Source: a virus | UHGV virus genome: UHGV-0133287 | DNA length: 45,624 bases | Direction: 5' to 3' (one strand) | Part shown: positions 1 to 45,624 of the stretch, one piece after another | How positions within the stretch are numbered: the stretch's first letter is position 1 | Layout of the letters: each line of letters starts with the position of its first letter | Made by a program: the position numbers and the translations under genes | The notes under the pieces: model-generated | Told to the model about the DNA's origin: nothing | The model's input: the letters and a program-made list of their open reading frames with translations, nothing else | Databases searched by the model: none

Positions 1-1501
1 TTTTAAATCCAATCTTCGCCAAGTCAGTATTTCGAATCCAGGCAAGGATTGAGTCATTTTCAAAAGTAAGCCCACCGGACAAAGTATCGCCATTTTTTTG
101 CACGGCGTTACCAGCCCTGTTTACCGTTTCCTGTAAACCGAGGTATTCGATAACGGCGGCAACGGTCGATTTCGCAAGAATATCCCGCCCGACTTTTGTC
201 AGAGTTGCCAGGCTGGCGACATCATTCCCCGTAAAATACGGAAACCTGTCTGCCGCAGTAGCAAGCCCGGCCAGCGCCGTCAGGGTGGCATCTTTCGGTT
301 GCTTACCCGCAAGCGCGTTAGTCATGGTGGTCGCAAAATTCGGGTCGTTTCCCAGCGCCGCCGCTAACTCGTTCAGCGTATTCAGTGCGTCAGGTGACGA
401 ATCTACAAGGGCGGCAATCGCAGCCATAACATAAGCCGTGCTTGCGATCTGAGTATTGTTAGTACCTTTTGGCGCAGTTGGTGTTGTTGGTGTTCCGGTC
501 AGCGCCGGACTGTTCAGGGGCGCTTTCTTGTTCGTTTCATCCATTACCACCTTTACAGCTTTCGATGTCGCGGCCAGTGTTTCAGACGTGCTGTTGGTGG
601 CACTACTGAGCTGAGTTATTCCCCTTACAGTCAGTGAAGCTACAGGCACATTTGTTATCTGCTCCCACGAATGCGTGTGATTGGACGGAGCCTTTCCGGC
701 CGCAAGATCATACGCTGCCTTAACAGCCTTTGGTGTTGCTGCCAGCGTTTCAGACGTGCTGTTGGTGGCACTACTGAGCTGAACAATCCCTTTTCGCGCT
801 GTGGTAGCGTCCTGTGCGGTGTATTTAGCATTAGCCAGGTCATATGCTGCCTTAACAGCCTTAGGCGTCGCAGCAAGCGTTTCAGACGCGCTATTGGTGG
901 CGCTGCTAAGTTGAACAAAGCCTTTTGAGGTTAAAGTTGCATCAGGATGATTACGTGATTGCTCATGTTTCACAATGGCTTGCTTAAGCCGTTTTGCTGA
1001 AACAGCAAGGGAATCATCTGTACCTGCATCAATTTCTTGTTCATTAGCAAATCTTGCCACCCCAACAACAGTTTCGGTCGCGGGAGGATTAATAAACTCA
1101 ATATCACCAAATGTAATATTTTTAGTATCAAGAGTTTTAATTGCTATATCACTTGATATTAAAGCGATAGTAGATGATGCTTTATTTATTATTGCTTGTT
1201 CTTGTGAGTATACAGCAAACAACGTACCCTTATTCGTATACAATCCTATTGTATGGACAACATACTCATCTTTACTATCATCCTTCGCTGTTACATGAAT
1301 TGTATCAGGGGAAACAACTTTGCCACCTATTGTGGTAAGTCGTTTTATTTCGTTTGTTATATTTGTTTGTGAAGTTGACGTGACATAATATCTACTACCT
1401 AAACCAACAGAAACAATCTCAACTTTATTTGTTCCTGTTTTGTTGGCATTAACCAGCTCCTGACGCCCGGCGTCAGTCATCGTAAATAATAATTTACTCA
1501 C
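1..1501 (-). CDS. tail fibre protein, constant N-terminal part (3' end runs off window start)
   Basis: Minus-strand ORF absent from the ORF track because it has no in-window stop. Start is GTG 1501 (AAGGA 7 nt upstream) or ATG 1480. My translation contains three tandem ~50-aa repeats GIVQLSSATNS(T/A)SETLAATPKAVKAAYDLA, typical of phage tail-fibre repeat domains. It follows the baseplate I-like gene. Confidence 0.75.
   Translation of the reverse strand, partial: MSKLLFTMTDAGRQELVNANKTGTNKVEIVSVGLGSRYYVTSTSQTNITNEIKRLTTIGGKVVSPDTIHVTAKDDSKDEYVVHTIGLYTNKGTLFAVYSQEQAIINKASSTIALISSDIAIKTLDTKNITFGDIEFINPPATETVVGVARFANEQEIDAGTDDSLAVSAKRLKQAIVKHEQSRNHPDATLTSKGFVQLSSATNSASETLAATPKAVKAAYDLANAKYTAQDATTARKGIVQLSSATNSTSETLAATPKAVKAAYDLAAGKAPSNHTHSWEQITNVPVASLTVRGITQLSSATNSTSETLAATSKAVKVVMDETNKKAPLNSPALTGTPTTPTAPKGTNNTQIASTAYVMAAIAALVDSSPDALNTLNELAAALGNDPNFATTMTNALAGKQPKDATLTALAGLATAADRFPYFTGNDVASLATLTKVGRDILAKSTVAAVIEYLGLQETVNRAGNAVQKNGDTLSGGLTFENDSILAWIRNTDLAKIGFK
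125..150. other. gix/hix-like invertase crossover site inside the tail-fibre gene
   Basis: Minus-strand sequence TCGAATACC-TC-GGTTTACAGGAA resembles the Mu gix half-sites as I recall them. A similar copy in inverted orientation lies at 45367-45392 next to the invertase gene. It encodes LGLQET in the fibre reading frame. Confidence 0.5.
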
Positions 1502-1531
1502 GCTTAATTCCTTGAATTAACAAATTGCGAA

Positions 1532-2113
1532 TTAGCACTCGCCAATTAATCGTACATAAGACACAGGCTGACAAGCACCAACAATACCGACACCACCAGA
1601 AACATTGGCTGCTTGCGAAAATGTAAATAATGTTCTTGCCGACTTTGCGCTCTTGATACTTCTTAACGTATCTTCCAACATCTCTTTCGAAGGAACGGCA
1701 CCATCAAAAGAGTTAATCGAAGCAACAATTGAGGCTGTATATGGTTCGCCAGGTGGTGATGTTTCAAACCATTCTGTTATGTTTACCTCTCCACCCAAGC
1801 TATTTACTACATCTTCAACCGCTGCCCTTGTACCCTTTATTCGCTTTGTTCGTATTATTGATTTAAAAACAGAACGCTTTAACGATACAGGCCAACTATC
1901 CCTCCATGTATCAGCATTCCATTGCCAAGCTAAATGATCGAGAACAACTGAGTCCAGGTTATCAACAACGCTATATATTTCTGTCTTATATATTAAATTG
2001 TTAATTGCTTGTAGTTCATCATCAATAGCTTTCGACATAGCTATCACGTTGGGATCTCTAGCTAAGTTAGGAGGTAAAACATCCAACAAGCTAACATTAA
2101 AGATATCAGCCAT
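1532..2113 (-). CDS. baseplate/tail protein, P2 gpI-like
   Basis: 193-aa ORF between the baseplate J-like gene and the fibre gene, the position of gpI in P2/Mu-type tail modules. Family assignment from position and recalled similarity. Confidence 0.5.
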   Translation of the reverse strand: MADIFNVSLLDVLPPNLARDPNVIAMSKAIDDELQAINNLIYKTEIYSVVDNLDSVVLDHLAWQWNADTWRDSWPVSLKRSVFKSIIRTKRIKGTRAAVEDVVNSLGGEVNITEWFETSPPGEPYTASIVASINSFDGAVPSKEMLEDTLRSIKSAKSARTLFTFSQAANVSGGVGIVGACQPVSYVRLIGEC

Positions 2114-3230
2114 CCTCTAACCCCGCATACTGGCAATTTATATTTCTCTCTCTGGCGACCTGCGTCTCTCCAACTACAGTAAATACAGGACTTGATATTT
2201 CTAATCTTTTAGCCCCGGCATTTTTTAAACGTTGAATAATTTCATCTGGATTTATATCTCTTCCCATAACCGAACGTTGCCATTGTTTATACTCATCAAG
2301 AGCTTTCTCAACCTCACTTTGAATTAACGTTGTTCTGTTTTTGTCCGATGAGTTAATCCAGTATTTAATTATTATATCGTATTCAATGCTCTCTGGTTTC
2401 TTAACAAGAACTTTATCTGTGAATGGTCGAATATTAGTTGCAGAGAGAACGCTATTTATCTGCTCTAATAGTTCATCAGAAGGTATATCCCCGTTCTCTA
2501 ACAAAGAACGGATTTCTACAGTTCCGGGCGATGGTGTATATACATTCACATCTTTTATATTCTGATTGGCTGTTCTTGTCCAATATTTATAAGAATCCTC
2601 CGGCCCTGCTGTAGACAGTTTTTCCGGCGACAGTTTTATTCTTTCAGCATAATTATCATCTGACTCTGTATCAGCACCAGAATTAGATGTTGTTAGATTC
2701 CTTACGCTGGAAACATACGGCAACGGAGTCACCAACTCGTTTATTTGCCCAGGTAAAAACCCATTCCCCGATAAGCCAGGTATAACAGCATATCCTGAGA
2801 CTGTACCAACTGTTTTCCCAGCTGGTATTTCCAACAAAACATCTGTTTGGAAAATAACACTATTTCCAGTTGAAATTTGAGTGCCAGCAGGTATTGTATA
2901 TATCCCCGATAATTTTGTTGACAGATTAAACTCAAATGTAGTCAAGGCAGATTGAGCTTCCAGCCTAGGCGTATCCGTCAGATAGCCTATATGGTCGAGA
3001 TATTCACCCCCACCATATGTAAGAAGGTTTTGTTTTGCAGAAAAATCGATAGCTTTTCTTTGCTGTATAATAATCTCACACAATGACAAGATGAATAATC
3101 TACGTGGATCAGCAGGTGCTAATGTTTCACCTGTTATACTCTCAAAAGCCCTGATTGAACGAGTTGTTATATCAGTCGGGTTAGAATCTGCGAAAGTAAT
3201 ATCTGGCAAACCACCGCGCGGCAACGTCAT
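2106..3230 (-). CDS. baseplate protein J-like
   Basis: 374-aa ORF downstream of the gp25/W-like gene, translationally overlapping its neighbours; size and position fit the baseplate wedge protein J family. Confidence 0.6.
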   Translation of the reverse strand: MTLPRGGLPDITFADSNPTDITTRSIRAFESITGETLAPADPRRLFILSLCEIIIQQRKAIDFSAKQNLLTYGGGEYLDHIGYLTDTPRLEAQSALTTFEFNLSTKLSGIYTIPAGTQISTGNSVIFQTDVLLEIPAGKTVGTVSGYAVIPGLSGNGFLPGQINELVTPLPYVSSVRNLTTSNSGADTESDDNYAERIKLSPEKLSTAGPEDSYKYWTRTANQNIKDVNVYTPSPGTVEIRSLLENGDIPSDELLEQINSVLSATNIRPFTDKVLVKKPESIEYDIIIKYWINSSDKNRTTLIQSEVEKALDEYKQWQRSVMGRDINPDEIIQRLKNAGAKRLEISSPVFTVVGETQVARERNINCQYAGLEDG

Positions 3231-3547
3231 TCTCTAACTCCTATCACAAGTTTTGGCCTAATAAAACCATCAGAAACGTCCGTTCTTTCAAAAGTAACAG
3301 AATGGATAATCGCTCTAGGCTCAAACTCACTAATTTTTTGAATTATTTCTCGTGTTGCTGTAGCAATAAAAATTGGGCTAGGGCTATCAACAAGACTTGA
3401 ATTAACTCCTAATTTTCTGGCATATGGTACAGTGCCAATCTGAGTATTAATAATAGTAGAGACATTTTGCAAAACTTCTTCTACAACTGTTTTGGGCGAC
3501 CAATCAATCGAGTAAGAAGGTGATGATATGGTAAACGTATTATTCAT
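3227..3547 (-). CDS. baseplate protein gpW/gp25-like
   Basis: 106-aa ORF between the spike region and J-like gene; size and context fit the gp25/W family. Confidence 0.55.
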   Translation of the reverse strand: MNNTFTISSPSYSIDWSPKTVVEEVLQNVSTIINTQIGTVPYARKLGVNSSLVDSPSPIFIATATREIIQKISEFEPRAIIHSVTFERTDVSDGFIRPKLVIGVRE

Positions 3548-4011
3548 AATAATTTACCTAACGCACTTCTAGTTTTTGACTCTATATTGCCAGCAATATC
3601 AACTAATGCTTCTTTCAGAGAGGTCTGTCCGACTTCCTGTAATTTAATACCGACGATAATCACTCGTGGATTCCCAGTTGGACCGAAATAAGTCCATGAT
3701 TCCTCTATATCTGTAATTATAAAATTACCAAAATACTGAATACCAATTACAACAGGATTTACTTCCTGAATTGATTGCATTGTCCTAAGTAATGAAAGCG
3801 CAGCCAATGGAACAATGCCAAGTGTTGTATCCAACCGCATATTAAAACTAACTTCATCCAGATCTGGACCTATATCCTCCAGAACAGGTTTAAGCCCAAT
3901 AACATCATGGCGCGCTACACGACGCTTTGACGTCCTTTTAAAATTGTTGAACGTATTCACCACTATTGATGAGGCAACAAAAGGCATTGTACCAAGCATA
4001 CCCACAATCAT
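3544..4011 (-). CDS. hypothetical tail/baseplate-associated protein
   Basis: 155-aa ORF with start/stop overlaps to its neighbours inside the baseplate cluster; no motif recognised. Confidence 0.35.
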   Translation of the reverse strand: MIVGMLGTMPFVASSIVVNTFNNFKRTSKRRVARHDVIGLKPVLEDIGPDLDEVSFNMRLDTTLGIVPLAALSLLRTMQSIQEVNPVVIGIQYFGNFIITDIEESWTYFGPTGNPRVIIVGIKLQEVGQTSLKEALVDIAGNIESKTRSALGKLL

Positions 4012-4628
4012 GCCTGAGCCTCCGTTGTCGGAGCGTATTCCCCCTGAGCCGTGTGATGGTGGCCTTTAGATTTAATCCCATCAACATCTATATCACCACC
4101 AACAACCTTAACATCCCCAGAAATTGTAGCTGCAACACCTCCAGCAGAAGATCCTTTCATTCCACCTTTGAAGGTTAGTAATCCTTCAACTGTAGCATTT
4201 CCGGTAATGATGGTTTCTGGAGCATCAATAGTTACGGTTCCTGTAGCCTTAACGGTTACATCTCCGACAGCATCAACAAGGAGTAAATTAGATTCTCTGT
4301 CTACCTCAATACGAGTTCCGTTATTAAATCTAATGACGCGTTTATTAACAGTATTAGATGGCGGCTTCTGTGTTTCATCATAAAAACTACCAAGAATAAA
4401 ACCTTGTTGCGGCCCTGCGGGATGAAAGATACACAAAACTTGCTCACCAATATCTGGCATCCAGTAATCAGCATTCTTATCCGTATTTTTCACAATAACT
4501 GATAACTTTGCCGAAGTGACGTTATCCTGATCATCGAAAGTAACTCTTGCTGTAACATCACCATCATCAATATCAGAAACAACGCCAACTCTTATAGTCT
4601 GACGTAATAATGTTTCTAAATCATTCAT
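4008..4628 (-). CDS. baseplate spike protein, gpV-like
   Basis: 206-aa ORF whose N-terminal half (VGVVSDIDDGDVTARV...EQVLCIFHP) looks like the OB-fold of gpV/gp45-type spikes, followed by a Gly-rich C-terminal region. Confidence 0.55.
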   Translation of the reverse strand: MNDLETLLRQTIRVGVVSDIDDGDVTARVTFDDQDNVTSAKLSVIVKNTDKNADYWMPDIGEQVLCIFHPAGPQQGFILGSFYDETQKPPSNTVNKRVIRFNNGTRIEVDRESNLLLVDAVGDVTVKATGTVTIDAPETIITGNATVEGLLTFKGGMKGSSAGGVAATISGDVKVVGGDIDVDGIKSKGHHHTAQGEYAPTTEAQA

Positions 4629-4630
4629 AA

Positions 4631-5632
4631 TTAATACCCATTAATTACTCTTCGGACATCAATCGAGGTGGTATAACCACTAGCCCCAATTGAATGCACA
4701 GCTTTCGATATAAGATATTTTCCAGAAAATGAACCGAATCCGTCCAGATTTATAGTTACACCAGCTACCAATCTGGTGTCTCCAACCAATACTAAAGATC
4801 CTGTATTTTGATATCTATTTTTAAGCCGCAAAGCAGCCTTTGCCTTACGTTTTGCTTCATCTAAATTAGCTACCAGTTTTCTTATCTTAAGATTCGCCCC
4901 TTCTTCTACGGATGGATCTACCCAAGTATACGAAAGCGACTTTCTTTTTTTAGGTACGCGATATTTGCACGTGCAACTTTTATACAAATCTGTAGATTGT
5001 GTGCTAAAGCTATATCTGATTATCTCATCAATACCTAACGTAAGCGTAGCGATAGGATCTTTTTGCTCAAACATCTCTTGAGCAAATATTATTAATTGGC
5101 TATCAGTGACCTTTAACGACAACCCTTCATCCTGGCATAGTCGATGGAGAAATTTTAAATCGCTTTCCTCCATTTGATCTTCACGCGCATAATATGGATT
5201 ACTATCACCATCAATAAGAAACAACAGTTCAAGGTTAGCTAATTTAGCTATAGAGGTTGCTATATCTTTAAGAGTTGTTTTTTCCCATGCATTACTTTTT
5301 AAATCACGTCTAATGCCTGATGAAACAGGAACAGAAACAGCAGTCACCTCAACAACAGAAGGTGATCCAGAGCAAGTTATGCCATCTACCTGGAATTTCC
5401 CGCACTCAAGGACGATTTGATTTATAGGCTTAAAGCTCAAATCAATAAAATCACCCTTTTTAGGTGTCCAGTCTCCAGACCATTTCCCATCATCATTTTT
5501 TAATATAATAGAAATATCATCGACCTGACCATCTTCATTATCTGTATAAGACATTGACAAAACATCAGGTGACATATGAGCGGTAATATTTACATTCTGA
5601 TATATAACATCAAAAAGCGTTTTACGTAACAC
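4631..5632 (-). CDS. tail protein, gpD-like (late control D family)
   Basis: 333-aa ORF between the X-like and V-like genes, the context of the D protein in P2/Mu-type tails. Confidence 0.45.
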   Translation of the reverse strand: MLRKTLFDVIYQNVNITAHMSPDVLSMSYTDNEDGQVDDISIILKNDDGKWSGDWTPKKGDFIDLSFKPINQIVLECGKFQVDGITCSGSPSVVEVTAVSVPVSSGIRRDLKSNAWEKTTLKDIATSIAKLANLELLFLIDGDSNPYYAREDQMEESDLKFLHRLCQDEGLSLKVTDSQLIIFAQEMFEQKDPIATLTLGIDEIIRYSFSTQSTDLYKSCTCKYRVPKKRKSLSYTWVDPSVEEGANLKIRKLVANLDEAKRKAKAALRLKNRYQNTGSLVLVGDTRLVAGVTINLDGFGSFSGKYLISKAVHSIGASGYTTSIDVRRVINGY

Positions 5633-5840
5633 TATTGCGTCTCCACGGAGGCAAATTGTTTACTGATATTGGCATAACCGGAGCATCAGGAACTTTAAGA
5701 ATAATTCCCGCAGAAAAAAGCACCGTAAAGCGGTGCTCAGTATTAGCATCAATAAGAAGATAAGACAGGTACTCATTACCATACAACTTTAACGCGATAC
5801 TATCCCATGAGTCCCCTTGAACCGTTCTATAATCATCCAA
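5622..5840 (-). CDS. tail protein X-like (LysM-like)
   Basis: 72-aa ORF immediately after the tape measure gene; N-terminus DDYRTVQGDSWDSIALKLYG is LysM-like, as in P2 gpX. Confidence 0.45.
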   Translation of the reverse strand: MDDYRTVQGDSWDSIALKLYGNEYLSYLLIDANTEHRFTVLFSAGIILKVPDAPVMPISVNNLPPWRRNSVT

Positions 5841-8625
5841 AACTTAATCTCCGTTGTTGGAACATATGAGCACTCAATTTCTTCTCAAAATCAGAATATC
5901 CCGCATCTAATGCTCTTTTAGCTGCCGCCTCAGTTTTCTTTGGTGAACCAGCCGGAAGATTGATTACAGGTGAATAGGTTATTCCACCAGTCACAGCATT
6001 AACGTTCTGGCGAGGTCCAGAAGTCCCGGCGGCAGATATCCCGTGAGGTGATAAATTTGATTGCCCGAACTTGGTTGCTATTGCATTCTGTAAGCTGTTA
6101 TTTCTGCTAACGCCTGATGCCAGAGTAGTCATTATTGCACCACCTGACTTTGTTAGCTGTGAGAATGGACCTTTTTTCGCGTCAGAGAACGGTAAATACT
6201 CACGTACAGAAGAAAAAACGCCTTTCACTTCATTAATTAAAGCATTTGCTTTTGATTTTATCCCAGTGATTAACGTCTCAATTATTTTTGCGCCTGACTC
6301 ACTCCAGTTTATTCCAGACAAATAAGCCGTTACAGATTGGAATGCTCTTATAAAGAGTCCAACTGGTGAAAAACGCATAAAAACAGATACCAGTGTATCT
6401 ATGATTTTCTTTCCTGTTTCGCTCCAGTTAATACCAGAAAGGTAATTTGTTGTAAGTTTAAATGCTTTAATTAAGAACGGAAGCGGAGACATCCATTTAA
6501 AAGCACTAATTAATGTACTGTAAATTCTTACTCCTGCCGAACTCCAGTTTATGTTGGAAAGATAATCCCATGCTTTACCAAACATAGATATAATCCATCC
6601 ATTGAGATCAAAGTTTAAGATAAAGTTTTTTATAGCTTCAAACGATTTAACTGTATATTCCTTAACAGAAGGCCAAACTCTGACAGCATAATCTCTGATC
6701 TTATCCCAGTTCTGATAGAGCAATATTCCTGCGGCAACCAGCGCAGATATAGCCATCTGAATCCACCCGAAGGGTGTTAGCTTTGTCGCTACAGATAAAG
6801 CCAGCATAGCTACCCTACACGCTATAACCACACTTTTCATGGTTAGAAACGCACCTGCCGCCATCACAATCTGAGACACAAAATTGGGGTTGTTAGCTAC
6901 AAATTCACTAATTTTTGTAATCAGCGGAACCAAAACACTAAGCGCGGCATTCAAAGCAGGTTGCAAGGCCTGACCAAAACTTAATGATGCATTGCTAGCC
7001 TGAATACGTAATTGTTTCAATCGCTCCGCATTGTCTTTCGTTATGTTGGCAAAATCGCGGTCAATAACAGCACTTCCAGCACCAAGAGATGTTGCTTTGA
7101 TTCTCTGGTATTCCTTCCAGTTTTGAATCATCGGACGAACAAAGTTCTGAACCTGCATATCGCCAAATAGCTCACCAAGTAACTTCTGATCTCCGTTCTT
7201 AGTCATTTTCATGACAGAATGCATTGCAGCTTCGAATGGATTCTTCCCTTTTTTCTGCGCTGTTGTGACAATTTTATATAAATCTACACCGAAATTTTTC
7301 TTTGCTTTTTTTAGTGTTTCAGGGGAAAGTATTTTCGCCAAAAAGTTGTTCATATTATTAGCAGCCTCATCCGAAGTTGCAGCACCTTTGCGAGCTATCT
7401 GCAAAGCTGCCCCCATCGTCGCGGCGGCTTCTTTACCTCCCATTTTTAATGCCTGGAACTGAGCACCAAGCACAGGAAGATTTTTGGCCATATCTTTAAA
7501 TTCAAAGTTTCCCTCTTTCCCTGCCTGAACCAGAATCCCCATTGCAGACTTCATTTGAGATGGATCAATCTTCAATGAGTCACTTAATGTAAATGATGCT
7601 TTCGAGACATCGAGGATATCAGAGCCAGTAGCTGTAGCTGTTCGCCCAATAGTTAGTAGATTCGCCTGAGCCTCTTTATAATCCTGCCCAGCAGCGACGA
7701 GAAAACCCTGAGCGGCCTGAATATCAGATGCAAACTGGTTGGTGGCCGTTCCGGTAACAAGCATCGCCTGCCCCATCGCCTGAACTTCTTCTGGCTTCAT
7801 ATCTGCCGTAAGACCAATCATTTTGTTTTCACGATTGAAATTTGCTGCATTGTTAGCAGCAGCAAATGCACCAGCCGCTACAGCACCAGTTTGTAATCCT
7901 GACCTTACAAGTTGACTCTTTGCCTCACCAAGATGCTCTCGCTTCAATTCACGCTGCCTTTCCAACGCGCGGTTTAACTCCTCCTGAGCACGTTTTACTG
8001 CAAGAACATTTTTCCGTGCTTCAGCCAACGCATTTTTATAGCTGTTAATTTTATCAATACGTTGTTTTTCTAATGCCCGGTTAAGTTCCTCCTGCTGTTT
8101 TTTCACTTGCTGAACATTTGCTCTGGCTAAAGCCAAAGCCGTTCTGTAGCGGTTAACCTGCTCAACGCTACGGACCTGAGCCTCACGATTACGATCAATG
8201 CTGGCTTTAAGCTCTTTCTCTCTTGAGGCCAAAGCTCTGGCAGATGTATCAGCTCCCTGATAGGCAGACTTTAAAGCGGCCAGTTCTTCACGCTGAGAAC
8301 GTAGTGATGCTCGTAAATTCGATGAATGTGTTTTTGCCTTCTCAAAGTCACGAAGCATCGCTCTGGTTGGATTGGCCGTGTTTTTTATTTGCTTCTGTAA
8401 CTCTTCAACGCGAGCGGCAGCTTTATGATATTCGAGGGCAGTCTGTCCAACCTTTACTTTTACAGATTGTAGCTTTTGAATTTCCCCATGTTCTTTCGTT
8501 AATCCAGCAAGCTCGGCATTTAATTTAGCAACAGCCTGATTAGCTGTAGTAAAACTTTTGGGGAGAGAGGCGGCAACTTTGCCGCCAATTTCAAAAGCCA
8601 GCTTAAAGTTCTTATTGCTGGCCAT
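5833..8625 (-). CDS. tail tape measure protein
   Basis: 930-aa ORF directly after the frameshifted chaperone pair; N-terminal half is Ala/Lys/Glu-rich coiled-coil-like with repeated segments, C-terminal half has hydrophobic stretches. Confidence 0.8.
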   Translation of the reverse strand: MASNKNFKLAFEIGGKVAASLPKSFTTANQAVAKLNAELAGLTKEHGEIQKLQSVKVKVGQTALEYHKAAARVEELQKQIKNTANPTRAMLRDFEKAKTHSSNLRASLRSQREELAALKSAYQGADTSARALASREKELKASIDRNREAQVRSVEQVNRYRTALALARANVQQVKKQQEELNRALEKQRIDKINSYKNALAEARKNVLAVKRAQEELNRALERQRELKREHLGEAKSQLVRSGLQTGAVAAGAFAAANNAANFNRENKMIGLTADMKPEEVQAMGQAMLVTGTATNQFASDIQAAQGFLVAAGQDYKEAQANLLTIGRTATATGSDILDVSKASFTLSDSLKIDPSQMKSAMGILVQAGKEGNFEFKDMAKNLPVLGAQFQALKMGGKEAAATMGAALQIARKGAATSDEAANNMNNFLAKILSPETLKKAKKNFGVDLYKIVTTAQKKGKNPFEAAMHSVMKMTKNGDQKLLGELFGDMQVQNFVRPMIQNWKEYQRIKATSLGAGSAVIDRDFANITKDNAERLKQLRIQASNASLSFGQALQPALNAALSVLVPLITKISEFVANNPNFVSQIVMAAGAFLTMKSVVIACRVAMLALSVATKLTPFGWIQMAISALVAAGILLYQNWDKIRDYAVRVWPSVKEYTVKSFEAIKNFILNFDLNGWIISMFGKAWDYLSNINWSSAGVRIYSTLISAFKWMSPLPFLIKAFKLTTNYLSGINWSETGKKIIDTLVSVFMRFSPVGLFIRAFQSVTAYLSGINWSESGAKIIETLITGIKSKANALINEVKGVFSSVREYLPFSDAKKGPFSQLTKSGGAIMTTLASGVSRNNSLQNAIATKFGQSNLSPHGISAAGTSGPRQNVNAVTGGITYSPVINLPAGSPKKTEAAAKRALDAGYSDFEKKLSAHMFQQRRLSFG

Positions 8626-8630
8626 TAGTA

Positions 8631-8813
8631 TTAATCCTCATTAAACACATCAATCCATGCGACGATTCGCCTCAACCGAAGCGAAAGCCAGTAGGATATA
8701 GGTGTTGATTGAGATGATTGAGATAGAGAACTCGCGGCCCTCATTATTTGCTTATCAATAGGTTTTTGCTCATCAAAACCTACGAGAGCAAAAAATTCTG
8801 TACCTTTTGACAA
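8631..8813 (-). CDS. tail assembly chaperone -1 frameshift extension (gpE+E'/GT-like)
   Basis: ORF in the -1 frame overlapping the 3' end of 8780-9061. After a -1 slip at TTTTTTG the reading continues FFALVGFDEQKP..., which matches this ORF's translation. Its own ATG is probably not used. Confidence 0.5.
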   Translation of the reverse strand: MSKGTEFFALVGFDEQKPIDKQIMRAASSLSQSSQSTPISYWLSLRLRRIVAWIDVFNED

Positions 8814-9061
8814 ACTTTAATAAAGTCTTTCGCTGGCAATCCATTCAGATACTCTATTGGACGGCCAATACAGCGAGCAGCCAAGGCTGCATGGACTTTA
8901 TTATCAAGTGATGTTTGAACTGAAACATGCCCTTGAGATTGCAGTAAGTCCGATACCTCTAAAATATCACTGCCTTTTAGGTTGTCTAAATCAAGGTTGA
9001 GTTCAGTCACCGGCTCAAAGTCTTCAAAACGATATTCTTTACTTAATTTAACGGTTTCCAT
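8780..9061 (-). CDS. tail assembly chaperone (gpE/G-like, frame-0 product)
   Basis: 93-aa ORF between the tail tube and tape measure genes; carries the T_TTT_TTG slippery heptamer (minus strand, 8789-8795) near its 3' end. Confidence 0.55.
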   Translation of the reverse strand: METVKLSKEYRFEDFEPVTELNLDLDNLKGSDILEVSDLLQSQGHVSVQTSLDNKVHAALAARCIGRPIEYLNGLPAKDFIKVCQKVQNFLLS

Positions 9062-9070
9062 TTTGTCACC

Positions 9071-9592
9071 TTATAAACCTAAATCATCACGAACGCTTTT
9101 TAATATATCTTCACCATCAAAGATACAAATAAAGTTCAACTTATCAATTTCCAAGACTTCTTTTCCATCAATAAATAATTTGATATAGAGAACTTCAAAT
9201 TCATTCTCTGAATCAGTAGCCTTTGCCACCTGTAGCGAACCTAAATCCAGTTTTTTAGGGTTTAGCTTCATTGAAGCCCGAATAGGAACCGTTTTATATT
9301 TTCCTGTTCCTGCATCATAAACCTGCTGGCTACCGCGAAAATCTACCTGATGCGATGAGGATAGAAATAATTTTGTACCAGCAGAGGTCAGAGTTCGCCA
9401 TTTAAGAGAGACAGTCATTGGTTTGAAATGCCCCAGCGTTCCGCTCTCAAGCTCTCCAGCGATACCTGCACCACTAACAGTTTCTGTCATCATCTCAATT
9501 GATGGCAGCTTTGCGTCAGCAACACCGATAATACGGTTTCCCTCACCGTATACTGTAAAGTTAATAAGTCTCTCAGGAATTTGATTGCTCAA
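9071..9592 (-). CDS. tail tube protein (FII-like)
   Basis: 173-aa ORF immediately downstream of the sheath gene; size and position typical of contractile-tail tube proteins. Confidence 0.65.
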   Translation of the reverse strand: MSNQIPERLINFTVYGEGNRIIGVADAKLPSIEMMTETVSGAGIAGELESGTLGHFKPMTVSLKWRTLTSAGTKLFLSSSHQVDFRGSQQVYDAGTGKYKTVPIRASMKLNPKKLDLGSLQVAKATDSENEFEVLYIKLFIDGKEVLEIDKLNFICIFDGEDILKSVRDDLGL

Positions 9593-9608
9593 AGCAACCT
9601 CCTATTAT

Positions 9609-11072
9609 TTATTCAGAAAACAAGTTCAGCAGATAATCAGGATTATATTCCATGACGAACTCTATATCTCTGGCAGGTGAGAATGGTGTCATTTTTACAT
9701 GGAATTTAACAATCCCGTCCATCAATGACGTAATCGTGTTTTCAGACTGATCAAAGGTAACAACACCACCTGCAATATCCTGATTACCTGTGAGGCCGTT
9801 AAGCCAAATATTCGCACTTGTAACAATCGATTCAATTAATCGTCGGTTTGCAGGATTGTCTATTTTTGACCAATGCGAAAGAATTAACGTATTACCCACC
9901 CAGTTAAACATACGTCGGCAAACACGAAATGCGTCTTTGGGGTCTGTAGATGTTGGATAAATAGCATTACGATTTCCCCATGATTTCCAACCATCAAAAT
10001 TAAGGCTTGTTACAATCCCCTGTCCATTTAAGTAGTTTGCCTGGCTAATGTTAAGCCATACTTCACTGCCATCTTTACGTACAGCACCGTCCATCTGTAG
10101 TTTTATATTTGACGGAGAACGTGATGGAATATCACCATACTGACTATCCAGCAAGCATGTTGCGGCCGCTAAATGGGTTGAGTGATGGTAAATATTGTCA
10201 CCAAGTTTCACCATCGGCCAGCACACTGTCTGGTTAGCGGCCATGTGATTATTGTTCTGTTTCCATTCAGGAACAGCCGAGTAATCACTGATAGTAGATT
10301 TATCGGTCGGTGCATCAGTTATGGCTTCTGCTTTGAACAATTCACTAATCAACGCGGCTTTAGCCGCCATTAGCTGACCAACTTCACTATCAGAACTAAA
10401 TCCAGGCGCAATCACTTGTCCAGGAACCAACTTGAAGCGGGGATACACATCAGACAGTAACTCAAGCCCTGTATTGGCTTTAGTGTTGGAATCCACACCA
10501 CCGATAATGTCATTTTTAGTTACGGCACCGGGATCAAGATGCGTATAACTAACCTTAAGAGTAGCGTCTTTTTCGGTAATTTTTCCTCCGCTAATAGCGG
10601 TAATGACCGTATAGCCATTATCATCCAGCGCCAGCACATAATCGGTATCAACCGTTAATCCTGCCGAATCACCATCTGCTTTTTTCACAACAACAGATTT
10701 ATATAAGACACCATCGTTAGAGAGCGTACCTTTCCCGCCAGAAAGTTTTACTACCTCATCAGTTACGTCTTTCTTATGCTTTGCTGGATCAAGCACATTA
10801 ATAAATACAACTGGCGCAACACCATATATTCCAAATGCGACTTTAATTACTTCGCTTAAAGTATATTTCTCGAAGTTTGTGCTATATCCTATTTTAGATA
10901 CGGCCTCTGCGTATGTATAAGCAATGATAGGTTTATTTACCGCTGAGGCTGGATCTTCTAACTGATTAACAGGAGCTGTACCAAATGCGACAATCAACCC
11001 AGCACTAACTTGTACTGGAGGAGTTATAGATGTAGCCAGCTCAGATATATAAATACCGTGGCGATATCCCAT
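9609..11072 (-). CDS. tail sheath protein (FI-like)
   Basis: 487-aa ORF opening MGYRHGIYISE..., a characteristic sheath N-terminus; followed by the tube gene. Confidence 0.8.
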   Translation of the reverse strand: MGYRHGIYISELATSITPPVQVSAGLIVAFGTAPVNQLEDPASAVNKPIIAYTYAEAVSKIGYSTNFEKYTLSEVIKVAFGIYGVAPVVFINVLDPAKHKKDVTDEVVKLSGGKGTLSNDGVLYKSVVVKKADGDSAGLTVDTDYVLALDDNGYTVITAISGGKITEKDATLKVSYTHLDPGAVTKNDIIGGVDSNTKANTGLELLSDVYPRFKLVPGQVIAPGFSSDSEVGQLMAAKAALISELFKAEAITDAPTDKSTISDYSAVPEWKQNNNHMAANQTVCWPMVKLGDNIYHHSTHLAAATCLLDSQYGDIPSRSPSNIKLQMDGAVRKDGSEVWLNISQANYLNGQGIVTSLNFDGWKSWGNRNAIYPTSTDPKDAFRVCRRMFNWVGNTLILSHWSKIDNPANRRLIESIVTSANIWLNGLTGNQDIAGGVVTFDQSENTITSLMDGIVKFHVKMTPFSPARDIEFVMEYNPDYLLNLFSE

Positions 11073-11362
11073 TATTTAATCTCCATGATAGAAGAAGAAA
11101 CTCTAGAGTACATTACATACTCGACACTGGTTTTATCAGAAAGTCTTTTTTCTGCATCTGCAAAATCACTGGTTGCCACAAACAAACACTTTGCACCAGG
11201 AATATGTGATATTAATTTTTCACACTCTGGAGATAAACCATTCTTAAATAGTTTATGCTTCAAAATTGAGAGTTGAGGGATTGTTGGTCCTATATATACA
11301 AATGTTTGAGCAACATCTTCCTTCTTTTCTATATCTTCTTTACTACTTTTCTTATTAGCCAT
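11072..11362 (-). CDS. hypothetical protein (head-tail joining region)
   Basis: 96-aa ORF between capsid and sheath genes; no motif recognised. Confidence 0.3.
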   Translation of the reverse strand: MANKKSSKEDIEKKEDVAQTFVYIGPTIPQLSILKHKLFKNGLSPECEKLISHIPGAKCLFVATSDFADAEKRLSDKTSVEYVMYSRVSSSIMEIK

Positions 11363-11848
11363 TTAGATAAACTCCTGAGACTGAATATTCTGAGGCTTTA
11401 ATACTAGCCACGTTCCAGTTGCTTCCGTTATCCAATATGGATATGGTTGATCATCAAACATTCGCCATCTGATATCACCCTGAAAGAGAAATTTCTCTTC
11501 AAGTAAAGGCTTCTCCTGAAAATGAAACATCATCCTTTCAAGAAGAGCCATTACCCATTCATATCCAGTATGGTCCTCACAAAAACCACCTAGAAGAAAC
11601 TTAACCTTAACTTCATCCGTTTCAGGCTGCATTCCTCCTTCCGTGGGTCTGATGATCACATGAGGAAATTCTGGCGGTTTATCTGGAGATGGTTGTGATT
11701 TAGGAGGCAAGTACCCTTTAAATATTGTTGGAACAAACAATTTAATATCGCTGTCTGTTTCATCATAAGGAGGCCCCTGCACTAATAAATCATGGAAAAG
11801 CTCATGTTCCAACCGATTTTTTATTGCATCTATCAAAAGATTAATCAA
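11363..11848 (-). CDS. hypothetical neck/tail completion protein
   Basis: 161-aa ORF in the head-tail connector region; function by position only. Confidence 0.3.
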   Translation of the reverse strand: MINLLIDAIKNRLEHELFHDLLVQGPPYDETDSDIKLFVPTIFKGYLPPKSQPSPDKPPEFPHVIIRPTEGGMQPETDEVKVKFLLGGFCEDHTGYEWVMALLERMMFHFQEKPLLEEKFLFQGDIRWRMFDDQPYPYWITEATGTWLVLKPQNIQSQEFI

Positions 11849-12189
11849 ATCGGCATTCCTCTGTTAGTATTAACAGTGAGAGTTATTTCCAATACACCAA
11901 CATTATCTGATACTTCATCAACAATATAATTTTTACCGTTGATTTTCATTGACTGGTCTTTGACAGGGATAACAGGAAAATCTTTTCTTGAAACAAATAA
12001 TATTATTTGTCCCTGATTTATTCCCTCTGCAAACTCAGCATATGAGCGTTTATTACGCTCATGAATAAGGTCTGTATCAATAACGGCAAGGATATCCTTG
12101 CCGTCTATGTTATATGTATCGGCAAACTCTTTTTCATTGAGGAATATTGCAGAAATATCTTGCGCTATAACCTCTTTGAAGGAGTTCAT
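11845..12189 (-). CDS. hypothetical head completion protein
   Basis: 114-aa ORF with 4-bp overlaps to both neighbours in the connector region. Confidence 0.3.
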   Translation of the reverse strand: MNSFKEVIAQDISAIFLNEKEFADTYNIDGKDILAVIDTDLIHERNKRSYAEFAEGINQGQIILFVSRKDFPVIPVKDQSMKINGKNYIVDEVSDNVGVLEITLTVNTNRGMPI

Positions 12190-12581
12190 TACTTCTTATT
12201 ACCTTTTTTTTGCGTTGATTTTTTCGCATTACTGGTATCAGAAGTAGCTACAGATTCAGATGAATCATCAGCAACCATTTCCTCATTGCCGCCATCATCC
12301 TCAAACTCAACCTCGAATACACAGCTACCCGCCTCCGTTCGCGTAATCAACCCCGCGTCCACAGCATCATTAACAGCAGATGCGTATCCGTGCTCAAAAG
12401 CTAACTTAGCAGCATCATAGCCCCCAGCCGATGCCAAATCACCATCCTCTTCGGTGGCAATAGCATGTCCTGACGCAATCAGTTCGGCAATTCTGGAGTT
12501 ATCCATTAGCCCATTAAGCAAACGGCCCGCTTTTAGCGAGCCGTGGCTTATCGTATCGATGTTTTTAACCAGTCTGGCCAT
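12189..12581 (-). CDS. hypothetical protein with acidic C-terminus
   Basis: 130-aa ORF directly after the major capsid gene; C-terminus is Asp/Glu/Ser-rich then Lys-rich. Confidence 0.3.
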   Translation of the reverse strand: MARLVKNIDTISHGSLKAGRLLNGLMDNSRIAELIASGHAIATEEDGDLASAGGYDAAKLAFEHGYASAVNDAVDAGLITRTEAGSCVFEVEFEDDGGNEEMVADDSSESVATSDTSNAKKSTQKKGNKK

Positions 12582-13625
12582 TTAAACCACCTTAGCCACC
12601 AGATAGGCGTCAGCCACGCCAGGATTAGGCAGTGGAGACGACTTCATGGCAACATAACGACCTCCCGGCTTACGAGATACCCAAGTATCTGGAACTCGTG
12701 GTGACTCAACAATCGTCAGAGTCTTTTCAGCTTCATCTACAAGCTCTACAGCACCATACAACATAGTTCCCCGCCCCGGAGAGCCAAGGAGAATCTTATC
12801 CTCCGGCACTAATGGTTCTGGTTTTCCTGTTTTATCACTAAGAATAAGTTCGTCGTAACCATAAAAATCGAGCCCCTCAATATTACCATAATGAGTAACT
12901 CCTTCTTCTAAGTCCTCTGGCTTAATATACCCAAACTCTTTTCGACGATTATCAAGATATTTAGTTACTGCTTCATTTTTAACGAATGCATCAACAACTT
13001 TTGCACCCATTACAGCAGTACGAGGTGTAAAACCTGATGTTAGTGATACCCGGCGCTTCCAGTTGCGGATATTGACCAACGGATCTGATTTTGCGGCACT
13101 CCATAAATCATCACCTGTCAGTTCAAGGTATGGTTTATCACCTTCCTCTTCAGGCCAAAAATAAACTGTGTCATCTACTCCTTCACCAACAATATCAACC
13201 TGTCCCGTAAACAAGACCTGTGCACACATCCATTCTTCACGGCGGTTAACCATTTCATCAAGCTCAAGCAAATCTTTACCTAATTGCTCGGCGGCTCGTT
13301 CTGCTGGCGATTTTGCGTTGTAAATATTCTCACCCGGAAGCCTGTTTAAAAGCAGTTCGGCTGTTGTTACCAAATCAGGTGCAACAAGTGGTGGCTCCAG
13401 AGTTCTCGTTACAAAGCCGCGTCGCTCAACGGTTTTTGAGCCAAAACCTTTACCAACAAACGGAGCCATAGTACGGCCACCGCGAACAAAATCCAGATCA
13501 ACTTTCTTTGTATTAAAGGTCTGAACACCAGGGAAAAAGGTACGAAGAAGAAAACGACGAGCCTTGAAATTCTGAATAACAGGCTCAAGCATTGTACGTC
13601 GTTCAAAAATATCAATATTCGGCAT
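12582..13625 (-). CDS. major capsid protein (lambda gpE-like)
   Basis: 347-aa ORF opening MPNIDIFERRTMLEPVIQNF..., preceded by decoration-like and protease genes in lambda-type order. Confidence 0.75.
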   Translation of the reverse strand: MPNIDIFERRTMLEPVIQNFKARRFLLRTFFPGVQTFNTKKVDLDFVRGGRTMAPFVGKGFGSKTVERRGFVTRTLEPPLVAPDLVTTAELLLNRLPGENIYNAKSPAERAAEQLGKDLLELDEMVNRREEWMCAQVLFTGQVDIVGEGVDDTVYFWPEEEGDKPYLELTGDDLWSAAKSDPLVNIRNWKRRVSLTSGFTPRTAVMGAKVVDAFVKNEAVTKYLDNRRKEFGYIKPEDLEEGVTHYGNIEGLDFYGYDELILSDKTGKPEPLVPEDKILLGSPGRGTMLYGAVELVDEAEKTLTIVESPRVPDTWVSRKPGGRYVAMKSSPLPNPGVADAYLVAKVV

Positions 13626-13645
13626 AAAAATACGACCTCTTTATA

Positions 13646-14029
13646 TTATGCAGATGGATTTTGTTGTGCGGTATTAAGGAATATTCCAACCTTCCGGCAA
13701 GCCATATATACATCGGCAACTTTTGCTGATTCAGGAAGGATAACCGCATGTGCATTGAACATTCCGGTCAGCCATGCTGTTCCGACTTGCGCTGAATCAG
13801 TCGCATCAATATTGTGTTGAGCGATACAATACGGTTCTTTTGCCTCCCCTTCACCAGAGAGATTTATTGGCGCCACAGTGACAACATTTGTTGTCTGATC
13901 AATACTGACAAAAGCAAGTAACTCACCCCGTTTTACTTTACCGCTGGCAAGTTTAATACTTGTTGGAATTGCTGGCATACCACCAGAAATAATCAGATTA
14001 TCTGGTTCAAATGAAAAAGACTCTCGCAT
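13646..14029 (-). CDS. head decoration protein (gpD-like)
   Basis: 127-aa ORF between the protease and major capsid genes, the position and size of lambda gpD. Confidence 0.5.
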   Translation of the reverse strand: MRESFSFEPDNLIISGGMPAIPTSIKLASGKVKRGELLAFVSIDQTTNVVTVAPINLSGEGEAKEPYCIAQHNIDATDSAQVGTAWLTGMFNAHAVILPESAKVADVYMACRKVGIFLNTAQQNPSA

Positions 14030-14038
14030 AAACTCACC

Positions 14039-15127
14039 TTAATTTTTATCGCGGTTTTTAAATACTGACCCAATAACATTTTTTACTGCTTCAGCCTGTT
14101 TGTTGCCGTTGTTTTCTGGTTGATTAACATCAACTGAATCATTCACCTCACTTGCGTCTTCTTGCCGTTGATTAAGAAAGTTTTTGTTACGCGCTCGCTC
14201 TGCATTCATAATTTCCAAAGCAAGTTCAGCCGCAGAAACTCCTGTTTTGAATTTTGCATTCTTAACCAGGTCGTCATGACCAGGAATCACGCTATTCTCG
14301 ATTGTTTCAATGCGCTCGCGTTCTGATTTAACGCCCTCGTCTTTACCAGCATTAAAAACCTGATTGTATAATTCTGGATATTTATTTTTTAATTCATCAA
14401 GAGTCACAATATCGTCCTCATTTTGTTCATTTGATTCAGTAGATAACTCATTTTTATTTTGCGGCAACTTTGCGAGTGAATCAGGTAATTTTGAAAACCT
14501 TGATGCTTCAAAAGTTATTCCATTAAGCGAAAGCATCCCTTCCTTTATAGAAGCGGATAAGCGCATTGGTTTTTCAACTTCGTCAGCAAATCCAAGCTCT
14601 ACAGCCTCTTCTGCATTTAGCCATGTTTCCTGATCCATTAGTTCAATTAATTTATCCTCAGAAAGCCCTGTTTTCTCCTTATATGCAGATAAAATACTAT
14701 TGCGTATCTTATCCATCATCTCAGCAATATCACGCAATTCATCCGCATCGCCAGCAGCAAATGTCCACGGATTATGGATCATCATCATAGCATTAGATGG
14801 GATAATAATTTTATCACCCGCCATTGCAATAATAGTTGCAGCCGATGCAGCAATCCCGTCGATATAAATCGTAATATTCGCCTTATGACGCTTTAATGAT
14901 GAAAGAATAGCTTGAGCAGTAAAAACAGACCCACCATAACTATTAATTTTTACGTTGATAGTATTTGATGAAATATCCTTTAATTTATTAACTATGTCAG
15001 AAGAAGAAACCTCATCAAATTCACCAATATACCCGTAAATTAAAAGTTCAGCCGGAGAGTCATCTTCACCCGTGCTATTTTTTATTTCCCACCAATTAGG
15101 CATCATCAGTCTCCATATTTTGTTCAT
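14039..15127 (-). CDS. prohead protease (ClpP/S49 family) with scaffold-like C-terminus
   Basis: 362-aa ORF with a ClpP-like core (INSYGGSVFTAQAIL...IDGIAASAATIIAMAGD) and a charged C-terminal half; sits between portal and capsid genes. Confidence 0.7.
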   Translation of the reverse strand: MNKIWRLMMPNWWEIKNSTGEDDSPAELLIYGYIGEFDEVSSSDIVNKLKDISSNTINVKINSYGGSVFTAQAILSSLKRHKANITIYIDGIAASAATIIAMAGDKIIIPSNAMMMIHNPWTFAAGDADELRDIAEMMDKIRNSILSAYKEKTGLSEDKLIELMDQETWLNAEEAVELGFADEVEKPMRLSASIKEGMLSLNGITFEASRFSKLPDSLAKLPQNKNELSTESNEQNEDDIVTLDELKNKYPELYNQVFNAGKDEGVKSERERIETIENSVIPGHDDLVKNAKFKTGVSAAELALEIMNAERARNKNFLNQRQEDASEVNDSVDVNQPENNGNKQAEAVKNVIGSVFKNRDKN

Positions 15128-16670
15128 TTACCTCAGAAACAGGAGGTGTAATAAGCCCCAACTCACGGCGAGCATTCTCTTCTCTGCCACAGATTTGTGC
15201 GGTTTCTTCCCAGTTAAGACCTGACATTTCAGCCGCTTCCTTTTCACGGGTAGAGAATGTTTCCTCAACACGCAGTTTTGCAGCTTTAACTTCTTTAAGG
15301 GGATCTAATTGGCCTTGTGATGGGCCATACCATTGGGCGCCGCTCCATGCAGCGCGATATTCAGGACCATAAAAAAAACCAGGGGCAATAACACGGCCTT
15401 TTGCAACGGCTTCGGCCAACCATTCCTCATAGATCGGTTGGCAAAATGACTGAACCATCCAGTCACGTCGCATACGGAACATTTTCCAGGCTTCAAGTAA
15501 TGCGGCCCTGCTAGCGCTATAACTTGCTGTAAAATGCTTTACCAAGAGTTCGTAAGGGAGTTCTAAAGCAGCCCCAATTTGACGGCATATGGCGACAACA
15601 AAACCATCAAATGCCGTATTTGGTCGCCCGGGATTTGCTGTATCTATCGACTCACCTTCACCCAAACTTACTATGGAGCCATTCCCCATTTCTTGGGTGT
15701 TATCATCATGGTTATCGATCTGCTCGTACTGAGGGATACCCGATTCACCGACTGGTCCATCAGGAGCGTCTGTTTTAATAAAGACAGTAAACATCCCTGA
15801 CACAACCGCAGCAACCAATTCAGCATCGGTGTATCGTCCTAACTGCTTCAATGCTTCAATTACAGGAGCAAGGACAGGAACGCCACGGCGTTGCCCAGGC
15901 CTTTCAAAATCCTGCATGACATGCAGAATATTTCTTCTTCCTGTTTTACTCCCATATGCGGGAATACGTTCCCACTTGCGGGTTACAAAATCAGAAGTCC
16001 CGGCTGGGTGATGTTTTGCAACCCAGTACGCCACAGGCTCGCTAAATTCACCAACCTCTACGCCACCGTAAAGATTTGGTATAAAACGATCCTCTGGATT
16101 GCAAACACGATCACCTTCAATTAAATAGACGCACAAATCATATATAACACCCTTACGCTTAATAACTGGTAGCGCAGCAAATATATCGCCAGATGTTAAC
16201 GCAGATATTTGGACCAATGATTGCAATTGTCCAAAAGTACACATTCTTGATGCATCACAATTTGGAGAATCAGCCCATAATCTAAACTCACGCTCAACAT
16301 GCTTTTCCCATGCTCGCGCTTCTTCCTGCGTCATCCCCAAGAAATCGGCATCAATGTTCGCATTTAGTTTTAAACCGGAACCAACAACGTTTGTCCTGAT
16401 AGTTTTTATTGCGCCAACCGATAGCGGGTTTCCCATGAAGAGATCACGAGAACGCTCACGCAATTTATCTATATTTTTAACAATATCATCATCAGGAGAA
16501 CCAGCTTTACTAAACCAACCCCTTAATGATTTTTTATGAGTGCTTGCACCATGACGTGAATATCCAAGGTTATTAATACCTTCAAGTGCTTCTAACCGTT
16601 TTCTTGCCAAAGCTCGATTTAATGCCCTCTGAGGTGAAAACGGCGCAATAACTCGATCAAGAATATTCAT
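15096..16670 (-). CDS. portal protein (lambda gpB-like)
   Basis: 524-aa ORF following the gpW-like and terminase genes in lambda head-module order. Confidence 0.7.
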   Translation of the reverse strand: MNILDRVIAPFSPQRALNRALARKRLEALEGINNLGYSRHGASTHKKSLRGWFSKAGSPDDDIVKNIDKLRERSRDLFMGNPLSVGAIKTIRTNVVGSGLKLNANIDADFLGMTQEEARAWEKHVEREFRLWADSPNCDASRMCTFGQLQSLVQISALTSGDIFAALPVIKRKGVIYDLCVYLIEGDRVCNPEDRFIPNLYGGVEVGEFSEPVAYWVAKHHPAGTSDFVTRKWERIPAYGSKTGRRNILHVMQDFERPGQRRGVPVLAPVIEALKQLGRYTDAELVAAVVSGMFTVFIKTDAPDGPVGESGIPQYEQIDNHDDNTQEMGNGSIVSLGEGESIDTANPGRPNTAFDGFVVAICRQIGAALELPYELLVKHFTASYSASRAALLEAWKMFRMRRDWMVQSFCQPIYEEWLAEAVAKGRVIAPGFFYGPEYRAAWSGAQWYGPSQGQLDPLKEVKAAKLRVEETFSTREKEAAEMSGLNWEETAQICGREENARRELGLITPPVSEVNEQNMETDDA

Positions 16671-16906
16671 AAATCTCTTATCACCACTCGTTTAATTCGT
16701 GGGCCTCGGCGTATACTTGCTGATAATCTTTCTACTTCATTACGCCAGTAATCCATCTCTTTTCTGACTTCTGATAAATCCGCACGAGTTAACTGCCGCG
16801 TACCAAATTTATATGACTGACCGCCAATAGCAATAGCGCGATATGCTTCCCGCCAGACAGATAACATCTCTCTGGCTTCAGTCAGAGAAAATGCTTCATT
16901 GTTCAT
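16667..16906 (-). CDS. head-tail joining protein (gpW-like)
   Basis: 79-aa ORF between the terminase large subunit and portal genes, the position of lambda W. Confidence 0.5.
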   Translation of the reverse strand: MNNEAFSLTEAREMLSVWREAYRAIAIGGQSYKFGTRQLTRADLSEVRKEMDYWRNEVERLSASIRRGPRIKRVVIRDL

Positions 16907-16917
16907 TTATATTTCCT

Positions 16918-18774
16918 CTATATGGTTACGCCTTTACTTATAACTCTACGGCGTCTTCTACGTATACCTGACGAGTTCTGCACATACACATTACCTCGCA
17001 TTTCCTGTTCGGCAAGCCAGTTAAAATTAGGGTTCAGAATTTCCATCGCAGCAGTTGCATAGTTACGGCAATCAAGAGGCTCGTTACGCTCGTAGACTTT
17101 CACCCACTTTTCTTTTGTCTGCCCATTTTTATATTCAAATATTTTTTTCTCTGATAATAATCCTTTAAAGTATTCGGTATCATATCCTCTGTCAGAATCT
17201 AATGGGAAATGCATATAACCAGGACCAGGATCATGTAGTTTAATTCTTGCCATGATGGTCCCTTTACCATCATCAACCCCCAAATTAAACAACATAGCAC
17301 CCACACGGTTATTATTACTTGGCTTTCCTATAAATGGTAAACCTACCCCACCACGCCCCCTGATAGAGTATATTCGCCTTGATTCTCTCGGCTTAGTAAA
17401 GCGATATACCTCTGTCGTAAAATGCCCACCAGAGTCAATACAAACGGAAGAAATCTGTAATTTTCTACCGTCACGGAATGACCAGCTACGGAGTAAGTAT
17501 TCATCAAGTTGTTTCCAGACAACATCTTGTGCGGGATCACCTGGGAATATTTTATATTCTATCCCCCATGACTCCTTACCTTTTCCCCAACCGACCAATT
17601 CACAAACTAAATACGTGTCCTGTACGTCAACACCAGCACTTAACAATAAAACATCATCTGGTAAAAACTCTTCAAACCTTATTCTGCGTTGCAACAAGTA
17701 TTCAGGATCGATATCGTCTTTAGCATCCTCTTTCCATGGCTCACCCAGCTTAAGGTTAATAAACTCCATTAATCCATTTTTATCGCGGTTTCTGGTTGCT
17801 TCCGTAAACTCTTCAACCAGCTCTGACAATGCAACCCACGGGGAGTAAAGACTGTTAATATGAAAACCAACAATACCTTTAATTCCAGTATGTTCAGCTA
17901 TCCATACCCCCTTCGCCAACCAATCAACGTCTGGTTTACCAGATCCGCGCATAATCCCGCCGCACTCACAGCACTCATATCTGGCCGTTTCCGGTAACGC
18001 CTCACCTGAATCGCTCTTATCCCATCTGACTTGCGACCATTTCATCACCTGCATGGTGCCACAACATGGGCAAGGAACATGGTAGTAACGCTGATCGGAG
18101 AGCTTAAACCACTTGTGGATTTTGCTCGTTTCCTCCAAAACAGGAGTAGAAACAAAAACTTTCTTACGATTATGAAAGTTGGTAGTACGCTGAATACCTA
18201 GTTTTAGTGGGTCGCCCTCCTGCGTCACACCGTAACGATCAATCTCATCAGCTAACAGTATTCGAATTGGCCTGGATGCAAGACCTGCTGGGGAATTAGC
18301 ACCAACAAGTGCTATATATCCACCAGCGTAATGCTTCATACGTATAGTCGTGCTGGACTTTTTGGCTGCACCGCGCCCCTCTTTCCCTTCATGCAGCTTG
18401 TGTTTCAAACCAGGGGAATATTTGAACGTCGGATCAATACGCTCTTTTGAAAAAGCCTCAGCCGCCTCTACCGTTGGATAAATCATCAACTGAGGAGATG
18501 GCTCCTGATCTGCAAAGTAACCCATAACATTTAGCTGTAATTCGGATTTACCAATTTGCGAGCTACATTGCATCACTACTGTTTCTGTATCAGCGTCACC
18601 AATAACATCCATTGGTTCACGCAAATATGGCACTCGGCTTGTACGCCACGGCCCTGGCTCTGGAGACGTTCCCGGCGCTACATGACGATACTTATCAGCC
18701 CATTCGGAAACAGTTAGCCGTGATTTAGGGCGAAGCGCACGGAAAAAAGCGGTGCTCCATACTGTTTCGCCCAT
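16918..18774 (-). CDS. terminase large subunit (lambda gpA-like)
   Basis: 618-aa ORF with an ATPase region containing a Walker-A-like QIGKSE and a C-terminal nuclease-sized domain; preceded by a small-subunit gene. Confidence 0.85.
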   Translation of the reverse strand: MGETVWSTAFFRALRPKSRLTVSEWADKYRHVAPGTSPEPGPWRTSRVPYLREPMDVIGDADTETVVMQCSSQIGKSELQLNVMGYFADQEPSPQLMIYPTVEAAEAFSKERIDPTFKYSPGLKHKLHEGKEGRGAAKKSSTTIRMKHYAGGYIALVGANSPAGLASRPIRILLADEIDRYGVTQEGDPLKLGIQRTTNFHNRKKVFVSTPVLEETSKIHKWFKLSDQRYYHVPCPCCGTMQVMKWSQVRWDKSDSGEALPETARYECCECGGIMRGSGKPDVDWLAKGVWIAEHTGIKGIVGFHINSLYSPWVALSELVEEFTEATRNRDKNGLMEFINLKLGEPWKEDAKDDIDPEYLLQRRIRFEEFLPDDVLLLSAGVDVQDTYLVCELVGWGKGKESWGIEYKIFPGDPAQDVVWKQLDEYLLRSWSFRDGRKLQISSVCIDSGGHFTTEVYRFTKPRESRRIYSIRGRGGVGLPFIGKPSNNNRVGAMLFNLGVDDGKGTIMARIKLHDPGPGYMHFPLDSDRGYDTEYFKGLLSEKKIFEYKNGQTKEKWVKVYERNEPLDCRNYATAAMEILNPNFNWLAEQEMRGNVYVQNSSGIRRRRRRVISKGVTI

Positions 18775-18779
18775 GAGGT

Positions 18780-19340
18780 TTATTCTTCCTGCTTAATAAA
18801 TCGGGATTCCTGGAGCGCCTGAAGCGCAAAATTAATCTCGTCTTCAATAATGCGTTCGATCTCCCTGGCTGTTTTGCCTTCACAACGGGGAGCTGCTCTT
18901 GGAGCAATACTAAATAAGCGGCTACGCAATTCATTAGCTGCCAGAAATGCATCATCCCTGACCGCATCTTTAGCGATGAGAGAGCCTTCCTTTTCTTCAA
19001 ATTCAAGGCGTTTCAGCTTTGCCTGATAAATTTTTTCTGCGGTCTTAGCCTTGTTGAATTGCACCGCAACACCGGAAGTACCACCAGCTAATCCGGCATC
19101 ATCAGCGGGTAACTCTGGTTGTTCCGAAGATATCCCATGCCCTCTTTTTCCATTTTCAGCAGATACCTCACGACCAACCTGTCGGCTCGCTTCATAAGCC
19201 GCACTAGCTTTATCAAAATCCAGCTTGCCGCTTTTCAGCACTGGAATGCGACCGGAACGACAGAGCTTCGTAACCATTGCCGGAGAAATACCTTTTCGGC
19301 GGGCAAACTCTGACTTACTGACGATGGCCATTACTTGCAA
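18780..19340 (-). CDS. terminase small subunit (Nu1-like, N-terminal wHTH)
   Basis: 186-aa ORF immediately upstream of the large subunit; N-terminus KSEFARRKGISPAMVTKLCRSGRIPV is a winged-HTH like Nu1. Confidence 0.55.
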   Translation of the reverse strand: MQVMAIVSKSEFARRKGISPAMVTKLCRSGRIPVLKSGKLDFDKASAAYEASRQVGREVSAENGKRGHGISSEQPELPADDAGLAGGTSGVAVQFNKAKTAEKIYQAKLKRLEFEEKEGSLIAKDAVRDDAFLAANELRSRLFSIAPRAAPRCEGKTAREIERIIEDEINFALQALQESRFIKQEE

Positions 19341-19921
19341 CCATTAGCAAGATACTGAACAAATCCCTCATGCGTTTCATGCGCGTCGTGGTACTGACGA
19401 TAAACATCCAGCAACAATGCAATTTCCATATCCGTCGCGGGAATACGTTCTTTATCAATAGCCAGGTACTTAATTTGAACAACAGGGGAAGAATTATCGT
19501 CTTCTTCCTGCGGCTGTTCATCGCTTAACATTTCGTCAAGCTCTGCATCATTAAACCCAAGCAGATCAATATCAAAATCATCATCCATTAACGCTTTGAC
19601 TTCTTCGGCCAGAAGCTGCATATCCCAGCCAGCATTTAAGGCCAGCTTGTTATCTGCAATCCTGTAAGCCTTCTTCTGTTTTTCAGAAAGGTTACTCAAC
19701 CGAATCGCTGGAACTTTATCCATTTCCAGAATTTCGGCTGCTGCAAGCCGCCCATGCCCCGCAATCAGTTCATTCTTTTCATCGATCAGCACAGGATTAG
19801 TGAAACCGAACTCACGGATACTGTTCACCAACTGTTCAACTTGCTCATCTGAATGAGTCCGTGAATTTTTGGCGTATCTGAGCAGCTTACCGACTGGTAA
19901 ATATTCGATTTTTAGAGCCAT
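19331..19921 (-). CDS. ParB-like nuclease domain protein (paralog A)
   Basis: 196-aa ORF with the ParB/Srx motif IAGHGRLAAA; overlaps the terminase small subunit start by 10 bp. Confidence 0.65.
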   Translation of the reverse strand: MALKIEYLPVGKLLRYAKNSRTHSDEQVEQLVNSIREFGFTNPVLIDEKNELIAGHGRLAAAEILEMDKVPAIRLSNLSEKQKKAYRIADNKLALNAGWDMQLLAEEVKALMDDDFDIDLLGFNDAELDEMLSDEQPQEEDDNSSPVVQIKYLAIDKERIPATDMEIALLLDVYRQYHDAHETHEGFVQYLANGCK

Positions 19922-20478
19922 TTTTTAACCGCCATAACACAACAGGTTAAAGAAAACTGTTTAACTTATTGATACTAAAAGAGAAAAATGACGATCTTTT
20001 TACTCATAAAAAATCACACAAACCAGCATAATCATCTGATTTTATTAAGTTTTTATAAGTAAAAAGGATCTTGATATGGTGTTTTGGTTAAAAGATTGGA
20101 TGTATTTGCATGATTTATAACGATTTTTATCAAAACAGCCTTACATTGGTTAAAGATCTGCGCGTATCTTGATGATCTAAAAGAAAATTCTCTACTTTCT
20201 TTTCACCATCACAAGCACAGCAAAAAATCACGTTTTCCCGATGTTTTTCAATGAGATGAGTAAATTTCTTTTACCGAAACTTTTAACCTAACTTTTTTCA
20301 CGTTTAGCTAGCCGAACATCGGGGTTCGAATGACCCGCATCCAACGCTTTTGGCCAGAAGGACCCAATTCTGCCGGACGATGAAACGATGCTCGTGCTCC
20401 CCCACAGACAGCCAGCGAGCGACGCTACAGAACACAGTGAATACACTCTGCATAACAACACCATCAACCACACGATGA

Positions 20479-21198
20479 TTAACGAGAGAAGGTCTTAGAA
20501 AGAATGTCATCAATAGCCTTTGTGACTTCATCAGCAAACGCATCCTCACCAGCACGCAGCGCCACGCCATGCCAATCAAGACGCTGCGAATAGTTAGGTT
20601 GCTGGATAAACGTAAGGATCAACGTAGGACGCCGCCCAACGCGCTGCCAGACGCCTGGTTGAAGCGGGTTACTTGTACCAGGTCGAACAACAAAAAACTC
20701 CGTAGGCTTGCCCTGACGGCGATTTTGATGCGCATCTCGCTGAACTCTTAGGCCAGATAAGACCTGCTGTAATTGCCCCCGCGAAATATTCCCGTATTTG
20801 TCCAGCTTTGCGCCGGGACCAGGAGCAAGCTGCCAGCCGTTAGGCAAATATCCACCAGCCCTTAGCGCCCCTTCTGAGCGTTTGTACTGTCGTTGGCCAC
20901 CTTCGATTTGCGGAGTCAACGTTACAGGGGCTGGCGTTCCTCCCCATTCACGAGCATACACAATGGCTGTAGGATCACTCTTCTTTGCGGCCAAAACGTA
21001 AGTAGAGTTCTGAATCCACGGCGTGGGCCTGTCAAATACCCGATTAATTTCATTCTTAATCGCAGCCTGAGAAGCCTTTGCCGTTCTGGTTGCCGCAAGC
21101 GCCATTGCGAACGGCAATTCGCGTTCTTCAAGGCGCTGGAGTTGTCGTTGAATATCCTGAGAAGAAAAATCCATCTTTATCTCAATTCTGTCAGCCAC
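20479..21198 (-). CDS. hypothetical protein
   Basis: 239-aa ORF between the ParB-methyltransferase fusion and the 556-bp AT-rich intergenic region; no motif recognised. Confidence 0.35.
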   Translation of the reverse strand: MADRIEIKMDFSSQDIQRQLQRLEERELPFAMALAATRTAKASQAAIKNEINRVFDRPTPWIQNSTYVLAAKKSDPTAIVYAREWGGTPAPVTLTPQIEGGQRQYKRSEGALRAGGYLPNGWQLAPGPGAKLDKYGNISRGQLQQVLSGLRVQRDAHQNRRQGKPTEFFVVRPGTSNPLQPGVWQRVGRRPTLILTFIQQPNYSQRLDWHGVALRAGEDAFADEVTKAIDDILSKTFSR

Positions 21199-21214
21199 CA
21201 GCGCCTCCTACACA

Positions 21215-22594
21215 CTACTTAATCAACGGCCGGAAAGCCGCCAGCACATCATCAGATCGTCCGATTGTTGAACCACCAGGCAACGGCAACTCAAACTCAA
21301 AACGAACAGCTTTCTCCAGACTCGCCCAACTAAGGGAATCATCGTTAATGACGTGCAAATACCAGCTCTTACAGTTGAATATTGACCGCTTAATCCTGAA
21401 ACCATGTACACGACACAACTGCTTCACTTCCTCATCAGAGTGAAACTTCTGGTAAAACCAGTGCCCCTTCCGGTACAACGCGGTAAAACCGTTATGATCA
21501 ATAAAATAAAGCCGGCTTTTGGAACTCGCCGCTTGTGTCTGCTTCAGGACTGTTTCCAGCTCTCCACGGCTACGGCCAGAAAAGAATATTGACCCACCAG
21601 CTTTACACAGCCCTTTCAGAACCGTCAGAACGGACCATTCAGCCTCGACACTATCGACCGAGTTCAAAACGCTATCGCAAATCACGTAGTCGTAACGCCC
21701 TCGCGTTTTTAAGTCGTCCACCAGCGTATCAATCATCCGGTTTGTTGCGGTCCTATCCAGAGTGTTTCCAGCGCCCTTACGGCGGAAAAGCTCAAGATCA
21801 TGCAGGTTATATCCCTTTGCCCTGAGCATTCGCGCGTAGTCTCCCTGACCCGAACCAAAATCAATTCCTCTTGGCGTCTTGGCAATGATCGGGAGGATCA
21901 ACGACTCATACAGGTTTGATTTCAGGCTGCCACCATTACGCAACCGCATAAGCTGCGCATACGTCTGGATGTATGTTGTTTTCTCCAGATGAGAATACTC
22001 AAATACACCATAAGTTTTATTCAGATAACTTTGGTATTTTTCCTTCTCAACATCAGGGATCACAAACACCGTTAGCGGTGTGCGCGTCATCTTCGCTGCT
22101 AATGCATACTGAGCACAGTGAATAACCTCGCCAGACTGCGTAGCAACACAACCACCCCACGGACCATACTTGATAACCAGTTCCGCTATGTTCTTTCGAA
22201 CATATGCCATTTTCGCGCGCATATTGCCTGAGATCTGGCTTGCCGATACCTGAACAAAACCATGCTTATCTTCCAGACCGGACACCCTGCAACGCTCATC
22301 TCCGCTATCAAAATCCGTTCCGTTATGCAGTTGGTTAAACCGTACTTCGTCGTATACCGTCGTTTCACAGGGCAACACATACACCGCAGCACGCGTTATT
22401 CCCAACTTACGTAGCGCCTTCGTCCTTTGGTGTCCCGCCACCAGCAAATCGCCGCGCACTATCAATGGCTTCACAAGCCCCAGCTCCCTGACGCTTTCCG
22501 CCAGCCTCGCAAGATCATCCTCACCGATAAAACGCGGGTTATATTCCGCACCGCGTAGGTGCGTTATGTCGTAATTGAGGTGAAGCATCAGCAC
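21215..22594 (-). CDS. ParB-like N-terminal domain fused to class-I SAM-methyltransferase-like domain
   Basis: 459-aa ORF. N-terminus has LVAGHQRTKALRKLGI (ParB/Srx GxxR motif). C-terminal half has a glycine-rich IDFGSGQGDYA (SAM-binding motif I-like) and YDYVICDSVLNSV. No DPPY/NPPY or PCQ motif seen, so it does not look like a classical DNA amino- or C5-methyltransferase. Confidence 0.55.
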   Translation of the reverse strand: MLMLHLNYDITHLRGAEYNPRFIGEDDLARLAESVRELGLVKPLIVRGDLLVAGHQRTKALRKLGITRAAVYVLPCETTVYDEVRFNQLHNGTDFDSGDERCRVSGLEDKHGFVQVSASQISGNMRAKMAYVRKNIAELVIKYGPWGGCVATQSGEVIHCAQYALAAKMTRTPLTVFVIPDVEKEKYQSYLNKTYGVFEYSHLEKTTYIQTYAQLMRLRNGGSLKSNLYESLILPIIAKTPRGIDFGSGQGDYARMLRAKGYNLHDLELFRRKGAGNTLDRTATNRMIDTLVDDLKTRGRYDYVICDSVLNSVDSVEAEWSVLTVLKGLCKAGGSIFFSGRSRGELETVLKQTQAASSKSRLYFIDHNGFTALYRKGHWFYQKFHSDEEVKQLCRVHGFRIKRSIFNCKSWYLHVINDDSLSWASLEKAVRFEFELPLPGGSTIGRSDDVLAAFRPLIK

Positions 22595-23211
22595 ACCTCC
22601 CCAGCCAGCAATGCGGATACAAATCCGATATAGCTGCCATTATCATCAACATAACGAGATACCGCGCAGTCAAAACGATCCGCTTCCTCATCCGTTGCCG
22701 GGATTTTATGACCTCCAAATGACAGGTACTGAACTTTTACGCCTGATTTGGCCTCATCCTTCTCAAATGGGATATCCATACCCTCTGTGTCATCGTAGAC
22801 CGCCGCACTCAATAAGTTATCCAGTTCGCGCTGAGTAAAACCAATTGAGTCCAGAGCAAAATCATCGGCCGCAAGATCTGCAAGCTCCGCGCTTAACAAC
22901 TCTTCATCCCAACCAGCATTCAGCGGAATACGGTTGTCGGCCAGACGATATGCCTTCTTCTGATTCTCCGTTAGCCCAGCCAGAACAATGCAGGGAACAT
23001 CATCCATCCCCAACTGAGTGGCCGCAGCAATTCGACCATGACCAGCAATTACAACGTTGTTCTCGTCTATCAGGATCGGATTAGTCCATCCGTACTCCTG
23101 TATGCTGGCAACAATCTGATCTACCTGCTCCACGGAGTGTGTGCGAGCGTTCTTTTCATAACCAATCAACACAGAAAGTGGTAAAGAAACCACATTAAGA
23201 TGTTTTGTCAT
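22588..23211 (-). CDS. ParB-like nuclease domain protein (paralog B)
   Basis: 207-aa ORF with IAGHGRIAAA; colinear with paralog A over about 200 aa (roughly half identical by eye); overlaps the downstream fusion gene by 7 bp. Confidence 0.65.
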   Translation of the reverse strand: MTKHLNVVSLPLSVLIGYEKNARTHSVEQVDQIVASIQEYGWTNPILIDENNVVIAGHGRIAAATQLGMDDVPCIVLAGLTENQKKAYRLADNRIPLNAGWDEELLSAELADLAADDFALDSIGFTQRELDNLLSAAVYDDTEGMDIPFEKDEAKSGVKVQYLSFGGHKIPATDEEADRFDCAVSRYVDDNGSYIGFVSALLAGEVC

Positions 23212-23445
23212 GCCGTTTATCCGCTAAAATCCCCTCGCTTGTGCAAGCAAGTGGGCCTCGGTTTGTATCCACGGCACCCTGTGGGTATGAATGACTGTCG
23301 TCAGGTCGCAACTGACGGCGGTCGCCCACCTTCCAGTAATAAAAAAGCCACCAGCATTAACTCCACAGCGAGCTGGAGTTAATGAGGCAGCTTTGGTTTG
23401 CGCATTATCGCAGCCCCTGATAGGCACAAGAGCTGCTGTAATGCG

Positions 23446-23925
23446 TTACGCAGGGATCAAACGGAGGCAGCCGTTATTTACCTCAATACGAGAGTATTCC
23501 GGCTTACCATCAACGATTCCGGTAATGACAAGTTCGCCATCAGACGAGCATTCTTCTTTGTCGTCTTCAAGTACCGCGCCTTCTGGCAAATCAACACAGG
23601 CAAAAACAGGGCAGCCAGGATAACGATCATCTTCCATCGCAATCAGCATCGACTCACCGAACCACTCTGTGGTAGCACGGCCATCAGCCGCCTGATAGTG
23701 AATCAGATACTGGTTTTCGCCATTTGCATACTGAGCACGGGCTTTAACTTCTCCCCATTCGTCACTGATACGCATTGTTACCAGTTGGGATAATTCAAAC
23801 TTAAACGGAACAGCATCTGCACCAATGGCAATCGGTTTATCTTCTTTCTTTTCCATAACATCACCTGAAAATAAAAAGCCCCGCGACACCGCGAGGCTGT
23901 AAGAGTTACTTTCGATAGAAATCAA
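23446..23925 (-). CDS. hypothetical protein
   Basis: 159-aa ORF; an internal Met (MEKKEDKP...) may be the true start. No motif recognised. Confidence 0.3.
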   Translation of the reverse strand: MISIESNSYSLAVSRGFLFSGDVMEKKEDKPIAIGADAVPFKFELSQLVTMRISDEWGEVKARAQYANGENQYLIHYQAADGRATTEWFGESMLIAMEDDRYPGCPVFACVDLPEGAVLEDDKEECSSDGELVITGIVDGKPEYSRIEVNNGCLRLIPA

Positions 23926-24054
23926 GGCGCAATTGCTCCCGCTTACGCCGAAAAGCTCTCTGCGCCACTAAGATGCGCCACAGGACACCAGCGATAACCA
24001 CCAGCGAGATACAAAAACACACGGCCACAACCATCAGAAAAATGCCAACACCAT

Positions 24055-24261
24055 TCATGAAACTATCCATTCTTCAATGAATATCTCCAGTAATGTCAAG
24101 AGATACGCCGTCCCCAGCGCGGTTCCTACCGATATAGCTAAGACAAACCTCAAAGATAACGAGGTGTCTTTCGCTTTTCTCCAGACGTAAGCGCCAGCCA
24201 GAAATACCAACAAATCTCTTATTGGAAGCGGAAACCAGAACAAATCACTCGGCAAGTCCAC
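24055..24261 (-). CDS. hypothetical small membrane protein
   Basis: 68-aa ORF with two hydrophobic stretches. Confidence 0.3.
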   Translation of the reverse strand: MDLPSDLFWFPLPIRDLLVFLAGAYVWRKAKDTSLSLRFVLAISVGTALGTAYLLTLLEIFIEEWIVS

Positions 24262-24263
24262 GG

Positions 24264-24719
24264 TTATATCCTTCCATTCATTTTTATCGGATGACCAGAT
24301 AGCCTTACGCAGTTGAGCTGTAAAGCTCCGGTATCAACTAACTGATCAACTAACATGATTAGAGCTTCATATTCAGAGTGATAGCTAACCTGACGCATTC
24401 GACCGCCGTTGTTCTCCAGAATGTCGGCCACCTTTGCAGCCAACTCGCTTAGACAGGAGAACTTATTCCCATATATCGTTTTATACTCGCGCTTCTGGCA
24501 TTCTTCGGCTTGAGGCTGGTTATCGAGAGCTATCAGCGACCGATGGCTATCAATGAAGTCCACAATCTCATTCAGGCACTCTTTGGCTGCCTCGTCGTGA
24601 CTTTTTCCGTATGCTTCATGGAGGACTTTCATCCTCATCATTGCTCCGTCACACATAATCGAAAGCGCGTAAAGCACATCACTAATCGCCATTTCTTTTT
24701 TGGTGCTTGTCGAAGGCAT
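24264..24719 (-). CDS. hypothetical protein
   Basis: 151-aa ORF packed tightly in the same-strand operon. Confidence 0.3.
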   Translation of the reverse strand: MPSTSTKKEMAISDVLYALSIMCDGAMMRMKVLHEAYGKSHDEAAKECLNEIVDFIDSHRSLIALDNQPQAEECQKREYKTIYGNKFSCLSELAAKVADILENNGGRMRQVSYHSEYEALIMLVDQLVDTGALQLNCVRLSGHPIKMNGRI

Positions 24720-24793
24720 CCCATGTTCTCCTTTGTCTGGATGTAAAAAAGCCCCGGCAATTGCCGAGGCTCGTTGTTCGTTATCGTTACGGT

Positions 24794-24994
24794 TTAATGC
24801 TCGCGTCGTCCGGCGACAACTTCGGATTTGTATTTCAGGTCGCCCAGCAAGAATTGCAGTTTAAGCATCTTTGCCGCCGTGTAGTTCCCTGATTCCACAA
24901 CCTCTTTCATGAGGTCATAAACGGCCGCTACATCATCAGCCAGGAACTCTTTGCGTTGCTGCTCAGTCGCACGTTTGAAGGAAATACGCATCAC
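24794..24994 (-). CDS. hypothetical protein
   Basis: 66-aa ORF overlapping the upstream gene stop by 4 bp. Confidence 0.3.
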   Translation of the reverse strand: MMRISFKRATEQQRKEFLADDVAAVYDLMKEVVESGNYTAAKMLKLQFLLGDLKYKSEVVAGRREH

Positions 24995-25260
24995 TCATCA
25001 TCTCCTGCCGCACATACAACCTCACAAAAAACATCAGCGGAATGTTTCTCCTTGAACGAATGACGCTCAAAACCGCACTCAATATCAGGCGCAAAAACAT
25101 CCACCACATACGGTCTTTCAGAATGTTCGTTTTCCCAACGATAAACCGTAGTGACGTTGAAATGTTTTAACGCTTCACGGAACTCAACGCTGCCCGTCAG
25201 GTTTTTTGAGGTCAGGTATTGCAGGAGGTTTTTTACTACTTCACGGTCTTGTACTTTCAT
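24991..25260 (-). CDS. hypothetical protein (first gene after leader copy A)
   Basis: 89-aa ORF whose ATG follows GGAGATAACCCG at the end of the conserved leader cassette. Confidence 0.35.
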   Translation of the reverse strand: MKVQDREVVKNLLQYLTSKNLTGSVEFREALKHFNVTTVYRWENEHSERPYVVDVFAPDIECGFERHSFKEKHSADVFCEVVCAAGDDE

Positions 25261-25377
25261 CGGGTTATCTCCGGTTTAACCAGGGCGGGTATCGCTCGGT
25301 TTCGGGTATAACCATAGGAAATTTTTTCCCATCCGTAAAGCGCTTTTTATATAAATCTATAATTATATAATTCTATG
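25261..25377 (-). promoter_or_regulatory. conserved promoter/leader cassette, copy A
   Basis: About 115 bp nearly identical to 32437-32557 and 41314-41430. In the minus-strand sense it carries an AT-rich palindromic block (TATATAATTATAGATTTATATAAA), a TTTAC(G/A)-N17-TATGGT promoter-like pair, then a ~45-nt leader ending GGAGATAACCCG-ATG. Confidence 0.5.
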
Positions 25378-25960
25378 CCACTTGCCAGAGAGCATCATGC
25401 AACTGGATACCTCCATTGCACTGGTTGCCCCAGCCATGCCAGCCATCAGGTAAATCACCGCGAGCAAACAGCTCAATACGAGGAACATCACCTAACAGCT
25501 TTACCAGCTTGTCACGGACCACATCAGGCTTCCGAGAATGCTCCAGACGAGGCGATGTAAACGACTGAATGATCCCCGCATCAAGACGGGTCGGCAGTTT
25601 GCCTTTTACCGCAAACAAGCAATCTTCACTGTTTGCACGAGTCATATGCCCCATCCCCATCACCAGCTTATCTGGTTGTCGGCTACCACATTTGTTCCAT
25701 GTGAAGCCCTTCATGGTCATCAGCCTGAATCCCCATGCTTTAACCACCAGCAACGCTTCTTCTGGCTGAGTCGGAACCCACCACATGGCCAACAAACACG
25801 ATTCAGGATTAGCAAGCTGCCAGACAGGAATACGAGCAATCTCCTCAGCTTTCATCGTTGGATACTTAAAACCAGCTCCACGATTCCCATCCTTACACTT
25901 GTCTTTGTATTCCCAGGGGGGATCTGCATAAATCAGATTAAACAATGCAATTGCCTCCAT
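25373..25960 (-). CDS. DNA N6-adenine methyltransferase, MT-A70 family
   Basis: 195-aa ORF with N-terminal LIYADPPWEY (the DPPW catalytic motif). Confidence 0.7.
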   Translation of the reverse strand: MEAIALFNLIYADPPWEYKDKCKDGNRGAGFKYPTMKAEEIARIPVWQLANPESCLLAMWWVPTQPEEALLVVKAWGFRLMTMKGFTWNKCGSRQPDKLVMGMGHMTRANSEDCLFAVKGKLPTRLDAGIIQSFTSPRLEHSRKPDVVRDKLVKLLGDVPRIELFARGDLPDGWHGWGNQCNGGIQLHDALWQVA

Positions 25961-26267
25961 GTTAATTGTGCCTCCGGCGCTTATCTCCGGCAGTCATAAC
26001 GCTGGCCAGCTCTACAGCAAACACAACGAAAAGGGCACTAACCAGACTGATTAATGCCCTTGCCTGTTGTGTGCCGGATATCGCCCGACAACGCTGTTTT
26101 GGTAACACGGCTACAGTTCCGTGCCGCTCCAGCTTTTACCCCTTTGCGGATAACAGGCCCTGCCTGTAACTTAGCCCCACGTTCGCCCGAAATGCGCACT
26201 AGGCACGCATAAAGATGAGCACGAAGAAGTAACTCCACCGCGCTTATCTTTATGTGTGAGAGTGAAT

Positions 26268-26343
26268 TGGTGGCCCCTACCGGATTTGAACCGATGACCG
26301 TGCGATTATGAGTCGCCTGCTCTAACCACTGAGCTAAGGGGCC
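26268..26343 (-). tRNA. tRNA with CAU anticodon (Met or lysidine-type Ile2)
   Basis: 76-nt minus-strand sequence GGCCCCTTAGCTCAGTGGTTAGAGCAGGCGACTCATAATCGCACGGTCATCGGTTCAAATCCGGTAGGGGCCACCA folds by hand into a cloverleaf: 7-bp acceptor stem, GCTC/GAGC D-stem, CUCAUAA anticodon loop, TTCAAAT T-loop, encoded CCA. The 5' half resembles E. coli ileX as I recall it. Confidence 0.8.
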
Positions 26344-26512
26344 ATATTTGATTTGTTTGTCTGGTGTGGCGCCGCGCACGAAAATCCCAGCCAATAAATT
26401 CAGGATTTTTGGGCGCGGCGGCATATCAGACAAACATGGTTGATGCGTGCGCCCATGAGAAAAGCGCATAGAATGTTGTAACTATATATTTATATAATTA
26501 TAGAAATATATA

Positions 26513-26722
26513 TTACTTTGGACAGTTGATTTCCCATGCCCTGTTATGAGCCAGAATATCTTTCTTTGTCTGTCGGTCCATAACATCGATGTCGTGATCA
26601 GTCAGGTAGATGGGCTTTACCCAATCACAGGCGGTATCAACCACCACCGGGACGCTTCCACGACTCCCGCAGCTCGCGATCAACATCGTCATCAGCCATA
26701 TGGTTAACACTCTGCTGTACAT
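26513..26722 (-). CDS. o-spanin (Rz1-like lipoprotein)
   Basis: 69-aa ORF with signal peptide and lipobox LIASC; overlaps the 3' end of the Rz-like gene in another frame. Confidence 0.5.
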   Translation of the reverse strand: MYSRVLTIWLMTMLIASCGSRGSVPVVVDTACDWVKPIYLTDHDIDVMDRQTKKDILAHNRAWEINCPK

Positions 26723-26915
26723 TCCCCACCTCTTTTGTCACTTCTATACGCCGCTCCGCAGTGGCTTTTACGGCGGCTGCATTCTCATTAATGCGCTGCT
26801 TTTCAGCTTCATCTTCGGCCTTTTCTCGCCCCTTCATACGACCAAAACCAAACGCGCCAAATGCAACCAATATAATTGTGCCAATAAATGACAAAACAGC
26901 CTTCAAACCAGTCAT
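26637..26915 (-). CDS. i-spanin (Rz-like)
   Basis: 92-aa ORF with an N-terminal TM helix then a charged coiled-coil-like region; directly downstream of the endolysin. Confidence 0.5.
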   Translation of the reverse strand: MTGLKAVLSFIGTIILVAFGAFGFGRMKGREKAEDEAEKQRINENAAAVKATAERRIEVTKEVGNVQQSVNHMADDDVDRELRESWKRPGGG

Positions 26916-27454
26916 ACCACCACTCGCTCTTTCATCCAGCCGTAGACAAACGACTCATTAGCCTCGCGCTTCTCCGCCAACTCCAGATAGCGTTCGCCCT
27001 GCGTACAGTTCAGCGACGTCAGCATCACCCGTTCGCCGTCTTTTCCCCGATTCCCAAGATAAGCACGCAGCGCATTAATGGTACGTGGACCGATTCGTCC
27101 GTCTGCATCCAAATCGGGATACAGCTTCCCACGCAGGTTGAACACATTCAGCCAGCGTTGAAGCATTTTTGACGCCACTGTTGGCCCCATGTTGACGCCC
27201 GTGTCGCACAGTTCTGCGGCAATATCCGGCGACAGAGTTGCTATCTGGTCAAAACGTGGGCCGTACCAGTAATCAGCCTCAAGGATTTCCAGAGCCTGTT
27301 CGCGAGTTAAATCGCGCATATCGCCACGGTATCCATGAGCACGGGCAGTGTTCTGAGTAATGCCCCACTTTGTTGGGCCTCCCTTGTCGTCAGGGTGATC
27401 CACATAGCCGCCCTCTTTTCCAAGAACGCTGTTAAAAATCTCATCTTTGGTCAT
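26912..27454 (-). CDS. endolysin (GH108-type muramidase with PG-binding domain)
   Basis: 180-aa ORF with LGKEGGYVDHPDDKGGPTKWGIT, matching the GH108 EGGY...DPGG.T.YGIT signature. Confidence 0.7.
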   Translation of the reverse strand: MTKDEIFNSVLGKEGGYVDHPDDKGGPTKWGITQNTARAHGYRGDMRDLTREQALEILEADYWYGPRFDQIATLSPDIAAELCDTGVNMGPTVASKMLQRWLNVFNLRGKLYPDLDADGRIGPRTINALRAYLGNRGKDGERVMLTSLNCTQGERYLELAEKREANESFVYGWMKERVVV

Positions 27455-27773
27455 GATTAAACCCTAATGCGTCAACTATCCGCGCCAGATTGCCCCTGAA
27501 ATACAGAACAACGATGCAGATAATCAGATTTCCAATAACCACCAGCCAGTGGGATTCTTGATAAAGACCGAACACATAACGGAAGGGAACATTGGCGTAT
27601 ACAATGACGTAGATATAAGCCAGAAAGGAAACAAATGGACGATGCCTGGAGTCTTTCCGTCGATAAAGCATCAGCGCCATTACTATTACTGTGCAAAGCA
27701 CCGCATTAATCAGTGCTGACGGGTCACTGCTTACCATTTGAACCCCCTCCACGTAAGCGGGAAAGCATTCCAA
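27441..27773 (-). CDS. membrane protein in lysis cassette (possible holin/antiholin partner)
   Basis: 110-aa ORF with about three hydrophobic helices; overlaps holin 3' end and endolysin 5' end. An internal Met (MVSSDP...) may be the start. Confidence 0.4.
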   Translation of the reverse strand: MECFPAYVEGVQMVSSDPSALINAVLCTVIVMALMLYRRKDSRHRPFVSFLAYIYVIVYANVPFRYVFGLYQESHWLVVIGNLIICIVVLYFRGNLARIVDALGFNHDQR

Positions 27774-28119
27774 AGATGCTACCGAGATCCTGGCTGTTTA
27801 CGAACGTGAGGATTTTAATGGTCAATGCAGCCACAATAACCGCACCAAGCGCATCCAGAGGACGATCGTTGTAGCTGGTCCATTTGGCAAGAAATGAGCC
27901 AACTAACGGCGCTCCAATCACTCCAACAATGAACGATGTAAAGAAATAGCCAATCAGCTTGAGACGGCTAATATTCACCGCTGTAGCAACATAGAAAACA
28001 GCGCCAGCAAATGCCCCGAATACAACGCCGTAATCAATACCAGTTGCAATACCAAAAACGCTGGCACCCATCAGGCCACCAGCAGCAACGGCCGTACCGG
28101 AAATTGGTTCTGCTGACAT
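27724..28119 (-). CDS. holin
   Basis: 131-aa multi-TM Gly/Ala-rich ORF heading the lysis cassette; GAGGA RBS. Confidence 0.55.
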   Translation of the reverse strand: MSAEPISGTAVAAGGLMGASVFGIATGIDYGVVFGAFAGAVFYVATAVNISRLKLIGYFFTSFIVGVIGAPLVGSFLAKWTSYNDRPLDALGAVIVAALTIKILTFVNSQDLGSIFGMLSRLRGGGSNGKQ

Positions 28120-28130
28120 TGAAATCCTCG

Positions 28131-28164
28131 TTAAAAAAAAAGCCCCGCCGAAAAAGGCAGGGCT
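28131..28164 (-). terminator. intrinsic terminator 12 nt upstream of the holin start
   Basis: Minus strand: AGCCCTGCC-TTTTTC-GGCGGGGCT hairpin followed by nine U residues, ending 12 nt before the holin ATG with only an RBS between. Confidence 0.55.
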
Positions 28165-28309
28165 TCATAAAGCAACAAATTACGCGGTAATCGCTTAACG
28201 CAGTTTTACTACGTTAAATGAAACACTACACCCAGTTACCACCTAAAACAAGGTTTCTCCATAAAAAAACCTTCAAAACGTGGTTAATCGATCAATAAAA
28301 AAACAATTC

Positions 28310-28585
28310 TCACAGTAGTGCAGAAAAGAATAGCGGCTTAACTGCTTTCCTCACCTCACTAGCATACATCCCCGCAGCTATCTCAGTTGTGAACAAACGC
28401 CCTCCAACTAGCCATGCAACAGGTGCAGATGCCAGGGATGCCAATGCAATTTCATCGGTAGCAAGCTCTCTTTCAAGATACTCACGAAATCCGGGGTTAA
28501 TAGTTACCGTATCCAACATTCTCTGGCGCGCCACCTTACGTTCACGAATATGGGCGATCAATTGCTCTTTGGTACAAGTAGCCAC
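28310..28585 (-). CDS. hypothetical protein
   Basis: 91-aa ORF upstream of the pre-holin terminator. Confidence 0.3.
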   Translation of the reverse strand: MATCTKEQLIAHIRERKVARQRMLDTVTINPGFREYLERELATDEIALASLASAPVAWLVGGRLFTTEIAAGMYASEVRKAVKPLFFSALL

Positions 28586-28588
28586 AGG

Positions 28589-29089
28589 TTATCCCTTCCC
28601 ATCTTTGACTGTGCGATCAGCTTTTTCGCGTTTATGGCTCTCATAAAACCATCGGTGAAGCTCCATTAGCTCTTTATCAATAGGCTCATATTCACGGTCA
28701 AAATATGCCTGAGCATCTTTTTCATCTTCACTCGGTAACTCACCAGGACCAAACAAAGTGTTATAAATCCACATCAGTGCATTTTCTGCATTACCAGTTT
28801 CTCTCCATTCAATAATGGCAGCACGCATAACCAGGAGGTTTTTGCCAAAGAACAGATCGAGTTCTTTAAATCGCTTACGAATATATTCGTTTTCGCCTTC
28901 AAGAGCTGCGATGCGCTTATCTTTGCCTTCCTGCTCGTCCAGTAGTGCCAGCATAGCCTCTGGAGTTGCTAAATCCTGCCAGTTATCTGACGTGTCGCTT
29001 GCAGTTCGCAGCATAATTTCTTCTTCTGCTGCCTCACGCAGCGCCAGTGTGTCGATGTTGCTCATTGTGCCTCCTCGATTTCGTCCCAT
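28589..29089 (-). CDS. hypothetical protein (Ea22/Ead-like N-terminus)
   Basis: 166-aa ORF; internal start MSNIDTLALREAAEEE... shares its N-terminal pattern with 29292-29777. Confidence 0.35.
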   Translation of the reverse strand: MGRNRGGTMSNIDTLALREAAEEEIMLRTASDTSDNWQDLATPEAMLALLDEQEGKDKRIAALEGENEYIRKRFKELDLFFGKNLLVMRAAIIEWRETGNAENALMWIYNTLFGPGELPSEDEKDAQAYFDREYEPIDKELMELHRWFYESHKREKADRTVKDGKG

Positions 29090-29295
29090 TCCACCCAGGC
29101 ATTCTCTCCATCAGCATCGATTTCACCTTTGTGACCGCATTTGGAACAGACGGCCTCATCACCCGCCCACAAAGAATCTTTGGTTACCGACCATCCTGTT
29201 ACCTTGGCTTTGCCGTGCTGGCACTTAGGGCAATCATCAAGCCATTCGACTTCGACCGTTAACGGACCAAATCCATGTTCAGTTCGGATGCTCAT
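29062..29295 (-). CDS. small zinc-ribbon protein
   Basis: 77-aa ORF with CPKC...CSKC cysteine pairs. Confidence 0.35.
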   Translation of the reverse strand: MSIRTEHGFGPLTVEVEWLDDCPKCQHGKAKVTGWSVTKDSLWAGDEAVCSKCGHKGEIDADGENAWVEWDEIEEAQ

Positions 29296-29777
29296 AACTG
29301 AACTCCTTTGCGAATCTGGGCGGCTAACTCGTCACATATGTGCGTCAAAGAGCAAAGTTTGATTGATGGATGTTCTCGCATCATCTCTACCCCCTGTGCC
29401 CGCACTTCAGACAGGAAAGCATCAGTGGCTGGCATATTTCCTGTTGCCTTCATGGCCTCCAAAATAACCAGAACGCCATCTCTCCCAATCTCCTCACAGA
29501 TAACCTCGGTGCTGTCGCCAACAACATCGCAAAATGCCTGAACTGCTTTACGAGCCAGCTCACTCTCCGCCGACAGCGCCGCGAGATTAGTCTCAAGCTC
29601 TGCAATTCGGCACATTGCATCAATATTTGTGTCCTCCAGCCGCTTAATTTCATCCAGTAGCGCCAGCACAACCTGCGGTGTGACCTTCATACGAAACGCA
29701 AGCAATTTTTGCGGCGTTGCCACGACTTTTATTGCTTCTGCTGCCTCACGCAGTGCCTGGTAATTAATTTCGCTCAC
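29292..29777 (-). CDS. hypothetical protein (Ea22/Ead-like N-terminus)
   Basis: 161-aa ORF opening MSEINYQALREAAEAI..., a paralogous N-terminus to 28589-29089. Confidence 0.35.
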   Translation of the reverse strand: MSEINYQALREAAEAIKVVATPQKLLAFRMKVTPQVVLALLDEIKRLEDTNIDAMCRIAELETNLAALSAESELARKAVQAFCDVVGDSTEVICEEIGRDGVLVILEAMKATGNMPATDAFLSEVRAQGVEMMREHPSIKLCSLTHICDELAAQIRKGVQL

Positions 29778-30463
29778 TGGTTGCCCTCCTGAATACGCTT
29801 AAACTCAATTACCCATACCCACGGGTTAGATAGCCAGTTATCCTGCCCGTAAATACCGCGCCAGATATCACCAAAGCCAACGCGATAAACAGCTTCCGGC
29901 GGTGTAATCTTGTACGTCGCCGGAGATGCGCCTTCCGCTTTAGCATCTGCCTCGCTCATGTCATGCAGCCGTTCCACACGCACGTCGGTAATTTCCAGCA
30001 AAATACGCGAAGCCCAGCGCGGCATGTGAATTGATGGACGCCACCCGCCATCAAACTTTTCATTCACAGTGTGAGGTTTCCAGTCGGCATCATCGGGTAT
30101 CGACCATAAGCCGTAATCACCCGGCTTTTGCTCACAACTGGCCCGATAAATCCTTGCTGCGTTCTTCTCATCGCCACGACAAAGGTTGTCGTTCCAGTCC
30201 ACACTGCAACCATCCTCATTGCCTAATATCGCCCACGCCTCACGGACCCATATGCGATCACCAACGTTACCGAACGGGCATAAACCATGTTCAGGTGCAT
30301 CCATAACGTGGGTATAGACACCATTGCGTTTCTTTGTCGGTTTACGGATAACCAGGCAGTTATCGGCCCTGACATTTTTTACAGGTCGGCGAGTCTGCGT
30401 CTTCCTTCCTTCGAGGATGGCCCTAACCATATCGTCATTAAAAACAACACCACGTTCTTTCAT
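29774..30463 (-). CDS. ASCH/PUA-like domain protein
   Basis: 229-aa ORF with N-terminal AILEGRKTQTRRP and C-terminal WVWVIEFKRI, resembling ASCH-domain proteins such as YqfB. Confidence 0.4.
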   Translation of the reverse strand: MKERGVVFNDDMVRAILEGRKTQTRRPVKNVRADNCLVIRKPTKKRNGVYTHVMDAPEHGLCPFGNVGDRIWVREAWAILGNEDGCSVDWNDNLCRGDEKNAARIYRASCEQKPGDYGLWSIPDDADWKPHTVNEKFDGGWRPSIHMPRWASRILLEITDVRVERLHDMSEADAKAEGASPATYKITPPEAVYRVGFGDIWRGIYGQDNWLSNPWVWVIEFKRIQEGNQ

Positions 30464-30714
30464 TTAGAAGCCACCTTGTTCAATTTCCGGCGACAAGACA
30501 CGCAATCATCAGGACTCTCAAAAGTGTCTGGCTCACGGTAATCACCAAAATACATCCAACGGCCGCAAATGCTGGTTACTTCACCTTCATTAAAATAATG
30601 ATGTTTATTCGCCTTCATTGGCCTGACCCATCCGGCATTTTTCTTGCTCACTTCAACTCCTCCCGACGACGTTCCTGAAGCTCTAGCATTGCGGCTCGGA
30701 AATCCTGCCACCAT
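30460..30714 (-). CDS. hypothetical small protein with CxxC pairs
   Basis: 84-aa ORF; the real start may be the internal MKANKHHY. Contains CGRW and CVSC. Confidence 0.25.
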   Translation of the reverse strand: MVAGFPSRNARASGTSSGGVEVSKKNAGWVRPMKANKHHYFNEGEVTSICGRWMYFGDYREPDTFESPDDCVSCRRKLNKVASK

Positions 30715-31013
30715 TCCTCATCTGCAACGGGGGTGTTCCGCTCCAGCACCTTGTCCGCATCAGCGATCAGGTTTGCCAGACTCTTGTCTGAAATCTTCGT
30801 TACCGGAGTCGTTGGTTGCTCAACCTGCCCGATAGGTTTTATCGTGCTCAAAAGGAGGCGACGGCGGGAAAGTGGTGCCCCACAACGACGGCCATCTTCC
30901 TTGCGATATGTTTCTTTCGGACCAACACACCATGTTGTCGGCGTTTCGCGCAACTTCACTCTTTTCTCACCATCAATGGTGATGATTATTCCGGTATGGG
31001 TTTTGATGCTCAT
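30648..31013 (-). CDS. hypothetical protein
   Basis: 121-aa ORF in the same-strand operon; no motif recognised. Confidence 0.3.
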   Translation of the reverse strand: MSIKTHTGIIITIDGEKRVKLRETPTTWCVGPKETYRKEDGRRCGAPLSRRRLLLSTIKPIGQVEQPTTPVTKISDKSLANLIADADKVLERNTPVADEEWWQDFRAAMLELQERRREELK

Positions 31014-31312
31014 GCCACAGCCCCTCTCAACGGCTTAACTTTGGCTAATAAGGTGTTAAACAACATGGAGTTAGGATTCATGCCAAATGGCAATTCCGGT
31101 TTAGCGGAGTAGTACAGGCAACCATTTATTTTCCTGGTTGTTATCTGTCCTTCGGCAACCATGCTTCTCAGTCTGCAACGCATAGAGTTCTGCGACACAC
31201 CAATGTGCTCCGCGATTACGTCCACTTTTGAACATGGGTGATCGGTCAGGAAATTAATCACATCTTGGGGGTTAATAATTTTGCGTTTCATTGTCGAGGC
31301 GTCCTTATACAT
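31010..31312 (-). CDS. hypothetical DNA-binding protein
   Basis: 100-aa ORF preceded by the AT-rich palindromic motif at 31311-31337. Confidence 0.3.
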   Translation of the reverse strand: MYKDASTMKRKIINPQDVINFLTDHPCSKVDVIAEHIGVSQNSMRCRLRSMVAEGQITTRKINGCLYYSAKPELPFGMNPNSMLFNTLLAKVKPLRGAVA

Positions 31313-31336
31313 TTATATAAATATATAATTCTATAT

Positions 31337-31358
31337 ACGGCGGGAGACATCCCGCCGT
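31337..31358 (-). terminator. hairpin (possible attenuator) after the 355-aa gene
   Basis: Perfect 9-bp stem ACGGCGGGA-GACA-TCCCGCCGT followed on the minus strand by an AT-rich run that merges into the palindromic promoter motif. Confidence 0.35.
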
Positions 31359-31368
31359 AGGCTTACTG

Positions 31369-32436
31369 TCAGGCTTTCAATAGCGATTCTTTCAGATATC
31401 GGGCATCAGCCAGGGCGTTTGGAGTAATCTTGCGAACCCATGCATTACGGGTTGGACTCCACTTAAAGGCGCGTGATTTAAGCAGCGAACGAATGTTTGC
31501 CTCTGGTTTGCCAGGGAAATAAAACAGGATGCGGTTATCCTCTGGATCTATCTCCATAGAAAAGCCGTCGTATTCTTCGCGCTGTGCTCCTGTTACAGAC
31601 TTGACCGATTCAAGCTCCTTAATACGGCTCTGTAGTCGTTTGATTTCGGCGTTATTGTTGCTCAGTGCGTATGAAGGGAATCCGATGCGCCCACAGAAAT
31701 CTCCGGCCAGTAACTCTTTGGCTTCGCTTTCTGTAAACCTGAGATCGATTAATGCAGAAAGCTGCTGTAATTGGTCTTTTTTGTATTTGCGAATGGCCTT
31801 ATTTGCGGCCTTCATTTTGACGTGTGACTTCATGCAGCCTTGCAGCTTACGAAGCAACTTAAATAGCGCATCAGGATCATCAGACGAAATTCCATTACGA
31901 CCAACACCTGCGGCTTTGCTCTCGTAGTGTGATGCTTTACTTTCGCATTCAACAAACGCTTTTCTGAATAACGCATCAGCTTTAGACAAACGGCGGCGAT
32001 GGCCTTTCGCGCTATAATGGTCAACTAAAATCGGCTGGCCTAACGGGATCACATCCAACAGGTCATGCGCTCGCTTATGCGCTACCGCACCTTCTTTTCT
32101 GGCTTTTTCTGCACGAGCAATATATCGGGCAAGACGCGCGTTCTGGCGTTCCTGATAGGTGTTTACGTAATCATCTCCGCGCTGCTGCTGTTCAAGCCAT
32201 GCTTTGCGCAGATCTTCTGTTACGTCCACCAGCTCCGCAGGGATACAACCAGTTTGGGCTTCATAAGAGTAACCATCCTCATAGATACGCCCATCGTCTT
32301 CAACAAAGAAAAAGGTTTCGTGCTCATCGCTTTTGACCATACGACCATTAACATGGCGTAATAGGTAGCCAGTATCAGTGCTTAACAGGCTGTTAGGGTT
32401 GTTGATCCAGTCAGAAATAATTACTTGTTTATTCAT
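31369..32436 (-). CDS. hypothetical protein, first gene after leader copy B
   Basis: 355-aa ORF with a charged coiled-coil-like central region; possibly a DUF3560-like phage/plasmid protein (uncertain). Confidence 0.4.
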   Translation of the reverse strand: MNKQVIISDWINNPNSLLSTDTGYLLRHVNGRMVKSDEHETFFFVEDDGRIYEDGYSYEAQTGCIPAELVDVTEDLRKAWLEQQQRGDDYVNTYQERQNARLARYIARAEKARKEGAVAHKRAHDLLDVIPLGQPILVDHYSAKGHRRRLSKADALFRKAFVECESKASHYESKAAGVGRNGISSDDPDALFKLLRKLQGCMKSHVKMKAANKAIRKYKKDQLQQLSALIDLRFTESEAKELLAGDFCGRIGFPSYALSNNNAEIKRLQSRIKELESVKSVTGAQREEYDGFSMEIDPEDNRILFYFPGKPEANIRSLLKSRAFKWSPTRNAWVRKITPNALADARYLKESLLKA

Positions 32437-32557
32437 CAGATTTCTCCGGTTTAACCAGGGCGGGTATCGCTCGGTTTCGGGTATAACCTTAGGAAATTTT
32501 TTCCCACCTGTAAAGCACTTTTTATATAAATCTATAATTATATATTTATAGATTTTC
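32437..32557 (-). promoter_or_regulatory. conserved promoter/leader cassette, copy B (directly downstream of the Q-like gene)
   Basis: Near-identical to copies A and C over about 110 bp; begins 49 bp downstream of the Q-like gene stop. Confidence 0.5.
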
Positions 32558-32605
32558 GATGTTCCCGATGTCTACACACCATCAAAACAGCTCAAAATGA
32601 CACTT

Positions 32606-32983
32606 TCACTCTCTTCGCTTTTTCAAATAGTCGACAACATACGCCCTGGCTTTTGCCAGCTTCCGGCGATACTGTCTGAGACTAAGAGAAAGGGCGTGGG
32701 CTTTATCAATATGCGGTGCATTTATGTCGAGGCCCCGAATCTCCCACGCCCCGTATTCAATTCGGACAACCAGCGCCGCAGTCTCATCAACTACCGTGAG
32801 GGCCGTCACCGCTCCCTCGATACTGGTTTCCAGTGAGTCATTTGGTGCGCCGCCCCCTCCGGTAAACTGGCAACGCGTAACCATCATCATTTCTAACATC
32901 GACGCGAAACCGCTACGGGCGTTGCAGCCATTGCGCACCCACAGCGCCCATAGCTCAAACAAGCTATCCAGATCGCGTCTCAC
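32606..32983 (-). CDS. antitermination protein Q-like (QuuD-type)
   Basis: 125-aa ORF; N-terminus DLDSLFELWALWVRNG resembles the LERWGAWAANN pattern of small Q antiterminators such as DLP12 QuuD, and it sits after nin-like genes as in lambdoid phages. Confidence 0.5.
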   Translation of the reverse strand: MRRDLDSLFELWALWVRNGCNARSGFASMLEMMMVTRCQFTGGGGAPNDSLETSIEGAVTALTVVDETAALVVRIEYGAWEIRGLDINAPHIDKAHALSLSLRQYRRKLAKARAYVVDYLKKRRE

Positions 32984-32986
32984 TGT

Positions 32987-33319
32987 TCAGATCTCCCGTA
33001 TCGTGACGGGATAAAGCGCCTCTACCTGCTTTTTCTTCATGATGTAGACGTCTGTTCGCACACCTTTAGTGTCGACACAATCAATCGTCCCATCGTCATA
33101 AAACACCATGAAATCAAGTTTATAAACGACACCACCTGGCAGATGAAAAGGCACCTGCATAAGAAACGTCACAACGCGGCCAGCTTTTCTCAGTAGCTTC
33201 AGTTCGCAGTAGTAATCAGCCTCTTTTTTGCTATCAAAAGCGATATCATCGACAACAGTTTTTTTATTGCCGTATTTGCTTTTCCTGGTCGCTGGTTTGC
33301 GAAAGCCGGTATATCTCAT
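32987..33319 (-). CDS. conserved phage protein (nin-region-like)
   Basis: 110-aa ORF opening MRYTGFRKP...SKYGNKKT, a pattern I associate with small lambdoid nin-region proteins. Confidence 0.35.
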   Translation of the reverse strand: MRYTGFRKPATRKSKYGNKKTVVDDIAFDSKKEADYYCELKLLRKAGRVVTFLMQVPFHLPGGVVYKLDFMVFYDDGTIDCVDTKGVRTDVYIMKKKQVEALYPVTIREI

Positions 33320-33720
33320 TTGGTATCCCCTGGTACTTCACCAAGACTAAGATCAAACCCAATTTCGTCTTTAACTGACTGCGGCAACAGCTCCCACGTC
33401 TGCGCACACAAAAATTCATCGGTGCCATAACGCTCAACAAAGCGAGCACAATTACTCAGGGGAGGGTGACGAACGGCAATATGCGGAGGCACGCGCCCAC
33501 CACCAGGCACAACACCGCGATGATGTGGTGCGCACAACCCAAAGCTATGGAAGTGGCAATTCTCATCAACGCTGCCGTAATCAGGATCGTGATGTAGCTC
33601 CGTCCACAGCTCTGGATTCTCAATTTCACGGCCATCAATAATGCAAGCTATGCAACCCACGTGAGTGAGCACCGCTTGTATATAAAGTTTCTCTTTCTTC
33701 GTTGGTGTACGTCCGTTCAT
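33316..33720 (-). CDS. putative zinc-binding recombination nuclease (NinG/Ref-like)
   Basis: 134-aa ORF with GCIACIIDG, HHDPDYG, CHFHSFGLCAPHH Cys/His clusters resembling NinG/HNH-type proteins. Confidence 0.3.
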   Translation of the reverse strand: MNGRTPTKKEKLYIQAVLTHVGCIACIIDGREIENPELWTELHHDPDYGSVDENCHFHSFGLCAPHHRGVVPGGGRVPPHIAVRHPPLSNCARFVERYGTDEFLCAQTWELLPQSVKDEIGFDLSLGEVPGDTK

Positions 33721-33953
33721 CAGCGCCCCTTACCATTGATAAAGAGGTTGAACTCGTTGATTAACTGGACATACATGCTTCTGGCCGCGTAGTTCTTTGC
33801 CAGCTCTTTACGGGATGAGATCCCGCAAAACTCACGCAGAATCACAGAGGCCTCAGAACTGTTTGAAACGTTCTTCCCTGTTTTACTGGTCAGAAAGCGC
33901 CAGAATTGGGGATTCTGGCAATGCATCGCAGCACCGCGAACATAACTACTCAT
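33720..33953 (-). CDS. hypothetical protein
   Basis: 77-aa ORF in the nin-like cluster. Confidence 0.3.
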   Translation of the reverse strand: MSSYVRGAAMHCQNPQFWRFLTSKTGKNVSNSSEASVILREFCGISSRKELAKNYAARSMYVQLINEFNLFINGKGR

Positions 33954-34465
33954 TGATGGCCCCCGTCATTTCTGGTGCTTTTCACCGTGCGGCTTCTTAA
34001 AAACCTGCCATCACGAACAACAGACACTTCTCGTTTACCCAACCTCATTTCACGGCGGTAACATTCAGAAAATGCCTCGTCCGGCATCATATAAATGCGA
34101 CGCTTCGCCTCCGTATCCAGAAGGGAACGGCTTGGGGTTACATATAAAAACGACTCATCAATAGGGACAAAACCACGAGCAAGAATTGCTGGCAGAATGC
34201 CAGGAAGAACGCAGAAAACAGCTCCACGATGCAGCAACATCTGGTACTCCATGACCTCCGTTATCCCCGTGACTACTGTTACGGTGTCACGTCTGTTACG
34301 GCTGGCAACCAGTCGCTGCACACGTCCAATTTTCTGATCTACAGATAGATGTTTGCTATCGTTATCAATATGATCGATAACAAATCCTTTAATCGTTTGA
34401 TCAAGGTAGTGCACCACCTGCGATTGAATCTGGTGATTATCACCAAAGAAGGCCAGAATCATCAT
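33950..34465 (-). CDS. hypothetical protein
   Basis: 171-aa ORF following the Cro-like gene; no motif recognised. Confidence 0.3.
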   Translation of the reverse strand: MMILAFFGDNHQIQSQVVHYLDQTIKGFVIDHIDNDSKHLSVDQKIGRVQRLVASRNRRDTVTVVTGITEVMEYQMLLHRGAVFCVLPGILPAILARGFVPIDESFLYVTPSRSLLDTEAKRRIYMMPDEAFSECYRREMRLGKREVSVVRDGRFLRSRTVKSTRNDGGHQ

Positions 34466-34956
34466 TCCTCAAGCCTCCCAAGTGCTGAACGCCGGGCGTT
34501 GCTAATCTCCTTATGAATCAGCTCGATATCGCTGGAATCTTTATTCTTAAGCTCCAGCACGGTAATCGCATCACGAACCTCTGAAACGGTTACGTGTGAG
34601 TGTTTCCAGCGAGCAATGAATCGCGGACCGCGTAGATTGCAACGCTCCGCAGGCATCCCCAGCTCAGAGAAAACCGCTTTCAGCCTTGATAAGCAGTTAA
34701 CAGGGAGATTCCCTTTGATCTTGTTCTGCCGAACCGATGTGCCATCGCTACGCTGGCGCTGACGTTCGGCAAAATCTGCCGCCCATTGCTGGACGTTAAT
34801 CCGGCCTTCCGAATACGCCACCAGCAGCGTCAGGTTATCCGCACGAGGGAATCTCTCGAAGCGATACCAGGCACCAATCAGTGATGACGTAAAGCCAAAC
34901 TTTCTGGCAACACCAATTTGGCCTCCATTTTCGTCAACCCACTCCTGAAAGGTCAT
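34462..34956 (-). CDS. Cro-like HTH regulator (YdaS-like) with C-terminal extension
   Basis: 164-aa ORF divergent from the CI-like gene; N-terminus GGQIGVARKFGFTSSLIGAWYRF...RINVQQ resembles YdaS/Cro-type HTH proteins. Confidence 0.5.
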   Translation of the reverse strand: MTFQEWVDENGGQIGVARKFGFTSSLIGAWYRFERFPRADNLTLLVAYSEGRINVQQWAADFAERQRQRSDGTSVRQNKIKGNLPVNCLSRLKAVFSELGMPAERCNLRGPRFIARWKHSHVTVSEVRDAITVLELKNKDSSDIELIHKEISNARRSALGRLEE

Positions 34957-34975
34957 TTAACGAACTCCAGTTAAA

Positions 34976-35093
34976 ACCACGATATGTGGTATTAAAACCA
35001 CATATCGTGAGTTTTTCAATGGGCGAAACAAAAAATAACCTTCTATTTGTGGTCCACCTCTCGTCTTACCATGTGAAAACCACTAAATGTGGT
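34976..35093. promoter_or_regulatory. immunity operator cluster (ACCAC-N5-GTGGT)
   Basis: In the 174-bp divergent intergenic region: accacgatatgtggt (34976-34990), accacatatcgtga (34997-35010), inverted gtggtccacc (about 35048-35057), accactaaatgtggt (35079-35093). A fourth site accacattttgtggt lies at 35830-35844. Confidence 0.55.
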
Positions 35094-35130
35094 AATGTAT
35101 AAATAACCCACCATTCACGATTGATGAGAC

Positions 35131-35787
35131 ATGAAAAGCAACGACGAGAACATCAAGAAAGAAATAGGTCTGCGCATTCAGACTCTACGGAAACAATCCG
35201 GCATGACTGCCGGAGATCTCCAGCAAGTCACTGGAATAGGCTTAAGCACCTTGCAGAACTATGAGGCCGGATTAAGACAACCATCTATACCTGCCATCAA
35301 GAAAATCGCGCACGCCCTAAAAGCATCAGCGCCTTACATCGCGTGCTTAACAGATAACCCGTTCCCACCCCAGAATACTAACGCTCCTGTTATTCCTGGG
35401 CTTGTAGCTATAAAAAATGACATAGCATCGCACGCCGGAGAAAAGCCTGTGCTGGCGATAGAACAGGAGATTTTACGAAGCAAGAACATCAACCCATCGT
35501 CTCTGTCAGTTCTCCAGAGCAACGATGAGTTAATGTCACCAACAATATCCCCTGGCTCCCAAGTCCTGATTAATACAGACGATACAGAGATTCATGAGGG
35601 GATCTATGCCCTTGAAGACAGAAATGGCCTAGTTGTTTTGAGGCACTGTAGAGTCATACCGGGTGACAATGCTGTTATGCTGTCAACCGAAAGGGATGCT
35701 GAAATGAACACTAAGCATCTGAATAACGAGGAATTTAAGCGTTATAAAGTTCTTGGCCGCGTAGTTAGTGTTGTCAACTGGTTATGA
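35131..35787 (+). CDS. CI-like repressor (HTH-XRE plus S24 LexA-like peptidase domain)
   Basis: 218-aa ORF with an N-terminal HTH (LRKQSGMTAGDLQQVTGIGLSTLQNYEAG) and a C-terminal S24-like domain. Confidence 0.75.
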   Translation: MKSNDENIKKEIGLRIQTLRKQSGMTAGDLQQVTGIGLSTLQNYEAGLRQPSIPAIKKIAHALKASAPYIACLTDNPFPPQNTNAPVIPGLVAIKNDIASHAGEKPVLAIEQEILRSKNINPSSLSVLQSNDELMSPTISPGSQVLINTDDTEIHEGIYALEDRNGLVVLRHCRVIPGDNAVMLSTERDAEMNTKHLNNEEFKRYKVLGRVVSVVNWL

Positions 35788-35879
35788 TACACAGCACGGC
35801 GGAAGCCGTGCATTTCTACGCTCAAAAAAACCACATTTTGTGGTTTTGACAACATGTAAAAGTATAAAAGAGGCTACGC

Positions 35880-36254
35880 ATGGAATTACATACAGCCAAT
35901 AAAAACGAAACTCTGATCACTGCTGGAATCGAAATCCAAGCGTTGAACATAGCGATTGAGTGTATGTTATGCCAAATCATTGATAATGAGAAAGATATCG
36001 ACTGGATAGAATCTATCCTTCATCTGGCATCAGAACAAAAAGTCTGCCTCAAAACGGCCTTACAATACGATGTGCCAGCGGTATCGAAGCTGTGCCAGCC
36101 ATTGATGGCATATAACAGAGCTATTATTTCTGTATGCCTCATGATTCTCGATGAAAACACCCCTCTTAGCGACCGCTCAGAAGCTGCTCTAACCCTCTCA
36201 CGTAAACAGCGACAGCTAGCAAATCAACTGATATCAACGATAGCTGACCTCTGA
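35880..36254 (+). CDS. hypothetical protein downstream of repressor
   Basis: 124-aa ORF with AAGAGG RBS; an operator-like site overlaps its promoter region; followed by a hairpin at 36259-36278. Confidence 0.35.
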   Translation: MELHTANKNETLITAGIEIQALNIAIECMLCQIIDNEKDIDWIESILHLASEQKVCLKTALQYDVPAVSKLCQPLMAYNRAIISVCLMILDENTPLSDRSEAALTLSRKQRQLANQLISTIADL

Positions 36255-36389
36255 CTGCAAGCGGGCTAACGCCCGCTTATATGATTATAGATTTATATAA
36301 TTATATAAAACGCTTTTCATCCGCCAAAAAGTTGGTTATGCTTACCTCGTTCTATAAATATAGATTTATAGAATTATATAATCAAACAC

Positions 36390-37058
36390 ATGGAGTCTCG
36401 ACAAATGACTATCTCTGTAGGTATTTTCAACGGAAAAGGCGGCGTAACCAAATCAACAATTGCCCGTGCTTTAGCAGTTGCTTATGCAAAGGCTGGCTGG
36501 AATGTATGCCTGATCGATATGGATGTGCTTAACGGAACGGTAACGCGTTGGGTACAACGCAGAATGGCCAACAATATCGAACCAGCAATCGCGGCGCAGC
36601 CGTGCGGCACACCATCACAAGTCCAGAAAATCATCGAATCAGAAGTATACGACCTGGTTATCGTCGATGGCGGTGCCTACGCATCTGAATCAGTACCGAA
36701 GCTATCTGAATTTCTGGATATGGTTATTTTGCCAACCCGATTCTCTACCGATGACCTGGAAACCACCGTTAACACTGCTCACGGCATCGTTAAAAAGGGT
36801 GTACCAATCAAGAAAATTTGCATGGTGTTTTCCGGCGCGGCTGAAAACGAAGCTGACTATATTGAAGCCCAAGAGTACCTGGCTAATACGCCATACTTTG
36901 TTGTCGATAAGTACATTCCCCACAAGCCAGCTCTGAGCAAAGCTCAGGATAAGGGCTTAAGCCTCATTGAGTGCTCATACGTTGCACCACGCAAAAAGGC
37001 AGACGACGTTATTCAGGGGATTATCAACCAGCTTGAGGCTCTGACTACTGCCGCGTAA
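36390..37058 (+). CDS. parA: ParA-family partition ATPase (small ParF-like)
   Basis: 222-aa ORF with a deviant Walker A (GKGGVTKST). Alternative start at 36405 (MTISVG...). Confidence 0.8.
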   Translation: MESRQMTISVGIFNGKGGVTKSTIARALAVAYAKAGWNVCLIDMDVLNGTVTRWVQRRMANNIEPAIAAQPCGTPSQVQKIIESEVYDLVIVDGGAYASESVPKLSEFLDMVILPTRFSTDDLETTVNTAHGIVKKGVPIKKICMVFSGAAENEADYIEAQEYLANTPYFVVDKYIPHKPALSKAQDKGLSLIECSYVAPRKKADDVIQGIINQLEALTTAA

Positions 37059-37093
37059 TATATAATTATAGATTTATATAAGAGGGGATACAC

Positions 37094-37342
37094 ATGGCCG
37101 CACCATCAAAACCACCAAAGAAGAACAGCAAAGGCGTACCGCCATCGATCGAACAACCGCAGGTTTTCGACCCGACTGAAACGCCAACCAGAACCAAATC
37201 AGGTGGGGCACAAATGGCGTTTAACGTCGACCCTGAATTTAAACGCGAGTACAAAACGTTCGCCAGCTCAATGGATATGTCATTGAAAGAAGTGCTGACA
37301 AAATCTTTTGAGTTACTCAAGGCTCAATACAACCAGAAGTAA
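37094..37342 (+). CDS. small partition DNA-binding protein (ParG-like, RHH)
   Basis: 82-aa ORF 36 bp after parA; basic disordered N-terminus, C-terminal AFNVDPEFKREYKTFASSMDMSLKEVLTKSFELL consistent with a ribbon-helix-helix fold. Confidence 0.45.
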   Translation: MAAPSKPPKKNSKGVPPSIEQPQVFDPTETPTRTKSGGAQMAFNVDPEFKREYKTFASSMDMSLKEVLTKSFELLKAQYNQK

Positions 37343-37371
37343 GAGAAGGTGACGGCCTCCAGCGCCAACTG

Positions 37372-37554
37372 TTGGCCGTCGCGACACAACAAGGGGAATT
37401 TGTTATGTCCGAGCAACAATATACACGGTTACTGAAAACTCGTCTAACCGACCTCAAACGGCTGCAAGCTGGTCGCTTATTTGCCCTGCTATCCACCAGG
37501 CCAGAATGGGTACGTGAAGCAGTTCTGAAAGGCTTAATGCGCTCCAGCGTTTAA
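37372..37554 (+). CDS. hypothetical small protein
   Basis: 60-aa ORF; internal start with AAGGGG RBS; ends at the 37563-37586 hairpin. Confidence 0.25.
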   Translation: MAVATQQGEFVMSEQQYTRLLKTRLTDLKRLQAGRLFALLSTRPEWVREAVLKGLMRSSV

Positions 37555-37562
37555 ATTCAGCC

Positions 37563-37586
37563 ATAAAAAAGGCCCCCGAAGGGGCC
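37563..37586 (-). terminator. intrinsic terminator (minus-strand; convergent transcription stop)
   Basis: GGCCCC-CGAA-GGGGCC hairpin preceded on the plus strand by an A run, giving a U run on the minus strand. Confidence 0.45.
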
Positions 37587-38456
37587 TAATCGCTACTTGC
37601 TGCTAATGTTTATCGTCACATTCAGAGCGTTATCAGTAATCTTCCAACCCTCCCCATGTGGCGTAAACAAAGCTCCAGTAACAACGATAAAAATACACAT
37701 ACAGTATTTTTTCATTGTGTGGCCCTTACAGGCCGTTTCACGGCATCTCCACCGACGAAAATGACGCGAGAGCAAGCACTCCGCTTGTGCTTGCGTGTAC
37801 GGCAAGTGGATGATCCTTTCCTTAAAGTCGGTGCCCGGGTGCGAATCGGCGAAAAGGCCCCAAGCCATATTACACGTCCTCGCCTTCATAATGAAGGAAT
37901 AACAATTGCTTTTATTACATGTAATTACATCCGAAGAAGTTAAAAAACTTCATTCTGCATGAACTAAGGAACTAAATTTCTTTATATGAATAGTGGACTA
38001 TTCACCTCAGTTGAGTAAGAATAGATACGCCGCTTGTGCTTGCGTGGTTGTTTACACAACGACGTTATGCTGAAAGGACCGCGAATCCGATCAGCACGAA
38101 AGAACCGTCCTCAATAGGGCGGTTTTTTTGTTTCTGCCTACCAATAAACCCACGCTATGTGGTTGTCTCTGTTAAAATCCCGCCGTATTGACATGAATGC
38201 GCCATTGGTGGACACTTTCCGAGCCGTAGCAAAATCTACGGTCGGGATTGGCGTCCCGATTGCACAATGGCGCATACCGCGTTAGCGGTTTTTTTATGCG
38301 TAAAGCACTGCTACACCCGAATTATGGTGGGGCGTGCGGGGGCGGAGAAATCCGCGCCGGTTTGTCATTGTGCCGGTTACGCCAACCCTGTACGTCTCAC
38401 CACCATATTGATTGGCGTCATTGGTGGTGATAGTTCCTTTAATCGGAGATATCACA

Positions 38457-38648
38457 ATGACAAACCTACCCCATGACTATTACGTCAACCTCGTAAAGAT
38501 CCTTCTCAAGAAAGCCTCATATGCCGATAAATTCCGCCTGGCTGAAATCATCGAGCGCGAAGCTATGCGCATCGCCAGCAACGATAACGCTGTTTCTGAC
38601 GCAAAAATCTCCCTCGTAACCAAAGTAGTTATGGGAGGTGCAAAATGA
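38457..38648 (+). CDS. small ORF translationally coupled to antirepressor (icd-like position)
   Basis: 63-aa ORF (ATG 38457, GGAG RBS) whose stop overlaps the start of the next gene (ATGA); the ORF track shows a longer version starting 38412. Confidence 0.35.
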   Translation: MTNLPHDYYVNLVKILLKKASYADKFRLAEIIEREAMRIASNDNAVSDAKISLVTKVVMGGAK

Positions 38649-39787
38649 AAACGCTTCCGACCGTTAACACCCTACAGCCTATCCTGCATAACCAGATCCC
38701 CGTTATCACTAGTGAACTTCTGGCGCAGTTATACGGAACAAAAATCAAAAACATTTCTGATAACTTTCTGAACAACACGACGCGATTCGTAGCCGGAAAG
38801 CATTACTTTAAAATTGAAAAAAACGAATTACGCGAGTTCAAGAACAGACCCGAAACAATCGGGTTAGTTGGTAAAAATGCCCGCTCCCTAATTCTCTGGA
38901 CCGAACGCGGGGCTGCACGTCACGCTAAAATGCTCGAAACCGATCAGGCGTGGGATGTATTCGAACGGCTGGAAGACTGCTATTTCAGCCAGAACGCGCA
39001 AACGGCCGCGACCGTAACCGTCTCGCCAAACAATGCTCGTGAGGTTGTCGATACGCTCAACGCCAAACCGATGTTTTACATTAAGGTGTGCAATAACGAG
39101 CCACTCACAACCTCAGCCGATGTTGCCCAGGCATTCAGCACCACAAACAATTCCATCGTTATGGCCATCGATGCGTTACGCATTCCTCGCACAGCTGCGG
39201 CGCGTCATTTCTTTAAAGAGCAACGACCGTTGGAAGGAAGCGACCGCGAAATAACAATCTATCGCATGACAAAAGACGGATTTACCTTGCTCATGGAGAG
39301 CATCGACGGTCCCGGCGTGAAAGATATCAAGCTGGCCTACATTGAAGCCTTTAACGCTATCAGCAGCGTGTTAAAAACACAGTACGAGCGCGATCTGGCT
39401 AAACGACTGTACCAGGAAAAAACGATTATCCGCGCGGCAACAGAGCATAATCGGCTATTAACGGAACCGAACTACAGGAAGGAACTAATCAAGGAGTTTG
39501 ACAAGGCAACAGGGAAAACCAAAGCGGCGCTAAATCTGCCAGCAATGACTCAGGAAAATGTGATATCAGCCTTACTTCTTGATCTACTCAGAAACGCCAG
39601 AGCACTTATCAGCTTTGACGAAAACCTGAATCCTCAACTCAAGCTACTACCACCGACAGGCAAAGTAGTCGACCAGGCTGATCACAACAGCATACTCAGC
39701 GTACTGGATGCAAACCTGCCAACCAGGACACTACAGGATCTGATAAAAACATGTGCTGATAAGCTGGCACAGAAAAGCAGACCATAA
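38645..39787 (+). CDS. putative antirepressor / phage regulatory protein
   Basis: 380-aa ORF whose N-terminal ~110 aa (ITSELLAQLYG...GAARHAKMLETDQAWDVFERLEDCYF) resembles anti-repressor N-domains; preceded by an about 700-bp structured leader. Confidence 0.45.
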   Translation: MKTLPTVNTLQPILHNQIPVITSELLAQLYGTKIKNISDNFLNNTTRFVAGKHYFKIEKNELREFKNRPETIGLVGKNARSLILWTERGAARHAKMLETDQAWDVFERLEDCYFSQNAQTAATVTVSPNNAREVVDTLNAKPMFYIKVCNNEPLTTSADVAQAFSTTNNSIVMAIDALRIPRTAAARHFFKEQRPLEGSDREITIYRMTKDGFTLLMESIDGPGVKDIKLAYIEAFNAISSVLKTQYERDLAKRLYQEKTIIRAATEHNRLLTEPNYRKELIKEFDKATGKTKAALNLPAMTQENVISALLLDLLRNARALISFDENLNPQLKLLPPTGKVVDQADHNSILSVLDANLPTRTLQDLIKTCADKLAQKSRP

Positions 39788-39791
39788 CTAC

Positions 39792-39822
39792 AAGGGGCTA
39801 CGGCCCCTTACTCTTTTCTCTC
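39792..39822 (+). terminator. terminator after antirepressor gene
   Basis: AAGGGGC-TACG-GCCCCTT hairpin followed by a CT-rich run. Confidence 0.4.
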
Positions 39823-40523
39823 TTATCAACGCCAGAGACTTTCTGAAAATCCTTTCGAATAGCGTCAGCATCACGCGCCAAGCCCATACTGGAATGCGTC
39901 GCCATATGACGAAAATGATCAACTGCCGGAAACAAAGAAATAATGGACCCAATAGCTTGCAGCAAACTCGCTTTTCTACGCATCATAATTCCACCATAAC
40001 CGATAACCACCCTTCAGACACAACCCCCCCTCCCCCCATACAGGGTGCCCTTTACCGGAGTTCCGGCCCCTTCTCAAAAGCATCAAAAAAAGCTCGAGAT
40101 CGAGTACCGGAACTCATGCCACCAGATAGCTCCACATCGTTTCCAATGCTTCGCCGCCGTGTGCGCCCTGTGGCCCACAATCATGCCATTGGTCGTCTGA
40201 TATACCTTCTTCTGCTCATAGAGCACAGGCGAGTTGTCGCACTCCTGCCTTTCTCAGACTCGACTTAGTTTAGATCGCTGTTCCTGGCTTGCGTCAGCAC
40301 ACTTTCCCCTTGTACGCATACCCGCGCGCCACTTCGCCCAAAAACACCGAACCCAACGAAGTGGCAAAGACAACGACGCGAGCGTGAGTCTGAAATGGGC
40401 ACCAGTAAAAAAGGGGTTGCAGGCGCAAAAAGATTTGATTATCTTTAGACGCAAGAAAGCCGCCCCAATCAAGAGGTGTCTTTTTAAATCCAGCCTACCA
40501 AGCAAGATTTAAATTTCAGACTG

Positions 40524-40556
40524 AAAACCGCCCGGCAAGGCGGTTTTTGTCTTTCT
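40524..40556 (+). terminator. intrinsic terminator (possibly bidirectional)
   Basis: AACCGCC-CGGCAA-GGCGGTT hairpin followed by TTTTTGTCTTTC; lies 40 bp downstream of the minus-strand HTH gene stop. Confidence 0.5.
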
Positions 40557-40596
40557 GGCGCTTACATTACACCACCATAAAACGATCCGTAAAGGA

Positions 40597-40869
40597 TCAT
40601 TTGATCCCTTGTTCCAATTCTGACGACACTTTAACCTTTTCCCATACAAGGGTTTGCAGCCTTAACAGAATCGCATCTTTATCAAGGTGTGAAAGATCCT
40701 TAACCATATCGTCAAACGACAGAACGCGAATGGCCATCTCAATGACCCTCGGCGGCTCCCCCTTCTCATATCGCTTATATGTAGCCAACGATATCCCAAA
40801 TTCTTCGGCGGCTCGCTCCTGCGTCCAGTTCATCCCACGACGCCATAATTTCAATTCATAACCCGTCAT
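40597..40869 (-). CDS. HTH-XRE family transcriptional regulator
   Basis: ORF track gives 40597-40902; the internal Met with an AGGAGG RBS is the likelier start. HTH motif TQERAAEEFGISLATYKRYEKG. Confidence 0.5.
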   Translation of the reverse strand: MTGYELKLWRRGMNWTQERAAEEFGISLATYKRYEKGEPPRVIEMAIRVLSFDDMVKDLSHLDKDAILLRLQTLVWEKVKVSSELEQGIK

Positions 40870-40897
40870 AGCATCCTCCTCGCACAATATTAACACT

Positions 40898-40924
40898 CGC
40901 AAAGTGTCAAAATGACACTTTGCG
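40898..40924. promoter_or_regulatory. perfect 12-bp inverted repeat (candidate operator)
   Basis: cgcaaagtgtca-aaa-tgacactttgcg immediately upstream of the HTH regulator RBS. Confidence 0.4.
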
Positions 40925-40932
40925 CATTGTGT

Positions 40933-41313
40933 TTACTTAACGAGGAATAAAAATGGTTTATTGTTCGGCGGTGTAATCGGGGCTGGCTCGCTTTTGCTCA
41001 TGCGGTCAGTGTACCAGGCCAGCTCCTTGTCAAAGTAAGCCTGATTAAAATAGGCCATGAATGTGGTTTCAAATCCATAACGACCGCTAATACGCAGCAT
41101 CTGATTGCCGTTCTCTGTTTCCAGATATACCTGGGCACGCTCCTGATTCTCCTTCAGCCAGGTTAAAGCCTCATCGCACGAGGACACACGATACTCATCA
41201 TCGTAGCCATCATCGATGCGGCTTGAAGAAGAACGGCAAATCACGCCAACAGAACCAGCCAGGATAGTTTGAATTTTAAGGAAAGCGTTTTTGCGGATTT
41301 TAATCATGCTCAT
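40933..41313 (-). CDS. hypothetical protein, first gene after leader copy C
   Basis: 126-aa ORF following GGAGATAACCCG-ATG. Confidence 0.35.
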   Translation of the reverse strand: MSMIKIRKNAFLKIQTILAGSVGVICRSSSSRIDDGYDDEYRVSSCDEALTWLKENQERAQVYLETENGNQMLRISGRYGFETTFMAYFNQAYFDKELAWYTDRMSKSEPAPITPPNNKPFLFLVK

Positions 41314-41430
41314 CGGGTTATCTCCGGTTTAACCAGGGCGGGTATCGCTCGGTTTCGGGTATAACCATAGGAAATTTTTTCCCACCTGTAAAGCACTTTT
41401 TATATAAATCTATAATTATATAATTCTATG
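41314..41430 (-). promoter_or_regulatory. conserved promoter/leader cassette, copy C
   Basis: Near-identical to copies A and B, including the identical RBS/start context of copy A. Confidence 0.5.
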
Positions 41431-41432
41431 AG

Positions 41433-41461
41433 CACAAAAAAGCCCCTTTGCAACAGGGGCT
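41433..41461 (-). terminator. intrinsic terminator after toxin-antitoxin operon
   Basis: AGCCCCT-GTTGCAA-AGGGGCT hairpin followed on the minus strand by TTTTTTG. Confidence 0.45.
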
Positions 41462-41476
41462 TATCATTCGTTCTGA

Positions 41477-41776
41477 TCAGATGTTAAACGCTATTCTTTT
41501 TCCTGTGGGAAGCTCAACATCCAGGCTTAATTTGCCTCCCATAGCTTCAACGTAACGCTTTAATGTCGCCAGCTTTAAATCATTTCCGCGCTGCTCCAAC
41601 TTTGTTACTGCTGGCTGACTAATACCCATCGCCTCAGCAACCTGTTTTTGTGATAACTGGAGTTCTTCACGCATCATCTGCAAGCCGACCTCAAGAATCA
41701 TCTCATCTGCCATTTCTTTAATTCGCGCCTGGCTTTCCGGTGAACGGCTGGCAATCACCTCATCTAATGTTCTCAT
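41477..41776 (-). CDS. HTH-type antitoxin (HigA/XRE-like)
   Basis: 99-aa ORF with HTH LSQKQVAEAMGISQPAVTKLEQ; start overlaps the upstream toxin-like gene stop. Confidence 0.55.
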   Translation of the reverse strand: MRTLDEVIASRSPESQARIKEMADEMILEVGLQMMREELQLSQKQVAEAMGISQPAVTKLEQRGNDLKLATLKRYVEAMGGKLSLDVELPTGKRIAFNI

Positions 41777-42129
41777 TACTTGCTCTCCAGTGTGTTCAGA
41801 TGTGCTGCAAACTCATCCTCAGCTATACGCACCAGTTTTTTATAAAACCGCTTATCGTTACTTTTGTCTCCTGCACAAAGAACGATAGCCCGGCGAATCG
41901 GATCGAACGCATAAAAGGCTCTTATAGGACGGCCAGAAAACTGAACGCGAAGCTCTTTCATATTTTTGTACCGAGAACCTTTTACGGTATCGGCATATGG
42001 CCTGGGTAACTCAGGCCCGTAAACCTGTAGATTTTTCAAATCAGCCAAAACCTTTTCCTGAAGAGCGTCTTCTTGCTCATTTAGCCAGTCGTCAAATCGC
42101 TGGCTAAAAAGTACCGTCCACATGATCAA
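41776..42129 (-). CDS. RelE/ParE-superfamily toxin (Gp49/HigB-like)
   Basis: 117-aa ORF upstream of and overlapping the HTH gene, the toxin-first order of HigB-HigA-type modules; sequence pattern resembles Gp49-like killer proteins. Confidence 0.5.
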   Translation of the reverse strand: MIMWTVLFSQRFDDWLNEQEDALQEKVLADLKNLQVYGPELPRPYADTVKGSRYKNMKELRVQFSGRPIRAFYAFDPIRRAIVLCAGDKSNDKRFYKKLVRIAEDEFAAHLNTLESK

Positions 42130-42367
42130 TCCTATAACCTGTAGTTTATATCACTAACTATATAACCCGTAGGTTATAATTTCAAGAAAAACGAGGCTAT
42201 TTAACATAATGGACGTTATCAGCACCACCGGATCACCGTTCATTGTCGGATCTAAAAAATCCGCTCAAAAGATCATGTTTTCCTGGGCGTTTTCCACCGT
42301 TTTTTATGTTGCTTATTTGTTAATGAAATCTCGTTTTCAGTTTCGCCTCATTTTCGACGCGAAAGCC

Positions 42368-42658
42368 CTATTTTTGTGACTTTACTCCTGGCATATGGAC
42401 TTCCCAGCGACGAATCCCCATAGCTGCGCAAAAATCAGCCACATAATTCAATCCCGCCCATTCGCGGATACCACCACGGGCTTTTTCAATGAAAACGGCA
42501 ATCCCTTTTTTATTGAGAGCAAAAAGCCGCCAGCTTTTTGTCACTTCGTCCTGGGTAGCCACAACACAAGTGAAAGCTCCCATGCGATACAGGTCCAAGA
42601 ACTCTTTGCGTGTTTTGCGTACAAGTTCCATAACAAACCTCATATTTGCATGTTTCAA
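42368..42658 (-). CDS. hypothetical protein
   Basis: 96-aa ORF between the TA module and the replicon. Confidence 0.3.
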   Translation of the reverse strand: MKHANMRFVMELVRKTRKEFLDLYRMGAFTCVVATQDEVTKSWRLFALNKKGIAVFIEKARGGIREWAGLNYVADFCAAMGIRRWEVHMPGVKSQK

Positions 42659-42954
42659 ACATCTGTTTTGTTATCAATGAAGATTAACCCTAACCCAGCG
42701 AAGTAACACAGCAGCGCCCAGGCTGCATACGGAATGCTGGATCTGGATGTGGACTCCTTTAACATCTGCCAGTTGCGAACATTGCGACTATCTTTTAAGC
42801 CTAGTTTTTTGGCTAACTGCGAGCCGCTCATTCCGGTCAGGCCAATGACTGCCCGAACTTCTCCACATGTAGGAGATTCCCATTCATCCGCTTTTTTTAA
42901 ACAAGCCGGATTCAACATTTTTAAAACAGTATCTTTATCCATAACCATCTCCAT
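42655..42954 (-). CDS. hypothetical protein with C-terminal hydrophobic segment
   Basis: 99-aa ORF; possible HTH (GMSGSQLAKKLGL) and a C-terminal TM-like stretch. Confidence 0.3.
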   Translation of the reverse strand: MEMVMDKDTVLKMLNPACLKKADEWESPTCGEVRAVIGLTGMSGSQLAKKLGLKDSRNVRNWQMLKESTSRSSIPYAAWALLCYFAGLGLIFIDNKTDV

Positions 42955-43435
42955 TTATTATATCTACGATGGTAGGAAATCTTTTCCTATGTGGCAATAG
43001 AAATTTACTACATTGCGTATAAGACAAGTTTTCTATGTCTAATAGGAAATGATGTTTCTTACGTTTTATCGCGTTCTGATGGCTACTGTGTGCGTATTTA
43101 TCGACGTTTATTGATAAGGCTCGCCTCTTCCTCCTGCAAAGCCCGGCCGTAGGCCTTATTTCGGCCTTATATAAATTGATTTTGTATAGTTCGAAACGCG
43201 CCGTTTCGAAAAGGATGATCAGGCTGCTCCATGCCTCCGGCAAGTGCCGGAGGAGGTATATTTGAGCGTAGCGACTCGAACCGGCGCGAGCTTTAGCTCG
43301 CTGCAAGGGCGAACATATTCACAGGCAAAGCCTGCGTAAGTTAAATAAAGAAAGTCTTAATAAAAGAAAGTGATTTTGCATTTATTTGTTTAGTGCATCT
43401 ATTATAAAAAACCATTTGCATATACATATCAAAAC

Positions 43436-43444
43436 TGTGGATAA
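43436..43444 (-). promoter_or_regulatory. DnaA box in candidate replication origin
   Basis: TGTGGATAA, the reverse complement of consensus TTATCCACA, about 145 bp downstream of the repA stop within AT-rich sequence. Confidence 0.5.
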
Positions 43445-43585
43445 CTTTATTAGCCGATGCCTGTAAAGGCGATATTTTTGCTGTGTTCAGGTTTAGAGAA
43501 AATTAATTTAGATTGTTTTTTGAACAGATATTTTATTGCGACGTAGATAATCCTCCGGTAAAACCGGATTCATCATTCAGGTGGG

Positions 43586-44563
43586 TTAATGTTGGAGTGA
43601 TTTCCAAGTCTTTCTTAACCTGTTATAACGCTGCTCAACGAGGGATCGTAAATATGCAAGGTCAGCTCCAGGATACATGCCATCAGCAAATTCCTGGCTA
43701 ACCTCTCTAGTGATTTGATGACGAAGTTCGGCCTCTCCCTTTTCCCGAACAAGACGCGCAGCTCTCTCCGCTGCTTTCTGTTTTGCCTTTATCTCTCTGG
43801 CCGTCTTCCTCTGACGCCATACATTCTCCATCTGCTCCTGAATAACAATACGCTTATAATCAGCCTCCGTTATCGCTTTTTTAAGCCGTTCGCTATTCTT
43901 CGCATTGAAGTAATTAAGTTTCTGGCTAACCGCACGTCTCCATGCTTGTTCAGTAATACCAACGGTTTCCAGCAGTTGATCACGAATCTCTATTTTCGCT
44001 GGCCAATACTGTTTATTCACCCGATCCCAGCGACGTTCATAATCAATAAAACCTAACGCTTTCAGTTGCGACAACGCCCTTGTACAGCGCGTTATAGACT
44101 TGTTCCCAGCTTCGGATACGGTAGACAGACCGCAAAAATCAGCCAACGCCTCAGCACTGGCCAGAACCCGCTTAGAAATGATGTTTACATGGTGCAAAAT
44201 CGCAGCAATCACAGCATTAATCGCCCGACGACGATGCTCGTTTATCCGGCGTTTCCGCTCTGACGGTTGATTAACGTAGAACGCAACCTCACACGTAAGA
44301 TCACGACCATTAATGCGCTGTAAAGCATCAGATAACACCAGCGGCAGCTTGTGCGTATGGTGCTTTGGAGGCTGGAACTCCGGCGACAAATTACAAACGT
44401 AAGCTGAACGTAGAGACGGCATTGGTCTATCCATATGTTCGCTCTTGCGTCCACGGAAAACCAACGTATAATGGGAGTTGTCGAGGCGCCCATGGTTAAT
44501 TGTTGGTTTTCCGTGGATGTCGCAAGAAGCCCGCAGATTTATCTGCGGGCTTTTTGTTTCCAT
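43586..44563 (-). CDS. repA: replication initiator RepA (IncFII RepA1-like)
   Basis: The central region (GLSTVSEAGNKSITRCTRALSQLKALGFIDYE) resembles IncFII RepA1 (...SITRATRALTFLSELGLITYQTEYD...) as I recall it. The true start may be the internal ATG at 44434 (MDRPMPSL, about 283 aa), because the first 43 codons overlap a putative antisense RNA and hairpin. Confidence 0.75.
   Translation of the reverse strand: METKSPQINLRASCDIHGKPTINHGRLDNSHYTLVFRGRKSEHMDRPMPSLRSAYVCNLSPEFQPPKHHTHKLPLVLSDALQRINGRDLTCEVAFYVNQPSERKRRINEHRRRAINAVIAAILHHVNIISKRVLASAEALADFCGLSTVSEAGNKSITRCTRALSQLKALGFIDYERRWDRVNKQYWPAKIEIRDQLLETVGITEQAWRRAVSQKLNYFNAKNSERLKKAITEADYKRIVIQEQMENVWRQRKTAREIKAKQKAAERAARLVREKGEAELRHQITREVSQEFADGMYPGADLAYLRSLVEQRYNRLRKTWKSLQH
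44479..44560 (+). ncRNA. candidate CopA-like antisense RNA to the repA leader
   Basis: Plus-strand promoter -35 TTGCGT (44445-44450), 16-bp spacer, -10 TATAAT (44467-44472), then about 80 nt ending in a perfect 12-bp hairpin AAGCCCGCAGAT-TT-ATCTGCGGGCTT plus TTTGTTT (44527-44560), antisense to the repA 5' region. Confidence 0.5.
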
Positions 44564-44598
44564 ATCTGGTCGCTTTCCAACCAGACACCCACAATCAT

Positions 44599-44615
44599 AA
44601 CCACGTTACGTGGTT
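44599..44615. promoter_or_regulatory. 17-bp palindrome upstream of repA
   Basis: AACCACGT-T-ACGTGGTT perfect inverted repeat in the repA promoter-proximal region. Confidence 0.3.
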
Positions 44616-44744
44616 TTAAGAGAACTCTACCACAACACTTTCGGTCATGCACGAAGTCTCTCACTGATCGAACGATAATCCACCAGTAAAAGGATCTAAA
44701 TTGGATCTCGTTTTGCGAGCATCATACTACTGGCCTAACTCCAG

Positions 44745-45299
44745 TCAATGATTCCCAGCCGGAAACCTGCGGTAAAGCGTGGATAAGGTAACATCGAAGA
44801 TAATCGCTATCCGCTTACGTGAAACACCATTCGCAATAAGCCTTCCGATCTGTTCCCATTGCTCTGGTGCCAGCTTTGAGCGGCGTCCTCCTATCCTGCC
44901 GTTAGCCCTTGCCACCGCCAATCCTGCACGCGTTCTTTCAATCATATTTTCCCGCTCCATCTCTGCGACTGCACTCAGCATCGTGTAGGCAAAGCGGCCA
45001 ATTGAAGTGCTAATTTTTATCCCTTCCGTAATCGAAATAAACTCAATGTCGTTTGATAAAAAATGGTTAAGTAAATCAACAAGATGAATCAGAGAACGCC
45101 CCATTCGGTCCAGCTTCCAGACAATAACCGTATCGCCCGGTCGTAACACCTTCAGTAGCTTATCAAGTCCTGGTCGTTTTGATTTAGCACCGGATATTTT
45201 ATCTTCAAAAATCCGGTCACATCCTGAACTCCTGAGCGCCTCCAGTTGTAATTCCAAATTCTGGTCAAAAGTTGACACCCTCGCATAACCATATTGCAT
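44745..45299 (-). CDS. serine recombinase, DNA invertase (Gin/Hin/Cin/Pin family)
   Basis: 184-aa ORF opening MQYGYARVSTFDQNLELQLEAL..., with the conserved catalytic Ser region and a C-terminal HTH; strongly resembles Gin. Confidence 0.85.
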   Translation of the reverse strand: MQYGYARVSTFDQNLELQLEALRSSGCDRIFEDKISGAKSKRPGLDKLLKVLRPGDTVIVWKLDRMGRSLIHLVDLLNHFLSNDIEFISITEGIKISTSIGRFAYTMLSAVAEMERENMIERTRAGLAVARANGRIGGRRSKLAPEQWEQIGRLIANGVSRKRIAIIFDVTLSTLYRRFPAGNH

Positions 45300-45308
45300 A
45301 CTTTCTAA

Positions 45309-45624
45309 ACCACGATTGTTGCTAAAAGCGGGAAAAAATATCGTTCAGACGACACAGAGGCAATTCGCAAAAACCTCGGTTTGCAGGAAACGATAAACAA
45401 GGCTTCTGGCGCATTACAGAAAAACCAGAACGGCGCAGATATTCCTGGAAAAGATACCTTCACCAAAAATATTGGTGCCTGCCGCGCATATAGCGCATGG
45501 GTGGATATTGGTGGCGATAGTCAGGTCTGGACAACTGCGCAATTTATTTCGTGGCTGGAGAGTCAGGGGGCATTTAACCATCCTTACTGGATGTGCAAAG
45601 GCTCATGGGCTTATGCAAATAATA
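45309..45624 (+). CDS. alternative tail-fibre C-terminal segment, start-less (runs off window end)
   Basis: Open frame with no ATG/GTG start from the stop at 45306-45308 to the window end; encodes ...AIRKNLGLQETINKASGALQKN..., paralleling the ...EYLGLQETVNRAGNAVQKN... junction of the fibre gene at the window start on the opposite strand. Confidence 0.55.
45367..45392. other. gix/hix-like invertase crossover site
   Basis: GCAAAAACC-TC-GGTTTGCAGGAA, an inverted copy of the 125-150 site; 68 bp from the invertase start codon. Confidence 0.5.

Follow-up and report, generated by a model that had tools for sequence, protein, structure and literature searches.

The window, that is, the whole stretch of 45,624 nt analysed here (UHGV virus genome UHGV-0133287), begins within a tail-fibre gene and ends within the first part of a second fibre cassette (Table 1). 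The fibre gene at the left end is a single open frame on the minus strand, running from its start codon to the window edge. Its constant part (Sc) shares operon and strand with the genes for baseplate J and tail protein I, and matches the Pfam family Phage_fiber_2 over three stretches (E = 1.7e-58); nt 550–926 hold diverged tandem copies of a ~132-nt unit, 80–89% identical, which correspond to the Phage_fiber_2 repeats. The start of the variable tip (Sv) is 98% identical to that of Yersinia phage vB_YpM_41, where the gene runs ~730 nt further and is followed by a chaperone gene. At the right end lies the start of an alternative tip (Sv') that reads IRKN-LGLQETINKASGALQKNQNG... and has an in-frame stop 19 codons upstream. 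Since this cassette also lacks a start codon, it is silent, and it would become fused in frame upon inversion. Both frames run off the window, the expressed tip to the left and the silent one to the right, as a preliminary description of this DNA had stated.

Table 1. Features of the fibre region and of the plasmid replication and partition functions, with positions in the window.
Feature	Position (nt)	Strand	Remarks
Expressed variable fibre tip (Sv), first ~42 codons	1–127	-	P2 H/G-like cassette type; cut by left edge
Left crossover site, gix-like 12-2-12	128–153		Core GA 140–141; constant/variable junction of fibre gene
Constant part (Sc) of tail-fibre gene	154–1501	-	Start GTG 1501 or ATG 1480; internal fibre repeats
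ParA	36390–37058	+	CbiA, ParA and MipZ matches
RepA, plasmid replication initiator	43586–44563	-	Pfam IncFII_repA, E = 1.3e-43; adjoins invertase
Serine DNA invertase, Gin/Hin/Cin/Pin type	44745–45299	-	184 aa; transcribed away from invertible segment
Spacer, invertase start codon to right site	45300–45363		64 nt
Right crossover site, 26 bp	45364–45389		Core TC 45376–45377; inverted relative to left site
Silent alternative fibre tip start (Sv', Mu S'-like)	45375–45624	+	No start codon; cut by right edge

The two cassettes are bordered by a pair of sites with the architecture recognised by DNA invertases, namely two inverted 26-bp sequences, each with 12-bp half-sites around a 2-bp core (GA/TC). 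On the plus strand the left site is TTCCTGTAAACC-GA-GGTATTCGATAA and the right site TTCGCAAAAACC-TC-GGTTTGCAGGAA; when one of them is reverse-complemented they have 21 of 26 positions in common, the central dinucleotide included. A match of this quality is expected by chance ~0.00017 times per window, the next best position reaching 16/26, and the longest inverted repeat of the window (55 nt, 78%, arms at nt 93–147 and 45,370–45,424) contains the pair. A 26-mer search of the window allowing up to 3 mismatches recovered only the query site itself because its partner differs at 5 positions, and the significance of the pair was therefore calculated separately. A third site-like match at nt 29,494 was rejected, as it shares only the central eight bases (ACC-TC-GGT), lacks proper half-sites and is at chance level. 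The codon holding the core, CTC (Leu), is in the identical frame at both sites, and the minus-strand fibre frame across the left site translates as ...AAVIEYLGLQETVNRAGNAVQKNGDTL..., the peptide quoted for it previously. The preliminary description was thus right in placing matching, inverted crossover sites with the same core dinucleotide at the two window edges, while the positions it gave for them (125–150 and 45,367–45,392) are each offset by 3 nt.

Next to the right site is a gene for a serine invertase with the Pfam domains Resolvase and HTH_7. Its best match among solved structures is Gin of phage Mu (3uj3, E = 1e-61), to which it aligns without gaps over 181 aa at 55% identity. The 64-nt spacer between gene and site presumably holds the invertase promoter, judging by its position only; a simple promoter scan returned nothing convincing. 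The recombinational enhancer of such systems consists of two Fis sites, acts in cis and usually lies within the 5' part of the invertase gene. A scan with the degenerate Fis consensus gave many candidates in both the window gene and Mu gin, and no clear pair in either. According to PMC3798978, conservation of Gln151, Arg154 and Leu155 of Hin is restricted to Fis/enhancer-dependent invertases, as is that of basic residues at Hin positions 47, 48 and 51. By way of the gap-free Gin alignment, the counterparts of the first three are Q150, R153 and L154 of the window protein, while its helix B has D46, K47 and K50, so that two of the three residues are basic, Hin and Gin both having a basic residue where the window protein has D46; the mapping of Hin numbering onto Gin is ours and not that of the cited paper. 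As the enhancer itself was not located, that inversion requires Fis and an enhancer is something we infer.

The kind of replicon that carries these features was assessed by comparison with complete records. Along its full length the window is collinear, at ~98% identity, with the circular E. coli plasmid pHN68-3 (48,743 bp) and the circular Yersinia phage vB_YpM_41 (49,128 bp), and circular relatives at this level of identity include further E. coli plasmids, such as the 48,488-bp plasmid of strain ATCC 25922, and the Yersinia phages vB_YpM_39, vB_YpM_41 and vB_YpM_44. Some relatives were obtained as plaque-forming Yersinia phages, and hundreds of similar plasmids of 47–52 kb are found in E. 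coli, Yersinia and Salmonella. The circular relatives annotate the same two genes as repA and ParA, and the presence of RepA and ParA shows that the element is maintained as a plasmid. Collinearity with the annotated pHN68-3 places terminase, portal, capsid, sheath, tube, tape measure and baseplate genes in the window, the baseplate and tail genes of the family being of the P2 type. Replication and partition genes and a complete set of virion genes are therefore found together on one replicon collinear with circular plasmids, which makes the element a plasmid-prophage. Membership of the pSLy3 phage-plasmid group was considered and rejected, since pSLy3 belongs to the ~100 kb SSU5 supergroup. 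The circular form proposed for the molecule at the outset is likewise favoured by the 48.7 and 49.1 kb circular records and by the RepA/ParA pair. Among the papers of the library searched, none was found to describe the fibre switch in this ~48 kb plasmid-prophage family.

Several other features of the replicon were recorded. Nt 28,312–29,787 hold 1.5 kb of small minus-strand ORFs that are absent from pHN68-3 and vB_YpM_41; the region is shared exactly with 15 viral contigs of unrelated length (using a pattern from ~29.1 kb) and is therefore regarded as a mosaic accessory module. Two small overlapping ORFs on the minus strand (nt 41,477–42,129) are, according to the annotation of relatives, a RelE/ParE-family (HigB-like) toxin and an HTH antitoxin, and are likely to form a plasmid addiction module. 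A tRNA gene with anticodon CAT (nt 26,268–26,343, minus strand) was assigned to Met by ARAGORN, while its homologue is annotated as tRNA-Ile in pHN68-3 and as tRNA-Met in vB_YpM_41; an inverted repeat of 34 nt, with a loop of 15 nt, lies beside it (nt 26,354–26,436). Nine copies of an AT-rich 21-mer, TATAAATCTATAATTATATAA (up to 3 mismatches), are found on both strands where none is expected, at nt 25,350, 26,490, 31,316, 32,525, 32,530, 36,277, 36,350, 37,058 and 41,403. For the most part they are located in the early/plasmid half, in the gaps between listed ORFs, and many of the longest inverted repeats of the window are pairs of them. They look like dispersed operators or promoters, by analogy with the scattered C1 operators of P1.

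The part of the fibre region that lies beyond the window ends can be read in the relatives. In vB_YpM_41, window base 1 corresponds to nt 20,335 of the record and the right end of the window aligns to nt ~23,058 (BLASTn), which leaves a gap of 2,722 bp; the corresponding gap is 2,665 bp on a related metagenome scaffold (L108) after its segment has been flipped in silico. The gene order in the relatives is Sc-Sv-chaperone-chaperone(-)-Sv'(-)-invertase-RepA, the first chaperone gene being ~528 nt long and the second, convergent one ~534 nt. Ten contigs that encode the exact 184-aa invertase have this same order, with a Caudo_TAP domain in both chaperones. Two convergent fibre tips with their chaperones are present in all 15 relatives tabulated, and the whole segment lies within the stretch examined in 14 of them. 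The exception is a contig (L112) that ends before the Sc-side site and has the invertase-side site only. These comparisons agree with the preliminary proposal that a few kilobases of invertible segment, holding two convergent fibre C-termini and their chaperone genes, lie across the junction, and the content of the missing ~2.7 kb of the window is accordingly taken from the relatives as a prediction.

In the crossover sites of the relatives, the outer half-site on the invertase side is common to 15/15 relatives and that on the Sc side to 14/14 that have this site. The left site of the window is identical to the inversion site of the ATCC 25922 plasmid segment, and the right site is the same as the invertase-proximal site of nine of the 15 relatives, the remaining six varying only at the one polymorphic base of the inner half-site; both window sites are identical to those of one sequence of that plasmid, CP158444. 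These data also bear on the possibility that the unseen part contains more than two cassettes and additional crossover sites, so that inversion would be multiple, as in the Min system of p15B. In favour of this, the window does not include the middle of the segment, and cassette types and their combinations vary widely among the relatives. Only two sites with proper half-sites were found, however, in each of the 15 relatives (one within the contig in L112), the distance between them is 2.93–3.10 kb in the 13 relatives that have both sites and no insertion, and the window plus ~2.7 kb falls within the 47–52 kb size range of the family, so that an arrangement of this kind is exceedingly unlikely. 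In one relative (pZ0117EC0148-4, CP098182; L004/L106) the Tn3-family transposon Tn5403, with its own resolvase, is located within the invertible segment and splits the silent cassette.

Inversion of the simple, two-site segment is directly visible among the relatives. Several independent assemblies exist of the 48,488-bp ATCC 25922 plasmid, and two of them (CP158444 and CP009073) differ by an inversion of 3.06 kb and a few scattered base differences. The breakpoints lie inside the 26-bp sites. The one polymorphic inner half-site base (T/C, at a distance of six bases from the core) changed place together with the segment, whereas the outer half-sites kept their positions. The exchange is thereby located at or near the core, as a crossover at the central dinucleotide would predict. 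The fibre genes of this plasmid are full-length in both states (2,451 and 2,388 nt), so that either tip is fused in frame. A further record of the strain, NZ_CP032086.1, is 94,204 bp long, about twice the usual 48.5 kb, and the query is present in it in several copies; it may represent a dimer, or else an artefact of assembly connected with the existence of two orientations. Scaffold L108 encodes the identical 184-aa invertase and carries both window cassettes in the opposite state. When its 3,055 bp between the two cores were flipped in silico, both window ends aligned unbroken, with 97.5% identity over the left 1,600 nt and 98.7% over the right 1,624 nt. L106 and L108 have the identical invertase and the same cassettes in opposite orientations. 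Recombination at these sites has occurred in the relatives, which is where it was observed, as distinct from the window molecule itself.

It could still be argued that the sites in the window are fossils, and that the segment no longer inverts in this lineage because the invertase or its enhancer is inactive. Phage P2 bears on this: it shows 92.5% DNA identity to the expressed tip and chaperone (as present in vB_YpM_41), including the junction sequence, yet its one fibre tip is fixed and it is not known to carry an invertase or a second cassette. The motif alone is therefore no proof of switching. The failure of the degenerate Fis scan to locate an enhancer, and the Asp at position 46, where Hin and Gin are basic, would also fit a decayed system. 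The reading frame of the invertase is intact, however, with the catalytic Ser9 (in GYARVST) and the Q-x-x-R-L signature; the same 184-aa protein accompanies cassettes in both orientations in L106 and L108, and a plasmid with the same sites exists in both states within one strain (ATCC 25922). We consider loss of inversion in this lineage very unlikely.

The remaining question is why the window ends where it does. Its ends fall within the segment, 139 nt and 247 nt from the borders and thus not at the crossover sites, and no internal repeats or inverted repeats were found that would explain these end points. The only exact match obtained, the metagenome contig ERZ781270 NODE-102 (L102; 31,663 nt), shows 100% identity to the window over the 6.6 kb compared and begins exactly at window base 1. 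That an independent contig starts at the same base speaks for a break that recurs in assembly and against a biological end. The right-end query matched 498 chromosomal places in E. coli, and the fibre modules are also present in 77 viral contigs. Because these modules are highly identical across many other prophages, short-read assembly most probably broke off here at a module that a second prophage in the sample also carries, and both window ends would then be assembly breaks.

Searches of phage, plasmid, E. coli, viral and genome collections did not recover the flanks of the window ends, the exact window-end patterns had no match in viral contigs or species-representative genomes, and no record among E. 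coli genomes exceeded ~98.7% identity to the window; closure of the window molecule therefore rests on the ~98% identical relatives. This leaves room for another interpretation, in which the two ends are not neighbours at all, the element being integrated or linear and cut arbitrarily, with the sites coming from two separate fibre loci. Besides the missing flanks, the occurrence of motif-bearing fibre modules in many unrelated prophages, as seen in the 498 places and 77 contigs above, is in keeping with that interpretation. It is opposed by the gene content, as no chromosomal DNA or integrase was found in the 45.6 kb collinear with circular plasmids while RepA and ParA are both present, and by the truncated frames at the edges, which by order and orientation fit one 3 kb segment in every relative that could be examined. 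Separate, non-adjacent ends are for these reasons highly improbable.

The closest well-known counterpart of the switch is the G segment of phage Mu, whose gix sites read TTATCCAAAACCTCGGTTTACAGGAA and TTCCTGTAAACCGAGGTTTTGGATAA; gixL matches the left window site at 24 of 26 positions and gixR the right site at 22 of 26, with the GA core in common. The gene order is the same (constant S, Sv-U, inverted U'-Sv', invertase), the distance between site starts in Mu is 3,058 bp compared with 2.93–3.10 kb among the relatives of the window, and the chaperone genes have the same lengths as in the window's family (528 and 534 nt). From the annotated boundary of the G segment, the S' starts of Mu, D108 and SfMu share 95–97% DNA identity with the silent cassette (95% for Mu). 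In other respects the two differ. Mu is a transposable phage, whereas the switch of the window sits on a plasmid-prophage that has RepA, ParA and P2-like tail genes; the identity of the invertase to Gin is only 55%, and the expressed tip belongs with P2 H/G, not with Mu S/U.

In the C segment of P1 and P7 (Cin, cix; also in D6 and SJ46), too, tail-fibre genes are inverted on a plasmid-prophage. Between this segment, as found in P7 and D6, and the cassette and chaperone seen in vB_YpM_41, DNA identity over the Sv/U and Sv'/U' modules is 85–89%, and SJ46, a P1-like phage, has a 'pin' region with 88% DNA identity to the invertase region of the window. Phages of the P1 type differ in genome size (90–100 kb, compared with ~48 kb), and their backbone and replication genes are unrelated. 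The sharing of fibre modules among P2-, Mu- and P1-type phages is a classical mosaic. Within the ~48 kb plasmid-prophage family of E. coli and Yersinia the invertase, sites and segment are the same, while the accessory mosaic and the cassette combinations differ.

Taken together, the window very probably represents a near-complete, circular plasmid-prophage of ~48 kb that carries a fibre switch of the Mu G/P1 C type and from which ~2.7 kb are missing. The element would be a phage with a P2-like contractile tail whose genome is propagated as a circular plasmid, by way of RepA and ParA, in E. coli and its relatives, and the missing ~2.7 kb would be the middle of an invertible segment of ~3.05 kb; judging by the relatives, the window molecule itself is probably closed by such a segment. 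The 5' constant part of the fibre gene would lie outside the segment and two alternative 3' parts inside it, each with its own assembly-chaperone gene and arranged tail to tail. The Gin-like invertase is predicted to cut both 26-bp sites at the GA/TC core, rotate the ends and rejoin them. The constant part would thereby continue in frame into the other tip, which may change the receptor specificity of the progeny phage. In the state captured by the window, the P2 H-like tip would be expressed and the Mu S'-like tip silent.

The feature is a standard tail-fibre switch of the Gin/Cin type, located on a known but little-described plasmid-prophage family, and no open biological question is affected by its presence in the window. 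There is a slim chance that the unseen 2.7 kb hold extra crossover sites or a receptor-binding cassette of a new kind. The family would then be a hub in which fibre modules of the P2, Mu and P1 types are shuffled; if true, this could explain those members that plate on Yersinia pestis yet reside in E. coli. The more immediate consequences concern annotation. Contigs of such elements tend to stop within the invertible fibre segment, and the window would be better described as a replicon of ~48.3 kb, circular and with a single gap, than as a linear genome in which genes are truncated. Its fibre gene would be annotated as one state of a two-state host-range switch.

What the first reader, a model, noticed from the sequence alone, without database searches (positions are those of the whole stretch)
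8780..8813. Programmed -1 frameshift site in the tail assembly chaperone
The 93-aa chaperone ORF ends ...CAG AAT TTT TTG CTC TCG TAG. The heptamer T_TTT_TTG (minus strand, 8789-8795) is a canonical slippery site, and the -1 frame continues for about 45 codons to 8631, giving the fusion product expected of gpE/E' or G/GT-type chaperones.
Basis: partly seen in the sequence, partly recalled or inferred. Interest (0 to 1): 0.45.

Follow-up and report, generated by a model that had tools for sequence, protein, structure and literature searches.

The report
Phage tail chaperone frameshift site
This is an ordinary programmed -1 ribosomal frameshift site of the phage P2 E/E+E' type. It lets a phage-plasmid make a short and a long tail-assembly chaperone from one start codon. 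It is real and deeply conserved, but public records of this element do not annotate it.

Summary
On the minus strand a 93-aa ORF (9061..8780) lies between the tail tube gene and the tape-measure gene. It ends ...AAT TTT TTG CTC TCG TAG. The heptamer T_TTT_TTG (8795..8789) is in the X_XXY_YYZ phase. The -1 frame stays open for 52 codons from the shift site (49 past the stop) to TAA at 8633..8631, 5 nt before the tape-measure ATG.

The heptamer alone is not rarer than chance (18 in the window, about 20 expected). Context carries the evidence:
- The same heptamer, in the same phase, occurs in 17 of 18 lineages compared. These include relatives down to 31-46% identity and P2 itself. One lineage has T_TTT_TTC.
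- Every intact locus has a 52-59 aa -1 extension that ends at the tape-measure start.
- The extension shows a clear coding signature in the -1 frame only.
- No start codon is conserved for it.

P2 uses the same heptamer to make gpE (91 aa) and gpE+E' (142 aa). Here the products would be 93 and 143 aa.

Corrections: classical tandem slippage predicts the junction ...VQNFLALVG..., not ...NFFALVG.... A 9-bp hairpin starts 5 nt downstream but is poorly conserved.

Verdict: a new, unannotated member of a well-known kind; low interest.

The parts
8780..9061 (-). Zero-frame tail assembly chaperone ORF (93 aa; analogue of P2 gpE and lambda gpG)
   Evidence: ORF and translation. phrog_3140 'tail assembly chaperone' at 2e-42. 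PF10109 at 23 bits over profile positions 1-78 of 79. PGAP names it 'phage tail assembly protein' in RefSeq plasmids.
8789..8795 (-). Slippery heptamer T_TTT_TTG, with zero-frame codons AAT TTT TTG
   Evidence: In-phase TTTTTTG in 17 of 18 lineages compared, P2 included; TTTTTTC in Faecalibacterium phage Epona. The first T is always present although it is the third base of codons for N, S, R or G.
8631..8789 (-). -1 frame extension (52 codons plus TAA; analogue of P2 E' and the lambda T segment). The fusion CDS is complement(join(8631..8789, 8789..9061)), 143 aa.
   Evidence: phrog_30074 at 1.7e-31, and the fusion matches phrog_3140 over residues 1-137. Frame-specific purifying selection: differences per codon position 0.25/0.14/0.43; synonymous fraction 0.47 against 0.135 and 0.043 in the other frames; 0 stops against 28 and 47.
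8758..8783 (-). Candidate stimulatory hairpin: 9-bp stem GUAGGUUUU/AAAACCUAU with an 8-nt loop, starting 5 nt after the heptamer. Its 5' arm contains the zero-frame UAG.
   Evidence: Minimum free energy -9.5 kcal/mol, z = -3.05, 1 of 200 shuffles as good. Only a GGG/CCC core is kept in 69-76% identical relatives, and that core coincides with conserved Gly and Pro codons. Status: possible, not established.
9071..9592 (-). Upstream neighbour: tail tube gene (context)
   Evidence: PF04985 Phage_tube at 3.5e-44.
5833..8625 (-). Downstream neighbour: tape-measure gene. Its ATG lies 5 nt after the stop of the -1 extension (context).
   Evidence: PF10145 at 1e-20 and phrog_28 at 1.5e-106. Junction sequence.

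Best explanation
The site is a programmed -1 ribosomal frameshift in the tail assembly chaperone gene of a myovirus-type phage-plasmid.

Most ribosomes read the 93-codon ORF to its TAG and make the short chaperone. A minority slip back one nucleotide. This happens when tRNA-Phe (UUU) is in the P site and tRNA-Leu (UUG) is in the A site on U_UUU_UUG. Those ribosomes then read GCU CUC GUA GGU... for 52 more codons. The result is a 143-aa protein with the same N-terminal 91 residues and a new C-terminal domain, ending just before the tape-measure start codon.

By analogy with lambda gpG/gpGT and P2 gpE/gpE+E', the shared N-terminal part would bind the tape-measure protein and the extension would recruit the tube subunit. 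The fixed low ratio of long to short product would be set by the slip frequency.

Shown here:
- the sequence anatomy;
- conservation of the heptamer and its phase;
- that the -1 extension is protein-coding and has no conserved start.

Inferred:
- that slippage is ribosomal;
- its frequency;
- the protein functions.
For: - Anatomy.
- Gene order sheath-tube-chaperone-tape measure-X-D with family assignments.
- Heptamer invariant and in phase in enterobacterial lineages at 69-95% identity (L010-L012, L035-L040).
- Same heptamer in a Cloacibacillus MAG (39% identity).
- Same heptamer in Vibrio, Pararheinheimera, Paenibacillus and Acinetobacter phages (31-46% identity), and in P2.
- Flanking codons vary while the heptamer does not.
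- The -1 extension of 52-59 aa ends at, overlaps, or lies within about 10 nt of the tape-measure start in every intact locus compared.
- Coding signature only in the -1 frame, including the 12 codons between the zero-frame stop and the first Met.
- No start codon in the -1 frame upstream of the heptamer in L012, L004 or P2, and the Met is not conserved in the wider family.
- The fusion scores higher against phrog_3140 than the ORF alone (161.5 against 146.5 bits), aligned over residues 1-137.
- P2 precedent: TTTTTTG, 91-aa E and 142-aa E+E' (PMC3091744; GenBank features).
- The X29 homologue is annotated as a joined CDS.
- Within-window null: this is the only one of 118 long open frames with such an arrangement.
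Against: - There is no experimental evidence for this locus.
- In E. coli reporter assays U_UUU_UUG is not listed among the efficient heptamers or among the 18 motifs selected for more than 0.10% shifting without stimulators. UUG is a 'heterogeneous' A-site codon, and those shift less than UUY (PMC4066793).
- The window lacks an upstream SD-like stimulator by that paper's criteria. It has AAGGTA, whereas many relatives have AGGTG, GAGG or GGNGG.
- The downstream hairpin is weak (-9.5 kcal/mol) and poorly conserved.
- The extension does not match Pfam PF06528, the P2 E' segment.
- Similarity of the fusion to P2 E+E' is not significant (BLASTP E = 6.3; hhalign E = 0.034, probability 1.5%).
Confidence: 0.9

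Rival explanations
1. Transcriptional slippage: RNA polymerase adds one extra U while copying the T6 run, so a fraction of mRNAs carry the extension in frame. The protein would be the same, with junction ...NFFALVG....
For: The site is a homopolymeric T6 run, and the -1 product is what a +1-nt mRNA would encode. The tools used here cannot separate the two mechanisms.
Against: The run is exactly 6 T in all 18 lineages and never longer. From my own knowledge, efficient bacterial transcriptional slippage usually needs runs of about 8-9 or more. The X_XXY_YYZ phase is strictly kept, with T forced at a synonymous third position. P2's site is described as a translational frameshift.
Confidence: 0.04
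2. The downstream ORF is a separate small gene translated from its own start. Candidates are TTG at 8813 (60 aa) and ATG at 8744 (37 aa). In that case no recoding occurs.
For: the ORF listing reports a 60-aa TTG-started ORF at 8631..8813. Annotators of Vibrio phage R20L, phage KLER1-1 and phage Lily called the equivalent ORF as a separate CDS. phrog_30074 is a family of such calls. A Met is conserved among the enterobacterial lineages.
Against: No SD-like sequence precedes either candidate start. L012, L004 and P2 have no ATG, GTG or TTG in the -1 frame upstream of the heptamer. The Met is replaced by Arg or Cys in the more distant relatives. The -1-frame coding signature already holds in codons 5-16, upstream of the Met (0.35/0.24/0.57 differences per codon position). 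Independent initiation would also not explain the invariance of the heptamer.
Confidence: 0.04
3. Chance: a fortuitous T-run and a fortuitously open non-coding spacer between two genes.
For: TTTTTTG is as common in the window as in shuffles (18 against about 20). The window is AT-rich in places.
Against: The heptamer, its phase, the extension length and the extension sequence are conserved across phyla. The substitution pattern is frame-specific. The arrangement is unique among 118 long frames in the window.
Confidence: 0.02

Closest known systems
Bacteriophage P2 gpE / gpE+E' (FETUD tail operon; Christie et al. 2002; Xu, Hendrix & Duda 2004)
   Same: - Identical heptamer T_TTT_TTG in the same phase.
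- Same position between tube (FII) and tape measure (T).
- Nearly identical product sizes: 91 and 142 aa against 93 and 143 aa.
- The extension ends at the tape-measure start.
- Both N-terminal parts align over the full length of Pfam PF10109.

   Different: - No significant pairwise or profile similarity to P2 E+E'.
- The extension does not hit PF06528.
- The zero-frame stop is 2 codons after the heptamer here and 6 in P2.
- The extension stops 5 nt before the tape-measure ATG here and overlaps it in P2.
- The gene after the tape measure is a tail-X (LysM-like) gene rather than U.
Vibrio phage X29 tail assembly chaperone pair (RefSeq NC_024369.2, joined CDS annotated 'lambda gpGT analog')
   Same: True homologue (45% identity over the chaperone). 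Same heptamer and phase, a 54-aa extension beyond the zero-frame stop with the shared TP(I/L)xYW(L/M) motif, and the same gene order.
   Different: Different host and phage. The X29 frameshift is annotated, whereas the window's near-identical records are not.
Phage lambda gpG / gpGT
   Same: Same logic: a -1 frameshift near the end of the chaperone gene, located between the major tail gene and the tape-measure gene. It gives a minor long product needed in a fixed ratio (PMC5009743).
   Different: From my own knowledge, lambda is a siphovirus, uses the heptamer G_GGA_AAG, and has no sequence similarity to this protein. The lambda ratio is about 30:1; the ratio here is unknown.
E. coli dnaX and IS911/IS3 -1 frameshift signals
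   Same: Tandem slippage on an X_XXY_YYZ heptamer. [quoted passage not shown]
   Different: Those sites use A_AAA_AAG with strong stimulators (an SD plus a stable hairpin or pseudoknot). Here the heptamer is a weaker type and only a weak, AU-rich, lineage-specific hairpin is seen.

Membership tests
Frameshifted tail assembly chaperone pair (G/GT class of Xu, Hendrix & Duda 2004) | Located between the major tail or tube gene and the tape-measure gene | tested here: met
   Tube 9071-9592 (PF04985), chaperone 8780-9061, tape measure 5833-8625 (PF10145).
Frameshifted tail assembly chaperone pair (G/GT class of Xu, Hendrix & Duda 2004) | A second ORF overlaps the 3' end of the first in the -1 frame, is protein-coding, and has no start of its own | tested here: met
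   -1 frame open 8816..8631. Frame-specific coding signature. No conserved start codon or SD.
Frameshifted tail assembly chaperone pair (G/GT class of Xu, Hendrix & Duda 2004) | In-phase slippery heptamer X_XXY_YYZ within the overlap, conserved among relatives | tested here: met
   T_TTT_TTG at 8795..8789. Conserved in phase in 17 of 18 lineages, with T_TTT_TTC in one.
Frameshifted tail assembly chaperone pair (G/GT class of Xu, Hendrix & Duda 2004) | The fusion protein is actually produced and is required for tail assembly | not testable with these tools
   This needs mass spectrometry, a western blot, a reporter, or genetics. It is shown for P2 and lambda only (Christie 2002 could not be read).
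Pfam PF10109 Phage_TAC_7 (P2 E, Mu gp41, gp14) | Score at or above the gathering threshold (25 bits) | tested here: inconclusive
   The window protein scores 23.0 bits, E = 8.2e-5, aligned to profile positions 1-78 of 79, just below the cut-off. All 12 family members scanned match at E <= 0.01, best 1e-7. Precomputed PF10109 hits exist for several close homologues. P2 gpE scores 47.8 bits.
Pfam PF06528 Phage_P2_GpE (the E' segment of P2-like phages) | The extension matches the family profile | tested here: not met
   No hit for the window, L012 or L004 extensions even at E <= 10. The P2 extension hits at 2.1e-22. The extension is therefore a functional analogue, not a demonstrated homologue, of P2 E'.
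PHROG phrog_3140 (tail assembly chaperone) and phrog_30074 | Significant profile match | tested here: met
   ORF at 2e-42, fusion at 5.6e-47 over residues 1-137, extension against phrog_30074 at 1.7e-31.
-1 PRF signals with a downstream RNA stimulator | A stable, conserved stem-loop or pseudoknot 5-9 nt after the heptamer | tested here: inconclusive
   The window has a 9-bp hairpin after a 5-nt spacer (-9.5 kcal/mol, z = -3.05). The consensus structure among relatives is only 3 bp, with one covarying pair. 75% of cells are paired, against 36-56% in slid controls, but the structure was derived from the window itself. P2 and its relatives are reported to lack such a structure.

The most novel reading that the evidence does not exclude
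U_UUU_UUG is an intrinsically modest heptamer, yet it is kept unchanged from Proteobacteria phages to Firmicutes and Synergistota elements. It comes with a conserved upstream [KR]-V-x-x-F-L coding context and a stop codon 2-6 codons downstream. In that context the Lys or Arg codon is always AAG or AGG, which gives an SD-like AGG(U/G)G in 11 of 18 lineages.

This could reflect a family-specific stimulatory mode that has not been characterised. Candidates are an unusually short-spaced anti-SD interaction, a nascent-peptide effect, or a stop-proximal hairpin. Such a mode, rather than the classical downstream structure, might set the short:long ratio.
Probability: 0.1. Interest if true: 0.4.

Novelty: new member of a known kind. 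Interest (0 to 1): 0.12.

Why it matters
The main value is correct annotation. The 143-aa frameshift product is missing from every near-identical public record checked: Yersinia phage vB_YpM_39, Escherichia phage vB_EcoM-613R2, and RefSeq plasmid pATCC25922_1. By analogy with P2 E+E' and lambda gpGT, this product is probably an essential tail-assembly protein.

The element is a roughly 48-kb plasmid-borne myovirus present in 71 of 5426 complete E. coli genomes, including the reference strain ATCC 25922. Those records leave a 154-nt 'intergenic' gap that is in fact coding.

The result also adds a well-sampled family in which the P2-type heptamer is conserved across very distant hosts. That family could serve as a comparative set for studying how a weak heptamer is tuned. 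It does not change what is understood about frameshifting.

Tried and rejected
- Heptamer frequency as evidence: rejected, because TTTTTTG is not over- or under-represented in the window.
- Direct homology to P2 E+E': BLASTP and hhalign of a 12-member family profile against P2 are not significant. Only the shared PF10109 match links the N-terminal parts.
- PF06528 for the extension: no hit.
- NCBIfam: no model matches the window chaperone, its fusion or P2 E+E'.
- PDB sequence search with the family profile: only noise.
- Database proteins containing the fusion: none among the 13 hits. P0008 (116 aa) is a frame-shifted call that runs part-way into the extension, and P0013 (83 aa) is also frame-shifted.
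- Long-range fold of the 99 nt downstream: not better than shuffles (z = -1.30).
- Conserved RNA structure: only a 3-bp core plus a distal 5-bp helix without covariation.
- When the heptamer is included, an alternative fold pairs the U-run with the downstream A-run (-10.9 kcal/mol). I did not pursue it.
- L011 looked like a counter-example, with only a 13-codon extension beyond the stop. It is a truncated element whose tail module is replaced by a Rep-like gene about 40 nt after the chaperone stop.
- L031, L032 and L005 are broken or marginal matches and were not used.
- Christie et al. 2002 (PMC135442) is not held. The roughly 10% frequency and the essentiality of E' are therefore quoted from memory only.
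- Assigning the element to the pSLy3 phage-plasmid group: rejected, because that group is SSU5-related.

Full report
**Observation**

On the minus strand the window carries a contractile-tail module:
- major capsid gene, 12582-13625;
- sheath, 9609-11072 (phrog_23);
- tube, 9071-9592 (PF04985, 3.5e-44);
- a 93-aa ORF, 8780-9061;
- a 154-nt stretch with no called gene;
- tape measure, 5833-8625 (PF10145, phrog_28);
- tail protein X, 5622-5840;
- gpD-like hub protein, 4631-5632.

The 93-aa ORF ends CAG AAT TTT TTG CTC TCG TAG. TTTTTTG therefore lies at 8795..8789 in the phase T_TTT_TTG. The -1 frame is open from 8816 to the TAA at 8633..8631. That is 52 codons from the shift point, 49 beyond the zero-frame stop, and it ends 5 nt before the tape-measure ATG at 8625. 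'About 45 codons' is a slight underestimate.

**Is it more than chance?**

The heptamer itself is not rare. It occurs 18 times in the window against 19.95 +/- 4.5 in dinucleotide shuffles. The arrangement is what stands out. Of 118 stop-to-stop frames of at least 90 codons in the window, 7 have an in-phase XXXYYYZ in their last 30 codons. Only this one is followed by a -1 extension of more than 6 codons.

**What the ORF is**

- The 93-aa protein matches phrog_3140 'tail assembly chaperone' at 2e-42.
- It aligns end to end with Pfam PF10109 (Phage_TAC_7: 'E, or 41 or 14') at 23.0 bits, just under the 25-bit cut-off.
- The conceptual fusion scores higher on phrog_3140 (161.5 against 146.5 bits) and aligns over residues 1-137. 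Some members of that PHROG therefore include the extension.
- The extension alone matches phrog_30074 at 1.7e-31, a family of the same ORF called as a separate small gene.

**Where the element occurs**

The DNA is 98-99.9% identical to:
- Yersinia phages vB_YpM_39, 41 and 44;
- Escherichia phages vB_EcoM-613R2 and 473R2;
- roughly 48-kb plasmids in 71 of 5426 complete E. coli genomes, including pATCC25922_1. Every match lies on a plasmid.

The element is therefore a phage-plasmid. In all three annotated records inspected the chaperone is a plain 93-aa CDS and the gap to the tape-measure gene is empty.

**Comparative evidence**

I collected relatives from four sources:
- IMG/VR;
- GTDB genomes;
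- the contigs encoding six protein hits;
- GenBank phages by tblastn.

In the enterobacterial lineages with 69-95% identical chaperones (L010, L011, L012 group, L035-L040), TTTTTTG is invariant and in the same phase. The surrounding codons vary: CAG AAT, CAG AGT, CAA AGT or CAA CGT upstream, and CTC TCG, CTG GCG, CTA GCG, CTG GGC or TTG TCG downstream.

The same in-phase heptamer is present in more distant relatives:
- a Cloacibacillus MAG at 39% identity;
- Vibrio phages X29 and R20L;
- Pararheinheimera phage KLER1-1;
- Paenibacillus phage Lily;
- Acinetobacter phage HFM1 (31-46% identity).

Faecalibacterium phage Epona has T_TTT_TTC.

The codon before TTT always ends in T, although it encodes Asn, Ser, Arg or Gly. 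That is what a heptamer requirement predicts.

Every intact locus has a 52-59 aa -1 extension. In every case it ends at, overlaps, or lies within about 10 nt of the tape-measure start. The extensions share a motif, TP(I/L)xYW(L/M).

**Coding signature of the extension**

I built a codon-threaded alignment of eight enterobacterial lineages.

| Measure | -1 frame | Other two frames |
|---|---|---|
| Pairwise differences per codon position | 0.25 / 0.14 / 0.43 | not computed |
| Differing codon pairs that are synonymous | 47% | 13.5% and 4.3% |
| Stop codons | 0 | 28 and 47 |

The signature already holds in codons 5-16, before the first Met of the extension (0.35/0.24/0.57).

In the -1 frame upstream of the heptamer, L012, L004 and P2 have no ATG, GTG or TTG at all. 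The Met at 8744 is not conserved in the wider family. Neither candidate start in the window has an SD.

The extension is therefore a real coding region. The only expression route common to all relatives is a -1 shift from the chaperone frame.

The one apparent counter-example is L011, with 13 codons beyond the stop. It is a truncated element whose tail module is replaced by a Rep-like gene about 40 nt after the chaperone stop.

**Comparison with P2**

GenBank AF063097 annotates:
- gpE (19430..19705, 91 aa);
- gpE+E' (a joined CDS, 142 aa);
- a 'site of -1 translational frameshift'.

The P2 sequence there is GGT TTT TTG, the same heptamer in the same phase. PMC3091744 states that the P2 frameshift occurs at TTTTTTG, gives the 91-aa and 142-aa products, and reports no downstream hairpin in P2 or its Burkholderia relatives. 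It cites Christie et al. 2002 and Xu et al. 2004.

I could not open Christie et al. 2002. From memory, it showed that E' is essential and that the shift frequency is about 10%.

The window's products (93 and 143 aa) and gene order mirror P2. Membership in the P2 E/E' sequence families is only partial:
- P2 gpE hits PF10109 at 47.8 bits.
- The window hits it at 23 bits.
- All 12 family members scanned hit it at E <= 0.01.
- The extension does not hit PF06528, which the P2 extension hits at 2e-22.
- Direct comparisons with P2 E+E' are not significant (BLASTP E = 6.3; hhalign E = 0.034). Both alignments nevertheless put the two shift sites in register.

The closest annotated homologue is the Vibrio phage X29 pair, which RefSeq describes as 'lambda gpG analog' and 'lambda gpGT analog' with a joined CDS.

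**Mechanism and stimulators**

Under classical tandem slippage, tRNA-Phe and tRNA-Leu occupy UUU and UUG and then re-pair on UUU UUU. The next codon read is GCU. Both peptides should be searched for.

In systematic E. coli reporter assays, UUN codons with a purine third base shift less than UUY. U_UU.U_UU.G is not listed among the efficient E. coli motifs, nor among the 18 under-represented motifs with more than 0.10% shifting without stimulators (PMC4066793).

[quoted passage not shown] By those criteria 11 of 18 lineages, including P2, have such an element at 6-9 nt. The window, with AAGGTA, does not.

Downstream, the window has a 9-bp AU-rich hairpin. GUAGGUUUU pairs with AAAACCUAU (8783-8758). 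It starts 5 nt after the heptamer and contains the zero-frame UAG. Its energy is -9.5 kcal/mol, with z = -3.05 and 1 of 200 shuffles as good.

Among 69-76% identical relatives only a GGG/CCC core persists. That core coincides with conserved Gly and Pro codons of the extension. Pair counts (75% paired against 36-56% in slid controls) are biased by the structure's origin in this very sequence. I treat the hairpin as possible but unproven. The wider 99-nt region folds no better than shuffles.

**Rivals**

- Transcriptional slippage on T6 would give the same frame. It is disfavoured by the short, never-extended run and by the strict codon phase.
- Independent initiation is disfavoured by the absence of a conserved start or SD and by the coding signature that reaches the heptamer.
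- Chance is excluded by conservation.

I put about 0.9 on programmed -1 ribosomal frameshifting that yields a 143-aa fusion. The remaining uncertainty is that nothing has been measured at this locus.

**Function (inferred)**

In lambda, gpG and the G part of gpGT bind the tape-measure protein. The T part recruits the major tail protein, and the ratio is critical (PMC5009743). The same logic is expected here, with the tube protein as the recruited subunit.

**Verdict**

It is a textbook class of recoding site. What is new is a missing annotation in a common E. coli phage-plasmid, together with a clean comparative data set. Novelty: new member of a known kind. Interest: low.

Noticed in passing
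window 8626-8779 and the equivalent stretch in L001, L002, L003: All near-identical public records leave the 154-nt chaperone-to-tape-measure gap unannotated, although it is coding in the -1 frame. These are Yersinia phage vB_YpM_39, Escherichia phage vB_EcoM-613R2 and RefSeq pATCC25922_1. More distant phages (R20L, KLER1-1, Lily) call it as a separate small ORF.
   Followed up: yes
window 8796-8806 (minus) and the equivalent in L004, L011, L012, L034-L044: [quoted passage not shown] The window has only AAGGTA. At that codon every Lys is AAG, and Arg is AGG in L012 and Lily but CGC/CGT in Epona and HFM1. This hints at an mRNA-level constraint, confounded with the conserved K/R-V residues.
   Followed up: partly
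window 8755-8795 (minus): When the heptamer is included in the fold, the U-run itself can pair with the downstream A-run (UUUUUGCUC...GAGCAAAAA, -10.9 kcal/mol, z = -3.1). This competes with the downstream hairpin for the same A-run.
   Followed up: no
window 26268-26343 (minus): A tRNA-Met (anticodon CAT) gene, found by ARAGORN and Rfam, lies inside a mechanically listed 143-aa ORF (26038-26469), which is therefore probably spurious.
   Followed up: no
window 37565-37862 (minus); 38223-38295 and 38320-38407 (plus): Rfam gathering-level matches to ryfA (135 bits), isrK (67 bits) and C4 antisense RNA (75 bits). The last two lie just upstream of a 380-aa ORF at 38645-39787. This resembles the P1/P7-type antisense-controlled antirepressor cassette.
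   Followed up: no
L011 2780-3951: A 73%-identical relative is a truncated element. The tail module breaks about 40 nt after the chaperone stop and is followed by a 277-aa ORF that looks Rep-like by eye (not run against any family library). The -1 extension is cut to 13 codons beyond the stop.
   Followed up: partly
L034 2683-2690 (P2, AF063097 19682-19689): The GenBank join for P2 E+E' (19430..19685, 19685..19857) re-reads the base after the heptamer and gives ...GFLFAELG.... The tandem-slippage model gives ...GFLVAELG.... This is an annotation convention that changes one residue.
   Followed up: partly
window 12189-12581 (minus) and 14039-15127 (minus): Two other genes end with in-phase A_AAA_AAA and A_AAA_AAT heptamers, but the -1 frame closes before the zero-frame stop. 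No extended product is possible.
   Followed up: yes
proteins P0008 and P0013: Two database homologues of the chaperone (116 and 83 aa) are frame-shifted gene calls. One runs part-way into the extension frame. The likely cause is sequencing or assembly indels in those records.
   Followed up: no

Follow-up and report, generated by a model that had tools for sequence, protein, structure and literature searches.

The feature examined here is part of a 45,624-nucleotide stretch of viral DNA (UHGV virus genome UHGV-0133287), which is referred to as the window throughout. A gap of 557 bp (positions 19922-20478) separates the start of a minus-strand open reading frame (ORF) for a ParB-like protein (at 19921) from the stop of a 239-amino-acid ORF (at 20479). 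Among the minus-strand structural genes, this is the largest gap, and the first-pass annotation was right to single it out as the largest noncoding interval of the structural half, immediately upstream of the ParB-like/terminase block. Its description of the gap as AT-rich holds for positions 19922-20323 (30.6% GC) but not for 20324-20478 (53.5% GC), such that the gap is composite when compared with the whole window (44.7% GC). No ORF of at least 40 amino acids is present within the AT-rich part. The GC-rich end (20366-20478, read on the minus strand) is a variable spacer between the stop of the 239-amino-acid gene and a heptamer resembling a cosQ element. In an alignment of relatives, this spacer has 35% identity with diverged members and carries large indels, and no terminator-like hairpin was found in it.

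Directly downstream of the gap and on the same strand are genes for a PHROG-57 small terminase subunit (TerS), a large terminase subunit (TerL) of the lambda gpA family, and a portal protein of the lambda family. TerL (16918-18774, minus strand), the presumed cosN nickase and packaging motor, is ~28% identical to lambda gpA. It matches Pfam GpA_ATPase (E = 7e-76) and GpA_nuclease (E = 1e-84), both at E <= 1e-75. TerS (18780-19331, minus strand, 183 amino acids), which is presumed to be the cosB-binding protein, matches the small terminase subunits of PHROG 57 (E = 7e-42) and has an HTH-like match at its N-terminus; similarity to lambda Nu1 was not detectable by BLASTP (E = 0.4). As expected of a lambda-type cos site, the gap immediately precedes the terminase genes (terS and a terL of the gpA family) and is read on their strand, except that a gene for a 196-amino-acid protein with a ParB/Srx N-terminal domain (19331-19921, minus strand; Pfam ParB_N; PHROG 620, E = 1e-74) is interposed here. 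A ParB-like gene occupies the same interval between cos and terS in Vibrio relatives, and is absent there in the relatives L032, L033, and L035.

Upstream of the gap, in the minus-strand sense, are genes for the 239-amino-acid protein, a fusion of a ParB_N domain with a methyltransferase, and a second ParB/Srx protein. The site is in this way bracketed by three proteins with ParB/Srx N-terminal domains (19331-19921, 21215-22594, and 22588-23211, all minus strand). Two of these are paralogues of 196 and 207 amino acids with 48% identity to each other, and the third is the 459-amino-acid methyltransferase fusion. An MT-A70 methyltransferase is encoded at 25373-25960. The 239-amino-acid gene (20479-21198, minus strand), which ends just upstream of the site, has no Pfam match but matches PHROG 1924 (E = 2.5e-97). 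The label of that group, "minor tail protein," is surprising, given that the gene has DNA-modification genes as its neighbors and is located at the extreme right of the virion genome.

The window is ~97% identical to three plaque-isolated phages of Yersinia pestis, vB_YpM_39, vB_YpM_41, and vB_YpM_44 (~49 kb). The gap sequence was also matched in 72 of 5426 complete E. coli genomes (~1.3%), and all but one of these matches (71 of 72) are on plasmids, which range from roughly 31 to 94 kb, are mostly ~47-49 kb, and include the plasmid of strain ATCC 25922. Pfam and the RefSeq annotation of the ATCC 25922 plasmid identify an IncFII-family RepA (43586-44563) and, together with a small partner protein, a ParA ATPase (36390-37058). 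Also encoded are a RelE/ParE toxin, a Hin-type invertase (44745-45299) adjoining invertible tail-fibre genes, and a complete myovirus gene set. Because genes for plasmid maintenance are found beside a full set of myovirus genes, the element is a phage-plasmid, and the window holds the joined (circular) form of the region. It appears to be a circular IncFII-RepA plasmid, for whose family no description was found in the literature searched. The element also carries a tRNA gene (26268-26343, minus strand) with the anticodon CAT, which ARAGORN reports as tRNA-Met and which is annotated as tRNA-Ile in its RefSeq homologue on the ATCC 25922 plasmid; the discrepancy may reflect a lysidine-modified tRNA-Ile2.

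The physical ends of the genome can be located from the points at which the genome records of relatives were opened, together with a coverage report for one Vibrio phage and an adapter fusion in one contig. On the minus strand, the sequence across the site reads GGGTCCTTCTGGCCAAAAGCGTTGGATGCG/GGTCATTCGAAC/CCCGATGTTCGGCTAGCTAAACG, where the slashes mark the two points of interest. The records of YpM_39 and YpM_41 (TerL >99% identical to that of the window) are opened at the first of these, GCG/GGTCATTCGAAC, and end in GCG. The record of YpM_44 (TerL likewise >99% identical) is opened at the second, GGTCATTCGAAC/CCCG, starting with CCCGATG and ending in GGTCATTCGAAC. These opening points are exactly 12 nt apart. 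The Yersinia phage records are flagged as circular, and no published method for determining their ends was found in the literature.

Similar positions are used in the more distant Vibrio phages, whose TerL proteins are 63-65% identical to that of the window. The PVP-XSN record starts at the homologous GGT, as does that of XM1, which has the 12-mer GGTGCTCGCGAC at both ends. For X29 and phi 2 the opening is located 11 nt beyond the first point, and for R19R it is 10 nt beyond. Thus, the right-hand end varies among the Vibrio records (10, 11, or 12 nt), and the values of 11 nt for X29 and 10 nt for R19R probably result from imprecise end calling. X29 is reported by its authors to have defined ends, on the basis of steep drop-offs of coverage in virion DNA (PMC5690320). 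In L033, an IMG/VR contig whose TerL is 58% identical, an Illumina adapter tail, gctcttccgatct, is fused directly to the homologous GGT. Fixed ends at this site are in this manner indicated indirectly by the records of YpM_39, YpM_41, and YpM_44 and of five Vibrio relatives, by the coverage of X29, and by L033. The 12-bp stagger is indicated by the Yersinia phage records and by the 12-nt terminal repeat of XM1.

It is highly probable, given these record ends, that cosN occupies positions 20324-20335 (minus strand) and yields 12-nt cohesive ends of sequence GGTCATTCGAAC. The nicks would fall between 20336 and 20335 on the minus strand and between 20324 and 20323 on the plus strand, and hence would leave 5' overhangs. 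This polarity is suggested by the presence of the overhang at sequenced or adapter-ligated ends: because it survives end repair and is present at both ends, it should protrude at the 5' side. A 13-nt stagger, which is suggested by the two-fold symmetry of cosN (GGGT...ACCC), was not adopted, as the record ends give 12.

Several observations on public records concern the same junction. Positions 1-13 of L033 (IMGVR_UViG_3300045988_118791, at the contig end) are 13 nt of untrimmed Illumina adapter, a contaminant with the merit of showing where the DNA physically ended. When viral contigs were scanned with a 14-mer for the right end of L033, the matches listed were all attributable to chance. The Vibrio records treat the cohesive end inconsistently (PP580404 for XM1, NC_024369 and KJ545483 for X29 and phi 2, and PP839371 for R19R), with that of XM1 carrying the 12-mer in duplicate plus an extra A, and cos is annotated in none of them. 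Among metagenome contigs, 16 pattern matches to the cos of the window lineage include 11 that are genuine, and all 11 read straight through the site, which fits the plasmid form and adds no evidence on ends. One metagenome contig (L171) stops 22 nt past the pattern, away from the nick.

The 12-mer GGTCATTCGAAC is invariant in relatives with ~80-100% TerL identity, and a single substitution (GGTCATTCGTAC) is present in L026, whose TerL is 77% identical. Other relatives carry unrelated 12-mers (GGTGCTCGCGAC, GGTCGGACGAAC, and GGTAGGCGCGGC) in the same frame and between conserved flanks. In three further loci (L032, L036, and L037, at ~2750-2950; TerL 56-61% identical), GCG/GGTCGGACGARC/CCCG is kept next to a degenerate cosQ (GGTTCCT, GGGTCCT, or AGGTACT); these loci lack a ParB-like gene ahead of terS, and at +47 they carry another motif, the palindromic TGTTCATGAACA.

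No part of the gap is better conserved than that in which cosN is embedded. Across 21 distinct aligned relatives, with identity scored against the window as the reference, the block spanning cosQ and cosN is 83% identical, versus 35% further upstream. The heptamer GGGTCCT (20359-20365, minus strand) is located at -30 to -24 from the top-strand nick and occurs once in the 45.6-kb window, counting both strands. At the ends of lambda and N15, the same heptamer is found at -30 to -24 from the left nick, identical in sequence and in offset, and it is also present in Vibrio phage XM1 and in the loci L012 and L035. We take GGGTCCT to be the lambda cosQ, bp 48473-48479, an element reportedly defined at those positions by Wieczorek and Feiss in 2001. 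Because of this assignment in lambda and the conservation in both lambda and N15, the heptamer of the window is read as cosQ, and would be the signal that ends packaging at the downstream cos. The published description of cosQ is that of a highly conserved element of 7 bp (PMC4669245) that is positioned upstream of cosN and is needed to end packaging (PMC4669245, PMC4856287), and an element of this length and position is what the sequence of the window contains.

Other landmarks are shared with lambda and N15, both of which have CG/GG at the left nick and TCGCTA ~25 nt inside. Between cosN and the first repeat of the array described below is the segment CCCGATGTTCGGCTAGCTAAACGTGAAAAAAGTTA (20289-20323, minus strand), which occupies the position of lambda I2 and is highly conserved in the alignment of relatives. 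Its CCCG...TCG.CTAG core is common to the Vibrio and metagenomic relatives, and the TCGCTA of lambda and N15 has approximately this offset as well.

The AT-rich part of the gap carries an array resembling cosB (19921-20288, minus strand), recognized by motif enrichment and conservation, in which the motif GGTWAAAAGA is present in approximately nine copies in both orientations. On the minus strand the copies are at 20279-20288, 20266-20275, 20198-20207, 19995-20004, and 19921-19930, and on the plus strand at 20148-20157 (a weaker copy), 20086-20095, 20058-20067, and 19945-19954. When up to two mismatches are allowed, the nine matches compare with 2.0 +/- 1.4 in dinucleotide shuffles, none of 1000 of which reaches nine, and with a maximum of five elsewhere in the window. 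In diverged relatives, columns of the alignment that fall within motif copies are 79% identical to the window, as opposed to 54% for the spacers (P = 2e-8).

Lineages were compared by an unbiased count of 7-mers, from which the most frequent one in the interval separating the genome end from the first gene was taken. With lambda as the positive control, this count returns CGTTTCC and recovers R3, R2, and R1 (three copies, the first at +53). The window yields GGTTAAA (five copies, first at +48), L026 yields GGTTAAC (eight copies, first at +47), the Vibrio phages yield GTTAACA (six matches at five sites, first at +50), and L033 yields GGTAACT (three copies, first at +48). The motif sequence therefore switches by lineage, and its first copy begins at +47 to +50 throughout, matching the R3 position of lambda, also in lineages whose gap is only 120-150 bp. 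In lambda and N15, R3 is located at approximately bp 48-65, and this spacing is critical (PMC9026076).

Two sites resembling those of the integration host factor (IHF) are present in the array. One, AATCAGATGATTA (20029-20041, minus strand), has an A/T-rich 5' flank and matches WATCARNNNNTTR. It is centered in a 31-nt imperfect inverted repeat (19996-20026 and 20036-20066) whose outer ends are two of the motif copies, an arrangement that recalls R3-I1-R2 of lambda. The element AATAAAATCAG..ATTATG is conserved in the alignment of relatives. The other site, TATCAATAAGTTA (19962-19974, minus strand), is a perfect match to WATCAANNNNTTR, to which only eight matches exist on both strands of the whole window, two of them in the gap. 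Repeats that begin ~48 bp from the nick, accompanied by an IHF-like site, are the sequence features of cosB. By analogy with lambda, we infer that the GGTWAAAAGA repeats are binding sites for TerS, and consider both the cosB assignment and the TerS assignment reasonably likely. Because L033 keeps its repeats without a ParB-like gene at cos, TerS is the most economical candidate for the protein that binds them. The array tolerates some loss, as YpM_44 carries a natural 90-bp deletion (window positions 20107-20196) that removes one motif copy and two GATC sites; because YpM_44 is viable, this interval is dispensable for plaque formation.

Along the minus strand, the cosQ-like heptamer is followed in turn by cosN, a short segment conserved among relatives, the cosB-like array, and the genes for the ParB-like protein, TerS, and TerL. 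In this orientation, the gap is very probably the lambda-type cos of a ~49-kb myovirus that is maintained as a plasmid. The first-pass annotation had proposed the gap as a candidate cos or late-control region. The former proposal is upheld by the ends of near-identical and of more distant genome records, which are located inside the very string that had been flagged, with the cosQ heptamer and the cosB-like array on its two sides. The latter gained no support from a scan of positions 19700-20700, which gave no sigma-70-like promoter and no terminator.

Other functions for parts of the gap deserve consideration. That the AT-rich portion serves mainly for late-gene control, with a promoter and operator for the operon of the ParB-like gene, terS, and terL and with the repeats as operators for a regulator, would suit its base composition, its location directly upstream of the packaging operon, and the presence of repeated motifs in both orientations, the last of which overlaps the start codon of the ParB-like gene. 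However, no sigma-70-like promoter was found where 1.8 were expected, in a scan whose scope excludes unusual or activator-dependent promoters, and no terminator separates the gap from the upstream genes on the same strand, so late control is without positive support. Furthermore, every lineage keeps its first repeat at a fixed distance from the nick (+47 to +50), which is a property of cosB (PMC9026076). We regard a mainly regulatory role as unlikely, and even this role would be compatible with a cos site, as cosN is in the gap either way. The repeats could alternatively form an element for plasmid maintenance adjoining cos, either as iterons of a replication origin or as a parS-type centromere for proteins with ParB domains. 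The element is indeed a plasmid, as attested by the E. coli matches, three proteins with ParB_N domains flank the gap, and repeat copies are more numerous in lineages where a ParB-like gene separates cos from terS (5-9) than in those where none does (0-3). An origin or centromere is nonetheless quite unlikely because RepA and ParA are encoded 16-23 kb away (RepA 23 kb away, and ParA with its own small partner), and repeats related to the array were not found near repA or parA. Moreover, L033 has three repeats of a related motif from +48 despite having no ParB-like gene at cos, and homologous arrays are present in Vibrio phages, among which X29 is reported to encode integrases (PMC5690320). The flanking ParB-like proteins may still bind the repeats.

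Two further explanations arise from sequence features that had been noted earlier. Phage P1 packages by the headful mechanism, and GATC hexamers flank its cut. All four GATC sites previously reported in the gap are present (starting at 19993, 20067, 20155, and 20174), although the last coordinate had been given 3 too high. Three of them are inside or abut motif copies (GGTTAAAGATC, AAAAGGATC, and GTAAAAAGATC), most relatives whose TerL is 87-91% identical keep those at 19993 and 20067, and the element encodes genes resembling adenine methyltransferases, all of which would suit a P1-type pac site where Dam methylation of GATC clusters governs cleavage and headful packaging. Yet the number is within chance (a 557-bp segment of the window holds 1.65 on average, 9% of such segments hold at least four, and base composition predicts 1.8), and the sites, at 160-340 bp from the cut, do not flank it. 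The ends are also defined, not permuted. The GATC sites at 20155 and 20174 fall within the deletion of viable YpM_44, and no GATC is present in the arrays of the Vibrio phages. P1-like control by Dam is therefore very unlikely, and GATC content, being neither enriched nor fully retained, is a poor cue for the site. The other feature is a string that had been likened to a tRNA T-arm. Its location was given correctly, as ggggttcgaatgaccc spans exactly 20321-20336 and contains the T-loop consensus GGTTCGAAT, but the string is read here as the cosN cut site. ARAGORN detects no tRNA at these positions, and Rfam searches at E <= 10 return nothing there; within the gap they give only three matches to miRNA families, far below threshold, at 19989-20076 over the inverted repeat. 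Because the resemblance is absent in relatives with other cohesive ends, which place unrelated 12-mers in the same frame between conserved flanks, it is best read as a coincidence of the cohesive end of the window lineage. A tRNA gene remnant, such as a former attachment site, is exceedingly improbable, given neither a match to a tRNA model nor conservation in relatives, and the element is a plasmid rather than an integrated prophage.

The interpretation as a lambda-type cos site can be evaluated further by comparison with known systems. The site resembles lambda cos in its order and orientation relative to terS and terL, in the identical GGGTCCT at -30 to -24, in CG/GG... at the left nick, in 12-nt 5' overhangs, in a TCG.CTA element after cosN, in a first repeat at ~+48 (the R3 position), in repeats of both orientations, an inverted pair of which frames an IHF-like site, and in a gpA-family TerL. 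It differs from lambda in that just 3 of the 12 cohesive-end bases match, CC rather than CG borders the right nick, the cosB-like array spans ~370 bp with approximately nine copies of a different motif (lambda cosB is 120 bp with three R sites), cos and terS are separated by a ParB-like gene, TerS has no recognizable sequence similarity to Nu1, and TerL shares only ~28% identity with gpA. In lambda-like phages the CG that flanks the nicks is said to be conserved (PMC4669245). The narrow group of Feiss et al. is characterized by a cohesive end near GGGCGGCGACCT, CG at both nicks, and a TerS homologous to gpNu1. With 3/12 cohesive-end identity, CG at the left and CC at the right nick, and an unrelated TerS, the window has a lambda-like layout but falls outside this group.

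Phage N15 similarly lives as a plasmid and has a lambda-type cos with GGGTCCT at the same offset. Its cos has a 12-nt 5' extension, and its cosB is simple, with a single R3 (PMC4669245), in contrast to the long, multicopy array of the window. N15 is also a linear plasmid, whereas the present element is apparently a circular IncFII-RepA plasmid. The Vibrio phages X29, phi 2, vB_VpaM_XM1, PVP-XSN, and R19R, for which a new family has been proposed (PMC11432961), have a homologous cos, GGGTCCTYC..GCG/GGTGCTCGCGAC/CCCG..TTTCGTCTAGCTA, followed likewise by a repeat array, a ParB-like gene, terS, and terL. They differ in the cohesive-end sequence, in the repeat motif (GTTAACAC, five sites in ~90 bp), and in a spacer of only ~140-150 bp from cos to the first gene. 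Neither annotation nor analysis of cos was found in two papers on this group (PMC5690320, PMC11432961). With P1 pac, the site shares the general character of a packaging recognition site with GATC motifs inside repeated elements, but here the ends are fixed, and the GATC motifs are remote from the cut, occur at chance frequency, and can in part be lost. Overall, the cosQ heptamer and the nick spacing of lambda persist although TerL is so diverged and TerS unrelated, while the array on the TerS side has been fully replaced. This pattern lends support to a division of labor in which TerL reads cosQ and cosN, and TerS reads cosB.

A plausible sequence of events can be proposed from these assignments. 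During lytic growth, TerS would bind the GGTWAAAAGA repeats, with IHF probably bending the AT-rich DNA, and this binding would position the gpA-family TerL at cosN. TerL would then introduce its two nicks 12 bp apart (20336/20335 minus and 20324/20323 plus) to produce the 5' GGTCATTCGAAC overhangs. Packaging would proceed toward decreasing window coordinates, through terS and terL, then the head and tail genes, and around the whole genome, and would stop at the next cos, recognized by way of the GGGTCCT located 24-30 bp before the nick. After injection, the ends would anneal and be ligated, restoring the joined form seen in the window.

The 196-amino-acid ParB-like protein may be an accessory factor in this process. 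The array is unusually long (~370 bp, approximately nine copies), and a ParB/Srx gene is wedged between cos and terS; because of this combination, it can be speculated that the protein is an accessory cos-binding factor that loads onto the repeats or spreads along them, or protects cos while the plasmid is resident, and that GATC within the repeats could make the assembly of terminase sensitive to methylation. We give these ideas little weight at present. If true, either shielding or GATC sensitivity would let a plasmid-prophage keep its own cos uncut until lytic replication.

No description of cos was found in the literature for this phage-plasmid family or its Vibrio relatives, and no mention of genome ends was found in the literature on the Yersinia phages, the E. 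coli prophage records, or the plasmid family. The presence of a cos site is expected biology, now mapped to the base, and current understanding is not overturned. The assignment fixes the physical ends, the cohesive-end sequence, and the packaging direction for a phage-plasmid family that is carried by the reference strain ATCC 25922, among other E. coli, and whose infectious relatives plate on Yersinia pestis, and should aid annotation and the orientation of records. Mapping of cos is also useful for predicting which DNA can be transduced by the particles of this family.

Follow-up and report, generated by a model that had tools for sequence, protein, structure and literature searches.

Repeated promoter cassettes of an Escherichia coli phage-plasmid and their relation to arrays of 8-bp repeats at the partition operon

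The phage-plasmid and its three promoter cassettes

The window, i.e. the whole stretch of 45,624 nucleotides that was analysed, is a ~48-kb circular phage-plasmid of E. coli that specifies RepA, ParA, a small ParB, HigBA and ryfA. ParA, HigB/HigA, ryfA, C4/isrK and ant were detected in the window, and the RepA gene (43586-44563, 325 aa) is annotated as such in E. coli ATCC 25922, on a near-identical plasmid; the DUF3560 gene located behind one of the cassettes (cassette B) was accordingly rejected as plasmid replication gene. The PLSDB collection contained 63 related plasmids, which are non-mobilizable and ~47-49 kb in size. A search for ParB homologues on non-phage plasmids, which would separate the par genes from the phage genes, yielded none, as 63 of the 63 records belonged to the same phage-plasmid group. 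The Yersinia phage HQ103 (32 kb) was rejected as unrelated. The cassettes and the genes located at them are the following:

25257-25377, minus strand: cassette A
24991-25260, minus strand: cargo gene of cassette A, 89 aa; the unit ends at the terminator 24772-24749
32432-32552, minus strand: cassette B, 87% identical to copy A in an ungapped alignment
31369-32436, minus strand: cargo gene of cassette B, a DUF3560 gene, 355 aa; followed by a terminator-like hairpin at ~31340-31357
41310-41430, minus strand: cassette C, 98% identical to copy A
40933-41313, minus strand: cargo gene of cassette C, 126 aa
32606-32983, minus strand: "Q-like" protein, 125 aa, with a sigma-region-4-like fold and Q21 among the best structural matches

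An earlier reading of the sequence alone had described three copies of the cassette on the minus strand, and this description holds, with ~120 nt per copy and identities of 87-98%. The copies are direct repeats in one orientation, and their identity extends from an AT-rich block to the ATG or just past it. The coding sequences that follow are unrelated, as had been claimed for the first genes behind the three copies, and each cassette heads its own short unit with terminators after the first one or two genes. The motifs quoted in the sequence-only reading were found in the order TATATAATTATAGATTTATATAA, TTTAC(A/G), 17 nt, TA(T/A)GGT, TATACC, leader, GGAG and ATG. The leader indeed ends in a ribosome binding site and an ATG, with a length of 49-50 nt instead of the claimed ~45 nt, and copy B starts 49 bp past the stop codon of the 125-aa gene, as had been stated. 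A chance origin can be excluded because the pattern of the AT block matches 22 times in comparison with 0.00 expected matches. These data support the view of a shared multi-copy control element that consists of a promoter, a 5' leader and a ribosome binding site. A search of Rfam revealed no family that covers the cassette. Additionally, the AT block without the rest of the cassette is present at five further places in the window, and the promoter core occurs a fourth time at 42969-42997.

The cargo proteins matched only families of unknown function or DUF3560 in searches of Pfam, PHROGs and PDB, with no relatives in PDB, and these sequence searches revealed no known Acr among them.

Promoter, spacer palindrome and leader of the cassettes

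The control signals of the cassettes and of the fourth promoter are arranged as follows:

25311-25339, minus strand: promoter of cassette A, TTTACG (25339-25334), 17-nt spacer with GGGAAAAAATTTCCTA, TATGGT (25316-25311)
25258-25310, minus strand: leader of cassette A, hairpin at ~25301-25278, Shine-Dalgarno sequence (SD) GGAG at 25272-25269, ATG of gene 24991-25260
32434-32514, minus strand: segment with the promoter of cassette B, -35 at 32514-32509 and -10 TAAGGT at 32491-32486, and its leader, hairpin at ~32476-32453, SD, ATG of gene 31369-32436
41311-41392, minus strand: segment with the promoter of cassette C, -35 at 41392-41387 and -10 at 41369-41364, and its leader, hairpin at ~41354-41331, SD at 41325-41322, ATG of gene 40933-41313
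42969-42997, minus strand: fourth promoter, TTGCCA, spacer with TAGGAAAAGATTTCCTA, TACCAT; heads the gene of the Aca-like protein
42655-42942, minus strand: Aca-like helix-turn-helix protein, 95 aa, proposed binder of the spacer palindrome

The cassette promoter is a near-consensus sigma-70 promoter (TTTACA-17-TATGGT), and the 17-bp spacer contains the palindrome TAGGA-N7-TCCTA, which abuts the -10 region. The exact sequence GGAAANNNTTTCC occurs four times, namely in the three cassettes and in the promoter of gene 42655-42942, where the same core is found and both the array and the hairpin are absent. A profile of the 95-aa protein family matched the helix-turn-helix domain of AcrIF24 (E 1e-7) and Aca3 (E 1e-3) in PDB. 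Homologues of this protein are encoded in 7 of the 7 cassette-bearing loci in which the region is covered and in 0 of 6 cassette-less loci, and the distribution of the palindrome splits likewise by the presence of the cassette, apart from one loose match in locus L021. A dimer of the 95-aa protein may accordingly be the factor that binds the spacer palindrome and blocks RNA polymerase. Two further candidates for this role were rejected: a homologue of the helix-turn-helix protein HTH-101 (40597-40902) was present in L034 only, and HigBA-like pairs, which would include HigA, also occur in cassette-less lineages.

AcrIF24 acts on a short inverted repeat of its own promoter and thereby represses the operon (PMC9638941). 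The arrangement described here resembles the Aca-controlled acr promoters (acrIF23-acrIF24) in that a strong promoter carries an inverted repeat inside its core and in that a small dimeric helix-turn-helix protein is the predicted repressor, the gene of which has the same operator. In contrast to the Aca systems, the regulator is encoded outside the cassette-driven operons under the control of its own promoter, and the cassette promoters carry a second, ParB-type array. The only hint of a link between the cargo genes and anti-defence is the Aca-like regulator.

The first 25-30 nt of the leader form a hairpin that starts 2-4 nt past the predicted transcription start. A covariance model of the leader detected 29 copies, which are spread over 10 sources, namely the window and 9 loci with 1-4 copies each. 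The sequence-only reading had called for a search for covariation or structure in the leader, and this search was positive: the hairpin is 95% paired, with 4 of the 7-8 pairs changed on both sides. The hairpin includes G-U pairs, and controls with shifted partners collapse. It probably acts as a stabiliser of the mRNA 5' end. Moreover, a segment that covers the -10 region and the discriminator, and hence precedes the predicted start, shows complementarity to the Shine-Dalgarno region. This fold-back complementarity, the reading of which assumes a start 7-8 nt past the -10 region as predicted, exceeds that of 95% of the shuffled sequences in 19 of the 26 distinct copies. The pairing is built from different sequences in three lineages, and it is absent or different in copy B, in L034 and L035 and in one L043 copy. 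In IS10, an inverted-repeat arm upstream of the transcription start reportedly pairs with the ribosome binding site and masks it in read-through transcripts (a finding attributed to Davis, Simons and Kleckner in 1985). The predicted fold-back of the cassettes is similar to that of the IS10/IS50 transposase genes in that an arm upstream of the start would pair with the ribosome binding site in read-through transcripts only. The latter differs in being part of a transposon end and not of a phage-plasmid promoter cassette, and the comparison applies to 19 of the 26 copies, with a predicted start site. Targeting of the leader by the C4, isrK or ryfA RNAs was rejected, as the duplex energies were no better than those of shuffles (z -0.02 to -1.1); the C4 loop GUUUGUCAUUGUG finds its pairing partner in the icd start region (38456-38468) and not in the cassette leader.

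Arrays of 8-bp repeats and the partition operon

The arrays and the partition operon are located at the following positions:

25346-25377, minus strand: array of cassette A, units CATAGAAT TATATAAT TATAGATT TATATAAA, putatively bound by the small ParB
26481-26512, minus strand: array past the spanin genes; the tRNA gene 26268-26343 follows ~140 nt downstream
31304-31335, minus strand: array at the MarR-like gene 31010-31312, directly past the terminator-like hairpin and directly before the SD
32521-32552, minus strand: array of cassette B, units TCTATAAA TATATAAT TATAGATT TATATAAA
36278-36309, plus strand: array in the par control region, upstream of the parA promoter
36351-36382, plus strand: second array in the par control region, between the parA promoter and the SD
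37059-37082, plus strand: array between parA and the small parB, three units, directly before the parB SD
41399-41430, minus strand: array of cassette C, four 8-bp units, directly past the terminator 41462-41440
36278-36382, plus strand: par operon control region with TTTTCA (36314-36319), 17 nt, TATGCT (36337-36342), then SD and parA
36405-37058, plus strand: ParA-like Walker ATPase, small, of type Ib size; the ORF is also readable from 36390
37094-37342, plus strand: small ParB, 82 aa, with a basic, disordered tail and then a strand-helix-helix C-terminus (ribbon-helix-helix-like); proposed binder of the arrays

The AT-rich block of the cassettes consists of four contiguous 8-bp units (TATAnAnn) that end 6 bp upstream of the -35 region, and it represents the same type of array as those around the parA promoter and between parA and parB. 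The window contains eight such arrays, each with three to four 8-bp units, in comparison with 0 expected. The eight sites are kept in complete relatives, and the structural genes contain none; the array between parA and parB comprises four units in L025 versus three in the window. The repeat unit is lineage-specific, being TATAnAnn, GATATAAA/TATATCTT, ATATAAAT, TAAATAAA/TATTTAAT, TCTTTAAA or AAAGCACG, and each lineage's own unit is also dispersed over several other intergenic sites. In diverged relatives the unit is replaced at every site at once, and in L043 a window-like cassette core is preceded by an upstream array that consists of this locus' own par unit.

It is unlikely that the arrays are only centromeres, or only AT-rich UP elements or sites of host nucleoid proteins, with a promoter adjacency that is without regulatory meaning. 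Dispersed centromeres, as reportedly found in the phage-plasmid N15 by Ravin, Rech and Lane in 2008, would be in line with the former possibility, and AT-rich DNA upstream of a -35 region, which often works as UP element, with the latter. However, the arrays hold fixed positions relative to the -35 region or the SD, which argues for a regulatory role, and the known par sites of ribbon-helix-helix proteins double as centromere and operator. That the unit changes from lineage to lineage, and at all sites together, argues for a specific binder encoded by the element instead of a host factor, and the unit of one lineage contains G+C (AAAGCACG). The sign of the regulation is most likely negative, although activators and UP elements also occupy DNA upstream of the -35 region, where the cassette array is located. 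Promoter repression does not explain the arrays that are positioned directly before an SD and have no recognisable promoter, i.e. those at 31304 and 37059 and some in the relatives.

Regarding the binder encoded by the element, the partition operon provides the best candidate. The ParA protein comprises 217-222 aa with matches to CbiA/ParA/MipZ and is followed by the 82-aa gene, and this gene order is shared by the window and 14 related loci, 15 genomes in total. The layout of the par promoter, with an array, the -35 and -10 regions, a second array and the SD, was detected in 15 of the same 15 genomes. The co-variation, which was observed directly like the anatomy and copy pattern of the cassettes and the protein homologies, indicated that the array unit tracks the predicted DNA-reading strand of the small ParB and not the helix-turn-helix of the Q-like protein, as the predicted ParB strand differs with each motif. 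For instance, a ParB with ..LLLRL.. in L036 is accompanied by GATATC-type units and a ParB with ..LLLQL.. in L044 by units without G/C, despite identical helix-turn-helix sequences of the Q-like proteins; L043 and L045 have nearly the same Q-like helix as L036 and L044 and quite different units. L034 and L035 have the same motif and a ParB with 91-95% identity, whereas the CI-like repressor and a 124-aa protein have diverged (61-65% and 52-60% identity). The CI-like repressor was rejected as binder of the AT block, since its operators are of the type ACCAC-N6-GTGGT and since it diverges where the motif does not. An AlphaFold model of ParB, computed from a shallow alignment, comprises a disordered region (residues 1-40) and two helices (47-59 and 62-80). 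In alignments by hhalign with sequences of ParG and omega that were entered by hand, ParB matched the ribbon-helix-helix domains in register (probability 41% for ParG and 16% for omega, the latter a sequence similarity not above chance), and its profile weakly matched SvtR in PDB (E 0.74). No match was obtained in Pfam, and a fold search with the monomer model found nothing. A ribbon-helix-helix-like fold is thus a weak assignment for ParB. We infer from the co-variation that dimers of the small ParB coat the 8-bp arrays, an assignment which, like that of the palindrome binder, was drawn from ~8 lineages that differ everywhere else too.

That the arrays are bound by another protein of the element, either the 124-aa protein or ParA, and that ParB has no transcriptional role appears quite unlikely. 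The gene of the 124-aa protein is located between CI and parA, next to the par promoter, and the protein is highly variable between lineages (19-28% identity), as might be expected of such a binder, and the weak ribbon-helix-helix assignment of ParB also leaves room for it. Its divergence in L034 and L035, where motif and ParB are conserved, speaks against this role, and domain searches revealed no recognisable DNA-binding domain in the 124-aa protein. A ParA of this small size, on the other hand, lacks the N-terminal DNA-binding domain of the type Ia proteins.

Proposed control of the cassettes and related systems

With the small ParB as candidate array binder, we consider it fairly probable that the cassettes are doubly repressed promoters that head three small, terminator-bounded units. 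The three cassettes would be members of a set of eight dispersed par sites, and ParB dimers on the four 8-bp units upstream of the -35 region would make ParB a global regulator that couples the cassette promoters to the partition and copy-number state, most likely by repressing or damping them, as is the case for omega and ParG. The Aca-like 95-aa dimer on TAGGA-N7-TCCTA would then block RNA polymerase, the leader hairpin would stabilise the 5' end of the mRNA, and the upstream arm of the fold-back would mask the ribosome binding site only in transcripts reading in from upstream.

The nearest analogues of this putative system appear to be omega of pSM19035 and ParG of TP228. The omega sites overlap three promoters, require at least four contiguous repeats for full activity and serve as both centromeres and operators (PMC9499535). 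The phage-plasmid shares with omega/pSM19035 a small ParB with a tail, here predicted to be flexible, and contiguous short-repeat arrays at dispersed positions, here eight arrays at promoters or gene starts with predicted binding. The omega sites of the Firmicute plasmid comprise 7-10 heptads of 7 bp per site, whereas the enterobacterial phage-plasmid has 8-bp units and four per site. ParG autoregulates the par operon and has a flexible N-terminal tail, and its site consists of direct and inverted 4-bp boxes with 4-bp AT-rich spacers, so that a box occurs every 8 bp and is bound by one dimer (PMC3130281). The 8-bp periodicity of ParG/parH-OF of TP228 (type Ib) is thus the same. The ParG sites differ in being known only upstream of parFG, whereas the arrays of the window extend over 16 kb and unrelated operons, and the ParG box ACTC is unrelated in sequence to TATAnA. 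In N15 (SopB) and RK2 (KorB), scattered sites of the partition protein near promoters link partition to the expression of other genes, as is proposed here. SopB and KorB are large helix-turn-helix ParB proteins of type Ia that recognise 13-16-bp palindromes, whereas arrays of 8-bp repeats and a small ribbon-helix-helix protein are proposed here.

If the proposed control is correct, a ribbon-helix-helix partition protein would act as genome-wide regulator, a role hitherto documented in Firmicute plasmids such as pSM19035, and the promoters controlled by the partition protein would in addition be subject to an Aca-type repressor. Together, the eight arrays and the four palindromes would constitute a compact and directly testable regulon for which a standard laboratory strain is available, the lineage-specific units paired with the ParB strand residues would provide a natural table of DNA-recognition specificity, and the small genes behind the cassettes would become anti-defence candidates. 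More tentatively, and with considerable doubt, the small partition protein of this widespread enterobacterial phage-plasmid family may be regarded as master regulator of the whole non-structural half of the element, with a three-layer insulation of plasmid-state genes. In this reading, arrays head nearly every unit of this half (par, the cassettes, the MarR-like operon and the tRNA), are also found at the terminator before the lysis genes in relatives, and are swapped wholesale between lineages along with ParB. Combined with the arrays and an Aca-type repressor, the fold-back would let the cassette genes be expressed only from their own promoter, and possibly anti-defence genes of the plasmid state would thereby be insulated inside a phage genome. 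To our knowledge, the separation of plasmid-state from lytic-state expression in phage-plasmids has been studied in few models only (P1 and N15).

The sequence-only reading had compared the position of copy B with that of a lambdoid late promoter with its Q-binding and pause region, a comparison that is for the most part not supported. Such Q-dependent late promoters, at which the Q-like protein binds the 8-bp repeats, loads on a polymerase that has paused at the second -10-like hexamer and passes downstream terminators with it, represent a rather improbable explanation. Like the PR'-qut regions of lambda, 82 and 21, the locus contains a promoter followed by a terminator as well as a gene for a sigma-region-4-like protein that resembles Q21, and Q21 recognises 8-bp direct repeats; searches of Pfam, PHROGs and PDB with the Q-like sequence mostly yielded nothing. 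However, the binding element of Q21 adjoins its pause element, whereas ~40 bp separate the array from every candidate pause element. TATACC, which the sequence-only reading had pointed out as a further -10-like hexamer, is present in the window and not conserved in close relatives, which have AGTAAC (L034) or GACAAC (L008 and L035). Moreover, arrays of the same kind are found on both sides of the parA promoter and before parB, the unit changes between lineages with identical or nearly identical Q-like helix-turn-helix sequences, six loci keep the Q-like gene and lack the cassette, and in relatives the site past the Q-like gene consists of an array directly followed by an SD instead of a cassette. 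The Q-like protein is therefore probably not the array binder. At 28139-28310, directly before the holin gene, another stretch resembles PR' and contains a strong terminator (28166-28139), the upstream region of which is its own and carries no cassette.

An origin of the repeat as IS or MITE terminus or as recent functionless chance duplication, which the high identity of the copies and their concerted evolution within each genome might suggest, is extremely improbable, as all copies have one orientation without inverted ends, target duplications or transposase, as ~48-kb plasmids harbour 214 of the 217 cassette places in E. coli and do so at three orthologous positions, and as homologous cassettes of diverged sequence are present in distant relatives. 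The database search that the sequence-only reading had proposed for the element thus assigned it to one phage-plasmid family and to no IS or MITE end.

Accessory and resistance genes are commonly carried by phage-plasmids. The whole cassette occurs three times per genome in three Yersinia phages and in 74 of 5426 complete E. coli genomes, with a median of three places. The family is carried by ~1.4% of the complete E. coli genomes, including the reference strain ATCC 25922.

Cassette copies and their repeat arrays

The three minus-strand cassettes, which the sequence-only reading had taken to be near-identical copies heading different operons, were recovered as such, since the minus-strand reading and the alignment agree on near-identity from the AT-rich block to the ATG codon. 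According to the alignment of the three copies, their flanks and downstream coding sequences are mutually unrelated. Each cassette is composed, in order, of the AT-rich block, 6 nt, TTTAC(A/G), 17 nt, TA(T/A)GGT, a leader of 49-50 nt, GGAG and ATG.

Cassettes located by the repeat finder and the units headed by them
25257-25377, minus strand: cassette A; 89-aa and 66-aa genes, then terminator 24772-24749
32432-32552 (87%), minus strand: cassette B; DUF3560 gene, terminator-like hairpin, next array immediately after
41310-41430 (98%), minus strand: cassette C; follows terminator 41462-41440, drives a 126-aa gene and a 101-aa helix-turn-helix gene

The related locus L044 contains four cassettes heading four small genes, each bounded by terminators. 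Three 49-kb Yersinia phages carry three cassettes each, and the cassette is present in 74 of 5426 complete E. coli genomes at a median of three places per genome. The database check for an insertion sequence or MITE indicated that it is not a scattered mobile repeat, with 214 of the 217 E. coli places on plasmids of ~48 kb. Judged by this distribution in Yersinia phages and E. coli plasmids, the repeat is real, selected or homogenised, and confined to one element family. The copies evolve in concert, since those within a genome share private variants (GGTAGTAACCAG...GATAGTCGC...AATATCTG in all three copies of L034) and the TATGGT/TAAGGT polymorphism sits at different copy positions in different genomes.

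The pattern of the AT-rich block yielded 22 matches at eight places of the window, with none expected, and each place consists of three or four TATAnAnn units in 8-bp register. Two of these arrays flank the parA promoter (TTTTCA-17-TATGCT), the layout of which is homologous to that of the cassette promoter; one separates parA from the 82-aa gene, one follows a terminator-like hairpin directly before the Shine-Dalgarno sequence (SD) of a MarR-like gene, one is located upstream of a tRNA, and three belong to the cassettes. Judged by sequence, the AT-rich block of the cassettes is the predicted par operator array. The operators of the CI-like repressor, located within its divergent control region and ahead of the ant operon, differ from the arrays and read ACCAC-N6-GTGGT.

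A second recurrent module comprises an array and, within the next 10-20 nt, an SD together with the conserved sequence (C/T)TCGACAA(A)TG, which sits at the start codon. Both parA and the MarR-like gene have this module, as does, in relatives, the gene following the Q-like gene (window 31287-31336 and 36351-36407; L023 6331-6388; L043 12735-12790; L044 10377-10440). No recognisable promoter is present between the array and the SD with CTCGACAA in the window and its relatives, and promoter repression fails to account for arrays directly before an SD without a promoter.

Lineage-specific units and the candidate array-binding protein

Homologues of the Q-like protein (125 aa, 32606-32983, minus strand) led to 15 related loci (34-92% identity), 14 of which cover the par region. 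ParA and the small ParB (82 aa, 37094-37342, plus strand) are kept in 14 of 14, a CI homologue in all except L045, and a p164 homologue was detected in all except L040 and L045. In all these loci the par promoter has its -35/-10 between two arrays, with an SD after the second, and each lineage's own repeat unit is also dispersed at several other intergenic places.

Repeat units of the window and related loci
Window, L034, L035: TATAnAnn
L023, L036-L039: GATATAAA / TATATCTT
L044: ATATAAAT
L021, L040: TAAATAAA / TATTTAAT
L024, L041: variants of the L021/L040 unit
L043: TCTTTAAA, four direct copies
L045: AAAGCACG

Cassette-less lineages carry the array between or over -35 and -10 (TTGACA/TTGACT, then array; L040 12050-12160; L021 9260-9300, 14934-14970) and not upstream of -35; therefore, the operator position relative to the promoter differs between family branches. 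The small ParB of TAAATAAA-type lineages has an insertion in its N-terminal tail with an AT-hook-like motif (RGRGRPRK, GVGRPK; L021 3869-4165; L024 4365-4652; L040 about 6537-6830), which is missing from cassette-bearing lineages. The cassette core of L043 resembles that of the window and the array upstream of it is L043's own par unit, so that array and promoter represent separate modules.

Two proteins, the small ParB and the Q-like protein, are plausible readers of the 8-bp repeats. Q21 recognises two 8-bp subsites arranged as a direct repeat (bioRxiv 10.1101/651190). In the alignment, the C-terminal helix-turn-helix of the Q-like protein (..SLRTYKRKLAKAR) does not differ among L023, L036-L039 and L044 and is almost unchanged in L043 and L045, and despite this shared motif the units of those lineages are GATATC-type, G/C-free, TCTTTAAA and AAAGCACG. 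Ahead of its two helices, the small ParB has a stretch that varies in each case (QMAFNV, QLLLRL, QLLLQL, LMNFNV, PLNFKR); within it, the sole change between L036 and L044, from Arg to Gln, coincides with a unit that has lost its G/C positions. L034 and L035, with an unchanged unit, encode a ParB of 91-95% identity, along with a CI of 61-65% and a 124-aa protein of 52-60% identity. These sequence comparisons make the small ParB the probable binder of the arrays.

The model of the small ParB comprises a disordered basic tail of ~40 residues and helices 47-59 and 62-80, a predicted layout that is the pattern of a ribbon-helix-helix monomer. In hhalign, the protein aligned in register with the domain of ParG at a probability of 41% and with omega at 16%; a PDB profile search returned only SvtR (E 0.74), and no match was obtained in Pfam, a second PDB search or a fold search. 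A ParG dimer of TP228 occupies each 4-bp box, with 4-bp AT-rich spacers separating the boxes (PMC3130281), and in pSM19035 three promoters contain contiguous 7-bp repeats to which omega binds (PMC9499535). We propose that the cassette and array system may work in the manner of the pSM19035 omega regulon and the TP228 ParG operator; the window adds a candidate Aca-type operator on array-bearing promoters. The gene organisation and the repeat arrays of the ribbon-helix-helix ParB class were both found. Among phage-plasmids, the dispersed SopB sites of N15 are to our knowledge the sole comparable case. The protein-DNA assignments, the transcript start and the sign of regulation are predicted.

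Promoter core, leader and the Q-like protein

An alignment of cassettes from four lineages revealed homology from -35 to ATG with 73% mean column identity, and a covariance model recovered 29 full copies, distributed at 1-4 per source over the window and nine loci (10 sources), and none in L021, L022, L024, L026, L040, L041 and L045. The -35 and -10 hexamers and their 17-bp spacing are conserved. TATACC, which the sequence-only reading had regarded as a second -10-like hexamer, is not: it is replaced by AGTAAC in L034, GACAAC in L008 and L035, and CTCTTC in others. The Q-like protein itself has no Pfam match; its AlphaFold model (mean pLDDT 77) retrieved Q21 structures best in Foldseek (probability 0.9, E 0.3, TM 0.5), with sigma region 4 next, so that calling the protein 'Q-like' is reasonable, though unproven. 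Immediately ahead of the holin gene there is a PR'-like stretch that includes a strong terminator (28139-28310, minus strand), a more conventional site of Q action than the cassettes. Several lineages (L023 14900-14965; L038, L041, L026) have a ParB array directly upstream of the pre-holin terminator, which is not so in the window.

The spacer invariably contains the palindrome TAGGA-N7-TCCTA abutting the -10, one pair of which covaries. GGAAANNNTTTCC occurs exactly four times in the window, namely in the three cassettes and in the promoter 42969-42997, which is devoid of array and leader hairpin and heads the gene of a 95-aa protein (42655-42942, minus strand). Its profile matched the helix-turn-helix domain of AcrIF24 (E 1e-7) and Aca3 (E 1e-3); AcrIF24 represses its own operon via a short inverted repeat in the promoter (PMC9638941). 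Homologues are encoded in all seven cassette-bearing loci covering the region (L034, L036-L039, L043, L044), in L036 and L044 inside a cassette-driven unit, and are absent from six cassette-less loci, though the neighbouring 96-aa gene is present in some. The distribution of the palindrome parallels this split, with one loose match in L021 as the exception. The 95-aa protein is quite possibly an Aca-type repressor with TAGGA-N7-TCCTA as its operator.

The predicted RNA start, 7-8 nt after the -10, precedes by 2-4 nt a hairpin whose outer stem has 4 bp (AACC/GGUU, GACC/GGUC or GGCC/GGCC) and whose inner stem has 3-4 bp. The covariation check of the leader upheld this structure: in a hand-made alignment, 95.5% of the hairpin cells pair and four of eight pairs are changed on both sides, events of which few are independent, as they come from no more than three or four lineages. 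When the partners were shifted by one to three columns, pairing in the whole structure of spacer palindrome and hairpin fell to 24-51%; the 29-copy alignment, which is fitted to the model, agreed with the hand-made one on the hairpin. The occurrence of G-U pairs points to an RNA hairpin rather than a DNA palindrome, and its 5'-end position suggests mRNA stabilisation.

Moreover, the -10/discriminator segment and the SD region have complementary sequences.

Complementary arms over the -10 and at the SD
Window A/C: GGUUAU..CCG and CGG..AUAACC
L043 copy 2: GGUUAUCUC and GAGAUAACC
L036-L044: UAUCUCUUCA and UGAAGAGAUA

This pairing exceeded 95% of the 5'-segment shuffles in 19 of 26 distinct copies and is missing in copy B, L034, L035 and one L043 copy. 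Only read-through transcripts could pair, since the -10 arm lies upstream of the predicted start. The arrangement may be likened to the fold-back inhibition of IS10, and an SD pairing formed only by read-through transcripts is a tentative, rather doubtful reading of the complementarity.

Gene content of the phage-plasmid

The window is a circular phage-plasmid. Its minus strand encodes, in order, an invertase, a 325-aa protein, HigB/HigA and an early operon ending in the Q-like gene; accessory genes, holins, endolysin, spanins, a tRNA and a methyltransferase; and three ParB/Srx-domain proteins followed by terminase, head and contractile-tail genes. The plus strand encodes the CI-like repressor, the 124-aa protein, the small ParA, the 82-aa protein, a ryfA locus and an isrK-C4-icd-ant module. 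The 325-aa protein is annotated as plasmid initiator RepA in a near-identical plasmid of E. coli ATCC 25922, and 63 non-mobilizable plasmids of 44-52 kb in PLSDB carry the 82-aa gene.

The replication module varies in the family, with an IncFII-type RepA in L021 (143-973) and L024 (815-1645) and the different 325-aa RepA in the window (43586-44563); the backbone of CI, par and early operon and the dispersed arrays are kept despite this change. The ryfA match (37565-37862, minus strand; Rfam 135 bits) is located between the par genes and the ant module. Members of the ryfA family are described as type I toxin-antitoxin loci, and ryfA together with HigB/HigA (41477-42129) is consistent with plasmid maintenance. 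The proteins with ParB/Srx N-terminal domains (19331-19921, 21215-22594 and 22588-23211; 196, 459 and 207 aa) are encoded in the interval separating cassette A from the terminase genes, and none of them is the small ParB encoded in the par operon.

The tRNA at 26268-26343 (anticodon CAT), ~140 nt downstream of an array and overlapped by the mechanical ORF 26038-26469, was assigned as tRNA-Met by ARAGORN versus tRNA-Ile in RefSeq (ATCC 25922 plasmid). Three 93-nt direct repeats (534-926; 74-83% identity) and three 45-nt segments with 120-nt spacing (6284-6568) within a 930-aa gene (5833-8625) probably encode repeated segments of tail-fibre or tape-measure proteins. The isrK and C4 antisense RNA module (38223-38470) precedes both an icd-like ORF and an antirepressor of the ORF6N/Rha type (38645-39787). 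Complementarity exists between the C4 loop GUUUGUCAUUGUG and the start region of icd (38456-38468), and between ACGCCAA and TTGGCGT at 38411-38417; a CI-type operator, CCACGCTATGTGG (38150-38162), is located upstream of the operon promoter.

What the first reader, a model, noticed from the sequence alone, without database searches (positions are those of the whole stretch)
25373..25960. Orphan MT-A70-type DNA adenine methyltransferase, the second methyltransferase-like gene in the late region
The DPPW motif indicates an N6-adenine DNA methyltransferase with no adjacent restriction partner, plausibly self-protective or anti-restriction. Together with the ParB-methyltransferase fusion, the element carries two modification-type enzymes.
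Basis: partly seen in the sequence, partly recalled or inferred. Interest (0 to 1): 0.35.

Follow-up and report, generated by a model that had tools for sequence, protein, structure and literature searches.

The report
Stand-alone MT-A70 adenine methyltransferase, phage-plasmid
This is a real, intact and already annotated MT-A70-family adenine methyltransferase gene in the late operon of a 46-49 kb E. coli phage-plasmid; it most likely methylates GATC in DNA like the host Dam enzyme, so it is an ordinary finding whose substrate has not been tested.

Summary
Window 25373-25960 (minus strand) is a 195-aa ORF that matches Pfam MT-A70 end to end, with DPPW at residues 13-16. It is under purifying selection (dN/dS 0.04-0.19), and its model matches METTL3 and Tetrahymena MTA1. 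RefSeq already annotates the identical protein as 'MT-A70 family methyltransferase'. It sits on about 58 non-mobilizable Escherichia plasmids of 46-51 kb and in three Yersinia myophages, so the element is a phage-plasmid.

The gene lies alone between the lysis cassette plus a tRNA and a ParB/terminase block. No restriction enzyme is nearby.

It is 72% identical to the Stx2-phage enzyme (M.EcoGV / M.EcoPA8orf6770P type) and 42% identical to Serratia phage BZS1 p32. M.EcoGV and p32 each methylate GATC when expressed alone. The Stx enzyme was also reported to methylate 16S rRNA, but only with an upstream partner, PNB-2. That partner, the Stx-type C-terminal tail and the early-operon position are all missing here.

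Best reading: a partner-less, Dam-like GATC DNA methyltransferase made late in infection (about 0.55). An anti-restriction role is untested and would add little in Dam+ hosts. Low interest; already known.

The parts
25373..25960 (-). CDS of the 195-aa MT-A70 family (beta-class) N6-adenine methyltransferase
   Evidence: ORF list; Pfam PF05063 over the full length, E=2.9e-23; PHROG 359; PADLOC MTase_II; AF2 model with pLDDT 80 and pTM 0.82 that matches METTL3 and MTA1; PGAP annotates the 100%-identical copy as 'MT-A70 family methyltransferase'.
25913..25924 (-). Codons for the catalytic motif IV, DPPW (residues 13-16)
   Evidence: Read directly from the sequence. It aligns to the DPPW of MTA1. 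P14 and W16 are invariant in 32 homologues.
25421..25474 (-). C-terminal SAM-binding region: ELFAR (residues 163-167) through WGNQ (residues 177-180)
   Evidence: Aligns to IFAR...GNE of MTA1. E163, F165, R167, W177, G178 and N179 are invariant.
25971..25975 (-). Shine-Dalgarno-like GGAGG, 10 nt upstream of the ATG
   Evidence: Read from the sequence. PGAP uses the same ATG; the Yersinia phage records start 5 codons later at a TTG.
26031..26061 (-). Hairpin with a weak T-tail between the tRNA and the methyltransferase gene
   Evidence: Terminator-like scan: 14 pairs, 5 of them G-C. Function untested.
26268..26343 (-). tRNA gene with a CAT anticodon, 307 nt upstream of the methyltransferase
   Evidence: ARAGORN calls it tRNA-Met; Rfam tRNA, 67 bits; PGAP calls the same gene tRNA-Ile. 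It is conserved upstream of the 75%-identical homologue in L013 but absent in L014.
26513..28119 (-). Lysis cassette upstream: two holins, GH108 endolysin, Rz/Rz1 spanins
   Evidence: PHROG and Pfam hits.
24991..25260 (-). Downstream 89-aa ORFan ('d89'), 112 nt after the methyltransferase stop
   Evidence: PHROG 6143, unknown function. Only 11 protein clusters exist, with frameshift variants. It is present in L013 and L014 but deleted in L001 and L008. The model is alpha-alpha-beta-beta-beta-alpha with no significant PDB match.
24794..24994 (-). Downstream 66-aa ORF ('d66'), overlapping d89 by 4 nt
   Evidence: PHROG 6621, unknown function. Conserved in relatives.
24749..24772 (-). Strong intrinsic-terminator-like hairpin closing the methyltransferase-d89-d66 group
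   Evidence: 10 pairs, 7 of them G-C, followed by TTTTT.
22588..23211 (-). 207-aa protein with a ParB/Srx N-terminal domain
   Evidence: Pfam ParB_N E=4.4e-5; matches the N-terminal part of PADLOC MTase_II PDLC03229 at E=3e-37; PGAP annotation.
21215..22594 (-). 459-aa ParB_N + Methyltransf_23 fusion (the 'other' methyltransferase-like gene)
   Evidence: Pfam. This architecture is reported as phage-enriched with unknown function (PMC12704722). It fits the 'ParB-terminase locus' concept (PMC4738411).

Best explanation
The gene encodes a minimal, stand-alone beta-class (MT-A70 clade) SAM-dependent N6-adenine methyltransferase. It most likely methylates the adenine of GATC in double-stranded DNA, the same specificity as host Dam but from an unrelated enzyme class. 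It sits as an isolated cistron in the late operon of a roughly 46-49 kb myovirus phage-plasmid, after the lysis genes and a tRNA and before the ParB/terminase block. It would therefore be made during lytic growth, when phage DNA is replicating faster than the scarce host Dam can methylate it.

The likely result is fully GATC-methylated progeny DNA before packaging. That would protect it from MboI/DpnII-type enzymes, prevent MutH-type processing of under-methylated DNA, and keep GATC-dependent functions of the plasmid form working. This parallels phage-plasmid P1, which carries its own late Dam-like enzyme (from general knowledge).

Shown here: family membership, intact motifs, fold, purifying selection, absence of a restriction enzyme or a PNB-2 partner, and the genomic position. 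Inferred: the DNA substrate, GATC specificity, late timing and biological role.
For: - Family, motifs and fold.
- The protein is 72% identical over residues 7-181 to the Stx2-phage enzyme of P13374 and F004. That enzyme type (M.EcoGV) is listed with GATC specificity and methylates GATC in vivo when over-produced without a partner (PMC6602927; PMC10810198).
- The segment at residues 76-125, which contains the variable, low-confidence loop likely to contact the target, is 98% identical to the phiV10-type enzyme and 84% identical to the P13374 enzyme. The target preference should therefore be shared.
- A more distant MT-A70 phage enzyme, BZS1 p32 (42% identical), gave MboI-resistant and DpnI-sensitive DNA when expressed alone in dam- E. 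coli. The Tn1549 enzyme M.EfaBMDam is also GATC-specific (PMC7556043).
- There is no partner gene. PNB-1, PNB-2 and both downstream Stx ORFs have no homologue in the window.
- In 33 genomes of other Enterobacterales the gene's neighbours vary, as expected for a self-sufficient enzyme.
- dN/dS is 0.04-0.19.
- The gene is retained at 97% identity or more on 58 plasmids, in 85 of 5426 complete E. coli genomes and in three plaque-forming Yersinia phages.
- No sigma-70-like promoter was found on the gene's strand between 23000 and 28500, which fits expression from the late transcript.
Against: - No methylation data exist for this protein.
- Purified M.EcoPA8orf6770P alone had near-background activity on dam- DNA in vitro, and with PNB-2 it preferred 16S rRNA (PMC10810198). 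The GATC activity of this clade therefore rests on over-expression experiments, which can give off-target methylation.
- GATC is moderately depleted in the window: 134 sites, observed/expected 0.65, second only to CTAG among palindromic tetramers. That is not what one expects if GATC sites were reliably protected.
- GATC sites do not cluster near the terminase or replication genes beyond chance, so there is no P1-like methylation-dependent site to point to.
- That P13374 gp37 is the enzyme named M.EcoGV is my inference from position and from the papers' descriptions; I did not compare the sequences.
Confidence: 0.55

Rival explanations
1. It is an RNA methyltransferase. Like the Stx2a-phage M.EcoPA8orf6770P-PNB-2 holoenzyme, it places m6A on host 16S rRNA (or on another stable RNA such as the adjacent phage tRNA) to retune translation during lytic growth. 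It might use a different, unrecognised targeting partner such as the downstream 89-aa protein.
For: - The catalytic core is 72% identical to the Stx enzyme reported to prefer 16S rRNA and the 30S subunit.
- The best structural matches include the mRNA methyltransferase METTL3.
- The gene sits beside a tRNA gene, and this pairing is conserved in L013.
- The d89 model has an alpha-beta-beta-beta-alpha unit, and its weak best Foldseek hits are dsRNA-binding domains (E 0.13-0.6, TM about 0.3).
Against: - In the published work RNA preference needed PNB-2. PNB-2 is absent here.
- The Stx-type C-terminal tail, proposed as the PNB-2 docking region, is replaced by an unrelated 15-residue tail.
- The authors themselves note that short isoforms occur without PNB-2.
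- d89 is not translationally coupled to the methyltransferase (112-nt gap). It is an ORFan of 11 clusters with frameshift variants. It is deleted in viable relatives L001 and L008, where the methyltransferase gene stays intact under purifying selection.
- The d89 structural hits are not significant.
- The rRNA claim rests only on SAM-consumption assays, with no modified base mapped.
Confidence: 0.12
2. It is a DNA adenine methyltransferase with a specificity other than GATC, or with relaxed specificity. It serves as a true anti-restriction device that pre-methylates progeny DNA against Type I-III systems of future hosts.
For: - It is an orphan Type II-like methyltransferase (PADLOC MTase_II) with no endonuclease nearby.
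- It is encoded on a mobile element found in E. coli, E. albertii, E. fergusonii, Klebsiella and, as phage, on Yersinia.
- Phage methyltransferases with relaxed specificity exist, for example the OS31 enzyme and M.EcoGII.
- The protein has no separate target-recognition domain.
Against: Every characterised stand-alone member of this small prokaryotic MT-A70 group methylates GATC. The putative target loop is 84-98% identical to that of the GATC-type relatives. The known relaxed-specificity enzymes belong to a different family (ParB + N6_N4_MTase).
Confidence: 0.2
3. It is a component of the ParB/Srx-terminase DNA-packaging module. Together with the ParB-methyltransferase fusion and two ParB/Srx proteins, it marks DNA as part of genome recognition or cleavage by the terminase.
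For: The co-linear block of methyltransferase, d89, d66, ParB207, ParB-MTase, ParB196, TerS and TerL is conserved in L013 and L014, even though their lysis cassette differs and their MT-A70 is only 75% identical. Iyer et al. predicted that methyltransferases in ParB-terminase loci modify DNA during packaging.
Against: - The methyltransferase is 2.2 kb and two terminator-like hairpins away from the ParB genes.
- Its closest relatives (phiV10 and Stx phages, and 33 chromosomal prophages) sit in early operons near the integrase, with no ParB or terminase neighbours.
- All three co-linear examples belong to a single phage-plasmid lineage, so the synteny may simply be inherited.
- There is no significant GATC cluster near the terminase genes.
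Confidence: 0.08
4. It is an inactive or decaying passenger gene with no current function.
For: The purified Stx homologue alone was nearly inactive in vitro. The protein is minimal at 195 aa, and its neighbour d89 is visibly decaying.
Against: dN/dS is 0.04-0.19. All catalytic motifs are intact and invariant. The full-length ORF is kept at 97% identity or more across 58 plasmids, 85 genomes and phage isolates.
Confidence: 0.05

Closest known systems
M.EcoGV / M.EcoPA8orf6770P type: the MT-A70 methyltransferase of Stx2a-converting phages (P13374 gp37, phage F004 'adenine methylase')
   Same: The two are 72% identical over the whole catalytic domain (residues 7-181). Both have the same DPPW, ELFAR and WGNQ motifs and the same minimal one-domain build. 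Both are encoded by temperate phages of Enterobacteriaceae.
   Different: The Stx enzyme is 208 aa with a 32-residue C-terminal tail. It lies in the early-left operon beside int/xis. It is preceded by the winged-helix partner gene PNB-2, with which it was reported to methylate 16S rRNA. The window protein has an unrelated 15-residue tail and no PNB-2 anywhere in the element. It also stands alone in the late region after a tRNA.
phiV10 / epsilon15-like 'putative adenine methylase' (PhiV10p33)
   Same: 77% identical overall and 98% identical across residues 76-125. Same fold family.
   Different: It is 216 aa with a 40-residue tail. A PerC-family gene overlaps it upstream, and it lies next to the integrase. 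The window gene looks like a mosaic: a phiV10-type centre with different N- and C-terminal segments shared with L013 and L014.
PhiBZS1_p32 (Serratia phage vB_SspM_BZS1) and M.EfaBMDam (Tn1549): experimentally GATC-specific MT-A70/beta-class DNA methyltransferases
   Same: They belong to the same Pfam family and share the motif order. They are stand-alone enzymes on mobile elements. GATC specificity was shown for them by MboI/DpnI digestion after expression in dam- E. coli.
   Different: Identity is only 42%. BZS1 p32 carries a 23-residue insertion in the loop that corresponds to residues 98-103 here. It lies downstream of the integrase, not in the late region.
Eukaryotic MT-A70 enzymes: METTL3-METTL14 (mRNA m6A) and Tetrahymena MTA1-MTA9-p1-p2 (DNA 6mA at ApT)
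   Same: They are the closest solved structures. Sequence E-values are 3e-13 (MTA1) and 2e-6 (METTL3). Foldseek gives E about 1e-12 and TM 0.63-0.71. The catalytic DPPW is shared.
   Different: Identity is 22-25%. Those enzymes work as obligate heteromers with a degenerate paralogue and extra nucleic-acid-binding subunits or domains. No such paralogue or partner is encoded here.
Phage P1 Dmt and other phage Dam-like orphan methyltransferases (T4 Dam, VT2-Sa Dam, HP1 Dam)
   Same: The proposed working analogy is a phage or phage-plasmid that encodes its own GATC methyltransferase despite living in Dam+ hosts. This rests on general knowledge and on the list in PMC7556043.
   Different: They belong to different protein families (alpha-class Dam or Pfam 'Dam' PF05869). 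This is convergence in specificity, not homology. Membership was not tested here.

Membership tests
MT-A70 family (Pfam PF05063), beta-class N6-adenine amino-methyltransferases | Profile match above the curated threshold over the whole domain | tested here: met
   83.1 bits against a cut-off of 23.9; profile positions 1-172 of 172.
MT-A70 family (Pfam PF05063), beta-class N6-adenine amino-methyltransferases | Catalytic motif IV (D/N)PP(W/Y) near the N-terminus, placed before the SAM-binding motif I region (circularly permuted order) | tested here: met
   DPPW is at residues 13-16, and ELFAR and WGNQ are at 163-180. They align with the same motifs of MTA1 and METTL3 and are invariant in homologues.
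MT-A70 family (Pfam PF05063), beta-class N6-adenine amino-methyltransferases | Rossmann-like MT-A70 fold | tested here: met
   AF2 model with pLDDT 80.2 and pTM 0.82. The top 50 PDB matches are all METTL3 or MTA1 catalytic domains, with E 6e-13 to 2e-11 and TM 0.63-0.71.
MT-A70 family (Pfam PF05063), beta-class N6-adenine amino-methyltransferases | SAM-dependent methyl transfer to adenine N6 | not testable with these tools
   Requires an enzyme assay or a methylome.
Dam-like GATC-specific prokaryotic MT-A70 subgroup (M.EcoGV, PhiBZS1_p32, M.EfaBMDam) | Close sequence similarity to a member with an experimentally assigned specificity | tested here: met
   72% identical to P13374 gp37 / F004 (M.EcoGV type) and 42% identical to PhiBZS1_p32. 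Residues 76-125 are 84-98% identical to the type-B enzymes.
Dam-like GATC-specific prokaryotic MT-A70 subgroup (M.EcoGV, PhiBZS1_p32, M.EfaBMDam) | Methylation of GATC (MboI resistance, DpnI sensitivity, 6mA at GATC) | not testable with these tools
   No methylation data are available. GATC counts in the window (O/E 0.65) are uninformative.
M.EcoPA8orf6770P-PNB-2 16S rRNA methyltransferase holoenzyme (Gong et al. 2023) | Adjacent, co-transcribed gene for the winged-helix targeting subunit PNB-2 | tested here: not met
   tblastn with both PNB-2 versions (P13374 ORF08 and F004 130 aa) finds nothing in the window (best E=1.7). A tRNA and non-coding DNA lie upstream.
M.EcoPA8orf6770P-PNB-2 16S rRNA methyltransferase holoenzyme (Gong et al. 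2023) | Full-length isoform with the STEC-type C-terminal extension (the last ~27 aa) | tested here: not met
   There are 15 residues after WGNQ, against 32 in the Stx enzyme, and the tails do not align.
M.EcoPA8orf6770P-PNB-2 16S rRNA methyltransferase holoenzyme (Gong et al. 2023) | Preferential methylation of 16S rRNA / 30S subunits | not testable with these tools
   Needs biochemistry.
Type II restriction-modification system | A cognate restriction endonuclease gene next to the methyltransferase | tested here: not met
   Nine neighbours were searched with PHROGs, Pfam and PADLOC. None matched a nuclease or defence model, apart from matches to the ParB-domain part of an MTase_II model. PGAP annotates no endonuclease in the related plasmid.
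ParB-terminase-locus methyltransferases (ParB-fused phage methyltransferases) | Methyltransferase domain fused to, or immediately beside, a ParB/Srx domain next to the terminase | tested here: not met
   This is true of the 459-aa neighbour but not of the MT-A70 gene. The MT-A70 protein has a single domain, lies 2.2 kb away, and in other phages occurs without ParB or terminase neighbours.

The most novel reading that the evidence does not exclude
The partner-less MT-A70 enzyme is not a Dam mimic. Instead it is a late-expressed RNA m6A methyltransferase acting on host rRNA or on the co-located phage tRNA(CAU). Together with that tRNA it would form a small 'translation-retuning' islet in a phage-plasmid, perhaps aided by the downstream 89-aa protein with a dsRBD-like topology. 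That would extend the single, still unmapped report of a phage rRNA methyltransferase to a different architecture.
Probability: 0.1. Interest if true: 0.6.

Novelty: already known. Interest (0 to 1): 0.2.

Why it matters
The gene changes little as it stands. It is a correctly recognisable, already annotated orphan methyltransferase of a common type.

Its modest value is as a natural control for an open question. Do the small prophage MT-A70 enzymes of Enterobacteriaceae act on GATC in DNA, as M.EcoGV and BZS1 p32 suggest? Or do they act on 16S rRNA, as the M.EcoPA8orf6770P-PNB-2 work suggests?

This variant keeps the same catalytic core (72% identical; putative target loop 84-98% identical). 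It naturally lacks PNB-2 and the C-terminal tail. It also resides on a small phage-plasmid carried by accessible strains, including E. coli ATCC 25922. Testing it in a dam- background would show what the core enzyme does on its own.

Tried and rejected
1. **PNB-2-type partner.** tblastn with PNB-2 (two versions), PNB-1/antirepressor and both ORFs downstream of the Stx methyltransferase found no homologue in the window.
2. **Any conserved partner across the family.** Upstream and downstream ORFs in 39 loci were clustered. The neighbours are variable. The largest group (8 loci) is PerC-like and is absent here.
3. **d89 as a winged-helix or dsRBD partner.** The AF2 model is decent (pLDDT 78), but Foldseek found no hit at E<=0.001. 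The dsRBD resemblance is weak (TM about 0.3). The family is an ORFan with frameshifts and deletions. I rejected it as a required subunit.
4. **GATC statistics as a test of specificity or role.** GATC is moderately depleted (O/E 0.65). There is no significant clustering: the maximum of 5 sites in 400 bp is reached in 94% of random placements, and the tightest triple has P=0.15. This is uninformative.
5. **NCBIfam.** No model matched.
6. **Promoter scan for lysogenic (moron-like) expression.** No sigma-70-like site was found on the gene's strand. This is a crude consensus scan, so it is weak evidence only.
7. **Fang et al. 2012, the primary M.EcoGV source.** It could not be read. The GATC assignment is therefore cited second-hand.
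8. **Literature on the Yersinia and E. coli phage isolates of this lineage.** Nothing relevant to methylation was found.
9. **Structure as a way to tell DNA from RNA substrates.** METTL3 (RNA) and MTA1 (DNA) match equally well, so the fold cannot decide.
Full report
**1. Observation**

The coordinates given delimit exactly one minus-strand ORF, 25373..25960, of 195 aa. It starts at an ATG, with a GGAGG 10 nt upstream at 25971-25975.
- The protein matches Pfam MT-A70 (PF05063) over the entire profile, at E=2.9e-23 and 83.1 bits against a cut-off of 23.9.
- It also matches PHROG 359 'DNA methyltransferase' at E=2.7e-102 and the PADLOC Type II methyltransferase model PDLC03262 at E=7.6e-69. No NCBIfam model matches.
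- DPPW lies at residues 13-16. ELFAR (163-167) and WGNQ (177-180) align with the corresponding motifs of Tetrahymena MTA1 and human METTL3.
- In an alignment of 32 homologues at 62-75% identity, P14, W16, E163, F165, R167, W177, G178 and N179 are invariant.
- An AlphaFold2 model (pLDDT 80.2, pTM 0.82) retrieves only METTL3 and MTA1 catalytic domains from the PDB, with E 6e-13 to 2e-11 and TM 0.63-0.71.
- dN/dS against near and distant relatives is 0.04-0.19.

In detail: this is a real, intact, selected MT-A70 gene.

**2. Surroundings**

All genes in this stretch are on the minus strand. In transcription order they are as follows:
- two holins (27724-28119 and 27441-27773);
- a GH108 endolysin (26912-27454);
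- Rz/Rz1 spanins (26637-26915 and 26513-26722);
- a tRNA with a CAT anticodon (26268-26343);
- a hairpin (26031-26061);
- the methyltransferase;
- after 112 nt, an 89-aa ORFan (d89) and a 66-aa ORFan (d66);
- a strong terminator-like hairpin (24749-24772);
- further small unknown ORFs;
- a ParB/Srx protein (22588-23211);
- a ParB_N + Methyltransf_23 fusion (21215-22594);
- a 239-aa unknown protein;
- a third ParB/Srx protein (19331-19921);
- a putative small terminase, a lambda-gpA-type large terminase (16918-18774) and the portal.

None of nine flanking proteins matches a restriction endonuclease or another defence model. 'Orphan', 'late region' and 'second methyltransferase-like gene' are therefore all correct.

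**3. What the element is**

- The gene is 98-99% identical in nucleotides to three Yersinia myophages, vB_YpM_39, 41 and 44, where it is annotated 'hypothetical'.
- It occurs in 85 of 5426 complete E. coli genomes. Of the 87 places found, 69 are on plasmids of 46-51 kb.
- PLSDB holds 58 such plasmids, all non-mobilizable.
- A 100%-identical copy lies on plasmid pGPT24-02-C (46,125 bp). That plasmid carries RepA, ParA, a RelE/ParE toxin-antitoxin pair, an XRE repressor and a complete myovirus morphogenesis set. PGAP labels the gene there 'MT-A70 family methyltransferase'.

The window is therefore essentially a whole phage-plasmid. It is not an integrated prophage, and the gene is already correctly annotated in RefSeq.

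**4. Relatives and architecture**

The family is large: 6444 proteins at E<=1e-5, mostly from Enterobacterales prophages. They are annotated as 'MT-A70 family methyltransferase', 'adenine methylase' or 'S-adenosylmethionine-binding protein'.

Two architectural types emerge.
- **Type A.** This includes the window gene, L004-L012, and the 75-76% identical L013 and L014. These proteins are 189-195 aa with a 15-residue tail after WGNQ. The gene lies after the lysis cassette, is followed by d89 and d66, and has the ParB207/ParB-MTase pair 2.4-3.7 kb downstream.
- **Type B.** This includes phiV10 (216 aa) and the Stx2 phages (208 aa). These proteins have a 32-40-residue tail. The gene lies in the early-left operon next to int/xis. 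A small regulator-like gene sits immediately upstream, usually overlapping it. In phiV10 this is a PerC-family gene, and in Stx phages it is a winged-helix protein.

In 33 other genera the gene is packed tightly into operons with variable neighbours.

The window protein is a mosaic.
- Residues 76-125 are 98% identical to phiV10 and 84% to P13374, but only 69% to L013 and L014.
- Residues 7-75 and 163-181 are closest to L013 and L014 (82-100%).

**5. Experimental anchor points from the literature**

(a) Gong, Chakraborty and Koudelka (PMC10810198) studied the Stx2a-phage MT-A70 enzyme M.EcoPA8orf6770P.
- Alone, it had near-background SAM consumption with DNA, including dam- DNA, and with RNA.
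- It co-purified 1:1 with PNB-2, the product of the gene upstream. The complex preferred 16S rRNA and 30S subunits. No modified base was mapped.
- The authors note that short isoforms lacking the last 27 residues occur without PNB-2.

(b) The same paper and PMC6602927 report that the highly similar M.EcoGV methylates GATC in vivo when over-produced without any partner. REBASE-style tables list it as GATC.

(c) Bujak et al. (PMC7556043) expressed the MT-A70 enzyme p32 of Serratia phage BZS1 alone in dam- E. coli. The DNA became MboI-resistant and DpnI-sensitive, which indicates GATC. They also cite the GATC-specific M.EfaBMDam of Tn1549.

I located the Stx genes in phage records P13374 and F004. 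The terminator quoted in the paper is present at L119:1918-1936, just upstream of the PNB-2 gene.

The window protein is 72% identical to the Stx enzyme over residues 7-181 and 42% identical to BZS1 p32. BZS1 p32 has a 23-residue insertion in the loop that is least confident in my model, residues 102-106. None of PNB-1, PNB-2 or the two ORFs downstream of the Stx enzyme has a homologue in the window.

**6. Most likely mechanism**

The catalytic core and the probable target loop are shared with enzymes that methylate GATC when expressed alone. The rRNA-directing subunit, its proposed docking tail and the early-operon context are all absent. The best-supported reading is therefore a self-sufficient, Dam-like GATC N6-adenine DNA methyltransferase.

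Its position implies expression with the late genes. It stands as an isolated cistron between the lysis genes and the terminase, with no sigma-70-like promoter on its strand. At that time the phage DNA pool outgrows the host Dam supply. The outcome would be fully methylated progeny DNA.

I put this at about 0.55. The steps that are shown are family, motifs, fold, selection, context, and absence of a partner or a restriction enzyme. Substrate, motif, timing and benefit are inferred.

With a GATC target in Dam+ hosts, however, it would add little. It would also expose the DNA to methyl-dependent enzymes.

**7. Rivals**

- **RNA methyltransferase (0.12).** It is supported only by homology to the Stx enzyme, by the adjacent tRNA, and by a weak dsRBD-like topology of d89. 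Against it: PNB-2 is missing, d89 is an ORFan with frameshift variants, and d89 is deleted in viable relatives whose methyltransferase stays intact.
- **DNA methyltransferase of other or relaxed specificity, acting in anti-restriction (0.20).** This is possible for a minimal enzyme. It is disfavoured by the conserved loop and by the uniform GATC results in this subgroup.
- **Part of the ParB-terminase packaging module (0.08).** Synteny is confined to one lineage, and relatives occur without ParB or terminase neighbours.
- **Inactive relic (0.05).** This is contradicted by selection and motif conservation.

**8. Things that led nowhere**

- GATC is moderately depleted (134 sites, O/E 0.65, second after CTAG). 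It does not cluster beyond chance near the replication or packaging genes. Composition therefore neither confirms nor refutes the specificity.
- The fold cannot tell DNA from RNA substrates.

**9. Novelty and score**

The exact protein is in RefSeq with the correct family name. The family, its phage distribution and its likely specificity are all published. I rate it 'already known' and of low interest (0.2).

Its one useful aspect is that it is a natural PNB-2-less, tail-less variant on a tractable phage-plasmid, present for example in E. coli ATCC 25922. It could help settle whether the core enzyme of this clade acts on DNA GATC or on rRNA.

Noticed in passing
whole window; e.g. 43586-44563 (-), 44745-45299 (-): The element is a phage-plasmid, not an integrated prophage. 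Near-identical sequences are circular, non-mobilizable 46-51 kb Escherichia plasmids. These carry RepA, ParA, a RelE/ParE toxin-antitoxin pair, an XRE repressor and a serine recombinase, plus a full myovirus gene set. The same element has been isolated as Yersinia phages vB_YpM_39, 41 and 44.
   Followed up: partly
26268-26343 (-): ARAGORN calls the tRNA with a CAT anticodon tRNA-Met. PGAP annotates the same gene as tRNA-Ile, that is, a lysidine-dependent AUA decoder. From memory, its first ~40 nt resemble E. coli ileX. It sits directly upstream of the MT-A70 gene here and in L013, but not in L014.
   Followed up: partly
22588-23211, 21215-22594, 19331-19921 (all -): Three ParB/Srx N-domain proteins lie just upstream of the terminase genes. 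The two short ones (207 and 196 aa) match only the N-terminal ParB part of a 436-position PADLOC 'MTase_II' model, at E=3e-37 and 1.4e-40. They look like ParB-methyltransferase fusions without the methyltransferase half. The 459-aa one carries Methyltransf_23 instead. The function of such fusions is unknown.
   Followed up: partly
19922-20478: A gap of about 557 bp with no convincing ORF lies on the gene strand between the 239-aa gene and the ParB196/TerS/TerL block. It is also unannotated in the related plasmid, at record positions 21770-22326. It is a candidate cos/pac region. Five GATC sites fall between 19784 and 20174, but that is within chance.
   Followed up: no
24991-25260 (-): The 89-aa ORFan downstream of the methyltransferase is predicted with moderate confidence as alpha-alpha-beta-beta-beta-alpha. 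Its best, non-significant PDB hits are dsRNA-binding domains (DGCR8, PKR, ADAR1; E 0.13-0.6). Its family has only 11 clusters, with several frameshifted C-termini, and it is deleted in L001 and L008.
   Followed up: yes
25373-25960 (-), residues 76-125: The MT-A70 gene is a recombinational mosaic. Its centre is 98% identical at protein level to the phiV10-type enzyme, whereas the two ends are closest to the L013/L014 type.
   Followed up: yes
28134-28291 (-) and 28139-28166 (-): A strong terminator-like hairpin (11 pairs, followed by a T-run) lies just upstream of the first holin gene. It sits inside a sub-threshold Rfam 'GcvB' match (34.6 bits against 42). The layout resembles a late-promoter leader plus terminator that would need antitermination.
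   Followed up: no
L119:3579-3600 and L002:4155-4176 (Stx2 phages F004 and P13374): The reverse primer printed in Gong et al. 2023 for the methyltransferase/PNB constructs matches the 3' end of a DUF1627 winged-helix-like gene about 590 bp downstream of the methyltransferase stop. If the primers are as printed, those constructs would also carry two further small ORFs.
   Followed up: partly
whole window: GATC is the second most under-represented palindromic tetramer (O/E 0.65) after CTAG (0.45). The plus strand has a strong C-over-G excess (11583 against 8821), in line with most genes lying on the minus strand.
   Followed up: partly

Follow-up and report, generated by a model that had tools for sequence, protein, structure and literature searches.

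A tRNA-Ile2 gene and an independently conserved long hairpin in the noncoding region of an IncFII-type myovirus phage-plasmid

In Escherichia coli, ileX and ileY encode the lysidine-dependent tRNA-Ile2, whose CAU anticodon is also that of the tRNA described here. P1-type phage-plasmids carry a tRNA-Ile of their own, and there, as here, the gene is borne by a temperate phage with AUA-rich genes. The long hairpin that lies beside the tRNA of the present element recalls several described structures. The T7 R sites and lambda sib, which are RNase III hairpins, are likewise long imperfect hairpins with internal loops between late cistrons. GOLLD and ROOL are large noncoding RNAs of phages, encoded beside tRNA genes, and the present locus is likewise a multi-module, hairpin-rich noncoding region of a temperate phage with an embedded tRNA. 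As in the Frpo and ssi elements of plasmids, a template-strand hairpin stands upstream of orphan methyltransferase and ParB-like genes; such genes are typical cargo of plasmid leading regions, and a Frpo-type promoter displays its -35 and -10 hexamers in the stem of the template-strand hairpin (PMC11541004). Finally, the locus resembles the oriT of RSF1010 and the MOBQ group in having a one-strand hairpin, whose 3' arm ends in AAAC(A/C), followed by a motif that contains GTGCGCCC.

The stretch of DNA analyzed in full (45.6 kb, called the window here) is the virus genome UHGV-0133287. It is approximately 98% identical to the E. coli plasmid NZ_CP032259 and collinear with it over 92% of its length. 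Both encode an IncFII-family RepA, ParA, an HTH/S24 repressor, and a RelE/ParE toxin, together with a lambda-like head module and a contractile tail, and an integrase is encoded in neither. By this gene content, we assign the element to the temperate myovirus phage-plasmids, with a size of approximately 48 kb and the IncFII-RepA/ParA type. This assignment explains the absence of an integrase and removes the reading of the tRNA as an attachment site. The first-pass annotation had already argued in this direction from the missing integrase, and the collinear 47–50-kb plasmids with IncFII RepA and ParA bear it out. A remnant of an attachment site is ruled out on the same grounds. An identification of the family with pSLy3 proved wrong, as the pSLy3 group is SSU5-like.

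The intergenic region that holds the tRNA and the hairpin is 98–99% identical to that of three Yersinia pestis myophages (vB_YpM_39, vB_YpM_41, and vB_YpM_44), for which a literature search found no paper, and E. coli plasmids of about 47–52 kb also match it. The flanking region was found in 70 of the 5426 complete E. coli genomes, almost always on 47–52-kb plasmids. The repeat-bearing family is also represented by 10 IMG/VR contigs and by 61 PLSDB plasmids, all 61 of which are typed as non-mobilizable by PLSDB/MOB-suite. The PHROGs assignments place all genes around the tRNA and the repeat on the minus strand (Table 1). The two features thus lie between the lysis cassette and the methyltransferase, ParB-like, and terminase genes on the same strand, which agrees with the late-operon position first proposed for them.

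Table 1. Coordinates of the features at the locus, with the strand and the basis or detail of each assignment.
Feature	Position	Strand	Basis or detail
Holin	27724-28119	-	PHROGs; PGAP annotation of plasmid L003
Holin	27441-27737	-	PHROGs; PGAP annotation of plasmid L003
Endolysin	26912-27454	-	PHROGs; PGAP annotation of plasmid L003
Rz	26637-26915	-	PHROGs; PGAP annotation of plasmid L003
Rz1	26513-26722	-	PHROGs; PGAP annotation of plasmid L003
Lysis cassette (two holins, endolysin, Rz, Rz1), upstream of the noncoding region	26513-28119	-	
Noncoding region, ~550 nt, from the lysis cassette to the MT-A70 gene	25961-26512	-	
AT-rich box	about 26468-26512	.	One of 8 dispersed copies
M1, short GC-rich hairpin and motif, GGGCGC core conserved	26437-26468	.	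Invariant columns, five-type alignment
TGCGTGCGCCCAT, plus-strand reading within M1	26444-26456	+	Contains GTGCGCCC at 26447-26454
M2, long hairpin (arms 26354-26387 and 26403-26436, loop 26388-26402)	26354-26436	+ form favored	
Single-stranded 5' leader, 10 nt (AAUCAAAUAU), from the M2 base to the tRNA 5' end	26344-26353	-	
tRNA-Ile2 gene, anticodon CAU, ileX type, 76 nt, encoded CCA	26268-26343	-	ARAGORN; Rfam; ileX alignment
M7, hairpin directly 3' of the tRNA	26204-26258	-	Stems covary between sequence types
M8, conserved noncoding stretch, ~125 nt	26073-26197	-	No codon periodicity
M9, long terminator-like hairpin and U-run	26021-26072	-	Terminator scan match 26061-26031, minus strand
M10, invariant 60-nt leader of the methyltransferase gene	25961-26020	-	Sub-threshold rydB-like match
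MT-A70 DNA methyltransferase, downstream	25373-25960	-	PHROGs E = 2.7e-102; PGAP
Small unknown genes, ParB-like genes, terminase	Further downstream of the MT-A70 gene	-	PHROGs

ARAGORN called a single tRNA in the whole window, on the minus strand and with anticodon CAT. With the Rfam tRNA model, whose gathering score is 29, it reached 67 bits; the cloverleaf is intact, and the 3' ACCA can be read directly in the tRNA sequence. The claim of a complete 76-nt tRNA with an encoded CCA is thereby confirmed, and the gene finder proposed as a check on it did not reject the call. The intact cloverleaf and the 67-bit score argue against a pseudogene. The tRNA-Met label given by ARAGORN takes only the anticodon into account. 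The copy on an E. coli plasmid that is 100% identical to it is annotated as tRNA-Ile by PGAP. Chromosomal genes 89.5% identical to the window tRNA are present in all 5426 of the 5426 complete E. coli genomes, and PGAP annotates these, too, as tRNA-Ile. Using the gene from the locus beside rpoD and mug as the ileX reference, we found 68 of the 76 positions to be identical (89.5%). The acceptor stem (GGCCCCU/AGGGGCC), the D-arm, and the anticodon stem-loop are the same in the two tRNAs. Their differences are confined to positions 43–44, the T-stem, where they are compensated, and position 59; the window tRNA has G27.A43 where ileX has G27.U43. The acceptor pairs C4:G69 and C5:G68, on which E. 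coli TilS relies (PMC11947777), are present. The acceptor stem, D-arm, and anticodon arm of the ileX kind, together with the tRNA-Ile annotation, speak against an elongator tRNA-Met.

The tRNA-Ile of a P1-like plasmid is 94.7% identical to the window tRNA, and A43 and C44 are common to both. Their surroundings differ: the gene of the P1-like plasmid sits between an SPFH-domain gene and dnaB, whereas that of the window follows the lysis cassette, in a noncoding slot of a 48-kb myovirus-plasmid of the IncFII-RepA type. A divergent relative, the IMG/VR contig L015, has a tRNA-CAU with 85.5% identity and the same acceptor stem.

In the ORFs of the window, AUA is used at 15.8 per 1000 codons and makes up 24.6% of the isoleucine codons. 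The corresponding values for E. coli, from a 50-kb chromosomal sample scored in the same way, are 3.2 per 1000 codons and 5.4%. The excess is approximately 5-fold and peaks in the tail and baseplate genes. The identity of the tRNA as an ileX-type, lysidine-dependent Ile2, and with it the idea of AUA demand, is well supported by these comparisons. Both had been put forward in the first-pass annotation, the latter with a comparison of codon usage as its check; the 68 of 76 identities, the two acceptor pairs, and the PGAP annotation uphold the one, and the AUA enrichment the other. By its sequence, the tRNA is best described as an ordinary phage-borne copy of the host tRNA that reads AUA as isoleucine. 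Its expression, lysidinylation, and benefit can be outlined as follows. The minus strand would be transcribed, either together with the late genes or starting at a promoter nearby, and the tRNA-containing transcript would stop at the terminator at 26021-26072. RNase P and 3' trimming would free the tRNA, host TilS would convert C34 to lysidine, and IleRS would charge it. The AUA-decoding capacity would then rise for phage genes that use about five times as much AUA as E. coli does. Copies of tRNA-Ile2 in phages and phage-plasmids have been annotated before, and the codon-supply rationale, backed here by the 5-fold AUA excess, is standard; the tRNA itself adds little.

M2 is the longest and best inverted repeat of the window. 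Its arms measure 34 nt each, 29 of the 34 positions are complementary (85%), and the loop is 15 nt. Folded as RNA and compared with shuffled sequence, the plus strand reaches −53.5 kcal/mol (z −8.9) and the minus strand −40.3 kcal/mol (z −6.4); folded as DNA, the values are −33.8 (z −9.2) and −25.3 (z −6.3), respectively. The imperfect inverted repeat that the first-pass annotation had placed upstream of the tRNA is therefore real, with arms longer than the ~29 bp given there. The word upstream holds in the minus-strand sense only, a strand that was left unstated; in the orientation of the tRNA, M2 ends 10 nt before it. Two roles had been suggested for the repeat, namely that of a terminator and that of a processing structure.

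The first of these does not stand. M2 is followed by AAUCAAAUAU on the minus strand and by UGGUUGAUGC on the plus strand, there is a U-tract on neither, and the terminator scan did not call it. We also considered a combined reading, in which M2 serves as the intrinsic terminator of the lysis operon, or the tRNA gene is a pseudogene or codes for an elongator tRNA-Met, or both apply. The GC-rich stem of M2 and the ARAGORN label, drawn from the anticodon alone, are in its favor. Given the missing U-tract and scan call, the ileX-like arms, the tRNA-Ile annotation, and the 67-bit cloverleaf, we regard it as scarcely credible. Other identities for M2 were rejected as well. A dispersed repeat of the REP, ERIC, or MITE kind is excluded by its single copy per element and its confinement to this plasmid family. 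A search of the M2 region against Rfam 15, GOLLD and ROOL included, returned nothing that reached the gathering score or E ≤ 1–5; generic microRNA-hairpin matches were the only ones seen, far under their gathering scores, and a known RNA family was rejected on this search. Apart from the missing Rfam 15 match, the locus differs from GOLLD and ROOL in that its modules look like separate hairpins rather than one ornate fold. The whole region as one large ornate RNA was also rejected, since module M4, which the relatives carry, did not surpass shuffled sequence in folding.

The second role, in processing, could be examined in relatives. The intergenic region falls into five sequence types. The E. 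coli/Yersinia type comprises 21 near-identical variants from 37 loci, including 18 metagenome contigs. The remaining types are three close Salmonella relatives (plasmids L004, L005, and L016/L097) and L015. The AT-rich box, M1, M2, M7, M8, M9, and M10 form a backbone common to all five types. The slot between M2 and M7 holds the tRNA alone in the E. coli type and, in L015, 323 nt of other modules and then the 85.5%-identical tRNA-CAU. The Salmonella types (L004, L005, L016) keep the AT-rich box, M2, and the downstream modules and have no tRNA; its position is taken by a short stretch similar to the 5' end of the tRNA (GCCCCTTA..CAGTTGGAG), after which the sequence is unrelated. Neither the tRNA copy of the P1-like plasmid nor that of the Pectobacterium phage Ymer is flanked by the repeat. 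Pectobacterium phages do have a similar 13-nt leader with the tRNA, and the match reaches window position 26356. Wider homologue scans of genome contigs returned nothing further, a metagenome scan returned E. coli-type copies only, and Klebsiella and Ewingella homologues of the MT-A70 gene lie in contexts unrelated to this locus.

M2 without the tRNA in relatives and the tRNA without M2 elsewhere indicate that the two are neighbors by cassette arrangement and not a functional unit. A processing element linked to the tRNA fails this test of co-occurrence in the Salmonella types, in L015, in the P1-like plasmid, and in Ymer. On the present comparison, M2 is a separate backbone element of this phage-plasmid family, and the tRNA occupies a variable slot of the ~550-nt noncoding region. 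M2, conspicuous as it is, should not be taken for a part of the tRNA gene. The suggestion of a processing structure thus loses its link to the tRNA, both from the relatives and from the mismatch pattern described below; one part of it survives, in that M2 is bound to form in the late transcript as well (sense strand, −40 kcal/mol), and its cleavage in the tRNA precursor may occur as a side effect.

The other modules of the noncoding region provide a frame for M2. In the AT-rich box, TAGTTACAACATTC (26471-26484, minus strand) is invariant among the relatives, 8-bp units of the form TTATAKAW occupy 26481-26506, and TATAAT is present; the box is likely a protein-binding or promoter element. A promoter scan of both strands found 0 sigma-70 consensus sites at or near M2 and the box, hand inspection near M2 gave hexamers of only 3–4/6, and a sigma-70 promoter in or near M2 was rejected for either strand, no site having been scored by the scanner. 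On the far side of the tRNA, M7 in the window is the truncated base of an approximately 150-nt stem-loop found in relatives, and in the four full-length relatives its tRNA-sense strand folds better. M8 contains small hairpins whose pairing on the tRNA strand persists by way of G:U changes. M9 has an extended stem with compensatory pairs, favors the sense strand, and probably forms the 3' end of a short transcript that includes the tRNA.

Covariation and strand preference set M2 apart. Over the five types, three of them close Salmonella relatives, so that few independent events underlie these statistics and those on asymmetry, the 34 pairs of M2 are 84.7% paired and 7 of them are changed on both sides. 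None of 500 shuffles reaches this level, and slid controls show at most 2 double-changed pairs. The outer (GTTTGnCTG) and inner (CGAAAATCC) segments are conserved in sequence, and the middle covaries. By this measure, M2 is kept as a hairpin through compensatory change. The mismatches that do occur are distributed asymmetrically. On the tRNA strand, there are 0 G:U and 7 A.C cells, the latter being G.T on the plus strand. All other mismatches set two pyrimidines against each other on the tRNA strand and, accordingly, two purines on the plus strand. The classes are G.T, G.G, G.A, and A.A on the plus strand and A.C, C.C, C.T, and T.T on the tRNA strand, where 170 of 170 cells are either Watson-Crick or disruptive A.C or Y.Y. 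Mismatches of the G.T, G.G, and G.A classes are the most stable and those of the A.C, C.C, and C.T classes the least. Because its mismatch classes are mild, the plus-strand hairpin is the stabler one in each of the five types; its advantage amounts to 3 to 13 kcal/mol for the RNA folds and, for the DNA fold of the window, to 8.5 kcal/mol.

M7, M8, and M9 serve as an internal control. They are rich in G:U pairs on the tRNA strand and favor that strand in 12 of 15 comparisons, by approximately 2 to 15 kcal/mol; the exceptions include M8 of L015 and the truncated M7 of the window. By GC skew, the tRNA (minus) strand is the G-rich one genome-wide, and mutational bias would thus predict the opposite of the mismatch pattern of M2. 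We infer that the selected form of M2 is the plus-strand hairpin, antisense to the tRNA and the late genes.

This strand preference bears on the chief alternative, in which M2 is a sense (minus-strand) RNA hairpin, that is, a 5'-leader or inter-cistronic double-stranded RNA element. It would act through RNase III cleavage, stability, or antitermination and part the lysis mRNA from the RNA of the tRNA and late genes. The transcribed strand of the late gene block does include M2, which precedes the tRNA by 10 nt, and the sense fold of M2 is substantial (−40.3 kcal/mol, z −6.4). M1 and M7–M9 behave as sense-strand RNA structures, and the AT-rich box with TATAAT just upstream of M2 is a possible promoter. 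The lambda PR'-qut-tR' region has the order of box, structured RNA, terminator, and late genes, which the order at this locus recalls. However, the sense strand of M2 has neither G:U pairs nor one-sided changes that preserve pairing, the antisense fold is stabler in five of five types, and M2 is uncoupled from the tRNA in relatives. M2 differs from the RNase III hairpins of phages in that its mismatch pattern disfavors selection on the sense RNA. We consider the sense-RNA hairpin doubtful, though it merits some weight.

A double-stranded, palindromic operator for a dimeric regulator would fit the conserved outer GTTTGnCTG and inner CGAAAATCC segments, and M2 adjoins a dispersed AT-rich motif that resembles a protein-binding site. 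Against this, the middles of the arms vary while complementarity is kept by double changes, which duplex recognition does not need, and a duplex site would give no strand asymmetry of mismatches. The conserved 9-mers of M2, moreover, are repeated elsewhere in the window no more often than by chance. An operator is very unlikely.

With slightly better than even confidence, we favor a locus composed of a functional ileX-type tRNA-Ile2 and an independent M2 that acts as a plus-strand, single-stranded hairpin signal. The selected single-stranded form would be DNA more probably than RNA, because there is no conserved plus-strand promoter upstream. An antisense RNA made from M2 on the plus strand is unlikely for the same reason: on that strand, the upstream sequence consists of variable cassettes with no conserved promoter. 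A single-strand DNA signal is our best guess from the sequence comparison. M2 would then be a signal of the replication or transfer type, neither a terminator nor a dedicated tRNA-processing site.

Several known signals of this type were compared with M2. A replication origin or terminus at the repeat was rejected, as the GC skew has no inflection there. The IncFII-type replicon of R1 replicates unidirectionally along the direction of repA transcription. If replication here is R1-like, the plus strand at M2 is the leading-strand template, and a lagging-strand priming site is a misfit. A Frpo-like single-stranded DNA promoter was rejected, since the best hexamer pair in the arm 26403-26436 is 3/6 plus 3/6 and the promoter scan gave 0 sites. 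M2 departs from Frpo in that the arm in the non-template role has no -35/-10 pair and the AT-rich box is on the wrong side for an UP element, and the element differs from the Frpo and ssi plasmid systems in being a phage that injects double-stranded DNA. For a dif/cer site of XerCD and for an integron attC core (GTTRRRY), comparison with the consensus sequences by hand showed nothing that matched acceptably, and relatives do not conserve the candidate bases. Retron msDNA would fit in size and in antisense polarity, but a reverse transcriptase was neither annotated nor detected. No nickase, relaxase, or HUH protein was found among the scanned ORFs of the window or in the PGAP annotation.

One candidate of the transfer type deserves separate mention. 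M2 and the adjacent GC-rich motif could be an orphan oriT or rolling-circle nick site of the MOBQ or HUH kind, with the hairpin on the nicked plus strand, the nick 3' of it, and a co-resident relaxase mobilizing the phage-plasmid. The M2 hairpin is specific to the plus strand, and 7 nt 3' of it on that strand begins TGCGTGCGCCCAT, which agrees in 10 of 13 positions with TAAGTGCGCCCTY, the consensus of the MOBQ nick region (PMC3832669). The chance of such a match is ~0.004 per 45-nt stretch, for a match that was found post hoc. GTGCGCCC occurs only twice in the window, the core of the motif is conserved among relatives, and the oriT of RSF1010, whose sequence has 100% matches in plasmids typed as mobilizable, has the same order of repeat and then GTGCGCCC. 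However, the match was noticed after several other families had been tried, and the relatives reach only 8–9 of 13 positions, in a register shifted by 2 nt. The repeat arms of RSF1010 are 10 bp against 34 in M2, and the spacing from the repeat to GTGCGCCC is 10 nt here and 3 nt in RSF1010. In addition, no relaxase is encoded, 61 of 61 plasmids are typed as non-mobilizable, and transfer would bring the lysis genes into a recipient ahead of all other DNA. We therefore rate an orphan oriT or nick site of this kind as improbable. The probability is equally low for the more general form of the idea, a strand-specific, orphan plus-strand DNA-processing site (oriT-like or a rolling-circle nick) with its nickase supplied in trans. 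The MOBQ-like motif is a weak lead.

The noncoding region is modular, and its cassettes, the tRNA included, are swapped between the E. coli and Salmonella relatives. Within it, M2 is a structure conserved in the family through compensatory changes, with a strand asymmetry that is rare and clean. If the nick-site reading were true, a phage-plasmid that lacks a relaxase would be mobilized or replicated through a nickase supplied in trans, and transduction and conjugation would be linked in one 48-kb element present in approximately 1% of complete E. coli genomes. If M2 proves to be a signal in single-stranded DNA that serves transfer or priming, the view of how these widespread phage-plasmids, classed as non-mobilizable, spread would have to change.

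At the tRNA position, the Salmonella plasmids that lack the tRNA-Ile2 gene retain sequence that resembles the first ~20 nt of that gene (GCCCCTTA-CCAGTTGGAG). Because this 5′-end-like stretch persists, the sequences suggest that the tRNA was ancestral in the variable slot and was disrupted later in the Salmonella relatives. Module M4 is absent from the window and is nearly invariant between the Salmonella plasmids and the divergent IMG/VR contig L015. The ends of M4 are tRNA-like (5′ GAGGCGUAUCCGAGCGG, 3′ GGUGCCUCACC(A)), and its closing stem covaries (GAGGC/GCCUC versus GAGAC/GUCUC). Neither ARAGORN nor Rfam made a call on M4, and its predicted fold was not better than those of shuffled sequences.

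Over all ORFs of the window, AGA and AGG occur at 9.7 and 6.0 per 1000 codons, respectively; like AUA, both are approximately 5-fold enriched over the E. coli sample. Despite this enrichment, the element carries no tRNA-Arg. The "phage" tRNA-Met at 2505–2577 in the record of Klebsiella phage ST13-OXA48phi12.1 (L119) adjoins mug and rpoD. This is the ileX locus of the host, where an integrated P2-like prophage ends, and therefore the deposited record probably takes in host flank.

The AT box adjoining the hairpin, the long inverted repeat beside the tRNA-Ile2 gene, is one of eight intergenic sites in the window at which an AT-rich motif is grouped (site 2 in the table). The units, TTATA[G/T]A[A/T], recur with a period of 8 bp and are palindromic (TTATATAATTATATAAA); 29 matches were found against 0.29 expected. 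Of the eight sites, three flank parA and an 82-aa ORF located after it. The sites look like scattered operators, or centromere-like elements, for a single DNA-binding protein.

A repeat of ~120 bp is present in three copies, and the same three are found in the collinear E. coli plasmid L003. Read along the minus strand, every copy consists, in this order, of an AT box, a conserved 60-nt leader (AAGTGCTTTACAGGTGGGAAAAAATTTCCTATGGTTATACCCGAAACCGAGCGATACCCG) and ~25 nt leading to a start codon, making the repeat a candidate common promoter and 5′ UTR for the three genes that follow.

The second-longest inverted repeat of the window (19996–20066; AT-rich arms of 31 nt, 77% complementary) occupies part of a 556-nt gap, downstream of which come the genes for ParB/Srx and for the small and large terminase. 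The Yersinia phage genome record, as deposited, both starts and ends in this gap, which is thus a possible cos or packaging region.

All five sequence types conserve an invariant 60-nt stretch directly 5′ of the start codon of the MT-A70 methyltransferase gene; within it lies a sub-threshold rydB-like match (28.9 bits at 25963–26018, minus strand, in the window and 25.7 bits at 3244–3307 in the Salmonella plasmid L004; gathering score 50). Three further Rfam matches, to ryfA, isrK and the P1-type C4 antisense RNA, score above gathering. They sit a short way upstream of the ORF6N/Rha-domain gene (38645–39787), and this placement suggests an immI-like antirepressor control region.

Coordinates of the features (window positions unless a relative is named)
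Feature	Position	Strand	Remark
tRNA-5′-end-like stretch	L004/L005 about 2815–2880; L016 about 1990–2055		Salmonella plasmids
Module M4	L004 2680–2815; L016 1745–1880; L015 1845–1985		~132 nt
~120-bp repeat, three copies	25256–25377; 32432–32549; 41310–41430	minus	
Genes 3′ of the repeat copies	24991–25260; 31369–32436; 40933–41313		ORF; DUF3560 gene; ORF
AT-rich motif, sites 1–4	25346–25371; 26481–26506; 31304–31337; 32521–32546		
AT-rich motif, sites 5–8	36284–36309; 36350–36382; 37058–37082; 41399–41432		
ryfA	37565–37862	minus	135 bits
isrK	38223–38295	plus	67 bits
P1-type C4 antisense RNA	38320–38407	plus	75 bits
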